Assembly: GCA_052327205.1 (NCBI GenBank) | Contig: CM126203.1 | Coordinates: 226,858,001 to 226,922,000 of the forward strand | DNA: 64,000 nt | Source of the DNA: Somniosus microcephalus | Lineage: Eukaryota | Reading direction: 5' to 3' | The notes under the pieces: model-generated | Told to the model about the DNA's origin: nothing | The model's input: only the letters and a program-made list of their open reading frames with translations | Databases searched by the model: none | In this document: one piece after another, positions 1-64,000 of the stretch | How positions within the stretch are numbered: position 1 is the stretch's first letter | How the letters are laid out: each line of letters begins with the position of its first letter | Made by a program: the position numbers and the translations under genes

Positions 1-693
1 CACTTTTAATGAGTTTAACTAGACCGTAACCTTCCGGATATTATGAGGGTCTGGAATACCCCCAGAATTCTGCAACTCCTCACAAAAGAGTGTACAGAAA
101 TTGAGTTCGTGAGTTGGACAATTCTAAAAATATATAGATTTATTTAAGAGCTGACATACAGTTAACAGCTTGTGAGTCAATCGCAACTTTAACAGTTCAA
201 AAACAAATAGCTTACATTTCTTATCCTCAGAGATCCTTATTCTCAAATCTTAACTTTGTACATTTTTACATTTCTTATTCTTAATTCTAATCCAGAATAT
301 CCACCAAAATCAAATTAAAAGTACCTTGATCCCGAGACTCAGAGTTAAAAACTTAGAGAGCATGCCTCTGAAGTTGAGAGAATTGCTTTGCCCCTTTCCA
401 GCCACTTCTGATGTCATTCTTATCGAAAGTCTTCCATTCAATTCTAAAACCACCTTAGCTGGTTACAACCACAGACTCCTGTCTTCGTGGTGTTCCAAGT
501 TCAATACAAAAACCATGTGATTGCTTGGTGCATCTATTGAAGTCATATATTCAAAGTGTTCTGTTGGTATCATATTTGCAACATGTAAATTAAAGACACT
601 TCAACTAGGGTGTTTGTTTTCCTAGCCATCTTAGTTGGTTATATTATATCGTGTTTCCTATTTCATTTGATGTTACTTTTACAAAGGCACATG

Positions 694-1399
694 GGCCTAG
701 AAATTCAGGCGCCAAGCTCGCCTGGGCGCCGGAAGTTCCGCCCCGGAAGGAGCCGATTGCGCCAGCGTGATATTCAGTTTCCGCACCCCAAATGGAAGTG
801 GGGCGCTGCTCGAGGCGCCCCGCGTCCCTCTTGGGGCGCTGAAACTGAATATCGCAGCACAACGTGCCGCAGCGCCACACGCTGCGGCACGGCACACTGC
901 GGTACTGCAGGCCTTCCTCCCCTTCTTAAAGGGGAGGGGCCTGCACCAGCGCGATCAGAGATCGTGAGTGCCGGCAAAAGAGCCCGGCACCAAGGAGAGG
1001 TGCCGGGCTCTTGGGACACAGCCAGCACTGCCCGGGGGGGGGTGCTGAGGAGGCCGGGGATGGTGGCACGAGGAGGTGCTGGCAGGCAGCCAGCAAAAAA
1101 AATGGCCGCCCCGCACCCCCCCTTTAATTAGCACCACTACCGCCGCAGGTTGGCCCCCCTGAACCGGTCGCAGATTGCGACCGGTGTTACAGCAGGGGGC
1201 GCGACCCAATATCGCGATTGGGGCGGTAGCGGGGCGCTGCTCACACCGATGACGTCATCGGTGGCGGTGCAGCACTATAGGCCAATGCCGCCATTAGCGC
1301 CCCGCTAAATTTTGCAGGGGGCGTGGCCAGTGGTGCTAAAGCCACTAAGTGCCCTCTTTCAGTGCTATCTGGTGGCGCAGCCCACCGAATTTCTAGGCC
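694..1399. mobile_element. GC/CpG-rich non-autonomous DNA transposon (MITE), PIF/Harbinger-like
   Basis: 13-bp perfect TIR GGCCTAGAAATTC (694-706) / GAATTTCTAGGCC (1387-1399); 3-bp TSD ATG (691-693, 1400-1402); no credible ORF; several internal hairpins. Confidence 0.85.
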
Positions 1400-2196
1400 A
1401 TGGTCTTTTAATATTCTGTGTTCCTGTTCGAAGTGTTAGTTTTTAACACTTTACTTGGGTCATTCCATTGTGTTTCTCCCAAACTCCAGACCTTCTGGAA
1501 GTGCCAAACTGCTATTTCAATAGGGCCATTGTTTTAGTATTTTTAACCAATTCCCATTTCAAAAGCTTGTGGTGTTTACAACTTTTGTGTTATCAAACCA
1601 TCCCATCTCAGAAGCCTGTTTGCACAGCTTGTGTCATTGAGACTTTAGATTTTTAAACCCAGTATATCATGTATTAATAAAATGAGAATTCTGTTCATAT
1701 GATGGTGTATTTTTCTGAACAGTCCCATCCCTTTTTATTATTCGTTTTATGGGATGTGGGCATCACTGGCAAGGCCAGCATTTAATGCCCATCCCTAATT
1801 GCCCTTGAGAAGGTGGTGGTGAGCCACCTTCTTGAACCGCTGCAGTCCATGTGGCGACGGTACTCCCACAGTGCTGTTAGGTAGGGAGTTCCAGTTTTTG
1901 ACCCAGCGACGATGAAGGATCGGCGATATACTTCCAAGTCAGGATAGTGTGTGACTTGGAGGGAAATTTGGAGGTGGTGGTGTTCCCATGCATCTGCTGC
2001 CCTGTCCTTCTAGGTGGAAGAGGTTGCGGGTTTCGGAGGTGTTGCCGAAGAAGCCTTGGCGAGTTGCTGCAGTGCATCTAGTAGATGGTACACACTGCAG
2101 CCACGGTACGCCGGTGGTGGAGGGAGTGAATGTTTAAGGTGGTAGATGGAGTGCCAATCAAACGGGCTGCTTTGTCCTGGATGGTGTCGAGCTTCT

Positions 2197-2442
2197 TGAT
2201 GCACTATCAACAACACCAAAGACTACGAGTTGAACTTATACGAAGTAGACTTTTATTGACTAAGAACTGGAGCATGCCTCTGCTAGTGGATCCATCCTAA
2301 GAGCTCCCGGGGGAAGGGTGGTGAGTCACCTTTATACCCAGGCTTAGGGGTGGAGCCAGGGGCGGAGACATGCCCAGACCTGTACAGAGTTAACAGTGGT
2401 TTACCACACAGACATGTACAGAGTTAGCAGTGGTTTACCACA
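2197..2442 (-). repeat. 3' LTR of Gypsy-1
   Basis: Direct repeat of 6311-6556. Confidence 0.95.
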
Positions 2443-2484
2443 TTCACCCCTCATTTAAAAAAGAGTCCGGCGGGGTGAAGTGTT

Positions 2485-5400
2485 TCAAAAGTTCGTATAC
2501 GAAAGTCTCTCCGGGGGTCTTGTCTGCCGTAACGATCTTCGTGGTGCCGGTTGCGGCGGTTCTTTGCCCGCGGCCGCTTCTCGCGTGGGACGGAGCACTG
2601 GCGTGTCGTCCTCTCGGGGTAGGGATGGCACCAGCATGTCGTCAGTTCGTGGTAGACACCCCGGTGGTGCGTCGTGGGTAGTGGTGGTGGGTGGAGGTAG
2701 TGGATGGTGATCGATGGTGTTTCGGGTGGTACCTGAGGGTGCGAGGTCTCGAATTGAGACTGTGTCCTCCCGCCCATCAGGATACGCCACGTAGGCGTAC
2801 TGTGGGTTGGCGTGGAGGAGGTGAACCTTTTCGACCAGGGGGTCCGTCTTATGGCTCCTCACGTGTTTCCTGAGCAGGACGGGTCCCGGAGACGTCAGCC
2901 ATGGCGGTAGTGATGTCCCCGAGGTGGATTTCCTGGGGAAGACGAACATCTTCTCGTGAGGGGTGGCGTTTGTGGCAGTACAGAGCAGTGATCGTATGGA
3001 GTGGAGCGCATCGGGGAGGACATCTTGCCAGCGGGAGATTGGGAGGCCCTTGGATTTTAGGGCGAGCATGGCGGTCTTCCACACCTTGCGTTCTCCCTCT
3101 CTACCTGTCCGTTACCCCGGGGGTTGTAGCTGGTAGTCCTGCTCGTGGCTATGCCCTTCTCGAGCAGGTACTGGCGCAGCTCGTCGCTCATGAACGACGA
3201 GCCCCTGTCGCTGTGGATGTAATTGGGGAAGCCAAATATGGCAAACAGGTCGTTGAGGCACCTAATGACTGTGGCGCTGGTCATGTCCGGGCAGGGGATG
3301 GCGAAGGGGAAACGGGAGTACTCGTCAATAATATTGAGGAAGTACGTGTTGTGGTCAGAGGAGGGAAGGGGCCCCTTGAAATCGACGCTGAGACGTTCGA
3401 AGGGGCGGGTGGCTTTAATCAGGTGTGCCCTGTCTGGCCTATAAAAATGCGGTTTGCATTCGGCGCAGACCTGGCAGTTCCTGGTCATGGTCCTGACCTC
3501 CTCGATGGAGTAAGGCAGGTTGCGAGCTTTAATAAAATGGAAGAACCTGGTGACCCCCGGGTGGCAGAGAGCATTGTGGAGGGTCCGTAGCCTATCGACT
3601 TGTGCGTTGGCACATGTCCCACGGGATAGGGCGTCTGGGGGCTCATTAAGTTTCCCGGGCCGGTATAAGATATCGTAGTTGTAGGTGGATAACTCGATCC
3701 TCCACCGCAATATCTTATCATTTTTGATTTTCCCCCTTTGTCTGTTGTTAAACATAAATGCTACTGACCGTTGGTCAGTGAGCAGGGTGAAACGTTTACC
3801 GGCCAGGTAATGCCTCCAGTGCCGTACAGCCTCCACTATCGCCTGGGCCTCCTTCTCGACTGAGGAGTGTCGAATTTCGGGGCCCTGGAGGGTCCATGAA
3901 AAGAAGGCCACGGGTCTCCCCGCCTGGTTAAGGGTTGCGGCTAGGGCGAAGTCGGATGCATCGCTCTCCACTTGGAAAGGGATGGACTCATCCACTGCGT
4001 GCATTGTGGCCTTCGCAATGTCCTCTTTTATGAGGGTGAAGGCCGCACGGGCCTCTGCCGTCAGGGGGAAGGAGGTTGACTTGATGTGGGGCCGGGCTTT
4101 GTCCGCATAGTTGGGCACCCACTGGGCGTAGTAAGAGAAGAACCCTAGGCATCTCTTCAGGGCTTTTAGGCAGTGGGGGAGGGGTAGTTCCAGGAGGGGG
4201 CGCATTCGGTCGGGGTCGGGGCCGATGACTCCGTTTTCCACCACGCAGCCAAGAATAGCGAGGTGCGTGGTGCGGAACATACATTTTTCTCTGTTGTATG
4301 TCAGATTCAGCCGTTGGGCCGTACGGAGGAATTTTTCTAGGTTGGCGTCGTGGTCATGCTGGTCATGGCCGCAGGTGGTGACGTTGTCTAGATAGGGGAA
4401 GGTGGCCTGCAGCGCGTTCTGGTCAACCATCCGGTCCATCTCCCTTTGGAAGACCGAGACCCCGTTGGTGACGCCGAAGGGGACTCAGAGGAAGTGGTAG
4501 AGGCGACCGTCAGCCTCGAAGGCCGTGTACTGGTGGTCCTCAGGCCTGATGGGGAGCTGGTGGTATGCCGACTTCAGATCAATCGTCGAGAATACCCGGT
4601 ATTGTGCTATCTGGTTGACCATGTCAGATATGCGGGGAAGTGGGTATGCGTCTAATTGCGTGTATCGATTGATCGTCTGGCTGTAATCAATAACCAGGCG
4701 CTGTTTTTCGCCGGTCTTCACTACCACCACTTGGGCTCGCCATGGGCTGGTGCTGCCCTCGATAATCCCTTCCCTCAGGAGTCTTTCTACTTCTGATTTA
4801 ATAAAGCTCCTATCCCCGGCACTGTACCGCCTGTTTTTAGTAGCAATTGGCTTGCAGTCTTTGGCGAGGTTAGCGAACAACGGGGGGGGGGGTTTGACCT
4901 TCAGGGTGGACAGGCTGCATACTTTGCGTGGCGCCGTGTTTAAATTCTGCCGGCTGCAGACTGTAAGTGGGGGCAGGGGCCCGCCATATGCCATCGTGAC
5001 GCTCTCCAGATGGCACTGGAAGTCTAATCCTAGCAGTACGGGAGCGCAGAGCTGTGGCAGGACGAGGAATTTAAAATCTCTGTACTCCACGCCGTTCACT
5101 GTCAGAGTTGCTACACAGTAGCCGCTGACGTCCGCCGTATGGGACTTTGAGGCCATAAAGACCTGGTGGCGTGTGGGCATAACCGATAGGGAGTAGCGTC
5201 GCACCGTGTTGGGGTGGATGAAGCTCTCCGTGCTTCCGCAGTCGAAAAGGCAATTTGTGGCATGGCCATTTACCTTTACGTTCATCATGGACCTGGCTAG
5301 TTGATGGGGCCTAGATTGGTCCAGGGTGATGGAGGCCATCGTCGAGGTCGGTGGGTCGCTGTAGTATTCGCCCGCGCCGGGGGCCTGGTCCCGAAATGGT

Positions 5401-6287
5401 GTCCAAGATGGCGGCTTCCCCGCGGCTGGTGGTGCCCAAAATGGCGGCCCGCACGGCTCACACGTGGTTGGTGGGGTCCAAAATGGCGGCCTGTACGGTT
5501 CACACACGGCGCTGCTGGAATTGGGGGTCGATTTCGCCCTGCACACTCTCGCGTAGTGGCCTTTCTTGCCGCATTTGGAGCAGGTCGCGTCCTTTGCTGG
5601 GCATTGCTGTCTGGGGTGCTTGGCCTGGCCGCAGAAGTAGCATTTCTGGCCTCTGGTCATTGCAGCTGTAGTTGGGCTGCTGGCGGCTTGTGGCCTTACC
5701 GGGTCCCAAGATGGCTGCTCCCGTGACATCCACGGGGCCATCCGGTCAGGGGGGTAGGCGTCCATGTTCTGGAGGGCCACATCTAACGAGTTAGCGAGGG
5801 CCACCGTCTTCTGCAGGTCGAGCCCCCTCTGTTCCAGCAGCCTCTGCCGTGTATAGTTGGACCTGATGCCGGCTACGTAGGCGTCTCGGATCAGGTCTTC
5901 CGTGCATTCCTTGGCCGTCACCGCTTTGCAATTACAGGCCCGGCCGAGGACTCTCAGTGCCAGTAAATATTCGGCGCCCGATTCCCCGGGGCGCTGTTTT
6001 CGGGTAGCCAGGAGGTGTCTGGCGTAGGCCTCGTTAATAGGCCTCACGTATTGTTCCTTTAGCGTCGCGATGGCGGCCGCGTAAGTTGTGGCGTCTCGGA
6101 TGATCGAGTAGACTCGGTGGCTCACCCGTGAGTTCAAGACAAGCCATTTCGCGTCATCTGTAGTGACGGTAGTGCTGGAGGCCTCCAGGAAGGCTTTGAA
6201 ACAGCTCAGCCAGTGTTCAAAGTTATTGGCTGCATCTGCTGCTTGAGGATCCAGGTCTAAACGTTCCGGCTTCAAGATTTGCTCCAT
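2485..6287 (-). pseudogene. Gypsy-1 gag-pol polyprotein, disrupted by one in-frame TGA (4485-4487) and one frameshift (~3085)
   Basis: ORF 4485-6287: two CCHC knuckles (CYFC..H..C, CSKCGKKGHYARVC), protease LFDCGS, RT N-terminus (SPW, IDY, YPLP, DLKSAYHQ). ORF 3057-4439 (same frame): YLDN, RNase H (SDASD, TDQ), integrase HHCC and D,D35E (VDFKGP, SDRG, NGQVER). ORF 2485-3084: integrase C-terminus. Confidence 0.93.
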
Positions 6288-6310
6288 GTCGAAAATTTAG
6301 TCAATAAAAT

Positions 6311-6556
6311 TGATGCACTAACAACAACACCAAAGACTACGAGTTGAACTTATACGAAGTAGGCTTTTATTGACTAAGAACTGGAGCATGCCTCTGCTAG
6401 TGGATCCATCCTAAGAGCTCCCGGGGGAAGGGTGGTGAGTCACCTTTATACCTGGGCTTAGGGGTGGAGCCAGGGGCGGAGACATGCCCGGACCTGTACA
6501 GAGTTAACAGTGGTTTACCACACAGACATGTACAGAGTTAGCAGTGGTTTACCACA
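6311..6556 (-). repeat. 5' LTR of Gypsy-1 (promoter: TATAAA at 6445-6450, AATAAA at 6366-6371 on the minus strand, GC boxes)
   Basis: Direct repeat of 2197-2442; gag ATG lies 23 nt downstream. Confidence 0.95.
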
Positions 6557-8921
6557 CTTCTTGAGTGTTGTTGGAGCTACACTCATCCAGGCAAGTGGAG
6601 AGTATTCCATCACACTCCTTACTTGTACCTTGTAGATGATAGAAAGGCTTTGGGGAGTCAGGAGGTGAGACACTCGCCACAGAATACCTAGCCTCTGACC
6701 TGCTCTTGTTGCCACAGTATTTATATGGCTGGTCCAGTTAAGTTTCAGGTCAATGGTCATCCCCAGGATGTTGATAGTGGGGGATTTGGCGATGGTAATG
6801 TCGTTGAATGTCAAGTGGAGGTGGTTAGACTCTCGCTTGTTGGAGATAGTCATTGCCTGGCACTTCTGTGGCACAAATGTTACCTGCCACTTATCAGCCC
6901 AAGCCTGAACGTCGTCCAGCTCTTGTTGCATGCGGGCATGGACTGCTTCATTAACTGAGGAGTTGTGAATGGCACCGAACACTGTGCAGTCATCAGCGAA
7001 CATCCCCATTTCTGACCTCATGTTGGAGGGAAGGTCATTGATGAAGCAGCTGAAGATGGTTGGGCCTAGGACACTGCTCTGAAGAACTCCCGCAGCGATG
7101 TCCTGGGGCTGTGATGATTGACCTCCAACCACCACAACCATCTTCCTTTGTGCTAGGTATGACTCCAGCCAGTGGAGCATTTCCCCCCCAATTCCCATTG
7201 ACTTCAGTTTTACTAGGGCTCCTTCATGCCACACTCGGTCAAATGGTGCCTTGATGTCAAGGGCAGTCACTCTCACTTCTCCTCTGGAATTCAGCTCCTT
7301 TCTCCATTTTTGGACCAAGGCTGCAATGAGGTCGGGAGCCGAGTGGTCTTGGCGGAACCCAAACTGGGCATCAGTGAGCAGGTTATTGGTGAGTAAGTGC
7401 CGCTTGATAGCACTGTCAATGACACCTTCCATCACTTTGCTGATGATTGAGAGTAGACTGATAGGGCGGTAATTGGCCCAATTGGATTTGTCCTGCTTTT
7501 TGTGGACAGGGCATACCTGGGCAGTTTTCCACATTGTCGGATAGATGCCAGTGTTGTACTAGAATAGATTGGCTAGAGGCGTGGCTAGTTCTGGAGCACA
7601 AGTCTTCAGCAGGATAACCGGGAGTTTGTCAGGGCCCATAACCTTTGCTGTATCCAGTGCGCTCAGCCGTTTCTTGATATCATGTGGAGTGAATCAAATT
7701 GGCTGAAGACTGGCTTCTGTTATGGTGGGGACCTCAGGAGGAGGCCAATATGGATCATCCGCTCGACATTTCTGGCTGAAGATAGTTGCAAACGCTTCAG
7801 CCTTGTCTTTTGAACTCACGTGCTGGGCTCCACCATCATTGAGGGTGGGGATATTCATGGAGCCTCCTCCTTTCGTTGGTTGTTTAATGGTCCACCACCA
7901 TTCACGACTGGATGTGGCAGGACTGCAGAGCTTTGATCTGATCCATTGTTTGTGTGATCGCTTAGCCCTGTCTCTAGCATGCTGCTTCCGCTTTTTAACA
8001 TGCATGTAGTCCTGTGTTGCAGCTTCCCCAGGTTGGCACCTCATTTTTAGGTATGCCTGGTGCTGCTGCTGACATGCTCTTCTACACTCCTTATTGAACC
8101 AGGGTTGATCCCCTGGCTTGATGGTAATGTTAGAGTGAGGGATATGCTGGGCCGTGAGGTTACAGATTGTGGTGGAATAGAATTCTGCTGCTGATGGCCC
8201 ACAGTGCCTCATGGATACCCAGTTTTGAGCTGCTAGATCTGTTCTGAATCTATCCCATTTAGCACGGTGGTAGTGCCACGCAACACGATGGAGGGTGTCC
8301 TCAGTGTGAAGACTGGACTTCGTCTCCACAATGACTGTGCGGTGGTCACTGCTACCAATGCTGTCATGGTCAGATGCATCTGTGACAGGTAGATTGGTGA
8401 GGACGAGGTCAAGTAGATTTTTCCCTCGTGTTGTTTTTCTCACCACTTGTCGCAGGCCCAGACTGGCAGCTATGTCCTTCAGGACTCAGCCAGCTCAGTC
8501 AGTAGTGGTGCTAACGAGTCACTGTTGGTGATGGACATTGAAGTCCCCCACCCAGAGTACATTCTGTGCCCTTGCTACTCTCAGTGCTTCTTCCAAGTGG
8601 TGTTCAACATGGCAGCATACTGATTCGTCAGCTGAGGGAGGGCAGTAGGTGGTAATTTTTCCATAATTTTAAACACTTTAGTCATATCCTCCTGAAATCG
8701 GCATTGTTCTAATAAAAAAAGACCCAATTTTTCAAGATTTTCTTCATATTTCTATTTCCTCATCTCACGATCAGCAAACTCAGTACAGACTGGAGGGATT
8801 TTCCAGATCTGTGATGTTCAGTATCACAAGTTGTGCATTCACCCACTGATCTATGTTTCTATCACTCTCATTGGAAAAAAAAATACAGTTCCTTTAGCAA
8901 AACTAACAGAAGGTATAGAAC

Positions 8922-9361
8922 AATGGCCCGGCATATCCCTCACTCTACCATTACCATCAAGCCAGGGACCAACCCTGGTTCAATGTGGAGTGTAGAAGAG
9001 TATACCAGGAGCAGCACCAGGCATCTTTAAAAATTAGGCGCCAACCTGGTGAAGCTACAACACAAGACTACATGCATGCTAAACAGCGGAAGCAGCATGC
9101 TATAGACAGAGCTAAGTGATCCCACAACCAACGGATCAGATCAAAGCTCTGCAGCACTGCCACATCCAGTCGTGAATGGCGGTGGACAATTAAACAAGAG
9201 GAGGAGGCTCCATGAACATCCCCATCCTGAGTGATGGCGGAACCCAGCAAGCGAGTGCAAAAGACAAGGTTGAAGCATTCGCAACCATCTTCAGCCAGAA
9301 GTGCTGAGTGGATGACCCATCTCGGCCTGCTCCTCAGGTCCCCACCATCACAGAAGCCAGT
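8922..9361 (+). mobile_element. Internal fragment of LINE-A, inverted relative to the neighbouring copy
   Basis: Reverse-complement similarity to ~7705-8155 (HIPHSTITIKPG.. region). Confidence 0.85.
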
Positions 9362-9499
9362 AATGATTGCCACCGGCTTTTTTCACTGCTTAAAGGGGAT
9401 GTTCATTGATACTGCATCATTCTCAGCATTGTTAGGTGTGCAGCTGCCTCAACAACCATAAGAAGAAGGACAAAGAGAAGGAGCACTTATTTACAAGTC

Positions 9500-10300
9500 C
9501 TGATGGCAGATCGCTGCCCCAGGGAGAGACCCTCGAGGTTTTTGGATGTAGATTTGGAGGCATTGGCTTTAGCGGTGGAGAGAAGGAGTGCGGTCCTATA
9601 CCCGCCACAAGTCTACCAGACTATGTGGAGGGAGGTGGCACACCATGTCACGGGAAGCACTGTGGAAGCACACAGGTCCCCAGGACCTACACCCAGTGTA
9701 GCAAGAAGTTTAATGACCTCACATGGGTGGTCAGGGTGAGTGAAGGCTTCAACAAGTGCTACATACCACAATCTGTACCACAAGCTTCACACACTGGTTA
9801 ATGCACCGCACCCCCAGCACTCACCCACCAACAATTGCTACCTAGCAACACGCACACCCACATCTCACAGCTATTCATTTATGGCAGGCACAATGGTCAT
9901 AAGTTATTAGTTTTCATGTCATATGTGTGATATGTTCATAGATAAATTTATTAAGTGTGTTTGGAACATTTTGTGGTCTCTCTCGTTTCACCTTTTTACC
10001 CAGGAGGATACTGTGATACGCCATGATACAGGGATTGTATGATGGGGATATGGTGAGCTACGGGGATCTGGGGTATCATTCATGTGAATCGGAGTCTGAT
10101 GAGCCGGTCACAGATGCCCATCCAGAAGGCCAATTGTCTTGCTACCTCCGACCTCCCTCCTCATCCTCTTCCTCCTCGTCCTCCTCCTCCTCGTCTTCTT
10201 CCTCCTCTGCCTTGTTGTCTTCCTGAGGTAATCCTACAGTCCCTCAGCCCCCATGACTGTGAGGAAATGTTGTGTGCTGAAGCCTTTAACAAATAATGAG
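9500..10300. pseudogene. Remnant of an autonomous-type Harbinger transposon: decayed Myb/SANT-like DNA-binding ORF (+, ~9503-9740) and possibly the start of a transposase (-, ~10140-10260)
   Basis: Translation RPSRFLDVDLEALALAVERRSAVLYP..WREVA and, after a frameshift, PRTYTQCSKKFNDL resemble the Myb/SANT-like partner protein of Harbinger elements; the transposase assignment is weak. Confidence 0.6.
10150..10210 (+). repeat. Degenerate (CCT)n/(TCC)n trinucleotide tract
   Basis: Directly visible. Confidence 0.85.
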
Positions 10301-11464
10301 TGACTTCTGCACTTGAATCAACACTCCCTGTCACCAAAAAAACTTGAAGTAACTAAGTAGAGCTGTTTCAGTTGCAGGAAGTAGCAAACAGGCACTGAAA
10401 CTGCAAAACCCTGTCAGGTACAGCTGACTGGGGATGGTGCCTTTAAATATCGCTGCTGCAGCCTGTTTCCTGCTGGTAGATGCCAGCTCTTCCTGTTGTT
10501 GTTCTGTGCTGCCATTAAGGTAAGTGGCTATAATGAAGTGAGGAGATTGGATGTCCAGTGAGCATTGTACACTCACTGACGTCACAATCTCCATGATGGC
10601 AAGGTCCCTGGCGATCGAGTTTACTGGCAGCGCTACCGGAAACACCGATATGGCATGCGGCGCTGGAACTGGCATTAGCTTTCGTTACAGCTGTCAATGG
10701 TGTTTTAGCACCATCTTGTGGCGCTAACATGTGGCGCAAATCACGTGAATAGCTCGCCCTATGCATCTGGTTGGGTGAGCACAAGATCAGCTGCCCTTGT
10801 TGCCGATGGTCTATATGAAGGATGGCCTGTCGGGTAAGACATTCATGGGCTACTACATACTGGCACTTGTAGAACTACATTGTCCCATATTCAGGTGAGG
10901 AAGAGATAAGTTGGGTGGGGAATCAAAGCTATTAAGTAGTTTAATTATAAGACTAAGATTCTGAGAATATTTTGACAAGAAAGGAGAGTGCGTTCATGAA
11001 ATATTGTTCTGCAAAACTATTTTGGGTGAAGGGAGAATAGCCATGCATTGTGTCTGTGCAAGAACAGCCTTGATGGGCCACGTGACTTTATCCTATTTCA
11101 ATCTTTCTTATGTTCTTTGTCATTATGTGGATGATATATTTGAAGATGATTTATGTTGTCACATTATGCATTATGTAAACAAATGAAAAAGGTTTGCTAA
11201 ACATTCTTCATGTAGATGGTGATGCTCAAAATGGGGTTGTTGACAGTTGACTATTTAATATGGTATTGAGATTCTACCACCAACAATCAGCCAAAGTACA
11301 TATATAAATGATTAAAAACAAATATAGAAGCAGTCCTGTCATCCCATTTTGACATCCACTTTAAATGTGTGTGGGATGAACAGAGTGGTTAAGTGTTTCA
11401 GCCAAATTGCAACCTGACACTATCTCCTCGACAGTGCGTGGAATATTAACAGATACAATAAGCT

Positions 11465-11677
11465 TGTAATATATGTACCTTTAAGGGGAGAACTACTTTT
11501 TACAGCTCCTGTATACTGTAGTACCGGCAGTGACCACACCTGTATATAAACCCTGAGTAGTGATCTGTACATTTAGTTCTAGAGTAACCCTCATTCAGTA
11601 AACACCTATTGAATCATTCCCTGCAGCCTGTTGTCTGGTTATTGAAGGACACAACATTAAGATACACGGACATAACA
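11465..11677 (+). repeat. 5' LTR of Gypsy-2
   Basis: Direct repeat of 23689-23901. Confidence 0.95.
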
Positions 11678-11959
11678 TTGGCGACGAACAGATTCGAACC
11701 TACCTGCAACTCTGCATCACCTCCCAGGGATTCGCTCCTGGAGAACAGTGGAAGAAGGTCGAGTCCAGAAGCACGGGCGTCGACCACGGGCAACCGCCCA
11801 GTCATCCAGCGGAGATTTGAGCATCGCAGGGGAGGCTGTCGAGAGCCAGGCTTGGCTTTCCAGTCACGGTGGTCCAGCGAAACGGGCTGGCAACAGGTAC
11901 TGCGCAGACCCTTCCCGGACAGCGACGGGCTAGAGCCCGACCGAGCGGCACAGAAAAAG

Positions 11960-12369
11960 GCCGAGCAACGTCGACGGGGGAGAGAGAGAGGGCAGAGCGC
12001 ACAGGGCGCAGCCGGTGTTCAGGACAGAGCGGCGTCAACGGGGGAAAGAGGCGCGCAGGAAAATGCGCAGAGCACAGCCGGTGTTCAAGGGCCGAGCAGC
12101 GTCAACGGGGGAGAGAGGCGTGCAGGAAAATGCGAGGTGCTGCCATTGCCACGAGGACCGCAGAGAGCGGCGTTGGCAGCAGCGCAGGAGCAGCACACGA
12201 AACCCACAGGGCGTCGCCATTTGCCACGAGGACCGCCGAGAGCGGCGTTGGCAGCAGCGCGGGAGACGCCATTTTAAGCCGCAGCGGGGGAGAAAGGAAA
12301 GCGCGGGAGACGCCATTTTAAGCCGCAACGGGGAAGAAAGGAAAGCGCGGGAGATGCCATTTTAAGCCA
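11960..12369 (+). repeat. Direct repeats in the Gypsy-2 5' leader (~66-bp x2, ~75-bp x2, 44-bp x3)
   Basis: CCGGTGTTCA at 12012/12078; GCCACGAGGACCGC at 12148/12223; (C/T)GCCATTTTAAGCC at 12267/12311/12355. Confidence 0.85.
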
Positions 12370-12387
12370 GTCTAACCACACCCAAAA

Positions 12388-15300
12388 ATGCTGAAGAGTG
12401 GCAGTATCACAGCGTTCGACAATGAAGTCGAAGATTGGACGACATATGTCGAACGCATAGAAGTATACTGCAAGGCGAATGAAGTGCCAGATGACAAGAA
12501 AGCGCTGTTATTGTTGAATTCAATGGGTGCCAAAACGTATGGCTTACTATGAAACCTAGTAACCCCAGAGAAGCCAGTAGAAAAGGATTTTGAAAACATA
12601 GTGTCAATCCTACAGGACCACTTAAACCCCACACCGCTGCTGATAGCAGAAAGATTTAAGTTTCACAAAAGGAACCAGCATAAAGATGAAAGTAATGCTG
12701 AGTATTTAACAGAACTGCGCAAGCTATCGAAACACTGCCAGTTTGGAACGGGACTAGCAGATACTTTAAGGGACAAGTTTGTGTGTGGGCTTCAAAGTGA
12801 AGGAACCCAAAAATGGCTTCTATCAGAAAAGGATCTTACGCTGGACAAGGCTTTCAGCATTGCAGTATCACACGAAGCAGCAGCACAGGGCGCTGCAGAG
12901 ATACAACGGAGACCGCAAGAATATGGCACAAATGAAATGTCATACGGAACAGTGAAGTGCTATCGCTGCGGCAGAACAACACACGACCATAATGATTGCT
13001 GGTTCAAGGACAAAGTGTGCAGACAGTGTGGAAAAGTAGGACACATAGCAAGAGTCTGCAGGTCGGGAAAGAAAACCAGCAGCAAGAAATCTCCACAGGA
13101 GAAGTACAAGAAGGTACATAAGGTGACGGAGAGTAGTTCAGACGAACAGAAGAGTGATACAGACTCCGGAAGCAAGGAGCTGGGTTGTCTGAAACTACAT
13201 AATGTGATCAAAACGGAGGATCACCAAACTCACGCTCAAGCGGCTATTCTCACATATACCCTTGAGTGATACAAAGATTGTCTTGAAGACGTACACGGGG
13301 CAAAAATTCTACCCCAAAGGAAAAATAAGGGTGAACGTTATATATAACGGCAAGGAAACACCAAAAATGGACCTATATGTATTGCCAGATGGAGGACCAC
13401 CACTACTAGGACGTGAATGGATCCGGAAGATACAGCTAGATTGGCATTCCATACAGGCACTGACTGTGGCTGACAAAAAGGATGATGACGTCACACCTGG
13501 GCGACTGTCAAAGATCCTAACTGACGCGAAAGAAGTGTTCCAGCAAGGACTTGGAACACTAAAAGGCATGACAGCGATGATTAAAATTGAAGAAAACGCA
13601 AGCCCAAAATTTTTTAAGGCCAGACCGGTACCTTATGCGATCCGCCCAGCCGTCGAAGCAGAGCTGGAGAGTCTGGAACGTTCAGGTGTACTGTCCAAGG
13701 TAGACTGGAGCGAGTGGGCTACACCCATCGTCCCTGTGATGAAAAAGTCATTGAGCAGCACGCCTGGGGAACCAAGGAAGGTTCACATCTGTGGGGACTT
13801 CAAGGTAATAGTGAACCCGGTCCTTCACACCGTACAATATCCACTTCCGCGGATTGAAGATATTTTCGCCTCGCTATCTGGATGGAAAGGCTTCACTAAG
13901 ATTGATCTGGCCCAGGCATATCTGCAAATGGAGGTAGAAGAAGCATCAAAAAAATACCTCACAATCAACACCCATAAAGATCTCTACCAATACAATCGGC
14001 TGGTATTCGGGGTAGCATCAGCTCCGGCTATTTGGCAGAGGGCAATGGAACAAGTCCTGCAAGGGATCCCAGGGACCCAGTGTTATTTGGACGACATCCT
14101 GGTCACGGGCGAAAATGACAGTGATCACCTTGCCAACCTGGAGCAGGTGCTCACTAGATTGCAGGAATATGGGCTCCGAGCTAACCGCCCCAAATGCGAG
14201 TTTTTTGGAAAACAGATCTCGTATTGTGGCCACGTTATCGATAAAGAGGGGTTGCATAAGTCCCCAGAGAAGATTGAGGCAGTAGTCAAGGCTCCAGCAC
14301 TGGAAAATGTGTCACAACTGAGGTCGTTCCTCGGGCTGGAAAACTACTACCATAAGTTCTTGCCAAATTTGTCTACAATACTACACCCACTGAACACCCT
14401 ACTGCAAACTGGGGTGCCATGGAAGTGGAGTGACAAATGTAGATGAGCTTTCCAGAAGAGCAAAACACTAATCACATCGAAAGAGGTATTGGCCCATTAC
14501 AACCCGGCATTACCAATTCGGTTGGCATGTGATGCGTCACCCTACGGCATTGGAGCGGTGCTGTCGCACAAATTCTCGGACGGCTCAGAGAGGCCAATAG
14601 CCTTTGCGTCACGATCACTAACCTCAGCCGAGCGTAACTACGCCCAGATTGACAGGGAGGCCCTCAGCCTAGTGTGGGGAGTGAAAAAGTTCAATCACTA
14701 TCTGCACGGGCAGAAGTTCACCTTGCTGACTGACCACCAACCACTTGTCTCCATCTTTAATCCAAAGAAGGGCGTTCCGGTGATGACTGCGCAACGGCTA
14801 CAAAGATGGTCCCTTTTTCTCGGGGCGCACCAATATGAAATCGAGTATAAGGGCACGAAACAGCATGGAAACGCTGATGGGCTATCACGCCTGTCACTGC
14901 CTACTGCGGAGGAAGAACCAGCAGTGGATCCTGTCGAAATATTTTATTCGACTATAATTGAATGCTTGCCAGTAACTAACGCTGGTACAGAGAAGGAGAC
15001 CCGAAATGACCCGACACTGTCTCGGGTATATGATTTGACGGTGAAGGGATGGCCAGCACATGGCGACTCACTGTTGCCAGCATTCTCATCCAGAAGAGAA
15101 CAGCTGTCAGTATGCGAGGGGACCTTGATTGTGGATCCCGAGTGGTAATTCCACCCAAGTTAAGGGAGAGAGTGCTCAATGAGCTTCACGAAGGTCATCT
15201 GGGAGGGGTAAAAATGAAAAGCCTTGCTAGGGCATATGTGTGGTGGCCGGGGATCGATCAGCAAATCGAGGACCTGACAAAGAGCTGCTCAGGATGCCAG

Positions 15301-15761
15301 AAGGTCCAAAATGCACCACCACAAACCCCTCTACACCCATGGGAGTGGCCCTCATCTCCATGGCAATGAGTGCATATTGATTTTGCTGGTCCATTCATGG
15401 ACTCAATGTTTTTAATAGCCGTGGATGCGCACTCGAAATGGCCTGAGGTGATCAAAATATCCTCCACCACCACGGAGAAAACTATTGCAGTCCTACGGAC
15501 CATTTTTGCCAGGAACGGCTTGCCAGAGCAGATTTGCTCTGATAACGGACCACAGCTTGTGTCCGAAGAGTTTCGAAGATTTATGAAAAGGAATGGGGTA
15601 AGGCATTACACACCCGCCCCGTATTATCCAGCCACAAATGGATTGGCTGAGAGGTTCGTACAAACCTTTAAGAAGGCAATAAAGGCTATGTACAATGACA
15701 ACATTCCGCTGTAGCACACGGTGGACAATTTCCTGTTCGCCTACTGGAATGCGACACATGC
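12388..15761 (+). pseudogene. Gypsy-2 gag-pol (gag, partial protease, RT, RNase H, integrase N-terminal part)
   Basis: gag with CYRC..H..C and CRQCGKVGHIARVC; RT (WATPIV, CGDFK, DLAQAY, YLDD); RNase H (CDASPYG, TDHQPL); integrase HHCC, DFAGP, SDNGPQ, NGLAER; stops at 12550, 14444, 15367 and 15712; protease active site deleted near 13218. Confidence 0.92.
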
Positions 15762-16194
15762 TGTAGTGGCGCTTCTTAGTTTCCAAACAGGCAGCCACTG
15801 AGCTGTGGGGCTGTTAACAACGAGTAGACGCGTGTTGAAATAAAACGTTCCCAAACGTAGCTTTGTCTTTTAAACTGTTTACTATAACACTTCACAAACG
15901 GAATTACAAAGCAAACACGTATAAACGAACACGGTCAAAAACTGTATTGCTCCAAACCTCACAACTTCTGCCTCCTTCAGCCACGTGGAGTTTAAACTGT
16001 AAAATGGCTGCATACCATGTGTGGCTTAGGGACTGTACCATTGTGGCAAGAATGAAGGGGGTGTCTCGGACTATACTACTGGAGCAAGAAAATAGGGGGT
16101 TTCTTAATACAATAAGTCAATCAGGTAAATTAACTGTATTATGCTATTTAACCAATATTTTAAAGTATTTTCTTAAGCTTTTATGGCTCTTACA
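15762..16194 (-). repeat. 3' LTR of BEL element
   Basis: Apparently identical to 22647-23079. Confidence 0.96.
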
Positions 16195-16315
16195 TTCCGG
16201 CCCCTAATTGACTAGGCACATGAAGCGTATCAATTACTCAAACATTAAGAGTCATAAACTAATGAGTTCAACATATTTACAATATAAGTGTCCACTTTTT
16301 TCGTTCAGGAACTTT

Positions 16316-19300
16316 TCACGCTGCTTCTTGTAGCAGGCAGAGCTTTGTGATCGGTCTTTCCAGGGTACTGGTCTTGGTTTGCAAACAAACGCGACCAACG
16401 ACGCCTCTGGAGTCTGGAGTGTTCTTAATTATTTTTCCCATCAACCAAGAATTTCTGGGGGCTGAATCATCCACGATTAAGACAATGTCTCCGGCAATGA
16501 AGTTCCTCTTTATTTTGGACCATTTTTGACGCTCCTGTAGCAGAGGTAAGTATTCTCTTGTCCATCTGGTCCAGAAAAGGTCTGACATATACTGAACTTG
16601 CCTCCACTTCCGACGGGCATACAGATCTTCCTTTTTGAAGACTCCCGGGGGCATGGCTGGCTGTGTTTTCAACAACAACAGGTGGTTCGGAGTCAGGGCT
16701 TCGAGGTCATTGGGATCATCTGATGTCTTAGTTATCGGTCGGTCATTAATGATGGCTTCGACCTCGCACAGAACGGTTTGGAGTCCCTCGTCGTTGAGCG
16801 CTTGCTGCTTCAGTACAGAACTGAGTAGTTTTCTTACGGTGCGTATCTGTCTTTCCCAGACACCTCCATGGTGGGATGCAGCCGGAGGATTGAAGATCCA
16901 CTTAATTCCTGTTTGCATCATGGCTTCCTGTATTTTAAGCCGATTCCAACCTTCAATAGCTTCCCGTAGTTCTCTCTCCGCTCCGACGAAATTAGTGCCA
17001 TTATCAGAACGCATAATGGACACCTGACCTCTTCTACAGACAAAGCGCCGCAAGGCGTTAATACAGGAATCAGTGTCAAGCGTGTGTGCCACCTCAATAT
17101 GAACTGCTCTGATGGTCAAACAAGTGAAAAGCACACCATATCTCTTGACAAGGCTCCGTCCTCGCTTTACCTCGAAAGGCCCGAAATAGTCCACCCCTAC
17201 GTTTGTAAATGGGGGCTTGTCTGGTAACAAACGGTCTTCAGGCAGGTCTGCCATTTTCTGCTCCCCAGCTCTAGCGTGTAACCGTCTGCAAACAATGCAT
17301 TCAGAGAGTATTTTTCTTATTACAGAATTAGCTCCTGGAATCCAGTATCTTTGTCTTAGCTTCGCAAGCACGTGATTCCTCCCACTGTGTCCAATACTCT
17401 GGTGTATATGCTGAAGAATGAGAGTAGCAACCCGGAGGTCCTTAGAAAGGATAGCAGGATGCTTGGCCTCCTCTGGCATAGCAGATTTGTTTAGTCTCCC
17501 TCCCACCCTCAGTACTCCATCTTGCAGTGTAGGGTCCAGCTTGTAGATATGACTACCTTTCTTGATTGGAGTATTTCGCTGTAAAGCTTCGATTTCTTCT
17601 GGGTATCTTTGTCTTTGACTGAAGCAAACTATCTCCATCTCAGCCTTGGCCAAATCCTCCATGGTCAATGAATTCTTACCCAATGTGGTCTTGTGCTGAT
17701 GCATATACTGCTGTAGAAGCATTCTCTGCTTATCGGGGTTACTTTCAGACTGACTGATAGTGGCTCGGTACTCTTTTCTCTTACCGCTCAGGTGTAGCAG
17801 CGACTCTTTCAACCTTAGAAACCATGCAACTGCTTTCCTCAACTGGTGCCATCCTGAGAAATGGTTAACAAGCTTGTTCACTGTGTCAAAGTTCTCTTTC
17901 GTAGTTATGAGATTTACTGTGACTGATCTCTTGACTTCGACGTCGTCTTCAGCAATCTGACTTGGCATATCTGGTCTTTCTGGCCATGATCTCTCTGTTT
18001 CCAGCAGATAACTTGGGCCTTGTATCCAAGTTTCACTCCTCATGAAATTTTCAGCCTTCAATCCCCGTGAGGCTTGATCTGCTGGGTTTAATGAGGTGTT
18101 TACATACCTCCATTGAGATGGTTGTGTAGCTTCTCTAATGGATGAGATTCTGTTTGCTACGAAGGTCTTGAAGCGTATCTTCTCATTCTCTATATACTTC
18201 AGCACCGTCGTGCTATCCGTCCAGAAGACAGATTCTCCTAGTGGGAGTTGTAACTCTTTCCGCATCGCCTGGTCAACTTTAACTGCAACAACCGCTGCCG
18301 TCAACTCCAGTCTCGGGATGGTGACCTGCTTCAGCGGAGCCACCCTGGATTTCCCCATGAGGAAGGCACAATGTTTCTGGCCCTGTTGATTTGTCAGCAA
18401 GAGGTAAGTAGCCGTGCCATAGCCGTCCTCACTGGCGTCCGAGAAATGATGTAGTTGAGCCGTCTTTGTAACTCCAAAACTCACGGGCTTGATGCATCTA
18501 CTGACGTTGAAGCTAGAAAGTTGTTGCAAATCTGTCAACCATCTGTGCCATCTCTGAGCTTGACCTTCTGGGATATCTTCATCCCATCCTCTCTTGTCTC
18601 TACACAGCTCTCGTAGCATCAGCTTCACCAGCAGAATGAGTGGTGCCAGGAATCCAAGAGGGTCGTAGATGGAACTGACCACGGAGAGAATCCCTCGTCT
18701 TGTGGATGGTCTTTCGTTCACCATTATCCTGAAGTTGAACGTGTCTGACTCAATGCACCATTGTACACCAAGAGCTCTCTCGATAGGAAGGACATCGTGG
18801 CTCAGGTCCAGATCTTTGACTTCAGTGGCTCTTTCCTTTTCTGGGATAGAAGCTAGAACTGCTCTGCTGTTGCTTATCCACTTAGTCAGATGGAATCCTC
18901 CATTCGAACACAGAGTTCTAAGGTCTCTTGACAGTGCGATGGCATCGTCTTCTGTTGACACGGACTTCAGACAGTCATCGACATAAAAGTTTCTGAAGAT
19001 TGTCTCCACAGCCTCTGATGGTGCTTTGCCTTTGCCATCTTCTGCAGTTTTTCTGAGAGCGTAGCTTGCACAGCTGGGAGATGATGTGGCTCCGAACAAG
19101 TGTACGGCCATTCTACATTCCACCATCGCTTGACTAACGTCGCCATCTGGCCACCAAAGGAAACGCAGAAGATCAGCATCTTCATCAGGGATTCTGACTT
19201 GGTAGAACATTGATTCTATGTCTGCCATCATGGCAACGAGCTCTTGTCTAAACCTAGTCAAGACGCCAATGAGGGTATTAGTAAGATCAGGACCTTGAAG

Positions 19301-20530
19301 CAGCTGGTCATTCAGTGAAGTTCCTCTGAATGAGGCGGCGCAGTCAAACACTACACGGATCTTTTTCTTCTTTGGGTGATACACACCGTGATGAGGAATG
19401 TACCAGACCCTTCCATCGTCTCTGTTCAACTGTTCCTCGGGCACTTTTACAGCATAGCCTTTCGCTATGATGTTTCTCATGAAGCCTTTGTAGTCTTCGT
19501 GAAAGTCGGGGTTCTTGTTCAGCTTTCTCTTTAGACTGATGGCATGTTGCTCTGCTATGCTGCGATTGTTCGGCATCTTCGTGGTCTGTCTTCTCAGTGG
19601 CAAACCAATGTGATAGTGGCCATCAATGAACTGTGTAGACCTTGTCATCAAATCCATGAACTGATGGTCTTCTTGTGACATCTCTGTCTTTTCCTCACAG
19701 CTGCGTTCTGAAAAGTCTGCGTTGAACTGCTGTATCAACAGCTCTTCAATGCTTGCGATAGAGATGCGATTAACTGTGACATTTTGTCGTTCCTCCTTGT
19801 TCGACTTGTTGCCACCATCTCTCCTTACCGGTCCATTGACTACCCATCCAAGGGCTGTCCTGACGGCGTAGGGTCCGTCATCCTTGCTGTTTATCACCTG
19901 CCATGGCTCCATAGTTTTGTAGGCATTGGTTCCAATTAATAGGCCAATTTCTGCTTCAATGTATGGGAGACGCACCTTTTCTAGGTAAGGCCATCTATCC
20001 ACATCCTTCTGCAGGGCTAAGTTCCCTATTCTAACAGGAATCTCCCTCTGTGTGAAAACATTAGGCAGGTCTATGAAGTCCTTCTCTTCAAGTCCACACA
20101 CTTCTAAGTCTGACAGGATATAACTTTGCATTGACTTCTCATGACCCATGGTGCGTAATAGGATTTCTGTTCTTCTGCCTCTAACGTTCAGCTGTCGCAT
20201 GAGTGATTCTGTGCAGAACGTTGCTGAACTACCTGGATCCATGAAGGCATAAGTCTCCACAAGCTTCTCGCTCCTCTTAGACTTGATCTTTACTGGTACG
20301 ATGGCAAGAATACAATCGCTGTCACCGGCCCCAGTGAGTCCACAAGTCTCTGGTTCTAGCGACACCAGAGCACTTGAAACAACCTTCTCGTCGGTATTGT
20401 TTTCTTCACTCTTCTTAGAGACTTGTTCTTCTTTATGGATATGCAGCAGACTGGGATGTTTCCGAGTGCACTCTCTGCATGTTGTTCTTTGCTTACAGTT
20501 TCTACTCAGGTGCCCGAGAGAGACATCCAA
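16316..20530 (-). CDS. BEL/Pao pol region (end of zinc knuckles, aspartic protease, RT, RNase H, integrase), 1404 uninterrupted codons
   Basis: AFMDPGS protease; WYIPHHGV, RVVFD, GPDL, FGATSSP, FYVDD (RT); FSDAS, TIPRLEL, WTDS, NPAD (RNase H); RVGGRL, H..H..C..C, GVDYFGP, SDNGTNF, GGVWER (integrase); terminal RPITKL. Confidence 0.95.
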   Translation of the reverse strand: MDVSLGHLSRNCKQRTTCRECTRKHPSLLHIHKEEQVSKKSEENNTDEKVVSSALVSLEPETCGLTGAGDSDCILAIVPVKIKSKRSEKLVETYAFMDPGSSATFCTESLMRQLNVRGRRTEILLRTMGHEKSMQSYILSDLEVCGLEEKDFIDLPNVFTQREIPVRIGNLALQKDVDRWPYLEKVRLPYIEAEIGLLIGTNAYKTMEPWQVINSKDDGPYAVRTALGWVVNGPVRRDGGNKSNKEERQNVTVNRISIASIEELLIQQFNADFSERSCEEKTEMSQEDHQFMDLMTRSTQFIDGHYHIGLPLRRQTTKMPNNRSIAEQHAISLKRKLNKNPDFHEDYKGFMRNIIAKGYAVKVPEEQLNRDDGRVWYIPHHGVYHPKKKKIRVVFDCAASFRGTSLNDQLLQGPDLTNTLIGVLTRFRQELVAMMADIESMFYQVRIPDEDADLLRFLWWPDGDVSQAMVECRMAVHLFGATSSPSCASYALRKTAEDGKGKAPSEAVETIFRNFYVDDCLKSVSTEDDAIALSRDLRTLCSNGGFHLTKWISNSRAVLASIPEKERATEVKDLDLSHDVLPIERALGVQWCIESDTFNFRIMVNERPSTRRGILSVVSSIYDPLGFLAPLILLVKLMLRELCRDKRGWDEDIPEGQAQRWHRWLTDLQQLSSFNVSRCIKPVSFGVTKTAQLHHFSDASEDGYGTATYLLLTNQQGQKHCAFLMGKSRVAPLKQVTIPRLELTAAVVAVKVDQAMRKELQLPLGESVFWTDSTTVLKYIENEKIRFKTFVANRISSIREATQPSQWRYVNTSLNPADQASRGLKAENFMRSETWIQGPSYLLETERSWPERPDMPSQIAEDDVEVKRSVTVNLITTKENFDTVNKLVNHFSGWHQLRKAVAWFLRLKESLLHLSGKRKEYRATISQSESNPDKQRMLLQQYMHQHKTTLGKNSLTMEDLAKAEMEIVCFSQRQRYPEEIEALQRNTPIKKGSHIYKLDPTLQDGVLRVGGRLNKSAMPEEAKHPAILSKDLRVATLILQHIHQSIGHSGRNHVLAKLRQRYWIPGANSVIRKILSECIVCRRLHARAGEQKMADLPEDRLLPDKPPFTNVGVDYFGPFEVKRGRSLVKRYGVLFTCLTIRAVHIEVAHTLDTDSCINALRRFVCRRGQVSIMRSDNGTNFVGAERELREAIEGWNRLKIQEAMMQTGIKWIFNPPAASHHGGVWERQIRTVRKLLSSVLKQQALNDEGLQTVLCEVEAIINDRPITKTSDDPNDLEALTPNHLLLLKTQPAMPPGVFKKEDLYARRKWRQVQYMSDLFWTRWTREYLPLLQERQKWSKIKRNFIAGDIVLIVDDSAPRNSWLMGKIIKNTPDSRGVVGRVCLQTKTSTLERPITKLCLLQEAA

Positions 20531-22484
20531 AACACAGGCCGTTGTACTTCAGGAATTCGATTCTGTCCTTATGTGGCTGTGCTTTGATGTCGCTGCAGAA
20601 ATCCAATGTATGATTCTTCTGGCAGAATAAGCATGGCTTCTGAAAGGCATTAGCAGGCGTCACTGTGCTGCTCTTTTTGGGAGATGAGTTCTGGGGCCTT
20701 TCTTCCTCAGCCTGAGTGATGATAGTTGCAAAGCTGCTTCCCCTGGAACCACCTTTCCTGAGAGTCTTTGATTCAACAGGCTTGGCTTTCACTCTTCCAT
20801 CGGTGGTCGGGCTGGCGTCCTGGATGTTTCCAAACAATGGGTCTCTAGCAATTTTAGCCTGTTTGTCTATGAAATTCACTAAGTCTGCAAACCTGGCTCT
20901 ACTTTTCCGTCTCTCCATTATCTCAAAGGCTGTTCTTCTCCATTGTTCTCTCATCCTGTAAGGAAGCTTAGAGATGATGATTCTCATAGTCATAGGATTG
21001 TCCATCTCTTCCATGAATTCAACATCCTCCATGGTGTTGCGACATCCTATGAGGAAAAGAACATATGCGTTCAATGCCTCTCCGTCCTCCGATCTGATCT
21101 GTGGCCACTTGGTAGCCTTTTCAATATATGCAGTGGCTATCTTCAGCTCGTTACCATAGTGCTCCTGCAGCAACTTCCTGGCTTCTATGTATCCCCGGTC
21201 CGGTCTCATGTGTTCACAGCTTCTGACCAGGTCTTGTGGTTTACCACTGGTGTACTGTCCCAGGTAGTACAACTTATCACTGCTGCTCTCTGTTTTGGAG
21301 TCAATGGCTTGTTCAAAGGATCTGATGAAGGGCATATACTTGAGTGGGTCACCTTGGAACACTGGTATGTCTCTTTGAGGGAGTCGAAACAGATTCTGTT
21401 GTTTTACAAGCATCTCTGTAATTTCGTTCTGACGTTGCATCACTCGGTATAGGCTTCTCCCTGTGTCTTCAGGCCTCTGGTGGTCATCAGCAGGGTCTAG
21501 TCTAGACCGTCTGACGTCTGGGGTAGCATCACGTGCTCCTGTTAGTGGAGAGGCCACTCTTCCACGCTGTAATGCCAGGGGATTGCCTTCGGACTCTCTT
21601 GTAACTCTTGAAGGTGCCCTGGATCCAACTCTATGTGACAGCATTGACTGGCAGTATTCGCTCCCGCCGTCCCGTGAGCCTTCATAATCTTCATACGCAC
21701 TCAACCTGACGTCTGAGACCGCAATAGCTGTTTTTATCTCCAGCTGTTCTTTCTTTGCCTGCACCTGGGCCTGTTGGGCCTGCAGTTGGGCCTGCACTTG
21801 GGCCTGCAGTTGGGCCTGTTGGGCCTGCAGTTGGGCCTCTTGGACCTGCAGTTGGGCCTCTTCCCGTTCAAGAGCTTGCTTCTCCGCTAAAGATGCTGCG
21901 CGCGCCATCAACGCCGCCCGTTCAACCTCCTCTCTCATGCGTCGCGACGAGCTTGTGGTAGAAGCGACTGACCTGCGTCCAGAAACAGAGCTACCTTCTT
22001 TTCGATTTTTGCTCGGTCTGGCGGAAGTCTCTGAAATGCTATCGTCTGGTCCGACTTCATCGTCAACTTTATCTTTCTCTGCTGCATCAGCATCTTGACG
22101 AATCTTTAACATCCACTGTTCTGTGGCGGTGATATAGTCCTTAATGCTGGTTGATTTAAGATCAAACCAGTTGTGCTGATCAGCGTTTCCCTCTTCTTCA
22201 GACAGAAGTGCTAATACATCTTCATTGAGTACATTAAATTCTTCATGCAGCTTGGAGAAATCGTAATACATTATGTCTTCAGCTTTCTTAATATTAACAT
22301 TATCTTCCATGAGACGATCAATTATCTTCATTTTTCCAGTTATCTGAGCTAATTTAGCCTTCCTTGCACCTATGCTTCTATGTAACTTCTCTTCCATTGC
22401 CTTTGGGGGGAGCTTTATTTCCCTCTTTTGGCCAGCAATCCTTCTGGCTGGGGGAAGCTCCTGGCTCCGTAAGGCCTCGGCCAT
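20502..22484 (-). CDS. BEL/Pao gag region, out of frame with pol by one frameshift at ~20515
   Basis: Coiled-coil/Q-A-rich N-terminus, capsid-like FQGDPLKY..F..KLYYL region, CLFC..H..C and CFGCL knuckles. Confidence 0.9.
   Translation of the reverse strand: MAEALRSQELPPARRIAGQKREIKLPPKAMEEKLHRSIGARKAKLAQITGKMKIIDRLMEDNVNIKKAEDIMYYDFSKLHEEFNVLNEDVLALLSEEEGNADQHNWFDLKSTSIKDYITATEQWMLKIRQDADAAEKDKVDDEVGPDDSISETSARPSKNRKEGSSVSGRRSVASTTSSSRRMREEVERAALMARAASLAEKQALEREEAQLQVQEAQLQAQQAQLQAQVQAQLQAQQAQVQAKKEQLEIKTAIAVSDVRLSAYEDYEGSRDGGSEYCQSMLSHRVGSRAPSRVTRESEGNPLALQRGRVASPLTGARDATPDVRRSRLDPADDHQRPEDTGRSLYRVMQRQNEITEMLVKQQNLFRLPQRDIPVFQGDPLKYMPFIRSFEQAIDSKTESSSDKLYYLGQYTSGKPQDLVRSCEHMRPDRGYIEARKLLQEHYGNELKIATAYIEKATKWPQIRSEDGEALNAYVLFLIGCRNTMEDVEFMEEMDNPMTMRIIISKLPYRMREQWRRTAFEIMERRKSRARFADLVNFIDKQAKIARDPLFGNIQDASPTTDGRVKAKPVESKTLRKGGSRGSSFATIITQAEEERPQNSSPKKSSTVTPANAFQKPCLFCQKNHTLDFCSDIKAQPHKDRIEFLKYNGLCFGCLSRAPE
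21755..21860 (-). repeat. In-frame 9/12/21-bp tandem repeats encoding a Q/A-rich coiled coil (AQLQAQQ) in BEL gag
   Basis: Repeated TGGGCCTGCAGT / TGGGCCTGT units. Confidence 0.85.
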
Positions 22485-22646
22485 TTTACCCGCAGCTCTT
22501 ATTTAGCTTCTCAATAGAATGAACAAAGCAAGTAACAGTCACTGTACCTTCGCTTTCTTATATTGTCGTCTGGCTCCGTGACCATTCATGTATACGTTCG
22601 GCGACAATGCCGTCCTTTCCTTCTTAGGGAGCAAGTTTTTGACTAA

Positions 22647-23079
22647 TGTAGTGGCGCTTCTTAGTTTCCAAACAGGCAGCCACTGAGCTGTGGGGCTGTT
22701 AACAACGAGTAGACGCGTGTTGAAATAAAACGTTCCCAAACGTAGCTTTGTCTTTTAAACTGTTTACTATAACACTTCACAAACGGAATTACAAAGCAAA
22801 CACGTATAAACGAACACGGTCAAAAACTGTATTGCTCCAAACCTCACAACTTCTGCCTCCTTCAGCCACGTGGAGTTTAAACTGTAAAATGGCTGCATAC
22901 CATGTGTGGCTTAGGGACTGTACCATTGTGGCAAGAATGAAGGGGGTGTCTCGGACTATACTACTGGAGCAAGAAAATAGGGGGTTTCTTAATACAATAA
23001 GTCAATCAGGTAAATTAACTGTATTATGCTATTTAACCAATATTTTAAAGTATTTTCTTAAGCTTTTATGGCTCTTACA
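22647..23079 (-). repeat. 5' LTR of BEL element
   Basis: Apparently identical to 15762-16194. Confidence 0.96.
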
Positions 23080-23571
23080 CATGCAGTCACCAACCAGGCC
23101 CCAGCCATGATGTTCTTTAACCGAAGGTTAAGATCTCGCCTGGATTTGCTCAGACCAAATGTACGAAGAGATGTTGAGAGTAAGCAATTCCAGCACATCC
23201 ATGAGAAGCCAACAAGGAGCTTCAATGTAGGGCAACCAGTCTTGGCCCGCGACTACCGAACAGAAAAATGGCAGCCAGGAACGATATGCACACAGCAGGA
23301 CCCACTAATGTACACAGTGGACGTTGGGGAGAGCATCGTGAGACGCCATGCTGATCAGATCCTAGAGTCACAGGAACAAGTCAACCCCATGCCTCGCCCA
23401 TACGTACCTGGTGATGAACCCGACATACAGGTAGCATCTACCCCAGAAACAGTGGCATCGGAAGCTGATGAACCAACCGACGACAGGGGGCCAGAATCGC
23501 CTCCGCACCAAGAGCAAGACACTCGGGGAGGCGCTATCCAGAAAGGATCAGGAAGCCTCCCCAAAGACTGA
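23080..23571 (+). pseudogene. Gypsy-2 integrase C-terminus, resuming after the BEL insertion
   Basis: HAVTNQAPAMMFFNRRLRSRLDLLRP..GQPVLARDYR..W..G..RRHADQI continues from NATH at 15750-15761. Confidence 0.9.
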
Positions 23572-23688
23572 ATTTATAAATAGACTATTTGCAGCTAATG
23601 TTGCATGTTAAAAGTGTTAATTGTAATTAGTTTGATATTTAATTGTTAAATGAGTGTTATGGTACTGTTAATCTAAAAGGGGAGGAAT

Positions 23689-23901
23689 TGTAATGGATGT
23701 ACCGTTAAGGGGAGAACTACTTTTTACAGCTCCTGTATACTGTAGTACCGGCAGTGACCACACCTGTAGATAAACCCTGAGTAGTGATCTGTACAATTAG
23801 TTCTAGAGTAACCCTCATTCAGTAAACACCTGTTGAATCGTTCCCTGCAGCCTGTTGTCTGATTATTGAAGGACACAACATTAAGATACACGGACATAAC
23901 A
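23689..23901 (+). repeat. 3' LTR of Gypsy-2
   Basis: Direct repeat of 11465-11677. Confidence 0.95.
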
Positions 23902-25529
23902 AAGCTCATTTTACCTGAAATGGGAAGAGGGAAGATGAGACAGGGGCCTTAGGGGCACGGCAGCCCAATATTAAAATATTTACTATTATCCTGAGTCCGT
24001 TATATTTTTATTTCAAAAATAATAGAAATTATATTTAGTTTTGATATTTTTCAAACTATTATTTTTAAGTCAGAAATATGCTGCTGTTTGTAATAATCAG
24101 TATGTAGCTGAATAGAAAACCGCTCTTATATCCTTCCTGCTTTCTGTGCACGTCTTACAGAATTTTTGTGGCTCAGCTCTAGTCATCACGTTTTCTGTGT
24201 GCGATTTCTGGTCCTTCCCCACAAAGTGCTGCCTGAATTGATTGAGTTGGTCTCATTGGAACTTTGGTTTCACCGTGACATGTGTGTCTGTAATGAAAGT
24301 ATTTGGGGGAAGAAGTTGAAGGCTTTTTCTGATGAATTATCAAGCTGGATGAGCCAGGAACTGAAATGTTTGGTGCCTGATTAATACAAAAAAAAAGGAT
24401 TACTGCTGAAAAGACGTTATCCTGTGCTGCACAGTTCCACGGTTATGGACACAAGCAGCTGGTAAGTCTGTGTCCCTTTGTTAATTCTGCTTTGGAATTA
24501 GTAACTAAAGTATGAAAGAACAATCCTTTCTATCCTGTAAGAAATCAGCAATCATTTGATTTGATCTCGGCTGGTCATGGTTTAAGAATTCGAGCCTAGC
24601 TTGTATCTCATTTAAAGGAAAAAATCTTTTGTCTCTTTTGGTTAAAATACACAAAAATAAAATAAACTACGTTGGAATTACTCTCAAGTCACGTATACCT
24701 GGTACAGCCATAATTAAAATAATATTTAGGTCTGTTGTTCTTCTCTCTTGCCTCCCCCCAAATAATAACGCTTGTCAATCACTTTTTCATAAGGAGACGG
24801 TATTCACTCAGCATCGTGCTGACTCTTTCAAATCCTGTACCAGAAGCAAAGGGCATAACTTGATTGTGATTGTCATACGGTTTTTGGTTGCTTAAGATAT
24901 CTCTGTGGAGCTTTTGGCTATGTATTTACTGCAAAGACTTAAGTGAGCGGAAATAGGAACCAGTATGAAGTTTTGGGGGAGGGGGAGGAGCTCAGTTTCG
25001 CAACACTGAGCATATGCTGTTCTTTTTGGGGTTTTCCAGCAACATTTCCCAAAAGCCTTTTAAGTTATCAATCCAGAAACTAGTGCACTGTATCTGTGGG
25101 TTGGAAATTTCCACTAATTATTTAAATGTACAGCAGTTTAAATCCTGATGACTATTCAGACACTGAATGGATTGCTGTCTTTTCCACAGTGAGCACACAT
25201 TTTTTAAAATTTCCAATGTTCTCTCCAGAAGGCAGTGCCACGCTAAGTTATGGTTCAAGGGGTGGCAGGAACCCTCTGGTACCTTGCCGATTTATTAGTC
25301 TTGATGCGTAATCCTAGACATGAATGTCAGTGGGCTTTTCGACTGTGGGAGGGGTGACATCACAGCCAAACCTGATCCTGAAGTATCAACACATTGTCAA
25401 AAGTAATGAGTAGTAGGACCCAAGAACGGCGAGGCTAGATTGCCACCATCCTGCCTGAATTAACGAACTTAGCACTGATCAGGAATTTGTGTAACTCAGT
25501 ACAGTGCCACACTGTGTACTTCAAGAAAG

Positions 25530-25800
25530 AAAAACTTGCATTTATGTGGTGCCTTTCATGACCTCCGGACATCCCAAAGTGCTTCGCAGCCAGTTAAGTA
25601 CTTTTGAAGTGTAGCCACTGTTGTAATGTAGGAAACGAGATAGCCAATTGGCACACAGCAAGATCCCATAAGCAGCAATGAGATAAATGACCAGATAATC
25701 TGTTTTTAGTGCTGTTGGTTGAGGGATAAATGTTGACCAGAACACCAGGGATAATTCCCCTGCTCTTCTTCGAATAGTGCCACCTGAGAGAACAGACGGG
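25530..25800 (-). mobile_element. DeuSINE-like (SacSINE1/AmnSINE1-type) SINE fragment with L2-type tail
   Basis: Recognised from memory as Deu-domain-like sequence ending in ..ATAAATGCAAGT on the minus strand. Confidence 0.7.
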
Positions 25801-26269
25801 ATATTCGGATGACTTACTGCACATTATGGGGTGGGATGGGCAAGCTCTCTACACATGGTGGACTTATCATGGGTGGACTTATCATGGGGGATGGTCACTA
25901 ACTAACTATATACTTTTCTTCTTTCTCCTCCATGGCCAGTGGCCCATCCCAAGCTTCACTCTGTATCCGACTAGCCTATCCCTGGCTAGGGAGTGCTTGA
26001 TGGCGACACTTGTTGGTGTCCAAAGGGGTCAAGGGGGAACATTTTGCTTTCTCCTTGCTTGTCAACTACTTGCAAATTCCCTTGAGAAAGTGCAAGACAT
26101 GCTGTGATTTTCAATGTTTGTGTTTTTCATCTATATAATTACAGTGGCTTTTTGTTGCTGTTTTTCTTGTGTACGGTGGATCTGAGGGGGGAAAAAAAAA
26201 TTGCTCTTTGAGCCTCCCGATGTTTCGGTGGGTAAAATTGTCACTGAAGCGAACAGACCAAGGGTTGGG

Positions 26270-26850
26270 TCGACTCGTATCTCACCCTCACTGTAGCCAA
26301 AACCCTAAACCACGCTTCTTCCATCTGTAGACTCAGATTAGCCAATGTCCTCCTTGCCATCCTCCCACCCTTCACAAACTCTGACTTGTTCAGAGCTCAG
26401 ATGCCTGTATACTGTCTTGCATTAAGTTCCACTCATTCATCTCCCCATCCTCGCCCATTTACACTGGCTCCCTGTTCCCCATTACACTGAATTTAAAATC
26501 TTTATCTTTGATTCCCAGCGCGGCCTTGCCCCACACCACCATTGCATTCTTCTGCAGCCTTAGGTTACCTGTCACAGACATCGGTCCTGAAACTCTGACC
26601 TTCCGTGAACCCTCCCCTTCCTTCGCCCCACCTTTAGCGGCAGAGCTGTCAGCTGCTTCGGCCCACTCTGGAGTGCTCTGGCTAAACCTATCTGCCTCTC
26701 TTCATCTTTAAAAGACTTCTTAAAATGCATTTTTCTGTCCAAACTCTCGGGTCACCTCTCCTAACTCTTCCACCATGGCTCAGTGTTCTTTTTGATGTGC
26801 CCCTCTATAAAGTGCCTTGGGATGTTTTCTACAATAAAGGCAATATTTGC
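26270..26850 (+). mobile_element. Old, degenerate L2 LINE 3' fragment
   Basis: Similar to the L2 copies at 31.4-32.4 kb and 60.0-60.4 kb. Confidence 0.6.
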
Positions 26851-27796
26851 CAGCTGCTTTTGTTTGATCCTGTGCCTGTGCTGAGTTAGCTGACCTCAGT
26901 CATTCTCTGCACCCCCAGGCTAGGGAGGGGAAAATAAAGCCATTGATCTTGTTCCTCTTATCTATGGATAGGCCCTGCTGGATAGTGCATGGAGGTGGCT
27001 ACAGGGTGGGGGGCCAGGTGTACATTCGGCTGCAATGGTCCCAAGGGTCAGATAGGCTGTCAACATTGGCTGTCTAGGCTCACATTTGAAGAAAGGCCAC
27101 ATGGGCGAGTTGCCAGAGGCTACTGGCACCTTAGACCCATATCCCATGAAGAAATGCCACTGTTCGGAGAGAAGGGTCAAATTGGAAAAAAAATTCAAGG
27201 CGAGACCATATGCGTTTTGAAATAGTTGATACCCCTCCCCCAAATCCTTGATACCTTAGGGACAGCTAACCATCATGTGTGCAGATGGGTGAGTGTAGTA
27301 TTTTACTGCTGAACTCCAGTGCCAGCAATGTTTTGGACATTATCGTTGCTTCAAGCACCTCTGCTTTCTATGAGATCAGGAAATTGAGCTTTGCGGGTAA
27401 ATCATTTCTTTGAGGCGCTCAGTTTAATTTGTTTCAATGTAGTGAGATTTTACCGAACTTGGCTGTATGCTTCCGAGAGACAGAAGTTGTACTATCATTT
27501 GTGCAGACAGCAGGAAACTAAAGCTCTTGCAAGATACTTCCTTCTCCACCCTCCCCCAACTTTTTCTAGGGAAACTTTCACTTTAGTAACTCTTGAGATT
27601 ATAAATCGGACACTGCCCTAAGCCCCTCTCACTGCGTAGTGATGTCACTCCCTTCTTGTATATGTTTATAAACAGAATCATTATGCAACAGTGGTAAATG
27701 TTATATATTTTGTATGTGGATTGGGATTGCAATACCGCAATACTTTTGCACATCTCCACAAAGAAACGTTGGTTGGGTTTGTACTTCATTCAGGAG

Positions 27797-29290
27797 GGAG
27801 CCTGGGCGGCAGGGTCCTAACTGTGGGATGGGGCCCAGGCGGCAGGGCCCTAACTGTGGGATGGGGCCTTGGCGGCAGGGCCCTAACTGTGGGATGGGGC
27901 CTTGGCGGCAGGGCCCTAACTGTGGGATGGGGCCCAGGCGGCAGGGCCCTAACTGTGGGATGGGGCCTTGGCGGCAGGGTCCTAACTGTGGGATGGGGCC
28001 TTGGCGGCAGGGCCCTAACTGTGGGATGGAGCCTTGGCGGCAGGGCACTAACTGTGGGATGGGGCCTTGGCGGCAGGGTCCTAACTGTGGGATGGGGCCC
28101 AGGCGGCAGGGTCCTAACTGTGGGATGGGGCCCAGGCGGCAGGGCCCTAACTGTGGGATGGGGCCCAGGCGGCAGGGCCCTAACTGTGGGATGGGGCCTT
28201 GGCGGCAGGGTCCTAACTGTGGGATGGGGCCTGGGCGGCAGGGTCCTAACTGTGGGATGGGGCCCAGGCGGCAGGGTCCTAACTGTGGGATGGAGCCTGG
28301 GCGGCAGGGTCCTAACTGTGGGATGGGGCCCAGGCGGCAGGGTCCTAACTGTGGGATGGGGCCCAGGCGGCAGGGCCCTAACTGTGGGATGGAGCCTGGG
28401 CGGCAGGGTCCTAACTGTGGGATGGGGCCCAGGCGGCAGGGTCCTAACTGTGGGATGGGGCCCAGGCGGCAGGGTCCTAACTGTGGGATGGGGCCCAGGC
28501 GGCAGGGCCCTAACTGTGGGATGGGGCCCAGACGGCAGGGTCCTAACTGTGGGATGGGGCCCAGGCGGCAGGGCCCTAACTGTGGGATGGGGCCCAGGCG
28601 GCAGGGCCCTAACTGTGGGATGGGGCCCAGGCGGCAGGGTCCTAACTGTGGGATGGGGCCTAGGCGGCAGGGCCCTAACTGTGGGATGGAGCCTAGGCGG
28701 CAGGGCCCTAACTGTGGGATGGGGCCCAGGCGGCAGGGTCCTAACTGTGGGATGGGGCCCAGGCGGCAGGGCCCTAACTGTGGGATGGGGCCCAGGCGGC
28801 AGGGTCCTAACTGTGGGATGGGGCCCAGGCGGCAGGGTCCTAACTGTGGGATGGGGCCCAGGCGGCAGGGTCCTAACTGTGGGATGGGGCCCAGGCGGCA
28901 GGGTCCTAACTATGGGATGGGGCCTGGGCGGCAGGGTCCTAACTGTGGGATGGGGCCCAGGCGGCAGGGTCCTAACTGTGGGATGGGGCCCAGGCGGCAG
29001 GGTCCTAACTGTGGGATGGGGCCCAGGCGGCAGGGCCCTAACTGTGGGATGGGGCCTGGGCGGCAGGGTCCTAACTGTGGGATGGGGCCCAGGCGGCAGG
29101 GTCCTAACTGTGGGATGGGGCCCAGGCGGCAGGGTCCTAACTATGGGATGGAGCCTAGGCGGCAGGGCCCTAACTGTGGGATGAGGCCTAAGTGGCAAGG
29201 CCCTAACTGTGGGATGGGGTCTTGGCGGCAGGGCCCTAACTGTGAGATGGGGCCTAGGCGACGGGTTGCTACCTTTGGAATAGGACCTAA
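27797..29290 (+). repeat. G-rich minisatellite, 30-bp unit GGCGGCAGGG(T/C)CCTAACTGTGGGATGG(G/A)GCC(C/T)N, ~49 copies
   Basis: Directly visible; homogeneous core with degenerate right end. Confidence 0.98.
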
Positions 29291-29344
29291 TTGGCATACC
29301 TGAATTTCCTCTGTCGTTCTGCAGGACCTGTTGAAGCTCCTGGC

Positions 29345-29625
29345 CACTCCCATAATATCCTGGTGGGTAAAGACATAGTCAGGTGTAACACGAAGCCATA
29401 CAGTCCAGAAAGTCCCAGATTTGATTACCTGTCTTGCCTGAGTTAGCTGATCTCAGCTGGGACAGCATTTGGGGTGCTACAATTGGCTTAAGTGTCCCTG
29501 AGCCACAGAGGAGAAAAATCAGGCATGGTTCCTGGCGCTGCAAAGTGGGTTGTGTGACTACTGACTGAGCTGTGATGCACTCCTTAGTTGAACAGCCTCC
29601 CGAGACTCACTGTCTAGGCTTGTGC
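29345..29625 (+). mobile_element. Old SINE-like repeat; related fragments at ~25230-25500, 26865-27140, 35800-36130, 39560-40125 and 46275-46390
   Basis: Shared motif GAGTTAGCTGA(T/C)CTCAG or its reverse complement, plus a tRNA-like head; boundaries approximate. Confidence 0.5.
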
Positions 29626-29712
29626 ATAAAGAAAAAAGACTTGCAACATGATGACTATCTTCCATGAGTCGGTGCTTTCTAAAGAGAAGGGGAATCTATT
29701 GACTATTATATA

Positions 29713-29905
29713 ACGCCATTCCTTCATTGTCGCTGGGTCAAAATCCTGGAACTCCCTCCTTAACAGCACTGTGGGAGTACCCTCACCACACGGACTGCAG
29801 CGGTTCAAGAAGGCAGCTCACCACCACCTTCTTGAAGGCAATTAGGGATGGGCAATAAATGCTGGCATTGCCAGCGACGCCCACATCCTGTGAATGAATT
29901 TTAAA
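29713..29905 (+). mobile_element. LINE-A 3' end fragment
   Basis: Reverse complement of 1740-1930. Confidence 0.85.
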
Positions 29906-30614
29906 AAATCTGTGGCATTTGTCCTCCTTATGCTGAGGCCTAAGGCCATTTAAAATGGGTAACAATTCAACAACAACTTCACAGGAGCAAAAATTGACAT
30001 CGAGCCACTTGAGGAGCTATTAGGGCAGATGACCAAAAGCTTTTCTTAAATTTAATTTTAATTGGAACATGCCGAACCTTTTTTATTTTATAGTATTGGG
30101 TTAGTTTGCCTAAACTGACAGAGAAGAACAATAGGAACATTAGTAGGCCATTCAACTCTTTGAGCCCGTTCCACCATTCAATCAGATTTGTACCTCAAAT
30201 CCATTTACCTGCCATTGATCCAAATCCCTTGAAACGCTTACCTAACAAAAACAAAGAAATGAAATTGTGTGTTACATTTAGCGAGTATCTCTACTCAGAA
30301 TTTGATTTTGTGTGACCAGGTTCACGCTGAAATGTCAAGTTATCTCCGAGAAACCTCTGCTGTGCTCTGAGTACACGTGAAAAGTACAATTTCCATTCAC
30401 ACTTTTGGAGCGAATGTCGGGGTCAGATGAAGTGCTGGGTTGTAAAATGGAATTGGTATTCTATCATTGGGAGATGTAATGATGATTATAATTAAGTCCC
30501 TTTTTTTAATTCACAGGTACATGTTGAGTCAATTTGTAATTTATGCTGTAAACTTGTGAAGATCATAAGGTGTAAAAGCTCATTATAACATTTTACGTCA
30601 GACATAAACACTAA

Positions 30615-30984
30615 TTTTTTTTATTCACTCATGGGATGTAGGCGTCGCTGGCAAGGCCAGCATTTATTGACGATCCCTAATTGCCCTTGAGAAGGTGGTG
30701 GTGAATCGCTGCCTTGAACCGCTGCAGTCTGTCTGGTGAAGCTACTCCCACAGTGCTGTTAGGGAGGGAGTTCCAGGATTTTGACCCAGCGACGATGGAG
30801 GAATGGCGATATATTTCCAAGTCAGGATGGTGTGTGACTTGGAGGGGAACTTGGAGGTGGTGATGTTCCCATGCGCCTGCTGCCCTTGTCCTTCTAGGTG
30901 GTAGAGGCCGCGGGTTTGGGAGGTGCTGCCAAAGAAGCCTTGGTGAGTTGCTGCAGTGCATCTTGTAGATGGTACACACTGCAA
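30615..30984 (-). mobile_element. LINE-A 3' end fragment
   Basis: Direct similarity to 1735-2100. Confidence 0.88.
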
Positions 30985-31229
30985 CTTAATTGAGGAATAA
31001 AAGCCTTGTTAGTCTAATAGCTAAAGTAAACTCATCACAGTTCATGGTGATGCTATCTAACTCGGGCAGAGAAACAAGTTGCCATTAACTGAGATGAATT
31101 TGCCATTATTCTGCAATTGCACTAATGGACTCCTACATAATTGTCCAGTCCGCACCTGGTAACCGTATTCCTGTCAGGTGGGTCTCTCGCCCCTTCTCCC
31201 TGATCTGAGCTCTTCTTCTACAACATCTG

Positions 31230-31231
<2 letters not shown>

Positions 31232-31266
<35 letters not shown>
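31232..31266 (+). repeat. (CT)n microsatellite
   Basis: Directly visible. Confidence 0.97.
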
Positions 31267-31267
<1 letters not shown>

Positions 31268-31384
31268 AGCAAATTCTCAAAGTGAGCTCTCTCCTCCATG
31301 TTGAGTTTGGGGCAAGAAGGCTAAAATGCACAGAAATTTAAACTGGAATTATGATTGTACATTTTGCCTTGCATGTCTCATCTA

Positions 31385-32396
31385 CATGTTGCCCCTTGGC
31401 GACATCATCTGAAAACACAGCATCAGTTTCCACATCTGTGCTGACGACACCCAGCTCTACCTCATTACCTCTTCTCTTGACCCCTCCACGGTGTTTAAAT
31501 TGTCAGACTGTTTGTCCGACATACAGTTCTGGATGAGCAAACATTTTTACTAATTAAATATTGGGAAGACCGAAGCCATTGTTTTTGGTCCCCGCCACAA
31601 ACTCTGTTTCCTAGCCACTGACTCCAGCCCTCTCCCTAACATCTGTCTGAGGCTGAACCACACTGTTCGCAACCTTGGTGTCATATTTGACCCTGAAATG
31701 AGCTTCTGACCACATATCCGCAGCATAACAAAGACCTCCTTCTTCCACCTCCTGTAACATTGCCCGTCTCAGCCCTTGCCTCAGCTCATCTGCTGCTGAA
31801 ACCCTCATCCAGGCCTTTGTTACCTCTAGACTTGACTGTTCCAACGCACTCCTGGCTGGCCGCCCACATTCTACCTACGTAAACTTGAGGTCATCCAAAA
31901 CTCAGCTGCCCATGTCCTAACTCGCACCAAGTCCCGTTCGCCCATCACCCCTGTGCTCGCTGATCTACATTAGCTCCCGGTTAAGCAGCGCCTCGATTTC
32001 AAAATTCTCATCCTTGTTTTCAAATCCCTCCATGGCCTTGCCCTTTACTATCTCTGTAATCTCCTTCAGCCCTACAACCCCTCGAGATATCTGCGCTCCT
32101 CTAATTCTGCCCTCTTGAGCATCCCTGATTATAATTGCTCAACCTTTGGTGGCCGTGCTTTCTGTTGCATAGGCCCCAAGCTCTGGAATTCCCTGCCTAA
32201 ACCTGTCCACCTCACTACCTCTCTTTCCTCCTTTAAGACGCTCCTTAAAACCTACCTCTTTAACCAAGCTTTTGGTCACCTGCCCTAATTTATCCTTATG
32301 TGGATCGGTGTCAAAAATTTTTGTCTTAAAATACTCCTGTGAAGCGCCATGGGACATTTTGCTACGTTAAAGGCACTACATAAATACAAGTTGTTG
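31385..32396 (+). mobile_element. L2 LINE 3' fragment (RT C-terminus and tail)
   Basis: Decayed ADDTQLY..LNIGKTE..NLGV..LDCSN-like RT region; tail ATAAATACAAGTTGTTG. Confidence 0.85.
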
Positions 32397-34519
32397 CATT
32401 GCAAAGTGCGCATGCAGGGCATACTTACTGACAGACATACATATGTGAAGACATGTTTGCCAGTGCAAAAGTTATTTTAATGGTTCAGGCTTCCTCAAAA
32501 TGCTTTTAACTCGTGTACGCAGTAAAAAGGCAGCTTCCATAAGCAGAATGAAGCTCCTATGAACTGAAATCTGCACCCATACATACCTTTCCTGAGATAA
32601 CGTGTCCATGATTGACTCTATTCTGAAATTGGCTATTGGAGATCACATAGGGTGTCCCCTCCCCCACACGCTCTCCTTGCAAAAGGTAGAAAACACTACA
32701 TTGTCGAACAAAAGCGTGTTGGCTAAAACTAATACAAATGTATTTGAAAATAGAATAATAGAGAAGCAGTGAGACAGAAATTACTGAAAGCGTGACACTT
32801 TTTAAAAAAAAAATTAAAATATGCTTTACTGCCAGTAATACACTCCAGCCTATCATTGTGTAAACCTAAGGTGGCATTACTGTATTGAAACACGTCATTT
32901 CCTGTATGATAACGTCTACAGATGGATTATGCAACTTTTTTCATTTTTGGCAGGCACTGTTTTCCTTGGTGTCCAGTTGGCCAGTTTTATCTTATTGTGA
33001 GGAGCTGATGCGTTTGTCTGAACTGTCCTTCGTTTGCTTCAGCTATCAAACTACTTGCACTGATTGTGAAATCTTGTTTTGTATTATAACTTCATATATC
33101 TGTGAATCATAAATATCTGTGAACACCTAAAATTTCTTCCCCCAGCCACCCCGTCTAGTCTTACAGGGGATTTGTGGCTCTTTTAAAATTTATTGATTTT
33201 CCAATATTAGTTCTGGGAGTTCCTCCAGTGACTCATGGAAACATGTATTCCTTGCACTGTAATATTATAGGATTGGCTGAGTTTTCTCTAAGTTTATAGG
33301 ACTTTACAAAACAGCCTGGAAAAAAGATGTTTGTAGAGTAAGTATTCACATTGTGACTGTTCAATGATCTTATGATAAGCATAAGACTCAGGAGGGGAAC
33401 ACAAGTACTGCCATATTCCAGTGCAGACCTGGTCAGAGCAGAATCGATCAAAAATGTTACTTTGAACCAACCTTGCATATTGTTTGTTACAAGCCAGAAA
33501 CCAGTTCATTTTTTTAAAGAAAAGCTTACCTCAGGAATCAGGAAGGAGAGGTTGTTTCTGTTTGAATATGTGGCTTTCATTCAATCTGGTAGTGCAGATA
33601 GGGACAGCTTTTTTTCCGAGTTTAGGGAAACTTCTCTTTGGACATGTACTTGTAGGATAAGAGTCTAGTGTTTTTCGAGACAGTAAGCCACCGTGGTTTA
33701 AGATTTATGTAAAAAAAACACAAGTGAAACTTATGTGGTTTATCACTGTCAATGCCGGCTTCTGTGTTTTTTTTTCAACTGCTGCTTCTCTTCCCCCTGG
33801 GGTACAGTCTGTACTTGCCAGCTGCCCTCCAAGTGGCCAATTTTAATGTGTAGTCAGAGTGTATGCTAGATGTTTAAAATAACATTTAGTGGATTCATTT
33901 TTTTTAAAGTATCTGCTACAAGTATGAACTTTCACAAAGGTGTTGAACATGTCCAAAAAATTACCACTGAGATGACCAGTAATATTATAAGTTAAGTCTG
34001 TATTTTGATATTATTGTGCGCAGAGGTCCAGTTGTCTGACAGGAATCCTTTTCTTCTTACCTGCATTTCATGCAAATATCTCAACAAAATTAATGAGTGA
34101 AGGTGCTGACAGCCTTGGGTCGTGCAAAATATTCTATGTGCTAAATTTTCTAATCTGGTCAATACATTGTGAGGCAATTAGATTTTGACTTCAGTGCAAT
34201 ATTCTGTTGTTTAGCCTACCCTGTGACTATAGTTGTTACAGCTCAGAATCCCAAGAGCCTATTTGCACCGTCTCACCATTTGACTCACGTGGACAATGAA
34301 AGGCATCTTGGATGTGAACGCCAGGCTGAAGAGGTTTTTGGCTGGAGGGATTATATTTGATGTGCCTTTTTTCGTGTCCACTAACTGCCAATTGTACCTA
34401 TTTAAAAAAAAAAAAAAAAAAATGTTCCCCTGATGGCTCAGTAAAGCCATTCTATGATTAATTTACACAGACCAGAAGGCCCCCCGCGGGGGTCAAAGTT
34501 GATTACAGCTGGAGTGGCA

Positions 34520-34870
34520 GTACAACAAAAACTTGCATAGCCCTTTTTTATGTAAAAATAAATCCCAAAGCACTTTGTAGCAGATTAGAGGACACGGAAC
34601 AGGAAATAGGGAAGGTTATAGAGGATGAGCAAAGATGCAGTCAAAGACGTCAGTTTTGAGGAGTTTTGTGAAGATGTGGAGAGAGGTAATGAGGCAAAGG
34701 GATATAGAAAAGGATGCCTAAAGATTCCGCCATTGACGATGGAGCAGAGGGAGGGTGGAGTCGGAGATGTGGAGAGTGTGGGCTGGGAAATAGGGCTGAA
34801 GAACAAGTAAATGAAGTGAGGCCACAGAAAGATTTGAAAATGAGGGCAGGGATGTGTTGGGGAAAAGGGG
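34520..34870 (-). mobile_element. Degenerate L2 3' fragment
   Basis: Tail ACAACAAAAACTTGCAT; resembles 56.6-56.9 kb. Confidence 0.5.
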
Positions 34871-34874
34871 AGTC

Positions 34875-35108
34875 AAGCTGTCAGCCTTGGCTCCGTGTTG
34901 GCCTTCTCGCCTGAGTCAGAAGGTTGTGGGTTCAAGCCCTACTCCAGAGTCTTGAGCACATAATCTACTGACAATTCTGTGCAGTACTGAGGGAGTGCTG
35001 CACTGTCGGAGGTGCCGTCATTCAGATGAGAAGTTAATTGAGGCCCTGTCTGCCCTATCGGGTGGATGTAAAATATCCCATGGCATTATTCAAAGAGCAG
35101 GAGAGTCC
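34875..35108 (+). mobile_element. 5' part of a tRNA-headed DeuSINE-like SINE
   Basis: B-box-like GGTTCAAGCCC at ~34929; continues into GGATGTAAAA..CCCATGGCA..AAGAGCAGG, matching the reverse complement of the 25.7-25.8 kb SINE. Confidence 0.7.
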
Positions 35109-37424
35109 CCACTTATGCACACTCCACCTACCCAAGTCTAGAGAGCTTCAGTACAGATTGGCAACAGCCATTGGTTAGGCTGATTTCTTGATATAATGCC
35201 CATCTTGTCTTCTTCCCTCTAAGGAACAGATCACATGATGTGAAAGGACTCTTCATCTATATTATAAACTTTATAAATGAGTCTGAGTGGAGCTAAAAAG
35301 TATTTGCAATTTATTGTTTCTCTTTATCAAAGTTTGTGTGCCATTTTGAGGCTACAAACCTGTGAAAGACTTTTTACGTCAATTACTGGTGGTAAGTGCA
35401 CAATTGTTTGGTTTCCTGCAGGGCTGGAGCTGCAGTTGCAGAGCACTGCCTTTCAATTCTTTCTTCTAAACAGTTAACTTCCATGCTTCAGGCCAAGTCT
35501 CTGGAATAATATGATAGTTTGATTCAATTGTATTAAGTTCTGTGGCCCATTTATATAGTAGTAACGCCTCCAGAGGCAGCAGTATAAATGTGCCTCTCTC
35601 CAAAGGCTGGGAACCTCCCCTCGTGAAGTACAATTCGACAGCAAACACTGAGCTCTAGCTAGCCTGTGTTCCATAAGTAATGCGATTCTTCATGCTGTTG
35701 GCCCCCTGCCATTTAAAATGGTTTGAGGCCAGAATGGGAAACATGAACATGACTTTTTTCACCCATTCCTCCCTCCCACTGATGATGTTGACTTCTTGCT
35801 GTGCTATGCTTTCGTGGTTGCTGGTTCCCTTCTAATACCTTGTCTACATGACCTTCGATTCATGTGTGAGCCTTGATGATGACTATCGACAGGCTGATCT
35901 CCCACAGCCAAAGCCAGTTTTGTCCTTTTCCAATAACGACACATACACACTTTCAATAGACGTCACTGGGTAGCAGAAAGGGATCTCTTTCCCCCAACCC
36001 CCGCCACCCAACTTGGTGTACTGACACCAGATATTGTGCTCCTACCACTGTCTGGAGATAAGTTAATTCAACAGAAACTGAAGATTGAACCTGGAACGTA
36101 GTGGTCTGTCTGACTGTCGGATGAACTTGCCGAGCTGTCCAGGAACAGGACTTTGTGCCTCTGGTTCAGGTGTTGCTGAATCTGGTTTGCAGTATAAGTG
36201 GGCCGAATTTGACACAACAAATTGAAATGGAGTACGAGATGAAATGCTAGGATGCAGGTTTGTTACGATATTCCTCTGGTAAATTCAGTCACATCCTGAT
36301 AATTGATGGGCTTCCTTTGAGGGAATAAAGTCTCCTAAATAGGTGATTGTAGCAGCACCTCAGGAGGAAGTGCCACTCCATCAGTGATATAAATATTGAG
36401 GCCTGAGGTTTTCTGGTTGCTGGTTGGCTGAACATTTAATTCTGCTGCTACGGACCAGTAAAACCCAGCCAATCACAAAGATATGGCAGCGAGAACCTGT
36501 CTTGAATCATGGCTTTAAACAGCTGCGCATGTTTGAGCTCACAATATCTGCTGTTGCTCTGTTGTTGAATTCACCCCACAATATAAATGCCACAGTTTGC
36601 ACAGCAATTGCTCCTTTATTGCAGAATGACCTCTTGTCATATAACTAGGCCATATCATGGCACGGAACCCACTCTCGCAGAGCATTTGCCTTGAATCGTA
36701 GTTTTGTAGGAACAGATGCATTCCTGCCCTTTTGGCTGGGAGGGTAACTTTATAAAAAGCCTTTTCAAAAAAATCTTTAAATATATATATTTAAAAAAAG
36801 TCAGAAATGTAAGTTTGGGTCACTTAAAGGAGTTACTGGCTATAATTAGAATAATTAAACCTCTTATAGTGTTTTGATGTCTAGTCGCTGCCAGAAATAA
36901 CATTCCAGCAATTCCTTCAGTTGGGCTGCATTCATGGCCTAGAGCTCCTGTAAAATCAGACTCTGCCCTTTTAATCAGCATTGTGTTATTGGAGGGCTAT
37001 CCTTCAAATTGTTTTAAAACGATTCAAATGGAAACACTGTCTTGACCTGCAGTTAACAGAGAAGCAGCTTTTGCAAATCGATAGAAATATTCGTGTCCCA
37101 TTCCAGAACACAATTATAATGTCCTCTGCATGTTACTGAAAACCATTTCATTTATATAAGATTGCATGGCCTCCTTAGATGAATAAGTCCATTGATGAGA
37201 AGGACACTGTGTGTCTGCCCACATCTGGACCAGAACTGATCAAAGTGGCCAATTGAGTTTAATCCTTCTATCCAGCTTTGCCCAGTTTGCAGTATCATGG
37301 AAACTAGCTAATTCCTAATGAATAGAATAACATAGAAAAACCTGAAAGAACACTGCAATTTCCCTCTCATCCCCAAAGTTAAAGTCTAGGATATTGTGGT
37401 GGCTCTATTGGGGTAGTAGAAATG

Positions 37425-38010
37425 CTGGAATACAGAGGGGAGGAAGTGATGCTTCAGTTTATAGAGCCTTGGTCAGATGCCATCTGGAGCACTGCATTTA
37501 GTTTCGGGAACGCACCTGAGGAAAGCTATATTGGCCTTGGATGAGTTACAGCGCAGACTCACCAGAATTCTATCCGGGCTTAACGGGTTAAATTATGAGG
37601 ATAGGTTGCATAAACTTGGCTTGTATTCGTTTGAGTTTAGAAGGTTGAGGGGTGATCTAATCAAGGTCTTTAAAATGATAAACTGATTCGATAGGGTAGA
37701 TATGGAAAAACTAACTCCTCTGGTGGGGGAATCAAGAACGAGGGTGCACAATTAGAGCTGGGCCATTTAGGAGTGAAATCAGGAAGCAGTTTTTCACACA
37801 AAGGGCATTGAAAATCTGGAATTCTCACCCCCCAAAAGGCTGTGGATGCTGGGTTCTTTGAAATTTTCAACACTGTGATCGATAGATTTTTATTAGGTAA
37901 GGTTATCAAGAGATATGGCTCAAAGACGGGTAAACGGAGGTACAGATCAGCTATGACCTAATTAAATGGTGGAACAGGCTCATTGGCCTACTTCTGTTCC
38001 TATGTTCCTA
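37425..38010 (+). mobile_element. CR1 LINE 3' fragment
   Basis: QRRLTRIL..YEDRLHKLGLYSFEFRRLRGDLIKVFK; tail TGTTCCTATGTTCCTA. Confidence 0.85.
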
Positions 38011-38040
38011 CTGCTACTGTGCTGGAAATTTAAAATATTT

Positions 38041-39516
38041 GGCCTGGAATTTCCTGAAACACTAACCGGCAGGTTAAGCATAAATTCACGCCGATCTTTC
38101 TGTTAGCAAGTTATGCGAAATGTTCTGAGAATCTCATTAGTATACACTGGCATGTAAAAACCAGCATAAAACAAGTGGAAATCAGCATAAACAATCGAGG
38201 CACGAGGAAAGCACCGAAGTTCCAGCATATTGGCCTGGATTTTGCGGTAGGAATAACGGCGAGGCTATTGGTGCTCACCGTTATTGAGGAGTAAATCGGT
38301 CAGCAACCTCTGGCGTTCGTACATGCTCACATAAATGTGTAAATCGGGAAGTTGCTGTCCAAGTTTCCCTGCTCCTCCAGAAGCTTTGCTCTAACAGTAT
38401 CTCGCCAAGAGACCTGGCATTCACATACATGAAGGGTGCGAAATTGGGGTACTTATCCACTAGATACCCACTAAACATGCCAGAAAAAGTTAGGACTTGT
38501 CCATTCAAGTGTAAGTGAATTTTTAACTGTATGGTAAGTCTTTTAATTACTGCCGAACAACCTCTCTGGCACTGAAAATTTACTTTTAAAAGTGTGGAGT
38601 CTCATTCCTTCAGATTTTAATTAATATTGGAGATTAAAAAAAAAAAAAAAAAATCCTTTCCGTCTCATTTACCTCTCTCTCTTAATCCCATCTTTCTTTC
38701 CCTCTATTTCACTTTCTGTACATGATTTGGCATTGAATTAACAATTCTAATTTACACTTCCTGGTTCAGGCTCTGTGTGCCTCAGTAAGGATTCTTCAAT
38801 CTGATTGGTTAAGGAGACACACTGTTGCTTGTCCTGTTCACACAGATCCCAGATCCCCGGTAGAGGGCGCCACGCTGTTTTGATTCTAATTACCGCAAAT
38901 CGCAGTGCAAAAACCCACAGAAGACTGGGCAAGTGTAAACGTAATGAACGGCTGGCACCATTTGTCCGCCACTGACCGCAAAATCCGGGCAGTTACTTCT
39001 TTAAGTCCCTCTTTACACATGAAGATTAAAGTTTGAAGCCATCAAACTACAGTATTATTTATGCACATTAAGCTCAGCATGTTTAAGAAAATGCAATTGT
39101 GGAAGTTTTTCAACTTTTAATGCAAATTATTCTGATAGCATAAAGATGCTCTCAAAGATAGAGAAAATACATTTTAGACCTCGGTGAAGAGAATTTTTTT
39201 TTTAATTTGCAATTAAGCACCGGAAGAAATATGACTTTGGGTCCTGTTGTGCCTAAAATTTTAGGTGTAAATTTACATCAAATTTAGAGCTGGTGTAAAT
39301 TCAAGAAATTCATGTGAGCTGCATTTTTGCTTGGGGAGGGATGGAGCTATGTTAGAGTGCCAGCAGGTTTCAGCCGAGGGGTTTTGTTGAATCGGTGTAA
39401 AAGATAAGGAAATTGGGGGATAGTGTAAAAATGAGTATGTAATTTACACCCAAATTTCCTCGAGCTTTTGCGGCATTACCCTGTACTTATGACGTTGTTT
39501 CAGAAAATTCTGGGCC
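38041..39516. mobile_element. Harbinger-like MITE containing a nested MITE
   Basis: TIR GGCCTGGAATTTCCTGAAAC / GTTTCAGAAAATTCTGGGCC (17/20); ATTT on both flanks. Confidence 0.75.
38232..38991. mobile_element. Nested Harbinger-like MITE
   Basis: TIR GGCCTGGATTTTGCGGT / ACCGCAAAATCCGGGCA; body resembles 49802-50544. Confidence 0.75.
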
Positions 39517-41461
39517 ATTTCCTTCTACTTATGCTTCATCTCCAGAAAATGGTGACTCACATTAGGATATGATTCCCCAACACTGGCAGCCTCTGGTACC
39601 TTCACCAAGTGTCCATCCTTCATGTGTAAGCCTGGACACTGAATCGTGGTGCACTATTTAACCTTGGGGTCATCACAAGGTTAGGACTGGGTGCCCCTCT
39701 TTTCCTCACTCCCTACCAGGGTACCTGAAACCACCTGTAATGCACCTAGTGTTACCCCAGATGAGATTTGCTAGTTTAACATTAACCAGGCAGTCAGTGG
39801 CGGATCATGTGATATTTATGTTAAATTCTACGTATCTTTATTTCTCAATTTTCTTCCCACCCATCCCTCCTGAAGGTGTTTGGGTACTTGCTTGGATACA
39901 ATACCATGGGCACTAGTTACCCTCTGATACCTTGTCCAAGTAACCATTCTTCATCTGTGAACCTTGAAGGATGAGTGTCAGCAGTTGTTTTGACCACGTG
40001 GAGCAGAATAATGAAGTTAGATCATGTCCTCACCTGATGCCCACTTGTGCAGTTCCAGTAGGGGTTGCTGGATAGCAATCAGGAGCTGAAACCCTGGCAT
40101 TTTTCCCCTCCCTAACCCAGTGGCTATTTGTATTTTTTACATCAAATTTACAGCACAGAAACAGGCCATTCATTCAGCCCAACTGGTCTGTGCTGGTGTT
40201 TATGCTCCACATTAGGCTCCTCCCACTCTACTTTAACTAACCCTATCTGCATATCCTTCTATTCCTTTCTCTCTCTTGTGTTTATCTAGTTTCCCCTTAA
40301 AGGCATCTATGCTATTTGCCACAACTACTCCTTGTGGTAGCAAGTTCCACATTCTCACCACTCTCTCTCTGGGTAAAGAAGTTTCTCCTGAATTCTTTAT
40401 TGAATTTATTAGTGACTATCTTGTGTATTATATATGTGAGATCAAAAAACAGCTGAGCGCACTAGATACAGCGAAGGCTATGGGCCCCGACAACATCCGG
40501 CTGTCGTGCTGAAGACTTGTGCTCCAGAAGTAGCCAGGCCTCTAGCCAAGCTGTTCCAGTACAGCTACAACACTGGCATCTACCCGACAATGTGGAAAAC
40601 TGCCCAGGTATGTCTTGTCCACAAAAAGCAGGACAAATCCAATCTGGCCAATTACTGCTCCCATCACTCTACTCTCAATCATCAGCAAAGTGATGGAAGG
40701 TGTCATCGACAGTGCTATCAAGCGGTAGTTAGTCAGGACATTGCTGCAGGAGTTCCTCAGGGCAGTGTCCTAGGCCCAACCATCTTCAGTTGTTTCATCA
40801 CTGACCTTCCCTCCATCATAAGAACATAAGACGTAGGAGCAGGAGTAGGTCCTTTGGCCCATAGAGCCTGCTCCTCCATTCAATAAGATCATGGCTGATC
40901 TGATCTTGGCCTCAACTCCACTTAAATAAGGAGACCAAAACTGTACGCAGTACTCCAGCTGTGGTCTCACCAACGTCCTGTACAGTTGTAACAGGACTTC
41001 CCTACTTTTATACTCCATTCCCTTTGCAATAAAGGCCAACATTCCATTTGCCTTCCTAATTACTTGCTGTACCTGCATGCTAACGTTTTGTGATTCATGT
41101 ACAAGGACCCCAGAGCCCTCTATACCTCGCTCCCCATTTAAATAATTTGCTTTTTTATTTTTCCTACCAAAGTGGTTAACTTGCATTTTCCCACATTAAA
41201 CTCCATCTGCCAGATTTTTGCCCACTTACTTAGCCTATCTATATCCCTTTGGAGATTCTTTGCGTCCTCCACACAATTTACTTTCCCACCTATCTATGTA
41301 TCATCAGCAAATTTGGCTACATTACACTCAGTCCCTTCATCCAAGCCATTAATATAGATTGTAAATACAGGAAACTCTCTCTTAACCGGCGCCTAAATAT
41401 CTGGAAATCTCTCTTAACCGGCAAAATTCAGGAGTAGGTTAAGGTAAGTTATTATATATTA

Positions 41462-41644
41462 GTGGCCGTGTAACCGGCGGTTGCTGGATCTGTGGCCGTG
41501 TAACCGGGGATTCCTGGATCTGTGGCCGTGTAACCGGGGTTCCTGCACCTGTGGCCGTGCAACAGGAACTCCTGGATCTGTGGCTGTGTAACCGAGACTC
41601 CTGCACAACTGCCGTGTAACCGGGGCTCCTGCACCTGTGGCCGT
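41462..41644 (+). repeat. ~6 copies of a 29-30-bp unit GTGGCCGTGTAACCGGGG.TCCTG(G/C)A(T/C)CT
   Basis: Directly visible. Confidence 0.9.
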
Positions 41645-43069
41645 TGTAGGGGGTGGCGCGTGAGCCCAGTCAGTTATGCCTCTGACTGCCCGTGAGCGGT
41701 TCGAATCGCTCCCACGCCCCTGAGATTCTCGACACCGGACTTAGGTACAGGTAGCGATACAGAAAAGACTCGAGTAGACGTGGTTTGGATGTAAGCAAAA
41801 CTCAGGATTTTATTAAACAGGAAAAATTAATACAGTCTTAAGAGAAATTACCAGTATATAACATTACAGGCAAATACAAATAACTATACTTATACAGGGA
41901 ATGGGGAACACACGGCACATTGAGGGAAAACAACTATCTTAACAATCCCCTTATCCTTATCCCACCCCCTATACCTAACGAGATTAAGCTATGAGGGGCC
42001 AGAATTTATGCTCACCAATCAAAAGGGTTTGTTGGACTCAAAACAGCGGTGGGGTTCGAGGTTCGCTCTTGGTGCTCTCTGGAGCCTGCCGCCATCACGT
42101 GGTCTCCAGGCGCTGCAAGGGCGTTGTCCAGGTTCGAGTACCCCAAAGTTAAAGTCTCTGTTTAGGTACTTTACCTTGCAGGGATGATTCCTCTTCTTCG
42201 GCCGACAGTTTGAGTTTGCATGAAGATAGTCGCAGGTTGGCTGAGACTGAAGGCCCGATGATTCGAAGCCTACCCTCAGTTCGTCTCCTCCTCAGGTCGT
42301 CTCCTCAGTTGGTCTTCCTCAGTTGGTCTTCCATCCTCCCCTCGTCGCGTCCCGCCTCGCCTGAATTGTCCGTGTCCGCCCGATGCAGTGCCTGGGCGAT
42401 TTCCAGATGAAGTGGCAAAAGGCATGGGCAAAGGCCAGGGGGTAAGCGCGGGACGGGGAAAGAGCGATAGCCACGAGGGCGAGGGGCAGAAGAGCCGAGC
42501 AGAGCAGAGAGAGAAGAGAGAGATTGCTACCTGGGGCCTTCAATTATACTCTTTTCGAAAACCCTTATCTGCGCGCCAAATCAGGTTAGTTCTTTGTCTT
42601 AATCTTGGCGGGCTATTTTAAATAATGGTAGCAATCTATGCTAACTTTTTAGATGGCCGGTAATCGCATCTACTGGCCCGATAATTGACTTGTTTTGTCA
42701 TGAATGTTCCTTGATGGGCCTGTCCAGCCTCGATGGCTTTCTTAATCTGTTTCCAATTATATATGTAAACTGCTTGATGGCCTTAACTATAGGCCTAACT
42801 GAATTTAGATTTGTCTCCGATTCGGTCTAATACATAATTCAAAGTCATGTCTGGTTTCAAAATACAAAGTCTCTCTTCACAGAAACTGCAGCTTTGGTTT
42901 TGATCCACAAGCTGTCTGCGTTGCAGAGTCCATTTTAAAACCTCACAGGCTTTCTGCCACGAGGCACGGACACCATCTTGGGTACCCTTTTTGATTTAAA
43001 ATGTCCACGCAGGGTCCCGTTTATTAATAACAACCTTCGGGGAAATGTAGAAATTTTGCAAATCTTACA
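41645..43069 (-). mobile_element. Solo LTR (~1.4 kb; ERV- or Gypsy-type)
   Basis: TGTAGG..CTTACA ends; 4-bp TSD CCGT/CTGT (one CpG transition); AATAAA on the minus strand at ~41810; host tandem repeat resumes after it. Confidence 0.75.
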
Positions 43070-43390
43070 CTGTGTACGGGGCTCTCGTACCTTGGTAAGT
43101 ATACCTCTCTGTAATCCGGACTTTTTGATCAACCGGCACCATGCCGGTCCCGTCGGTGTCGGATAAAAAAGAGTTTCCTGTAGTTGAGGCCCCAGTACTG
43201 ATCCCTGCAGCAACCCACTAGTTACAGTTTGCCAACCTGAAAATGACCCATTTATCCCGACTCTCTGTTTTCTGTTAGTTAGCCAATCCTCTATCCATGC
43301 TAATATATTACCCCCAACCCCGTGAGCTCTTAGCTTGTGTAGTAACCTTTTATGTGGCACCATATCGAATGCCTTCTGGAAATCCAAATA

Positions 43391-43708
43391 CAAGAAACTT
43401 TGTGTTATCCGGAGGCTAACTGTCCGGAATGCTCGAGCCACCGGCAAAAATCAGGAGCCGTTTTAGTTAGGTTTTTTTTCTTCTCCTTGCTTTTTTTCTC
43501 AACAGTCAAGCTCTGCAAGGTCTGCTGAAGCTGTTGCTAAGCTACAGAGACGCTTGGACTGTTTAGAAGCTGTTGCAACAGGGTTTGTTGACAGATACGG
43601 AGCTCAAAAGCTTCCGTATCTTTCAACATTAGCGCTGGAGTGTCCGGCATTTTTGAGGGAACGGCAACAGCTAGGTCCCGTCGGTGCCGGATAGCACAAA
43701 GTTTCCTG
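43391..43708. mobile_element. 318-bp Tigger/pogo-like MITE
   Basis: 22-bp TIR CA(A/G)GAAACTTTGTG(T/C)TATCCGG (20/22); TA TSD; right end similar to 43145-43180. Confidence 0.9.
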
Positions 43709-46700
43709 TACACGACATCTACTGGTTCCCCTTTATCCACCCTGCTCCATACACCCTCGAAGAATTCCAGCAAATTTGTCAAACATGATTTCCCTTTCAT
43801 AAAACCATGCTGACTCTGCTTGACTATATTATGATTTTCTTAATGTCCTGCTACCACTCCCTTAATGATGGACTCCAGCATTTTCTCAGTGACAGATGTT
43901 AGGCTAACTGGTCGATAGTTGCCTGATTTCTGTCTCCTTCCTTTCTTGAATAGTGGTATTACATTTGCGGTTTTCCAGTCCGCTGGGACCTCTCCAGAAT
44001 CCAGGGAATTTTGGTAGATTACAACCAATGCATCCACTATCTCTGCAGCCACCTCTTTTAAGACGCTAGGATGCAGGTCATTGGGCCCAGGGGACTTGTC
44101 CACCTTTAGTCCCATTAGTTTGCCTAGTACTTTCTCTCTAGTGATAGTGATTGTTTTAAGTTCCCCACCGCACCCCCAATAGCCCCTTGATTATCCATTA
44201 TTGGGATGCTTTTAGTGTCTTCTACCGTGAAGACCAATACAAAATATTTGTTCAAAGTCTCTGCCATTTCCCTGTTTCCCATTATTAATTCCCCAGACTC
44301 ACCCTCCAGGAGACCAACACTTACTTTAGCTACTCTCTTCCTTTTTATATACCTGTAGAAGGTCTTGTCTGTTATATTTCTTGCTAGCTTACTCTCATAA
44401 GCTATCTTCTCTCACTTTATCATTTTTTTAGTCATCCTTTGCTGGTTTTTAAAAATTTCCCAATCCTCTGGCCTTTCACTATTCTTCACAACATTGTATG
44501 CATTTGTTTTCAATTTGATACCATCCTTTACTTCCTTAGTTAGCCACAGATGGTTCATCCTTCTCTTAGAGTCTTTCTTTCTCACTGGAATATATCTTTG
44601 CTGAGAGTTATGAAATATCTGCTTGAATGTTTGCCATTGCTTTTCCACAGTCTTGCCTTGTAATATGTTTTCCCAGTCCACTTTAACCAACTCTGCCTTC
44701 ATACCTTTGTAATTACCTTTGTTTAAGTTCAGGACACTAGTTTGAGACCTAGCTTTCTCACCCTCAAACTGAATTTGAAATTCTACCATGCTATGATCAC
44801 TCTTCCCAAGAGGATCCTTCACTTCGAGAACATTAATTAATCCAGCCTTGTTACACATTACCAGATCTAAAATAGTCTTCTCCCTGGTTGGTTGCACAAC
44901 ATATTGTTCTAAGAAACCATCCCGTATACACTCTAAGAACTCTTCCTCAAGTCTACCTTTGCCAATTTGCTTTGTCCAATCAATATGAAGATTAAAATCA
45001 CCCATGATTATAGTTGTACCTTTCTCCTTTCTTACAGCCTCTATTATTTCTTGATTTATACTCTGTCCTACAGTGTGGCTACTGTTTGGGGGCCTGTAGA
45101 CCACTCCCACCAGTGACCTCTTAACCTTATTATTTCTTATCTCCACCCAAACTGATTCTACATCTTGATCTGCTTGGCCAATATAATTTCTCATTACTAC
45201 ACTGATCTCATCCCTTATTAACAGAGCTACACCCACCTCCTTTTCCTTTCTGCCTATCCTTACGAAATGGCAAATACCCTGAATATTCAGTTCCCAGCCT
45301 TGGTCACCTTGCAACCACGTCTCTGTAATGGTCAGAAATAGGGATATTCGCTGATAACTGCACAGTGTTCAGTTCCATTTGCAACTCCTCAGATAATGAA
45401 GCAATCCATGCCCGCAAGCAGCAAGACCTGGCTTGGGCTGATAAGTGGCAAGTAGCACTCACGCCACACGAGTACCAGGCAATGACTATCTCCAACAAGG
45501 GTGTCTAACCACCGCCCCTTACATTCAGTGGTATTACCATCGCCAAATCCCCCACCATCAACATCCTGGGGTCAGCATTGACCAGAAACTTAACTGGGCT
45601 AGCCACATAAATACTGTGGCAACAAGAGCAGGTCAGAGGCTGGGTATTCTACAGCGAGTGTCTCACCACCTGACTACCCAAAGCCTTTCCACCATCTACA
45701 AGGCACAAGTAAGGAATGTGATGGAATACTCTCCACTTGCCTGGATGAGTGAAGCTCTAACAACACTCAAGAAGCTCGGCACCATCAAGGACAAAGCAGC
45801 CCACTTGATTGGCACCCCATCCACCACCTTCACTCCATCCACCAGCGGCGTACCGTGGCTGCAGTGTGTACAATTTACAAGATGCACTGCAGCAACTCGC
45901 CAAGGTTTCTTCGACGACACCTCCCAAACCCGCAACCTCTATCACCTAGAAGGACAAGGGCAACAGACGCATAGGACCACAACCACCTGCAAGTTCCCCT
46001 CCAAGTCACACACCATCCTGACTTGGAAATATAACCTTCATCGTCGCTGAGTTAAAATCCTGGAACTCCCTAACAGCTCTATGGGAGTACCTTCACCTCA
46101 CGGACTGCAGTGGTTCAAGAAGGTGGCTCATCACCACCTTCTCGAGGGCAGTTAAGGATGGTCAATAAATGCTGGCCTTGCCAGTGATGCCCACATCCCA
46201 GGAACAGATTTTTTTTTAAATTATAGCTTCTAGTTTTGGACACCTCCACAAGTGGAAACATCTTCTCTATGTCGTATTGCCCCAGATGCCACCCTGTCTG
46301 AGATCAGCTAACAGAATGGGCATTGAATCCGGGACCCTTCTGTCTTGTATGCCTCAGGCACTCGCTGGATAAACCTGCTGAGCCTTCAGAAGCAACTGCT
46401 GATGATTTTTTTAAATTAGTTGTCAAGTTGCAGCATCAGCAGATTTACTACAGTGTCAATTAAGGCAGTCCTTTTAAAGCACACATCCACTAAATGATCA
46501 ATATTGTGCCTCAATACAATACCAGTGCCTGATTCTCGCTGTAATACTTTGAGCTGTTTAAATAGGCACATTCTAATTCCACATTCAATTGAAGTTTAAT
46601 AAGGACCCTTGAGTGGGCCAGTTTCACAGAAAAATTGCTTAGCAGTGTAAAAGTGGACAGCTTACTATCTGCCATGATGCAGTGGAGTAGGAGAAACTTC

Positions 46701-46844
46701 TTTGTGGCTTTGTTTTATCTGTTCTTGGGATGTGGGCAACATTGGGTGGCAGCATTTATTGCCCATCCCTTAGGGCATTAGGCTGTGGTGAGCCTAGCAG
46801 AGTGGCTACGGACTGGAATCTTTAATGAAAGTGGAGAAGGTGAA

Positions 46845-47105
46845 AGGTACTGTTCAAAATTATGAGGGGCTTTGTTGAAGTAAATAGGAAAAGAAACTCC
46901 TTCTGCTGGTCAGTGAGTCAATAACCAGAAGGCATAAACTTAAGATTATCACAAAAAGAACCAAGGGAAAACTTGGGAGGTTTTTTTTACACAGTATTTT
47001 TACCAAAAACAGTGGTGGAGCAGAATCTATAATAACCTTTTAAGGGGAAGTACATCAATATTTGAAAAATAAAAACTTTAAAAGGCAGGGGAATGGGACT
47101 AAGTG
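46845..47105 (+). mobile_element. Degenerate CR1 3' fragment
   Basis: Similar to 55650-55930. Confidence 0.6.
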
Positions 47106-47336
47106 GCTAACTCTCGAGAGTTGCTGCGAGCAGTTCTGGGCACCGCACCGTAGGAAGGATATATTGGCCTTGGAGGGAGTGCAGCGTAGGTTTACCAGAA
47201 TGATACCCGGACCTCAAGGGTTAAGTTATGAGGAGAGATCATTCAAACTAGGGTTGTGTTCCCTGGAATTTAGAAGGTTAAGGGGTGATCTGACCAAAGT
47301 TTTCAAGATATTAAGGGGAACAGGTGGGGTAGATAG

Positions 47337-49260
47337 TAGGGTTGCGAAGGGGTGGAAAGTTTCCGGAAATTTTCCATGGGAAGTTTAGCTTGGGAATTTT
47401 GCCCAAAAAAGCACATGCTAGCATAATATTGTTTTTTATTTTTTTTGTATTTCTTTCATTTTTTTTCACGGGTCCTCTCTTAAAATTACTAACAGAGATG
47501 GAATCTTAATTATTAAGGAATTTCTTAATCAATATATGTTTATCTTCTTACTTGGCTTGTTTTAATAATTACTAGTTTTGTGTGTGACTGTGAACAAATG
47601 TGTCCTGATTGAGTGGATGAGCGATTAGCTCCCTTTATTGGTGATGTAGCGTCGTGTGTGCACAGGTCATGCTTCCATCACATGGAGCATCAGGAAAAAT
47701 TTACTCACTGTGTTGCAGTCGTGCTGATCGACCACAGTTCAACACAGAGACGCATGCCCTTTATTTCTCTGCATAGAACAATGCCACGTTTACCATCGGA
47801 TGTGTGGAAGTATTTTACCCCAGGCATTAAAGATGGAAAGACTGTGTACATGTGCAAACACTGTACAAAGCCATATGTAAAGAATGCCACAAAGATGCAG
47901 CAGCATTTATCCAAATGCAACAGCTTCACTCAAAGCTCACAGCAGTCAGCCCAGAGTTCCTCTGCTTCCATTCAAGAAGATGATGGTTCGCATTCAGCAT
48001 CAGGCTCCTTATCATCAGCACCTCCTGGCCCACTTGGAAGGTTCTTTGATACAATGGATAACCATAGCCAGAAGAATGCAGATGAGTGCCTTGCTCGAGC
48101 TGTATATGCGACAGGCTCACCCCTCATGCTCACAGCCAATGTGTACTGGAAGAGATTTTTCAATGTTATTTGCCCTGCATACTGTCCTCCCACCAGACAT
48201 GCTTTGTCTACTTATTTGCTGGAGGCTGAGTATAACAAGAGTCCAAGGAAAGCTCAAAGAAATGATAGAGATGGCAGACTGTGTTGCAGTTACCTCAGAT
48301 GGGTGGTCAAATGTACGAGGGGAGGGCATCATAAACTACATCGTCTCCACTCCTCTCCCAGTGTTCTTCAAGAGCACAGACACGAAGGACAACAGACACA
48401 CAGGCACATACATTGCTGATGAGCTGAAAGCGGTCATCAACGATCTTGGATCACAAAAGGTCTTTGCAGTAGTTACTGACAATGCTGCGAATATGAAGGC
48501 TGCTTGGGTTCAAGTGGAGGAGGCCTACCCTCATATTACGTCTATTGGGTGCGCAGCTCATGGGCTCAACCTGCTCCTCAAGGACATCATGGGTTTGAGA
48601 ACCATGGAAACACTATACAAGAGAGCCAAGCAAGTTGTTAAGTATGTCAGGGGGAACAGGTAGTTGCAGCATCCTACAACTCCAAGCAAACGACAAAGAA
48701 CAAGAACACCACACTGAAGCTGCCATTGCATCGGTGATACTCCAAATCCCACCTTCATCAGCGGCCTCTGAACGAAACTGGTCACTTTTTGGGAATATGC
48801 ATACAAAGGTGCACAACAGGCTGACTAACAAGAGAGTGGAGAAACTGGTGGCTATCCGGGTGAACCTACAACCTATTGAGCCAGATACAGAAGTGTCCAC
48901 CACACAGCTAGACAGTGACACAGAGGAGGAAATGGACACATCCGAGCCAGAGTCAGAGAATCAGGAGGAGCAATGATGAGTAGAAGACTCAAAGGGACAA
49001 AATAAGGACAAATTACAGGCTACATAAGCTGACGCTCTTTTTATTTTATTTAAATTGGGTCTTTTTTGTGGGTTCAAAGTTCAAAATTATAACCTAAATA
49101 AAGTTTTGAAAGCCTGTTTTTATTTGTATGGAACAGTATGTCTATTTTGATGACAAAGGTAATATAAGGGTCAGAGACAAAAACCATCAGTGTGCAAAAA
49201 AACTCTAAATTCCCATGGAAAGTTTCCTCTTTTAAAAATTCCTGGAATTTTGTAACCCTA
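47337..49260 (+). mobile_element. hAT DNA transposon, internally deleted
   Basis: TIR TAGGGTTGC / GTAACCCTA; perfect 8-bp TSD GTAGATAG (47329-47336, 49261-49268); subterminal GGAAAGTTTCC repeats. Confidence 0.95.
47781..48976 (+). pseudogene. hAT transposase remnant (BED zinc finger, DUF659-like catalytic part, C-terminal dimerisation domain)
   Basis: VWKYF..CKHC..HLSKC; SDGWSN; VVTDNAANM; CAAHGLNL; IPPSSAASERNWSLFG; frameshift at ~48235, stop at 48661, deletion at ~48730. Confidence 0.9.
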
Positions 49261-49801
49261 GTAGATAGAGAGAAACTATTTCTACTGGTTGGGGATTCTA
49301 GGATTAGGGGGCATAGTCAAAAATTAGAGCCAGACCTTTCAGGAATGAAATTAGGAAACACTTCTACACCCAAAGGGTAGAAGTTTGGAACTCTCTTCTG
49401 CAAATGTCAATTGATGCTAGATCAATTGTTAATTTTAAATGTGAGATTGATAGATTTTTGTTAATCAAAGGTATTAAGGGATATGGGGCTAAGGTGGGTA
49501 TATGGAGTTCGGTCGCAGATCAGCCATGATCTCATTGAATGGCGGAACAGGCTCGAGGGGCTAAATGGCCTATTCCTGTTCCCATGTCCGCACCCTCCTT
49601 TCTCCTATAAGCCTGATGCTGGCGCTTCTACTGGTTGGAGCACCAGGCCCATGTGATCCCAGGTATGCAGCGCCCCTGTGATCCATGGGCCATTATGCTG
49701 CCCTCGAGTACACCGCATCAAAGAGCAAGCATCAGGTAAGTTCGTATTCAATTCAGATGCTGGCGTCATACCCCGTAGGTACGCCGCTGACCGCAAAATC
49801 T

Positions 49802-50544
49802 GGCTCAGAATTTGCCGGGAAAATAATGACAAGTTTAATGCACGTGCCGTTATTAATGTGTAAATCATCCAGCAATTTGTGGCGAGGAAGAGATACCTCG
49901 AGTTGCGAATCTCCACGAATTGCTGGTCGATTTTTACCACTGTGCCGTTAGCCTTGCTAAAATGGCAGCTCACCCTCAACCTCCCCATGAGTTTCAAGAA
50001 ATTGCTGTATTTGCACAGTACCTATGAATTCACCTCGCCACAGTAAGTTAGCGGCTGGTACTTAACCACGTAACGATCCTTTTAATGATGAGATTTGTGT
50101 TCCTGCAATGCCATTTAACCTCTCCAGCCCAGAAAGGAAGCTGTGGAGTCTCATTCCAGCAGGTAGCAAATTGTTCTTTGGAGATTTTTAAAAAATTTTA
50201 AATTTTATAAAAAGATTTCTTATCTTTCCTTTTCTCTTTATTCCCTCTTAATCCAGTCTTTCTTTCCCTCTATTTCTCTTTCTGTACCTGATTTAACTCT
50301 AATTCGCCCTATTTCCTTCTCCGCTGTTCCTCTGTTTCTTTCACAATCCTTATATCTCATTGGTTAAGGAGATAGACTGTTGGTCCCATCGTGCAGCAAG
50401 GTGACAGAAGCTCCATTGCCCTTGCTTATCAGCTTGAACTTCCAGCAATATGCGACACATGCAAATTTTGAGCTGAAGGGTGAGGCAAAAAGTCTAACTA
50501 ACGGGGCATGCCGTAAGATGCCCTGCTCCAGCAAACCCTGGGCC
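49802..50544. mobile_element. Harbinger-like MITE (inverted copy at 52435-53109)
   Basis: Ends GGCTCAGAATTTGC / GCAAACCCTGGGCC; extensive reverse-complement similarity to 52435-53109. Confidence 0.75.
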
Positions 50545-50687
50545 ATTGTTTGTTTCTGACCTGTCAGAGTCTGTATCACATTTACCCACTGAGTTACTGG
50601 AGGAACCCAACACTAAAGCATTGTTCACTCAGGAGCTTGAACACTGAATTCCCCGAGTCCTACATATATCCCAACTAATCCCCTCTT

Positions 50688-50975
50688 TCATAGAAACATA
50701 GAAGATAGGAGCAGGAGTAGGCCATTCGGCCCCTCGAGCCGGCTCTGCCATTCAATGCGATCATGGCTGATCATCCAAATTCAGTACCCTGTCCCTGCCT
50801 TCTCCCCATATCCCTTGATCCCTTTAGCCTTAAGAAATATATCTAACTCCTTCTTGAATATATTTTAATGAATTGGCCTCAACTGCCTTCTGTGGTAGAG
50901 AATTCCACAGGTTCACCACTCTCTGGGTGAAGAAATTCCTCCTCATCTCTGTCCTAAATGGCGTACCCCTTTTTT
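50688..50975 (-). mobile_element. CR1 3' tail fragment
   Basis: CATAGAAACATAGAA tail followed by GGCCATTCGGCCCCTCGAGCC. Confidence 0.85.
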
Positions 50976-50980
50976 TTGCA

Positions 50981-51125
50981 TGAAAGAGGAGTTGGGGTGA
51001 GGGGGGTTTGGAGAGTAGGGGGTGAAAGAGGAGTTGGGGTGAGGAGGGTTGGAGAGTAGGGGAGAAAAAGGAGTTGGGGTGAGGAGGGTTGGAGAGTAGG
51101 GGAGAAAAAGGAGTTGGGGTGAGGG
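50981..51125 (+). repeat. Purine-rich ~40-bp tandem repeat, ~3.5 copies
   Basis: GGAGTTGGGGTGAGGAGGGTTGGAGAGTAGGGGAGAAAAA units. Confidence 0.9.
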
Positions 51126-51556
51126 TTTTTTCTTATTCGTTCATGGGATGTGGGCGTCACTGGCAAAGCCAGCATTTATTGTCCATCCCTGGTTGCCCTT
51201 GAGAAGGTGGTGGTGAGCTGCCTTCTTGAACCGCTGCAGTCCGTGTGGTGAATGTACTCCCACAGTGCTGTTAGAGAGGGAGTTCCAGGATTTTGACCCA
51301 ACAACGATGAAGGACCGGCGATATACTTCCAAATCAGGATGGTGTGACTTGGAGCTGAACTTGGAAGTGGTGGTGTTCCCATGTGCCTACTGCCCTTGTC
51401 CTTCTCGGTGGTAGAGGTCACTGGTTTGGGAGGTGCTGCTGAAGAAGCCTTGGCAAGTTGCTGCAGTGCATCTTGTAGATGGTACACACTGCAGCCACGG
51501 TACGTCTGTGGTGGAGGGAGTGAATGTTTAAGGTGGTGGATGGGGTGCCAATCAAG
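51126..51556 (-). mobile_element. LINE-A 3' fragment
   Basis: Direct similarity to 1735-2162. Confidence 0.88.
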
Positions 51557-52258
51557 TGGGACGTTTAATCATTTCTCATCTGATCTGTAGATGGATGTAT
51601 TACATATTACCTAATTATTCCTGGGATCTTTCTCCTGGCTGGGGAAGAAAACTGGGAAAGACTGATAATGTGATTCATCAAGCTGGCCAGTGGCAATGCA
51701 AGGTCTGTTTGTGTCAGTACAATTCCATGATCAGTTAGCCATATTTTTCATAGTCAGTGGGAAGTATAACATTGATAGGTTCACCTCTATTGTATTTTAT
51801 GTTCTCACTGCCTTCCCTTAAGTGAATTTGCTGACTAATGCACAGGAAGCTTGTTGTTTATGAAATGCTGTGTGCCCTTGTGCATCTTTCATTTCTCCTT
51901 AATCTGCAACTTGTTCTTAATACAGACACTTGCATTGTTGCAGATGTAGACACTTTATCACGGAGAGAACATGTAGATCTGTAACCGCATTACTAATCTG
52001 CCTTACAAGCTAATTAGAAGTTGCTGTTAACTGAGGAAGTGCGACAGCATTTCTTGTGGCTCTCAGCTTCTTGATGGGTTTACTTGTGGTACTCATGTTA
52101 TTTAGGGAATTCATATCTGTTATACAATCTTCAATTAAAAATCCTTGGGCTAAACTTCACTGATAAAATTTCAGAATTTCAGTCATGCAGAAGGCTAAGC
52201 CTTTAATTGATTTCAGCAGCATTTTCCCAGAGATATATTTTGAATATTTGAAGTCAGT

Positions 52259-52409
52259 GGGCTGGATTTTGCTACGGGGGCGGGTTGGAGGTGGGAAACC
52301 CACATTCGGGCTTGTTGTCCCGCCTCCATGGAGATGTGGCCAACCCACTGGATTTTCCTCTGATTGACCTTGTTGAGCCCGCCCTGTGGGGCTTAGGAAA
52401 ATCCAGCCC
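52259..52409. mobile_element. 151-bp Harbinger-like mini-MITE
   Basis: 12-bp perfect TIR GGGCTGGATTTT / AAAATCCAGCCC; TSD not preserved. Confidence 0.65.
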
Positions 52410-52434
52410 AAAGACATTGAAACCGACCACAAAT

Positions 52435-53109
52435 GGCCCAGAATTTGCTGGAGTGGGGCATCTTGTGGTATGCCTCATTATTTAGACTTTTTCCCTCTCC
52501 CTACAACTCATCAGCAATTTTTGTGCAAATTTTTTTTAACAGCTTGGCGAGATCAGCAGAGCATCTGGGACTTTGGTGAACAATGGGACCAATGGTGTAT
52601 CTTCTTAACCAATGAGATTTAAGGATTGAGAACGAAACAGAGGAACGACCGAGAAGGCAATAGGGTGAATTAGTCAAATCAGGTACAGAAAGAGAAACCG
52701 AGAGATGGAAAGAAAGATTGGATTAGGAGAGAGAAAATAGAGGAAAAAGAAAAATCCCCAAGAACAATTTGCAACCTGTAGGAATGACTCCACGTTTTCA
52801 ATGGTTCCCTTTCTGAGCTGAAGGGATTAAGTGGCATTGCAGGGACATAAATATTGTCATTAACAGAGTCCTTACGCTGTTAAGTACCAGCCCTAATTTT
52901 CTACGGCGAGTTTACTTGGAAATTAATGCACAAATGCAGCAATTTCTTGAAACTGACGGGAAGTTTGACAGCGAGCTGCCATTTTCCAGTAATTTGTGGC
53001 GATTCACAGCCCATGAGGTATCACTTCCTCGCCACAAATAGCTGGATGATTTACACAGTAACAGCGTGCGCATTAAACTTGCTGATATTTTTCCAGCAAT
53101 TTCTGGCCC
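52435..53109. mobile_element. Harbinger-like MITE
   Basis: TIR GGCCCAGAATTTGCTGG / CCAGCAATTTCTGGCCC; flanks AAT/ATT. Confidence 0.8.
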
Positions 53110-53543
53110 ATTGTCCCATCACTGATTGTTGCAGTGCAGTTGATGAGCGTGGAAGTTCCCTTTGAACAGTAAAAATAACCCAACAGTAAAGTAGAGTGCA
53201 CTTTGCTCATCAACTACAAACTGATAATCCATGCCTGAAACTACAGGCCGCATCCATGCCTTGAGTTATTCTCGAGGTTTATTGATTTTGTTTCCTTGAA
53301 AGTTATTTTGTTTGTAAGAAGTAGAAATTTTTAAAAGAAATTAATTTTAATCTCACGATCACTGAGTTTAAAAAGTGCTTTTTTCAAAGCAGTATTTTAC
53401 ATTGGAGTAGTTAAAAAACTGGGCATAAGGTGGTGTGTGTTAATGGTACAATACCAAAACTGTACATAGATAGAAAGGTTTAAGTTCAAGATCCATGCCA
53501 TTGGAATTCACAGAGGCTTCTCCTCCCTATTCACTCAGATATT

Positions 53544-54311
53544 GGGCCAGAAATTAGGTTCGGGGGCTTGCCGCACGTGCAAGCCCCCGATGTGCACTTA
53601 CCCGGCGCGCTGACATTTCAATCCTGGCCCGCATTGCATTTCCTGTCACTGGCCCGCTTCAGGTCCTGCCGCGCTGTGCGTGCGTGACCCAGCGGCGTAC
53701 TTAGTGCGATGAGCCGGCTGGGATCACGTGAGCACTGGGCAACCAATGGGAGGTTGCAAAAGTTCATTCATGAGTTTGATAGTAAGAACTGTCAAACTCA
53801 TGAAAACTCCTGGCCTCAAAACACTACTTAAACTTGAAAGAAAATTTAAAAAAAACATCGCACTACTTAAATAAATGATAAATAACTGTAAAAAAACTAT
53901 TTTAAACAATAATTTTAAATTTTGAAAAAAATTATTATATAAAAAATCGGGGCTAAAAATACACTTACCTTACTGTAAAGTCTTCAAAAAAAAAAGAACC
54001 TGTGGAAAAATTTTCTAATTTAACTTAATAGACCACTTACCTGTTAAAAGTAAGCACTTACGGCTGCTTTTTCCACGCGTAAAAACCGGAGTCTTTTCCC
54101 CACGGGCAACTCTAATAAAAAAAGGGAAGTTCAGCGCGCACGCGCTGCCTGATACGTCGTACACGTTCCGCCTCTTAACCCCTTGGGTCAGAGGAGAGGA
54201 AATGCCGGTTTTCCCCGCATGCGTTGTGCATGCTGAAAACCGGCAATTCCTCCGGGCCCACGCGTGAGTACCCCGTCCGTACTCACGCGTTGGGACAGGA
54301 ATTACTGGCCC
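53544..54311. mobile_element. Harbinger-like MITE with GC-rich arms, AT-rich core and subterminal hairpins
   Basis: TIR GGGCCAGAAATT / AATTACTGGCCC; flanks ATT/AAT. Confidence 0.8.
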
Positions 54312-55364
54312 AATAAGCTGCTGATTTTGATTGGGTTCAAGTGGAGGATGAAAGTGGCAGGTAAACTGTAATGGAGAGAATTGGTTCATGTTGCTACAGT
54401 ATCTTTGAGCTAGACATAGCACGCAGGATATTCCTTAAGGTGGATCTGATTACCTGTTTCTCTATCAGACAGGGTCAACAGAGTGCAGGGTACATTTTTG
54501 AAAAGGAACATAACTTTAAAGTGAGAAATATTCAAAAAGTTAAAAAATTTAATCATGAACAACTTGATGACACAACAGGCTGCTGGACTTGTGGATATGT
54601 AATGGTAGAATAGTAGGTATCTCTAACCGACCATCATTCACCACGTTGGGAGTTCCTGATCTTAGCTGTTTGGGAGAATAGGAGGCAAAGATAAAATGGC
54701 AATTAAGTTGCAGTGCCATTTGATCCATTGTTGCAGCCTGGCCCTAGAGGCTTAAGAACCGGTTGTCTGCTCCCTCTTAACGGTGGAATGTTGTGAGAGG
54801 AAGGGAAACCAAAAGTATATTGCTTAAAAAGAGGCAGTTGTCTGACTACATTGGATCATTGATCGGATATGTTAACGTGTGTCTGTTTGTTTGATTTTCT
54901 TCAAAGTCTCTCTTCCCAGTGACCAGTGTTGTCACAGGTTATTTTATTCTTTCAAACTAAGTTTGAGTTGTCTCAATCCATTCCTAGTGGGTGTGGGCCC
55001 ACGGCACAAATTGTATTAAATAGGCAATCTGAGTTAGAATGAGATTGGGTTTTTTTTCTTCCTCTTTCTCCTGTTGCTGTTTTATTGCTATTTTTGATCT
55101 TCCTCTTAGCTTGTAAAACCTTTGTTTTTGAAAGAAATGAACTTCACAGTTGAGAGTTTTGGGGAAGTGTTTAAGTTCTGTTAAGTCCTTTATTTTATTT
55201 CCCTCTTTTTTTTTCATTATATTTTCATTGGTCAGCAGAAATGGAGATAAACAGATCTGTGGCATATGTGGCAAACAAGTTGATGAGAAATGTCTGGAAA
55301 CACACAGTAGCAGCAGGACCTGAGGGTGAAAGTACACAAGTTCTTGAAGGTCGAAAGTTGAGAA

Positions 55365-56018
55365 GACTAATTAAAAAGTCACGCAGGATCCTGGGCTTTA
55401 TAAAAAGAGGCATTGAGTACAAGAGCAAGGAAGTTATGGTAAACCTTTATAAAACACTGGTTAGGCCCCAGCTGGAGCATTGTGGCCAATTCTGGGCACC
55501 GCACTTTTTAGGAAGGGTGCCAAGGCCTTGGAGGGTGCAGAGGAGATTTACTAGAATGGTACCAGAGATGAAAGAGTTCAGTTATGTGGAGAGACTAGAG
55601 AAACTGAGATTATGTTTCTTGGAACACAGAAGGTTAAGGGGAGATTTGATCGAGGTGTTCAAAATCATGAATGGTTTTGATAGAGTAAATAAGGAAAAAC
55701 TGTTTCCAGTGGCAGAAGGGTCAGTAACCCGAGGACACAGATTTAGGGTAATTGGTAAGATAACCAGAGGCGACACGAAGAAAAAATGTTTTACGCAGCG
55801 AGTTGTTATGATCTGGAATGCACTGCCCGAAAGGGTGTGGGAAGCAGATTCAATAATAACTTTCAAAAGGGAATTTGATAAATACTTCAAAAGGAAAAAT
55901 TTATAGGGCTATGGGGATAGAGCAGGGGAGTGGGACAAATTGAATAGCACTACCAAAGAGCCGGCATAGGCACAATGGGCCGAATGACTTTTTTCTGTGC
56001 TGTATCATTCTATGATTT
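55365..56018 (+). mobile_element. CR1 3' fragment
   Basis: ORF 55241-55906 (LGFIKRGIEYKSKEVM..LVRPQLE..RRLRGDLIEVFK..WNALP); tail ATTCTATGATT. Confidence 0.9.
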
Positions 56019-56581
56019 TATGTTCAGAATGGGTCTGATTGCCTTTGCTTTGGGTTCCTTGTCTGAATAAAGTATTGACCAGTGACTTTTTATTCCGAGT
56101 TACTTGCCAATTCTCTCTAAAAGCGCTGTTGATTATTAGGAACAAATAATGTCTTGGATGCCTTAATCTACTCTTGGCACATATACAGTTGAAATGTGGA
56201 GCCATTACCTCCATGATAGTATTAAAAAGGCATGGTATTCATGAAAGTGTGTGTGGCAGACTTTTGTTTACATACAACACAATTGGTTCTACAATGTGCT
56301 CTCCTCCATTATCAGATTTTAAAAAGTAAAGGTTTATCAAATATTTTTTCATGAAATGAATCCTTCTTTATAGTCAAGGTCATTATTTACTGCTTCAGCA
56401 AATTATAGGTGAGAAATGTGGTACCAATGTATAATAATCAGAGCCCGAAGGCAGATAGAGGAGCGTAAATGACTGATTTTGATGCATTATGCAGTGGTCA
56501 GGAACAGTTATGATGCAGTCACATAGTGTTTGCCATGTTCATTGTATAAAATGAATGATACCTATGTAATGCTCTGCTGTA

Positions 56582-57820
56582 TAACAACAACTTGCATTTA
56601 TATAACGCCTCTAACGTAAAATGCCCCAAGGCGCTTTATGGGAGCATTATCAAACAAAATTTGACACCGAGCCACGTGAGATACTAGGACAGATGGTCAA
56701 ATAGGTAGCTTTTAAGGAGTGTCTTAAAGGAGGAGAGAGAGGTAGAGAGGCGGAGAGGTTTAGGAAGGGAATTCCAGAGCTTAGGGTCGAGGTAGCTGAA
56801 GGCATTGTTGCCAATGGTGGAGCGATTAAAATCAGGGATGCGTAAGAGGTCAGAATTGGAGAAACTCAGATATCTGAGGGTTGTTGGGCTGGAGGAGGTT
56901 AGAGAGATGAGGAAGGGCGACGCATGGAGGGATTTGAAAACTACAATGAGCACAGGAGTGATGGGTCAACGGGACTTGGAGCGAGTTAGGAGAGGCAGCA
57001 GAGTTTTGGATGAACTCCAGTTTACGGAGGGTGCAAGGTGGGAGGCAGGCCTGGAAAGCATTGAAATAGTCGAGTCTAGAGGTAACGAAGGCATGGATGA
57101 GGATCTCAACAGCAGATGAGCTGAGGCAGGGGTGGAGTCGGATGACGTTACGGAGGTGGAAGTAGGCGTTCTTGGTGATGGAGAGCATGCTTGTCAAAAG
57201 CTCAGCTTGGGGTCAAATGGGATGCCAAGGTTGCGAACAGTGTGGTTCAGCCTCAGACAGTTGCCAGAGAGCACGATGGAGTCGGTGGCTAGGGAACGGA
57301 GTTTGTGGTGAGAACTGAAGAAAATGACTTCAGTCTTCCCAATATTTAATTGGAGAAAATTTCTGCTTATCCAATACTGGATGTCAGATGAGCAGTGTGA
57401 CTAATCAGAGGCCGTGGAGGGGTCGAGAGAGGTGGTGGTCAGGTAGAGCTGGGTGTCACCAGCATACATGTGGAACTTGACGTTGTGTTTTCGGATGATG
57501 TCACCAAGGAGCAGCATGTAGATGAGAAATAGGAGAGGACCAAGGAGACCTCTTGGGGGACTCCAGAGTTAACGGTGCGGAAGCAGGAAGAGAAGCCATT
57601 ACAGGTGATTCTCTGGCTTCAACTGGATAGATAGGAATGGAACCAGGCAAAGGCAGTCCCAACAAGCTGGACGTCTGAGGAGAATCATTGGAGGAGGTAA
57701 GTGTGGTCAAAGGCTGCAGAAGGATGATGAGAAGGATGAGGAAGGATAGTTTACCATGGTCACAATCACACACAATGTAATTTGTGACTTGGATAAGGGC
57801 CGTTTCAGTGCTGTGGCGGG
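56582..57820 (-). mobile_element. L2 LINE fragment (RT to tail)
   Basis: HSTETAL..; AYFHLRN..LIHAFVTSRLDY; tail ACAACAACTTGCATTTATAT. Confidence 0.88.
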
Positions 57821-58386
57821 GCGGATATCTGATGAAACCTAAGAGCAATAACAAACAAAAAAAAAATACTTGCCAGCAAGACACCTAAATGTCATGTTAT
57901 GCAGCATCGAAGAGTGCAAGTGACTGGGAATGATTTTCTGTAGAAGCACAGTAAATATGGGCAGGATTACAATGTTCTAGATCACACATATAGAAGTAAT
58001 GAAACTGTGCTTCTATGAAATATTTACAGCAACCTAGGAATACTTAAAATTGTAGACAAGAAGAGTTGAAGGTTAAATGAGCTGTCTTTTATATATAATT
58101 TTAAATAACATTGCACTCTCTTGTGTAGCTTGTTCTGAACACCTGGGTCATGCTGCTCTCCAAGGTCTGCTGGGATTAATTATAGTGATAATAATCTGTA
58201 GGATACGCGGGGAAAGGGAAAGCAGCGGAAATCCACAGCTGCAGCTACCCATGAATTAAACTTGGGCCTGTTGAGGAGCAATAACATTGGCTAACTTTTT
58301 TTTTTAATTTCTAGGATATCAGTATTTATGTGATTCTTAATCATGATTCTAGCACTTGTCTGTGGCCTCTTGAGGTGACAAATGCC

Positions 58387-58936
58387 TGTAGGGCAAAAAC
58401 AAATCACGATTCAAATCCCACTTATCTGTTACATTACCAATCAAATAGCCGAGTACCTTTATTAGAACAAATCAAAAGTAACAAAGAAAGTACCAACGAG
58501 GAACAAGTAACCAGCAGAATATCAAGCAATCAAATCCCTCTTTTTTTTCCCCCAAAGCTACCATTTGTAAGCCAGTAACTACCACAAAATTAGTCAGTCA
58601 CATTGTTCAGATAATTTCTTCTCAAAGATTTTGATTGCCATTTTTCTTTTCTACTCTGCCAAGTGCAACAGCTAGAAATAATACTAGCAACATACACAAA
58701 TAAAAAGCAAATTCTGGAGTAAGAAAATCACTAAACTTCCTTCTTAAATCGAATACGTAGAATTAGAAATGGCTGCAAGTAGGTTCCCCTGTCAGGAACC
58801 AGAAGCTGGAGTTCGAGATTTCACCTGGACTTGGGCACTGTGGATAGCCAGCTGCTGTAAACAATCATCTGTGTTTGAGAGAAATGCATTATGGGAGTTG
58901 TAGTTTTCACCCCTTTCTCACTCCTATCCAGTTACA
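58387..58936 (-). mobile_element. Probable solo LTR (~550 bp)
   Basis: TGTA..TTACA ends; flanks ATGCC/ATACC (4/5); AATAAA on the minus strand at ~58458; ZNF143-type motif near the putative U3 end. Confidence 0.5.
58885..58906 (-). promoter_or_regulatory. ZNF143/THAP11-type composite motif AAACTACAACTCCCATAATGCA
   Basis: Close match to the vertebrate ACTACAnnTCCCAnnATGC promoter motif. Confidence 0.6.
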
Positions 58937-59004
58937 ATACCAAAGTGTGCTGTGATATGCGGGGAAAGGGAAAAGAGCAAAAATCCACAGCTGCAGCTAC
59001 CAGG

Positions 59005-59115
59005 GTATGCTGATGAGAGTTAGATGAAGTAGAGTGGGAGGAGACTTGTGTGGAGCATAAACACTGGCACAGACCAGTTGGGCTGAAGGGCCTATTTCTG
59101 TGCTGCAAATTCTAT
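59005..59115 (+). mobile_element. CR1-type 3' tail fragment
   Basis: Reverse complement of 40150-40250. Confidence 0.65.
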
Positions 59116-59964
59116 ATTACCATATTTAGAAATAGTAACTGTGAGAGATAAGTGGCAGTAAAAGCATCAAAAATGAAAGTATTTTAAGCCATTAAATAAA
59201 GTGAGCTAATGGTGCTTAGAATGATTGTTTTGGGGTAACTGAGAGCGACTGCTATATTTGCAGGGCTCACAGTTTTAAGGTGCTTTGATGATGCCCTTAC
59301 ATATTTCTGCTAGACCTAGTCGATCAGCCAGGCCCAGACTGTGGTGACTGACCACTTGTTCAGACTCAATAATGGGGGTTGGGGCAGCTCACTGGGCAGT
59401 ATTAGAACTTCAGCAAGAGCTGCAAATCCATTTTGGGGGAAAAAGCCTCTTATTTGATCCTGCCAGTCACACTTTAAAAAGAGACAAAGCCAGGGCTCTG
59501 ACTTTCAGCCTGGATAGCAATTATATTTTGAATGAATTTATGCGATGTTTACTTAACAGCAAGTAGGTTTTGTGACCTTAAAGGGAGACATGTCACCTTA
59601 GCAATAGAATAATGTCACTGTGCATTACATTACATGGTATAACTCTCCTGCCTTTAAACAACCATACAGGAAGTTAGGATTTTTTTCACTAAGGGATGTA
59701 GGTCTTCATTATAAACTGTATAGTGATAAATTGTTTCCACTGTTTGGCAAGAAGGTAATGAGGACACAATTTAAGCTAATCAAAAGAATTAGAGGGCAAT
59801 GTCACATTTTGTATTTTTTAAAGCTATTTTTCCACAGTTCTGTAATGAGAATTACCTTTTAAATGTTGGGTTTTTAAAGCAAAGTGTTTTCATATACATT
59901 TGGAAAAAACCACACCAAGATCAATCATGGTTAATATGGTGATCGAAAACTCTACTGCCAGTAT

Positions 59965-60412
59965 CTTGTACCAAGTCCCGCTCACCTGTCACTCTTGCCC
60001 TTAGTGGTCTACATTAGTGCCTGATACCCCAATGTCTCCAATTTAAAATTATCATCCTCGTGTTTAAATCTCTTTGGCCTCAGACCTCCCTATCTCTGTA
60101 AACTCCTCCAGCCCTACAAACCCCCCCCCCCCCCCCCAAACTCTCCATTACTTGCTTTTTGGGCCTCCACCTCTCCTGTTGGCCCACCATTGGCAGCCAT
60201 ACCTTCAGCCGCATAGACTATACACTATGGAATTCTCTCCCTAAACCTCTCTTTTAGGACCTGCCTTAAAACCTACCTCTTTGAACAAGCTTTAGGTCGC
60301 CCCTCCCAATAGCTCCTTCTTTGGCTCAGTGTCCATTTTTGTCTGATTATGCTTTTATGAAGTGCCTTGGGACATTTTACTACCTTAAAGGCGCTATATA
60401 AATGCAAGTTGT
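59965..60412 (+). mobile_element. L2 3' fragment
   Basis: Similar to 31925-32396; tail GGCGCTATATAAATGCAAGTTG. Confidence 0.8.
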
Positions 60413-61419
60413 CACCTTTCCTTACCTAATAGAGATGAACATTTGTATTAATACTGATTTTAGCTTAATGACTTGGTATCTTTTTGTGGGTTATCTGTCT
60501 GACTGCAAGCACTGAACTGAGCATGTGAGACTATATGACCTTGAGGGTCCATTTAACTGTGAAGAATTTCAACCATAATAACAACAGAATTTCAGCCAAT
60601 CAGCTTAACACTACCTTTTTCTCAAACCTCCCCTTTATCCAGATTTGAACCTTTTTCCTTTCTACTTGCTGGCTCCCAAAGAAGTTCTTTGTTTTCAGTA
60701 ACTGACCAATTGTGCCAAACAGCAATACAGCAACAGGTAGGAAAGTTGAAAAAATTCCCATTTAAAAAAAAAAAAAGTCCTCCTGAGTGTCAAGCAGAAC
60801 CAGCTCAATGGATTTAGTGAGGGAGGAGCAGAGGATTCGACGACAGATTGCTGGACCACAAAAATATGAGTGTTGGCTGCTGTCGAACACCTGAGATCAG
60901 ATCATTTATATATTAATATAAGTATGGTCAGTGATGGGACTACCACATATTTGTTGTCTGACACTTTATCTAAGTAAACATGTCTTATTTTGCCTATTCT
61001 CGCATACATCCTGCACCATATGCCAGTTGAAAAAGCGATCTATGAACAAAATATGTAGTGTCTCGGAGTGATGCACTTGGCTTCCACACACGCCCGTGTA
61101 AACTCTGGAAATGTTTCTTTGAGTTGGGAAGTGTGGGGGAGCCAGTCCACTAACAAATCTCCTTGGATTGGTGCCACTTGATCTGGAGACTGCATTCCAA
61201 TTAGCCCACAATGGCTCAGTGTTCCTAAATGTAAATCAGGCTTCTGTCACTTTCCAGTCTGAGGCATGTACAAAGCATATCAACAAAAGAGGGACAACTG
61301 TACTATGAAAGAAAGGTGGAGGAGGTAAAAAACAGAAGCTTCTTTTGTCTTCCCCACCCGGCAGTTGTGTACATATGTCTTCTAGAATTTAAAGCTGAAG
61401 ACTCAGAAAATTTAGATGC

Positions 61420-61636
61420 AAACAGAAAATGCTGAAAATACTCAGCAAATCAGGCAGCATCTGTAGAGAGAGAAACAGAGTTAACGTTTCAGGTCAATGA
61501 CCCTTCGTCAAGTCATTGACCTGAGACGTTAACTCTCTTTCTCTCTCCACAGATGCTGCCTGACCTGCTGAGTATTTCCAGCATTTTCTGTTTTCAATTC
61601 AGATTTCCAGCATCTGCAGTATTTTGCTTTTGTATC
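61420..61636. mobile_element. Penelope-like element terminal remnant forming an ~82-bp inverted repeat
   Basis: Arms 61420-61501 and 61512-61593 are near-perfect reverse complements; hammerhead-like TGACGA..GAAAC motif. Confidence 0.7.
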
Positions 61637-62804
61637 AGAAAATTTATATCTTGCATTACGTAGTATTTGCAACCTGTAATATTTACTTTTTGAAATGATT
61701 ACAATGCTGGATGCTGCTATCCTATAATTTATAATCTTCATGATTTTGAGAAACCTGCTAAAAATTTACAGTGCAAAATGAAAGAAATTGGTTATCTGGC
61801 CTGGGATCTGCTTTTGTTGCAGCTTTCATGTTTTTTGATGATGGTGAATGTCAGGCTATTTGAACATGGAGGGCACCACAGCTGTGGCCAACCCTTTCTT
61901 CACTTCAAAGTCTATGCGTGAAGCCCATTGGCGAACTTGCCAGCAGAGATCATTGGGTAGTGCTCAGGAGCGGGATCCCTGTGGCAGTTCAGCTGAACAG
62001 CGGGAGTCTGTTATTACACCCACTTTCGAGTGCAGTATGGTATTGAGATTTAGCGCTGCTGTTGTTTTTCTTCTGTGGTCTCCAATGATGTTGAACAGAC
62101 AGGATGGTTGATTTGCATGTATGTTCAAGTTAATAGAGAAAAGTAAACACTACAGCAAGAACCCAACAGCTGTGAACAAGCACTAAAGTGTTTAAGCTTC
62201 AGACAAATATTGAGGACTACAAACTTTGAAACATAACAAAGATAAAATTGTAACATTTTTCATGCCCATCTTTAGTTTTGAGGGACTGACAGAAGTAAAT
62301 TGTTAAGTGGCAGCAACAAGCTTAAATCAGAGTTTAATGAGAGCTTTGAATCATCATCTTCAGATCAAACTTAAAAATGATTAAAGGAACTTTTGTTGAC
62401 ATCCAGGCGATCACAAAGATTGAGTCCAGATGAGGAGGCCATTGGCCCGTCTAGTTCTTTCTTCCAAAGCAACTTCTGGCCCCTGTCATAACCTGTTGAA
62501 TCATTCCAGTGTTTGCACAGATCATTCCAGATATACAGTAAATCACTTCTTTTGTGTTACAAATGCTTCCTGGTGTCAGTCCTGAACTGGCCATTTACCA
62601 GTTTGTCCCTTTGCTTCCTCATCCTTCAGTTGTGGTTTGACTTGAAATCGTGCTTTGGATTTTCCTTTACTATTCCACTTAGTATCTTATATAAAGTTCC
62701 TTCTCATCTATTGCACTTACAATTAGAGTATATCTTTATAAAGCCAGCCATTTCTGGTGACTGATTTGGTTGAACTAATGCAATTTATTACAGTTAACGG
62801 TTAC

Positions 62805-63938
62805 ATGTTTGATAAAGTGCCAATAAAGTTGAAGCCCATGAAATAAAAAGGACAGTGGCAACATGGATACGAAATTGGCTAAGTGACAGGAAACAGAGAG
62901 TAGTGGTGTATGGTTGTTTATCGGACTGGAGGATGGTACACAGTGGTGTTCTCCAGGGGTCAGTACTAGGACCACTGCTTTTTTTGATATATATTAATGA
63001 TGTGGACTTGGGTGTACAGGACACAATTTCAAAATTTGCAGATGACACAAAACTTGGAAGCATAGTGAATAGTGAGCAGGATAGTGATAGACTTCAGGAG
63101 GTCACAGACAGGCTGGTGGCATGAGCGGACACGTGACAGATGAAATTTAATGCAGAAAAGTGCGAAGTGATACATTTTGGTAGAAAGAATGAGGAGAGAG
63201 AATATAAACTGAAGGGTACAATTCTAAAGGGGGCGCATGAACAGAGAGACCTGAGTGTATATGTGCACAAATCGTTGAAGGTGGCAGGGCAGGTTGAGAA
63301 AGTGGTTATAAAAAGCATACAGGATCCTAAATAGAGGCAGAGTACAAAAGCAAGGAAGTTATGATGAATCTTTATAAAACACTGGTTCGGCCTCAACTGG
63401 AGTATTGTGTCCAATTCTGGACATCGCACTTTAGGAAGGATGTGAAGGCCTTAGAGTGGGTGCAGAAAAGATTTACAAGAATGGTTTCAGGGATGAGGGA
63501 CTTCAGTTACATGGATAGACTGGAGAAGCTGGGGTTGTTCTCCTTAGAGCAGCGAAGGCTGAGAGGAGATTTGATCGAGGTGTTCAAATCACGAGGGGGT
63601 CTAGACAGAGTAGATAGAGAGAAACTGTTCCCATTGGCAGAAGGGTTGAGAACCAGAGGACACAGATTTAAGGTGAGGCAGAAGAACCAAAGGTGACATG
63701 AGGAAAAACTTTTTTACGAAGCGAGTGGTTGGGATCTGGAATTCACTGCCTGAAAGGGTGGTGGAGGCAGATTCAATCACGGCTTTCAAAAGGGAATTGG
63801 ATAAGTACCTGAAGGGAAAAAATTTGCAGGGCTACGGGGAAAGTGTGGGGGAGTGGGACTGGCTGAAGTGCTCTTGCAGAGAGCTGGGATGGGCCGAATG
63901 GCCTCCTTCTGTGCTGTAACCATTCTATGATTCTATGA
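62805..63938 (+). mobile_element. CR1 3' fragment (RT C-terminal half and tail)
   Basis: [25 protein letters not shown]; FNAEKCEVIHFG; RPQLEYCVQFW; tail TTCTATGATTCTATGA. Confidence 0.92.
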
Positions 63939-64000
63939 GTTAGATCATGGATATCATCTTTCTATTCCATTATTCCATTGCAGTTTAATTTCCATTATCT

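What the first reader, a model, noticed from the sequence alone, without database searches (positions are those of the whole stretch)
22628..22838. BEL element has no tRNA PBS; its PBS position pairs with its own LTR (candidate self-priming BEL/Pao)
Seen: on the sense (minus) strand the 5' LTR is followed by TTAGTCAAAAACTTGCTCC rather than TGG.. (the complement of tRNA CCA). Its core GTCAAAAACT (22634-22643) is the perfect 10-nt complement of the LTR segment AGTTTTTGAC (22819-22828). Pairing extends a further 6 bp (22628-22633 with 22833-22838) across a 4-nt bulge. The LTR segment begins at an initiator-like CAGTT and lies ~50 nt upstream of an AGTAAA poly(A)-like signal (22763-22768), where R might start. 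Established: S. pombe Tf1 primes reverse transcription with the first 11 nt of its own RNA annealed to the PBS. Inference: this BEL lineage may prime in the same tRNA-independent way. I cannot tell whether this is already documented for BEL/Pao, and the TSS is not fixed by the sequence (no TATA box at -30).
Basis: partly seen in the sequence, partly recalled or inferred. Interest (0 to 1): 0.75.

Follow-up and report, generated by a model that had tools for sequence, protein, structure and literature searches.

The report
Self-priming BEL/Pao retrotransposon lineage
This jumping gene lacks the usual tRNA landing site and instead carries a site that matches its own terminal repeat, a match kept with different letters in dozens of relatives (in about half only once an apparent intron is removed), so this whole branch likely starts copying itself with a piece of its own RNA.

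Summary
Observation confirmed. The element is a young BEL/Pao (identical 433-bp LTRs, 5-bp TSD). Its PBS has no TGG and pairs with its own LTR by 10 bp plus 6 bp across a 4-nt bulge. Alone this is weak (shuffle p 0.025).

In 45 related elements, none has TGG and the PBS varies (31 different 10-mers). 39 of 45 have a perfect match of at least 10 bp to their own LTR, against 1 of 1942 foreign pairings with a different PBS. In 20 of these the full match forms only after removing a GT-AG intron inside the LTR, so the pairing is selected in RNA. One contig holds both LTR forms.

The 6-bp helix is also conserved. With a TATA-like box and weak RNA-seq ends, it puts the start at about 22838-22850, not 22828. 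The primer is then likely 20-35 nt, not Tf1's 11.

Best reading: tRNA-independent self-priming (0.75); cleavage and priming are untested. The ICTV profile says tRNA-primed, and ten literature searches found no BEL self-priming. This scan noted both the self-priming and the splice-built primer earlier on other genomes.

The parts
22647..23079 (-). 5' LTR, 433 bp, TG..CA
   Evidence: identical to the 3' LTR
23080..23084 (.). 5-bp target-site duplication (other copy 15757-15761)
22876..22881 (-). TATA-like box, 63 nt upstream of the 3' end of the paired segment; predicts a start near 22850 (inferred)
   Evidence: 12 of 20 TATA-like hits in 40 elements fall 58-66 nt upstream of that end (10 elements, 5 of them close kin)
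22833..22838 (-). LTR arm of the second (distal) 6-bp helix; lies near the likely 5' end of the RNA
   Evidence: sense RNA fragments end at 22837 (5) and 22839 (7) at depth 22 in run X7 (weak)
22829..22832 (-). 4-nt bulge between the two helices
   Evidence: varies among family copies at 22832
22819..22828 (-). LTR arm of the 10-bp core helix; predicted 3' part of the self-primer, predicted cut just 3' of 22819
22763..22768 (-). poly(A)-signal-like AGTAAA, 51 nt downstream of the paired segment
   Evidence: 38 of 40 elements have AATAAA, ATTAAA or AGTAAA downstream of the segment
22644..22646 (-). 3-nt spacer between LTR end and PBS (0-6 nt in relatives)
22634..22643 (-). PBS core, begins GT, no TGG
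22628..22633 (-). PBS arm of the distal helix
   Evidence: 22633 varies among family copies
20502..22484 (-). gag frame (DUF1759, zinc knuckles); goes out of frame with pol near 20510-20540, whereas close relatives have one ORF of about 2000 aa, so this copy is likely defective
16316..20548 (-). pol frame, 1410 aa without stops: RT, Peptidase_A17 (Pao) region, integrase, DUF5641
16197..16206 (-). polypurine tract
15762..16194 (-). 3' LTR

Best explanation
The element's primer-binding site pairs with a stretch of its own LTR instead of a tRNA end, and the element likely primes reverse transcription with its own RNA leader, which would fold back and would be cut to give the primer. Steps: (1) Inferred: transcription starts near 22838-22850. 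(2) Shown as sequence and covariation, predicted as structure: the leader pairs with the PBS in a 10-bp core plus a 6-bp distal helix across a 4-nt bulge, closing a 175-nt loop. (3) Inferred from Tf1: the element's RNase H cuts just 3' of 22819 and leaves a 3'-OH on the AC end of a primer of about 20-35 nt. (4) Inferred: RT copies the 175 nt of spacer, U5 and R, then jumps to the 3' R; the primer part of the LTR is templated by the 3' LTR copy. In about half of the relatives the primer would first have to be assembled by splicing an LTR intron. The window's element belongs to an intron-less, fish-like group.
For: Family is BEL/Pao; named near relatives are nearly all fish proteins. No TGG at the PBS in 45 of 45 elements, while the Gypsy element it sits in has TGG one base after its LTR. 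In 15 elements whose LTR end was fixed without reference to pairing, contiguous helices of at least 9 bp occur in 8 of 15 own pairings and 7 of 210 foreign ones; 0 of 100,000 permutations reach the observed sum. In the 45-element set, a perfect helix of at least 10 bp occurs in 39 of 45 own pairings, 37 of 1980 foreign ones, and 1 of 1942 foreign ones with a different PBS 10-mer; there are 31 distinct PBS 10-mers, and positions 3-10 each show 3-4 pair types. In 20 elements the best helix (10-15 bp, mean 11.7) crosses a GT..YAG intron of 73-1022 nt; joins at control dinucleotides give means of 0-0.6 bp, and weak GT..AG joins 3.3. The intron always falls inside the paired segment, 4-11 nt from its 3' end. 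Contig L045 holds an LTR copy lacking exactly the 117-nt GT..AG intron present in its other copy. Sisters L001 and L005 differ by three PBS bases with matching changes at the exon-1 end. The distal helix averages 3.89 bp in own pairings and 2.93 in foreign ones, permutation p 4e-5, 37 elements. The helix always ends at the PBS-proximal G in primer orientation. Inference: a minus-strand DNA that copied a spliced leader to its cap would erase the intron, so its persistence fits a leader segment that is primer, not template.
Against: No priming, cleavage or strong-stop DNA was observed. The single-copy signal is weak (p 0.025; folding z about -0.5). 5 of 45 elements miss the 9-bp cut-off (L007, L024, L044, L080, L090); L007, L024 and L044 have one internal mismatch, L080 ends in a G-U pair, and L090 was scored on an LTR copy with a changed acceptor. 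L004 and L055 were left out as atypical: their helix does not start at a GT next to the LTR end (read by eye). For 30 of the 45 the PBS position was picked with a pairing scan, and many rows are kin, so p-values overstate independence. The start site is weakly placed: 12 molecules in one run, from other copies in a related organism, and a subfamily diverges in sequence just beyond 22839, which could make false ends. How the 3' LTR copy escapes splicing is unexplained. The window copy has a gag-pol frameshift.
Confidence: 0.75

Rival explanations
1. The primer is element-encoded but acts in trans: a separate short or spliced LTR transcript (from a solo LTR, the 3' LTR or the dimer partner) anneals to the PBS of a genomic RNA, which in intron-class elements could stay unspliced.
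For: It would explain neatly why the intron is kept in both LTRs of 20 elements. LTR-only transcripts look abundant: many RNA reads leave the LTR at 22647 into other sequence (46 and 70 reads).
Against: It still needs a cut at the AC end, because poly(A)-like signals lie downstream in 38 of 40 elements. In the intron-less group the in-cis fold is predicted at pair probability about 1.0 when the RNA starts at 22838 or 22828, so cis is simpler.
Confidence: 0.12
2. The helix is a real RNA structure but not the primer. It would serve genome circularisation for strand transfer (PBS with the 3' R copy), dimerisation, packaging or translation control, and the primer would be unknown.
For: The same segment is present in the 3' LTR. 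Sequence cannot tell which copy pairs.
Against: The helix starts 0-6 nt from the LTR end and covers the place where a primer must sit, in primer orientation. No TGG site is offered there in 45 of 45 elements.
Confidence: 0.09
3. A host tRNA fragment or other host small RNA primes at this PBS, and the LTR match is incidental or a competing structure.
For: tRNA halves prime some copia lineages (PMC6317226 passages). Host tRNAs could not be searched. The first two PBS bases are GT in all 45 rows, though GT was part of the picking rule for 30 of them.
Against: There are 31 distinct PBS 10-mers in 45 elements, each tracked by its own LTR and not by others. Sister elements change PBS and LTR together.
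Confidence: 0.03
4. Chance complementarity or a DNA-level inverted repeat.
For: p is only 0.025 for this copy alone.
Against: 39 of 45 own pairings against 1 of 1942 foreign ones, and in 20 elements the full match does not exist in the DNA.
Confidence: 0.01

Closest known systems
Tf1/Tf2 of Schizosaccharomyces pombe, Tj1 of S. japonicus and the Tf1/sushi group (Ty3/gypsy chromoviruses)
   Same: PBS complementary to the element's own 5' leader instead of a tRNA. In Tf1 the first 11 bases pair and RNase H cuts between bases 11 and 12 (PMC7175516 passages; PMC4600332 passages).
   Different: Different superfamily (BEL/Pao). The paired core is not the first 11 nt: a second helix and bulge lie upstream, and the primer is likely 20-35 nt. 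In about half of the relatives the complement is split by a spliceosomal-type intron.
Plant Tcn1 (gypsy) and TAR/Houba/Osr-1 (copia) lineages, predicted self-priming
   Same: Predicted by the same rule: at least 10 bp complementary to a region starting 0-5 nt after the 5' LTR (PMC6317226 passages). The window element meets it (10 bp, 3-nt spacer).
   Different: Plant gypsy and copia elements. No intron-split primer or BEL/Pao case appears in the passages seen.
Belpaoviridae / Semotivirus as described by ICTV (Tas, BEL, Pao, Sinbad, Suzu, Dan, Flow)
   Same: LTR size, gag-pol order, Pao-type domains and polypurine tract.
   Different: The ICTV profile gives an 18-nt PBS complementary to tRNA-Arg or tRNA-Gly and priming by a host tRNA (PMC8742986, whole text). 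None of 45 elements here has a TGG PBS. Which named BEL/Pao clade this is was not tested, since no named reference sequence was held.

Membership tests
BEL/Pao (Belpaoviridae) | Pao-type pol and gag domains, with RT before integrase | tested here: met
   Peptidase_A17 5e-48, DUF5641, integrase, RT and DUF1759
BEL/Pao (Belpaoviridae) | LTRs of 0.2-1.2 kb, TG..CA, short TSD, polypurine tract | tested here: met
   433-bp LTRs, 5-bp TSD, PPT at 16197-16206
BEL/Pao (Belpaoviridae) | 18-nt PBS complementary to the 3' end of tRNA-Arg or tRNA-Gly (ICTV profile) | tested here: not met
   no TGG in 45 of 45 elements. It is filed as BEL/Pao by its proteins; the profile's priming statement does not hold for this branch
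named BEL/Pao clade (Sinbad, Dan, Suzu ...) | grouping with the named reference elements in an RT tree | not tested
   no named references held; the tree has only the loci found here
Tf1/sushi group | Ty3/gypsy chromovirus proteins | tested here: not met
   BEL/Pao domains: it works like Tf1 but is not a member
Tf1-type self-priming (mechanism) | at least 10 bp between a site 0-5 nt after the 5' LTR and the element's own LTR | tested here: met
Tf1-type self-priming (mechanism) | the complement is the very 5' end (first 11 nt) of the RNA | tested here: inconclusive
   distal helix, TATA position and weak RNA ends point to a start 10-22 nt upstream of the core
Tf1-type self-priming (mechanism) | compensatory covariation of PBS and LTR segment | tested here: met
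Tf1-type self-priming (mechanism) | RNase H cleavage of the RNA duplex and extension from the cut | not testable with these tools
   needs particles or purified enzyme
tRNA-fragment priming (copia half-tRNA type) | PBS complementary to an internal stretch of a host tRNA | not testable with these tools
   no host genome; PBS diversity argues against it

The most novel reading that the evidence does not exclude
A large branch of BEL/Pao elements, from fish to marine invertebrates, has abandoned tRNA priming for a two-helix self-primer of about 20-35 nt. In much of the branch the host spliceosome builds that primer by joining two LTR exons, which makes reverse transcription dependent on splicing and lets an intron survive inside a retroelement's terminal repeat. 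The fish group is the intron-less form.
Probability: 0.65. Interest if true: 0.88.

Novelty: new variant of a known kind. Interest (0 to 1): 0.78.

Why it matters
It would add a third LTR superfamily to those with self-priming, and it contradicts the ICTV statement that Belpaoviridae are tRNA-primed. It explains why these elements show no recognisable PBS to tools that look for tRNA ends, and gives a simple annotation rule. The relatives suggest a primer made by splicing, which ties retrotransposition to host RNA processing and offers a reason why an intron can persist in an LTR. The predictions are sharp: a start near 22838-22850, an RNA 3' end at 22819 and a 175-nt strong-stop DNA.

Tried and rejected
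No whole genome is held, so no copy census or host tRNA search was possible. Two scans of viral contigs found no relative. ARAGORN found no tRNA in the window and Rfam found nothing in 22400-23150 at E up to 5. Whole-leader folding energy is no better than shuffles, so it is not used as support. No RNA holder was listed in the run search; two raw RNA runs added by species label were laid instead. Run X8 is not clearly stranded and was not used for the start site, and no splice joints were seen in the window's leader. A start at 22828 was considered and disfavoured. An RT tree did not settle intron loss against gain: 3 changes, midpoint root, quick search only, and the one-clade test did not finish. 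Rows left out of the 45-element count: 11 of 91 sequences do not reach the gag side. Of the other 80, 35 were dropped on reading: 15 as copies of families already counted, 15 cut off before the LTR segment or PBS, 3 with no recognisable 5' end (L019, L051, L060) and 2 atypical (L004, L055). Literature: ten searches gave no paper that I saw describing BEL/Pao self-priming. Repbase and GyDB entries, most subscription papers and all supplements were not seen and may hold an earlier mention.

Full report
WHAT IS THERE. The window holds a complete minus-strand BEL/Pao element at 15762-23079. It has two identical 433-bp LTRs with TG..CA ends, a 5-bp TSD and a polypurine tract at 16197-16206. Gag carries DUF1759; pol carries RT, Peptidase_A17, integrase and DUF5641. 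Gag and pol go out of frame near 20510-20540, whereas close relatives have one ORF of about 2000 aa, so this copy is likely defective. The named near relatives are nearly all fish proteins at 56-65% identity. The element is inserted in a Gypsy element whose own PBS begins with TGG, an internal control for an ordinary site.

THE OBSERVATION. After the 5' LTR come a 3-nt spacer and 22643-22634, the exact complement of LTR 22828-22819. 22633-22628 pairs with 22838-22833 across a 4-nt bulge. For this copy alone the signal is modest: 4 of 200 LTR shuffles give a helix as long, and the leader folds no better than shuffles.

RELATIVES. No host genome is held. An alignment of 30 relatives retrieved 90 loci from genome and metagenome contigs. 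These are probably animal DNA inside microbial assemblies; hosts were not determined, and 'fish-like' and 'invertebrate-like' are inferences from protein identity and from the marine record titles. In 15 elements I fixed the LTR end without reference to pairing, in 14 from the point where two LTR copies stop matching and in L016 from the contig's terminal overlap. A contiguous helix of at least 9 bp anchored 0-6 nt after the LTR occurred in 8 of 15 own PBS-LTR pairings and 7 of 210 foreign ones; none of 100,000 permutations reached the observed sum.

THE INTRON. Reading the weak cases showed half of the complement before a GT donor and the rest after a pyrimidine-rich AG acceptor. I noted this before opening earlier scan notes. 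In the final set of 45 elements (exclusions under Tried and rejected), a perfect helix of at least 10 bp occurs in 39 of 45 own pairings, 37 of 1980 foreign ones, and 1 of 1942 foreign ones with a different PBS 10-mer. There are 31 distinct PBS 10-mers, and helix positions 3-10 each show three or four pair types. In 20 elements the best helix (10-15 bp) crosses a GT..YAG intron of 73-1022 nt; control joins give means of 0-0.6 bp, and weak GT..AG joins 3.3. Some of these 20 keep 9-11 bp on the acceptor side alone, but the full helix needs the join. The intron always lies within the paired segment, 4-11 nt from its 3' end. Contig L045 carries one LTR copy with the 117-nt intron and one lacking exactly it, which indicates the intron is really spliced. 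Sisters L001 and L005 swap three PBS bases with matching changes at the end of exon 1. A match that exists only after splicing cannot be a DNA inverted repeat, and a PBS that changes with its own LTR cannot be tracking one tRNA. No element has TGG at the site (45 of 45).

AGAINST. Five of 45 miss the 9-bp cut-off. L007, L024 and L044 have one internal mismatch, L080 ends in a G-U pair, and L090 was scored on an LTR copy with a changed acceptor. L004 and L055 do not fit the GT rule (by eye). For 30 of the 45 the PBS position came from a pairing scan, and many rows are kin, so the p-values overstate independence; the 15-element test avoids the first bias only. The tree needs three changes of the intron label and does not fix their direction.

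WHERE THE RNA STARTS. The distal helix is conserved: 3.89 bp in own pairings against 2.93 in foreign ones, permutation p 4e-5, 37 elements. The RNA should therefore include it, which a start at 22828 would not allow. Twelve of 20 TATA-like hits in 40 elements lie 58-66 nt upstream of the segment's 3' end, including the window's at 22881-22876; with the usual spacing of about 30 nt (general knowledge) this predicts a start near 22850. In RNA run X7, which looks stranded, sense fragments end at 22837 (5) and 22839 (7) at depth 22, and sense depth falls from 86 to 6 between 22665 and 22881. This is weak: few molecules, other copies in a related organism, and a subfamily that diverges just beyond 22839 (loose ends in X8; DNA depth also dips there). 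Among the 40 variant rows shown, 22633 and 22832 vary at the junction and bulge and none lies in the core arms; 75 rows were not shown. Predicted core pair probability is about 1.0 for RNAs starting at 22838 or 22828 and 0.22 for one starting at the LTR's first base.

MECHANISM. Shown: anatomy, complementarity, covariation and the splice-dependent match in relatives. Inferred: the leader folds onto the PBS; RNase H cuts after 22819, as Tf1's does between bases 11 and 12 (PMC7175516); RT extends the AC end through 175 nt of spacer, U5 and R, then transfers to the 3' R. The primer region of the new LTRs is then templated by the 3' LTR copy. This would explain why an intron can survive there, since copying a spliced leader to its cap would erase it. 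It leaves open how the 3' copy escapes splicing, which is the main opening for the rival in which a separate spliced RNA primes in trans.

WHAT IS KNOWN. The ICTV profile (PMC8742986, whole text) says Belpaoviridae have an 18-nt PBS for tRNA-Arg or tRNA-Gly. Self-priming is described for Tf1/sushi and predicted for plant Tcn1 and TAR elements (PMC6317226, passages; PMC4600332, passages; PMC7175516, passages). Term searches inside the Sinbad paper (PMC554778) and the BEL/Pao survey (PMC3118150) found no 'PBS' or 'tRNA'. Passages of PMC6934838, PMC3601003, PMC8220671, PMC11042837 and PMC5443660 did not mention BEL self-priming. Ten searches listed nothing that I could identify as reporting it. 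Repbase, GyDB, most subscription papers and all supplements were not seen. Four earlier AI notes of this scan report the same on other genomes; I tested the idea on my own loci, not on theirs. No note exists for this sequence or genome.

VERDICT. The feature is real and lineage-wide. It works like Tf1 self-priming but is not a member of the Tf1/sushi group, and it differs by a longer two-helix primer and, in relatives, a primer likely built by splicing. New variant of a known kind; interest 0.78; self-priming in cis 0.75.

Noticed in passing
window 11464-23901 (+): Host Gypsy element: 214-bp LTRs 96% alike, TGG-type PBS one base after the LTR, fragmented gag-pol (zinc knuckle, RT, RNase H, integrase); the BEL inserted into its integrase region.
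   Followed up: partly
L045 1-214 and 6935-7265: One contig holds an intron-less and an intron-bearing LTR copy that differ by exactly a 117-nt GT..AG intron; it could be a collapsed assembly of copies or an RNA-derived end.
   Followed up: yes
L042, L045, L061, L090 and others: The intron's place within the paired segment differs by up to 7 nt even between neighbours in the tree (4 nt in L090, 10-11 nt in L045 and L061): intron sliding, repeated gain or turnover of the helix. Unexplained.
   Followed up: partly
L001 1814-1820, L005: AATAAA follows the paired segment after 1 nt, so the shared R stretch available for strand transfer would be very short.
   Followed up: no
L001-L009 (genome contigs): Full or partial animal-type BEL/Pao elements sit in bacterial MAG records (Rubritalea, Endozoicomonas, Flavobacteriales and others), most likely host contamination.
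   Followed up: no
L004 about 140-157 and L055 about 855-868: Two atypical relatives whose helix does not start at a GT next to the LTR end; L004 seems to have a splice-dependent match, L055 a contiguous one of 8-9 bp (by eye).
   Followed up: partly
window 22840-22912: Family copies in related organisms include a subfamily with a divergent stretch upstream of the distal helix (loose ends at 22839, 22864 and 22900).
   Followed up: no
window 27661-29400: Tandem array of a 33-bp unit, at least 44 copies in register, open in several frames.
   Followed up: no
window 2196-2445 and 6310-6560: 250-bp direct repeat, 98% alike, 4.1 kb apart, without clear TG..CA ends.
   Followed up: no
L002 about 2095-3116: The LTR intron is 1022 nt long and contains a tandem repeat, yet the 11-bp match across it is intact.
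   Followed up: partly
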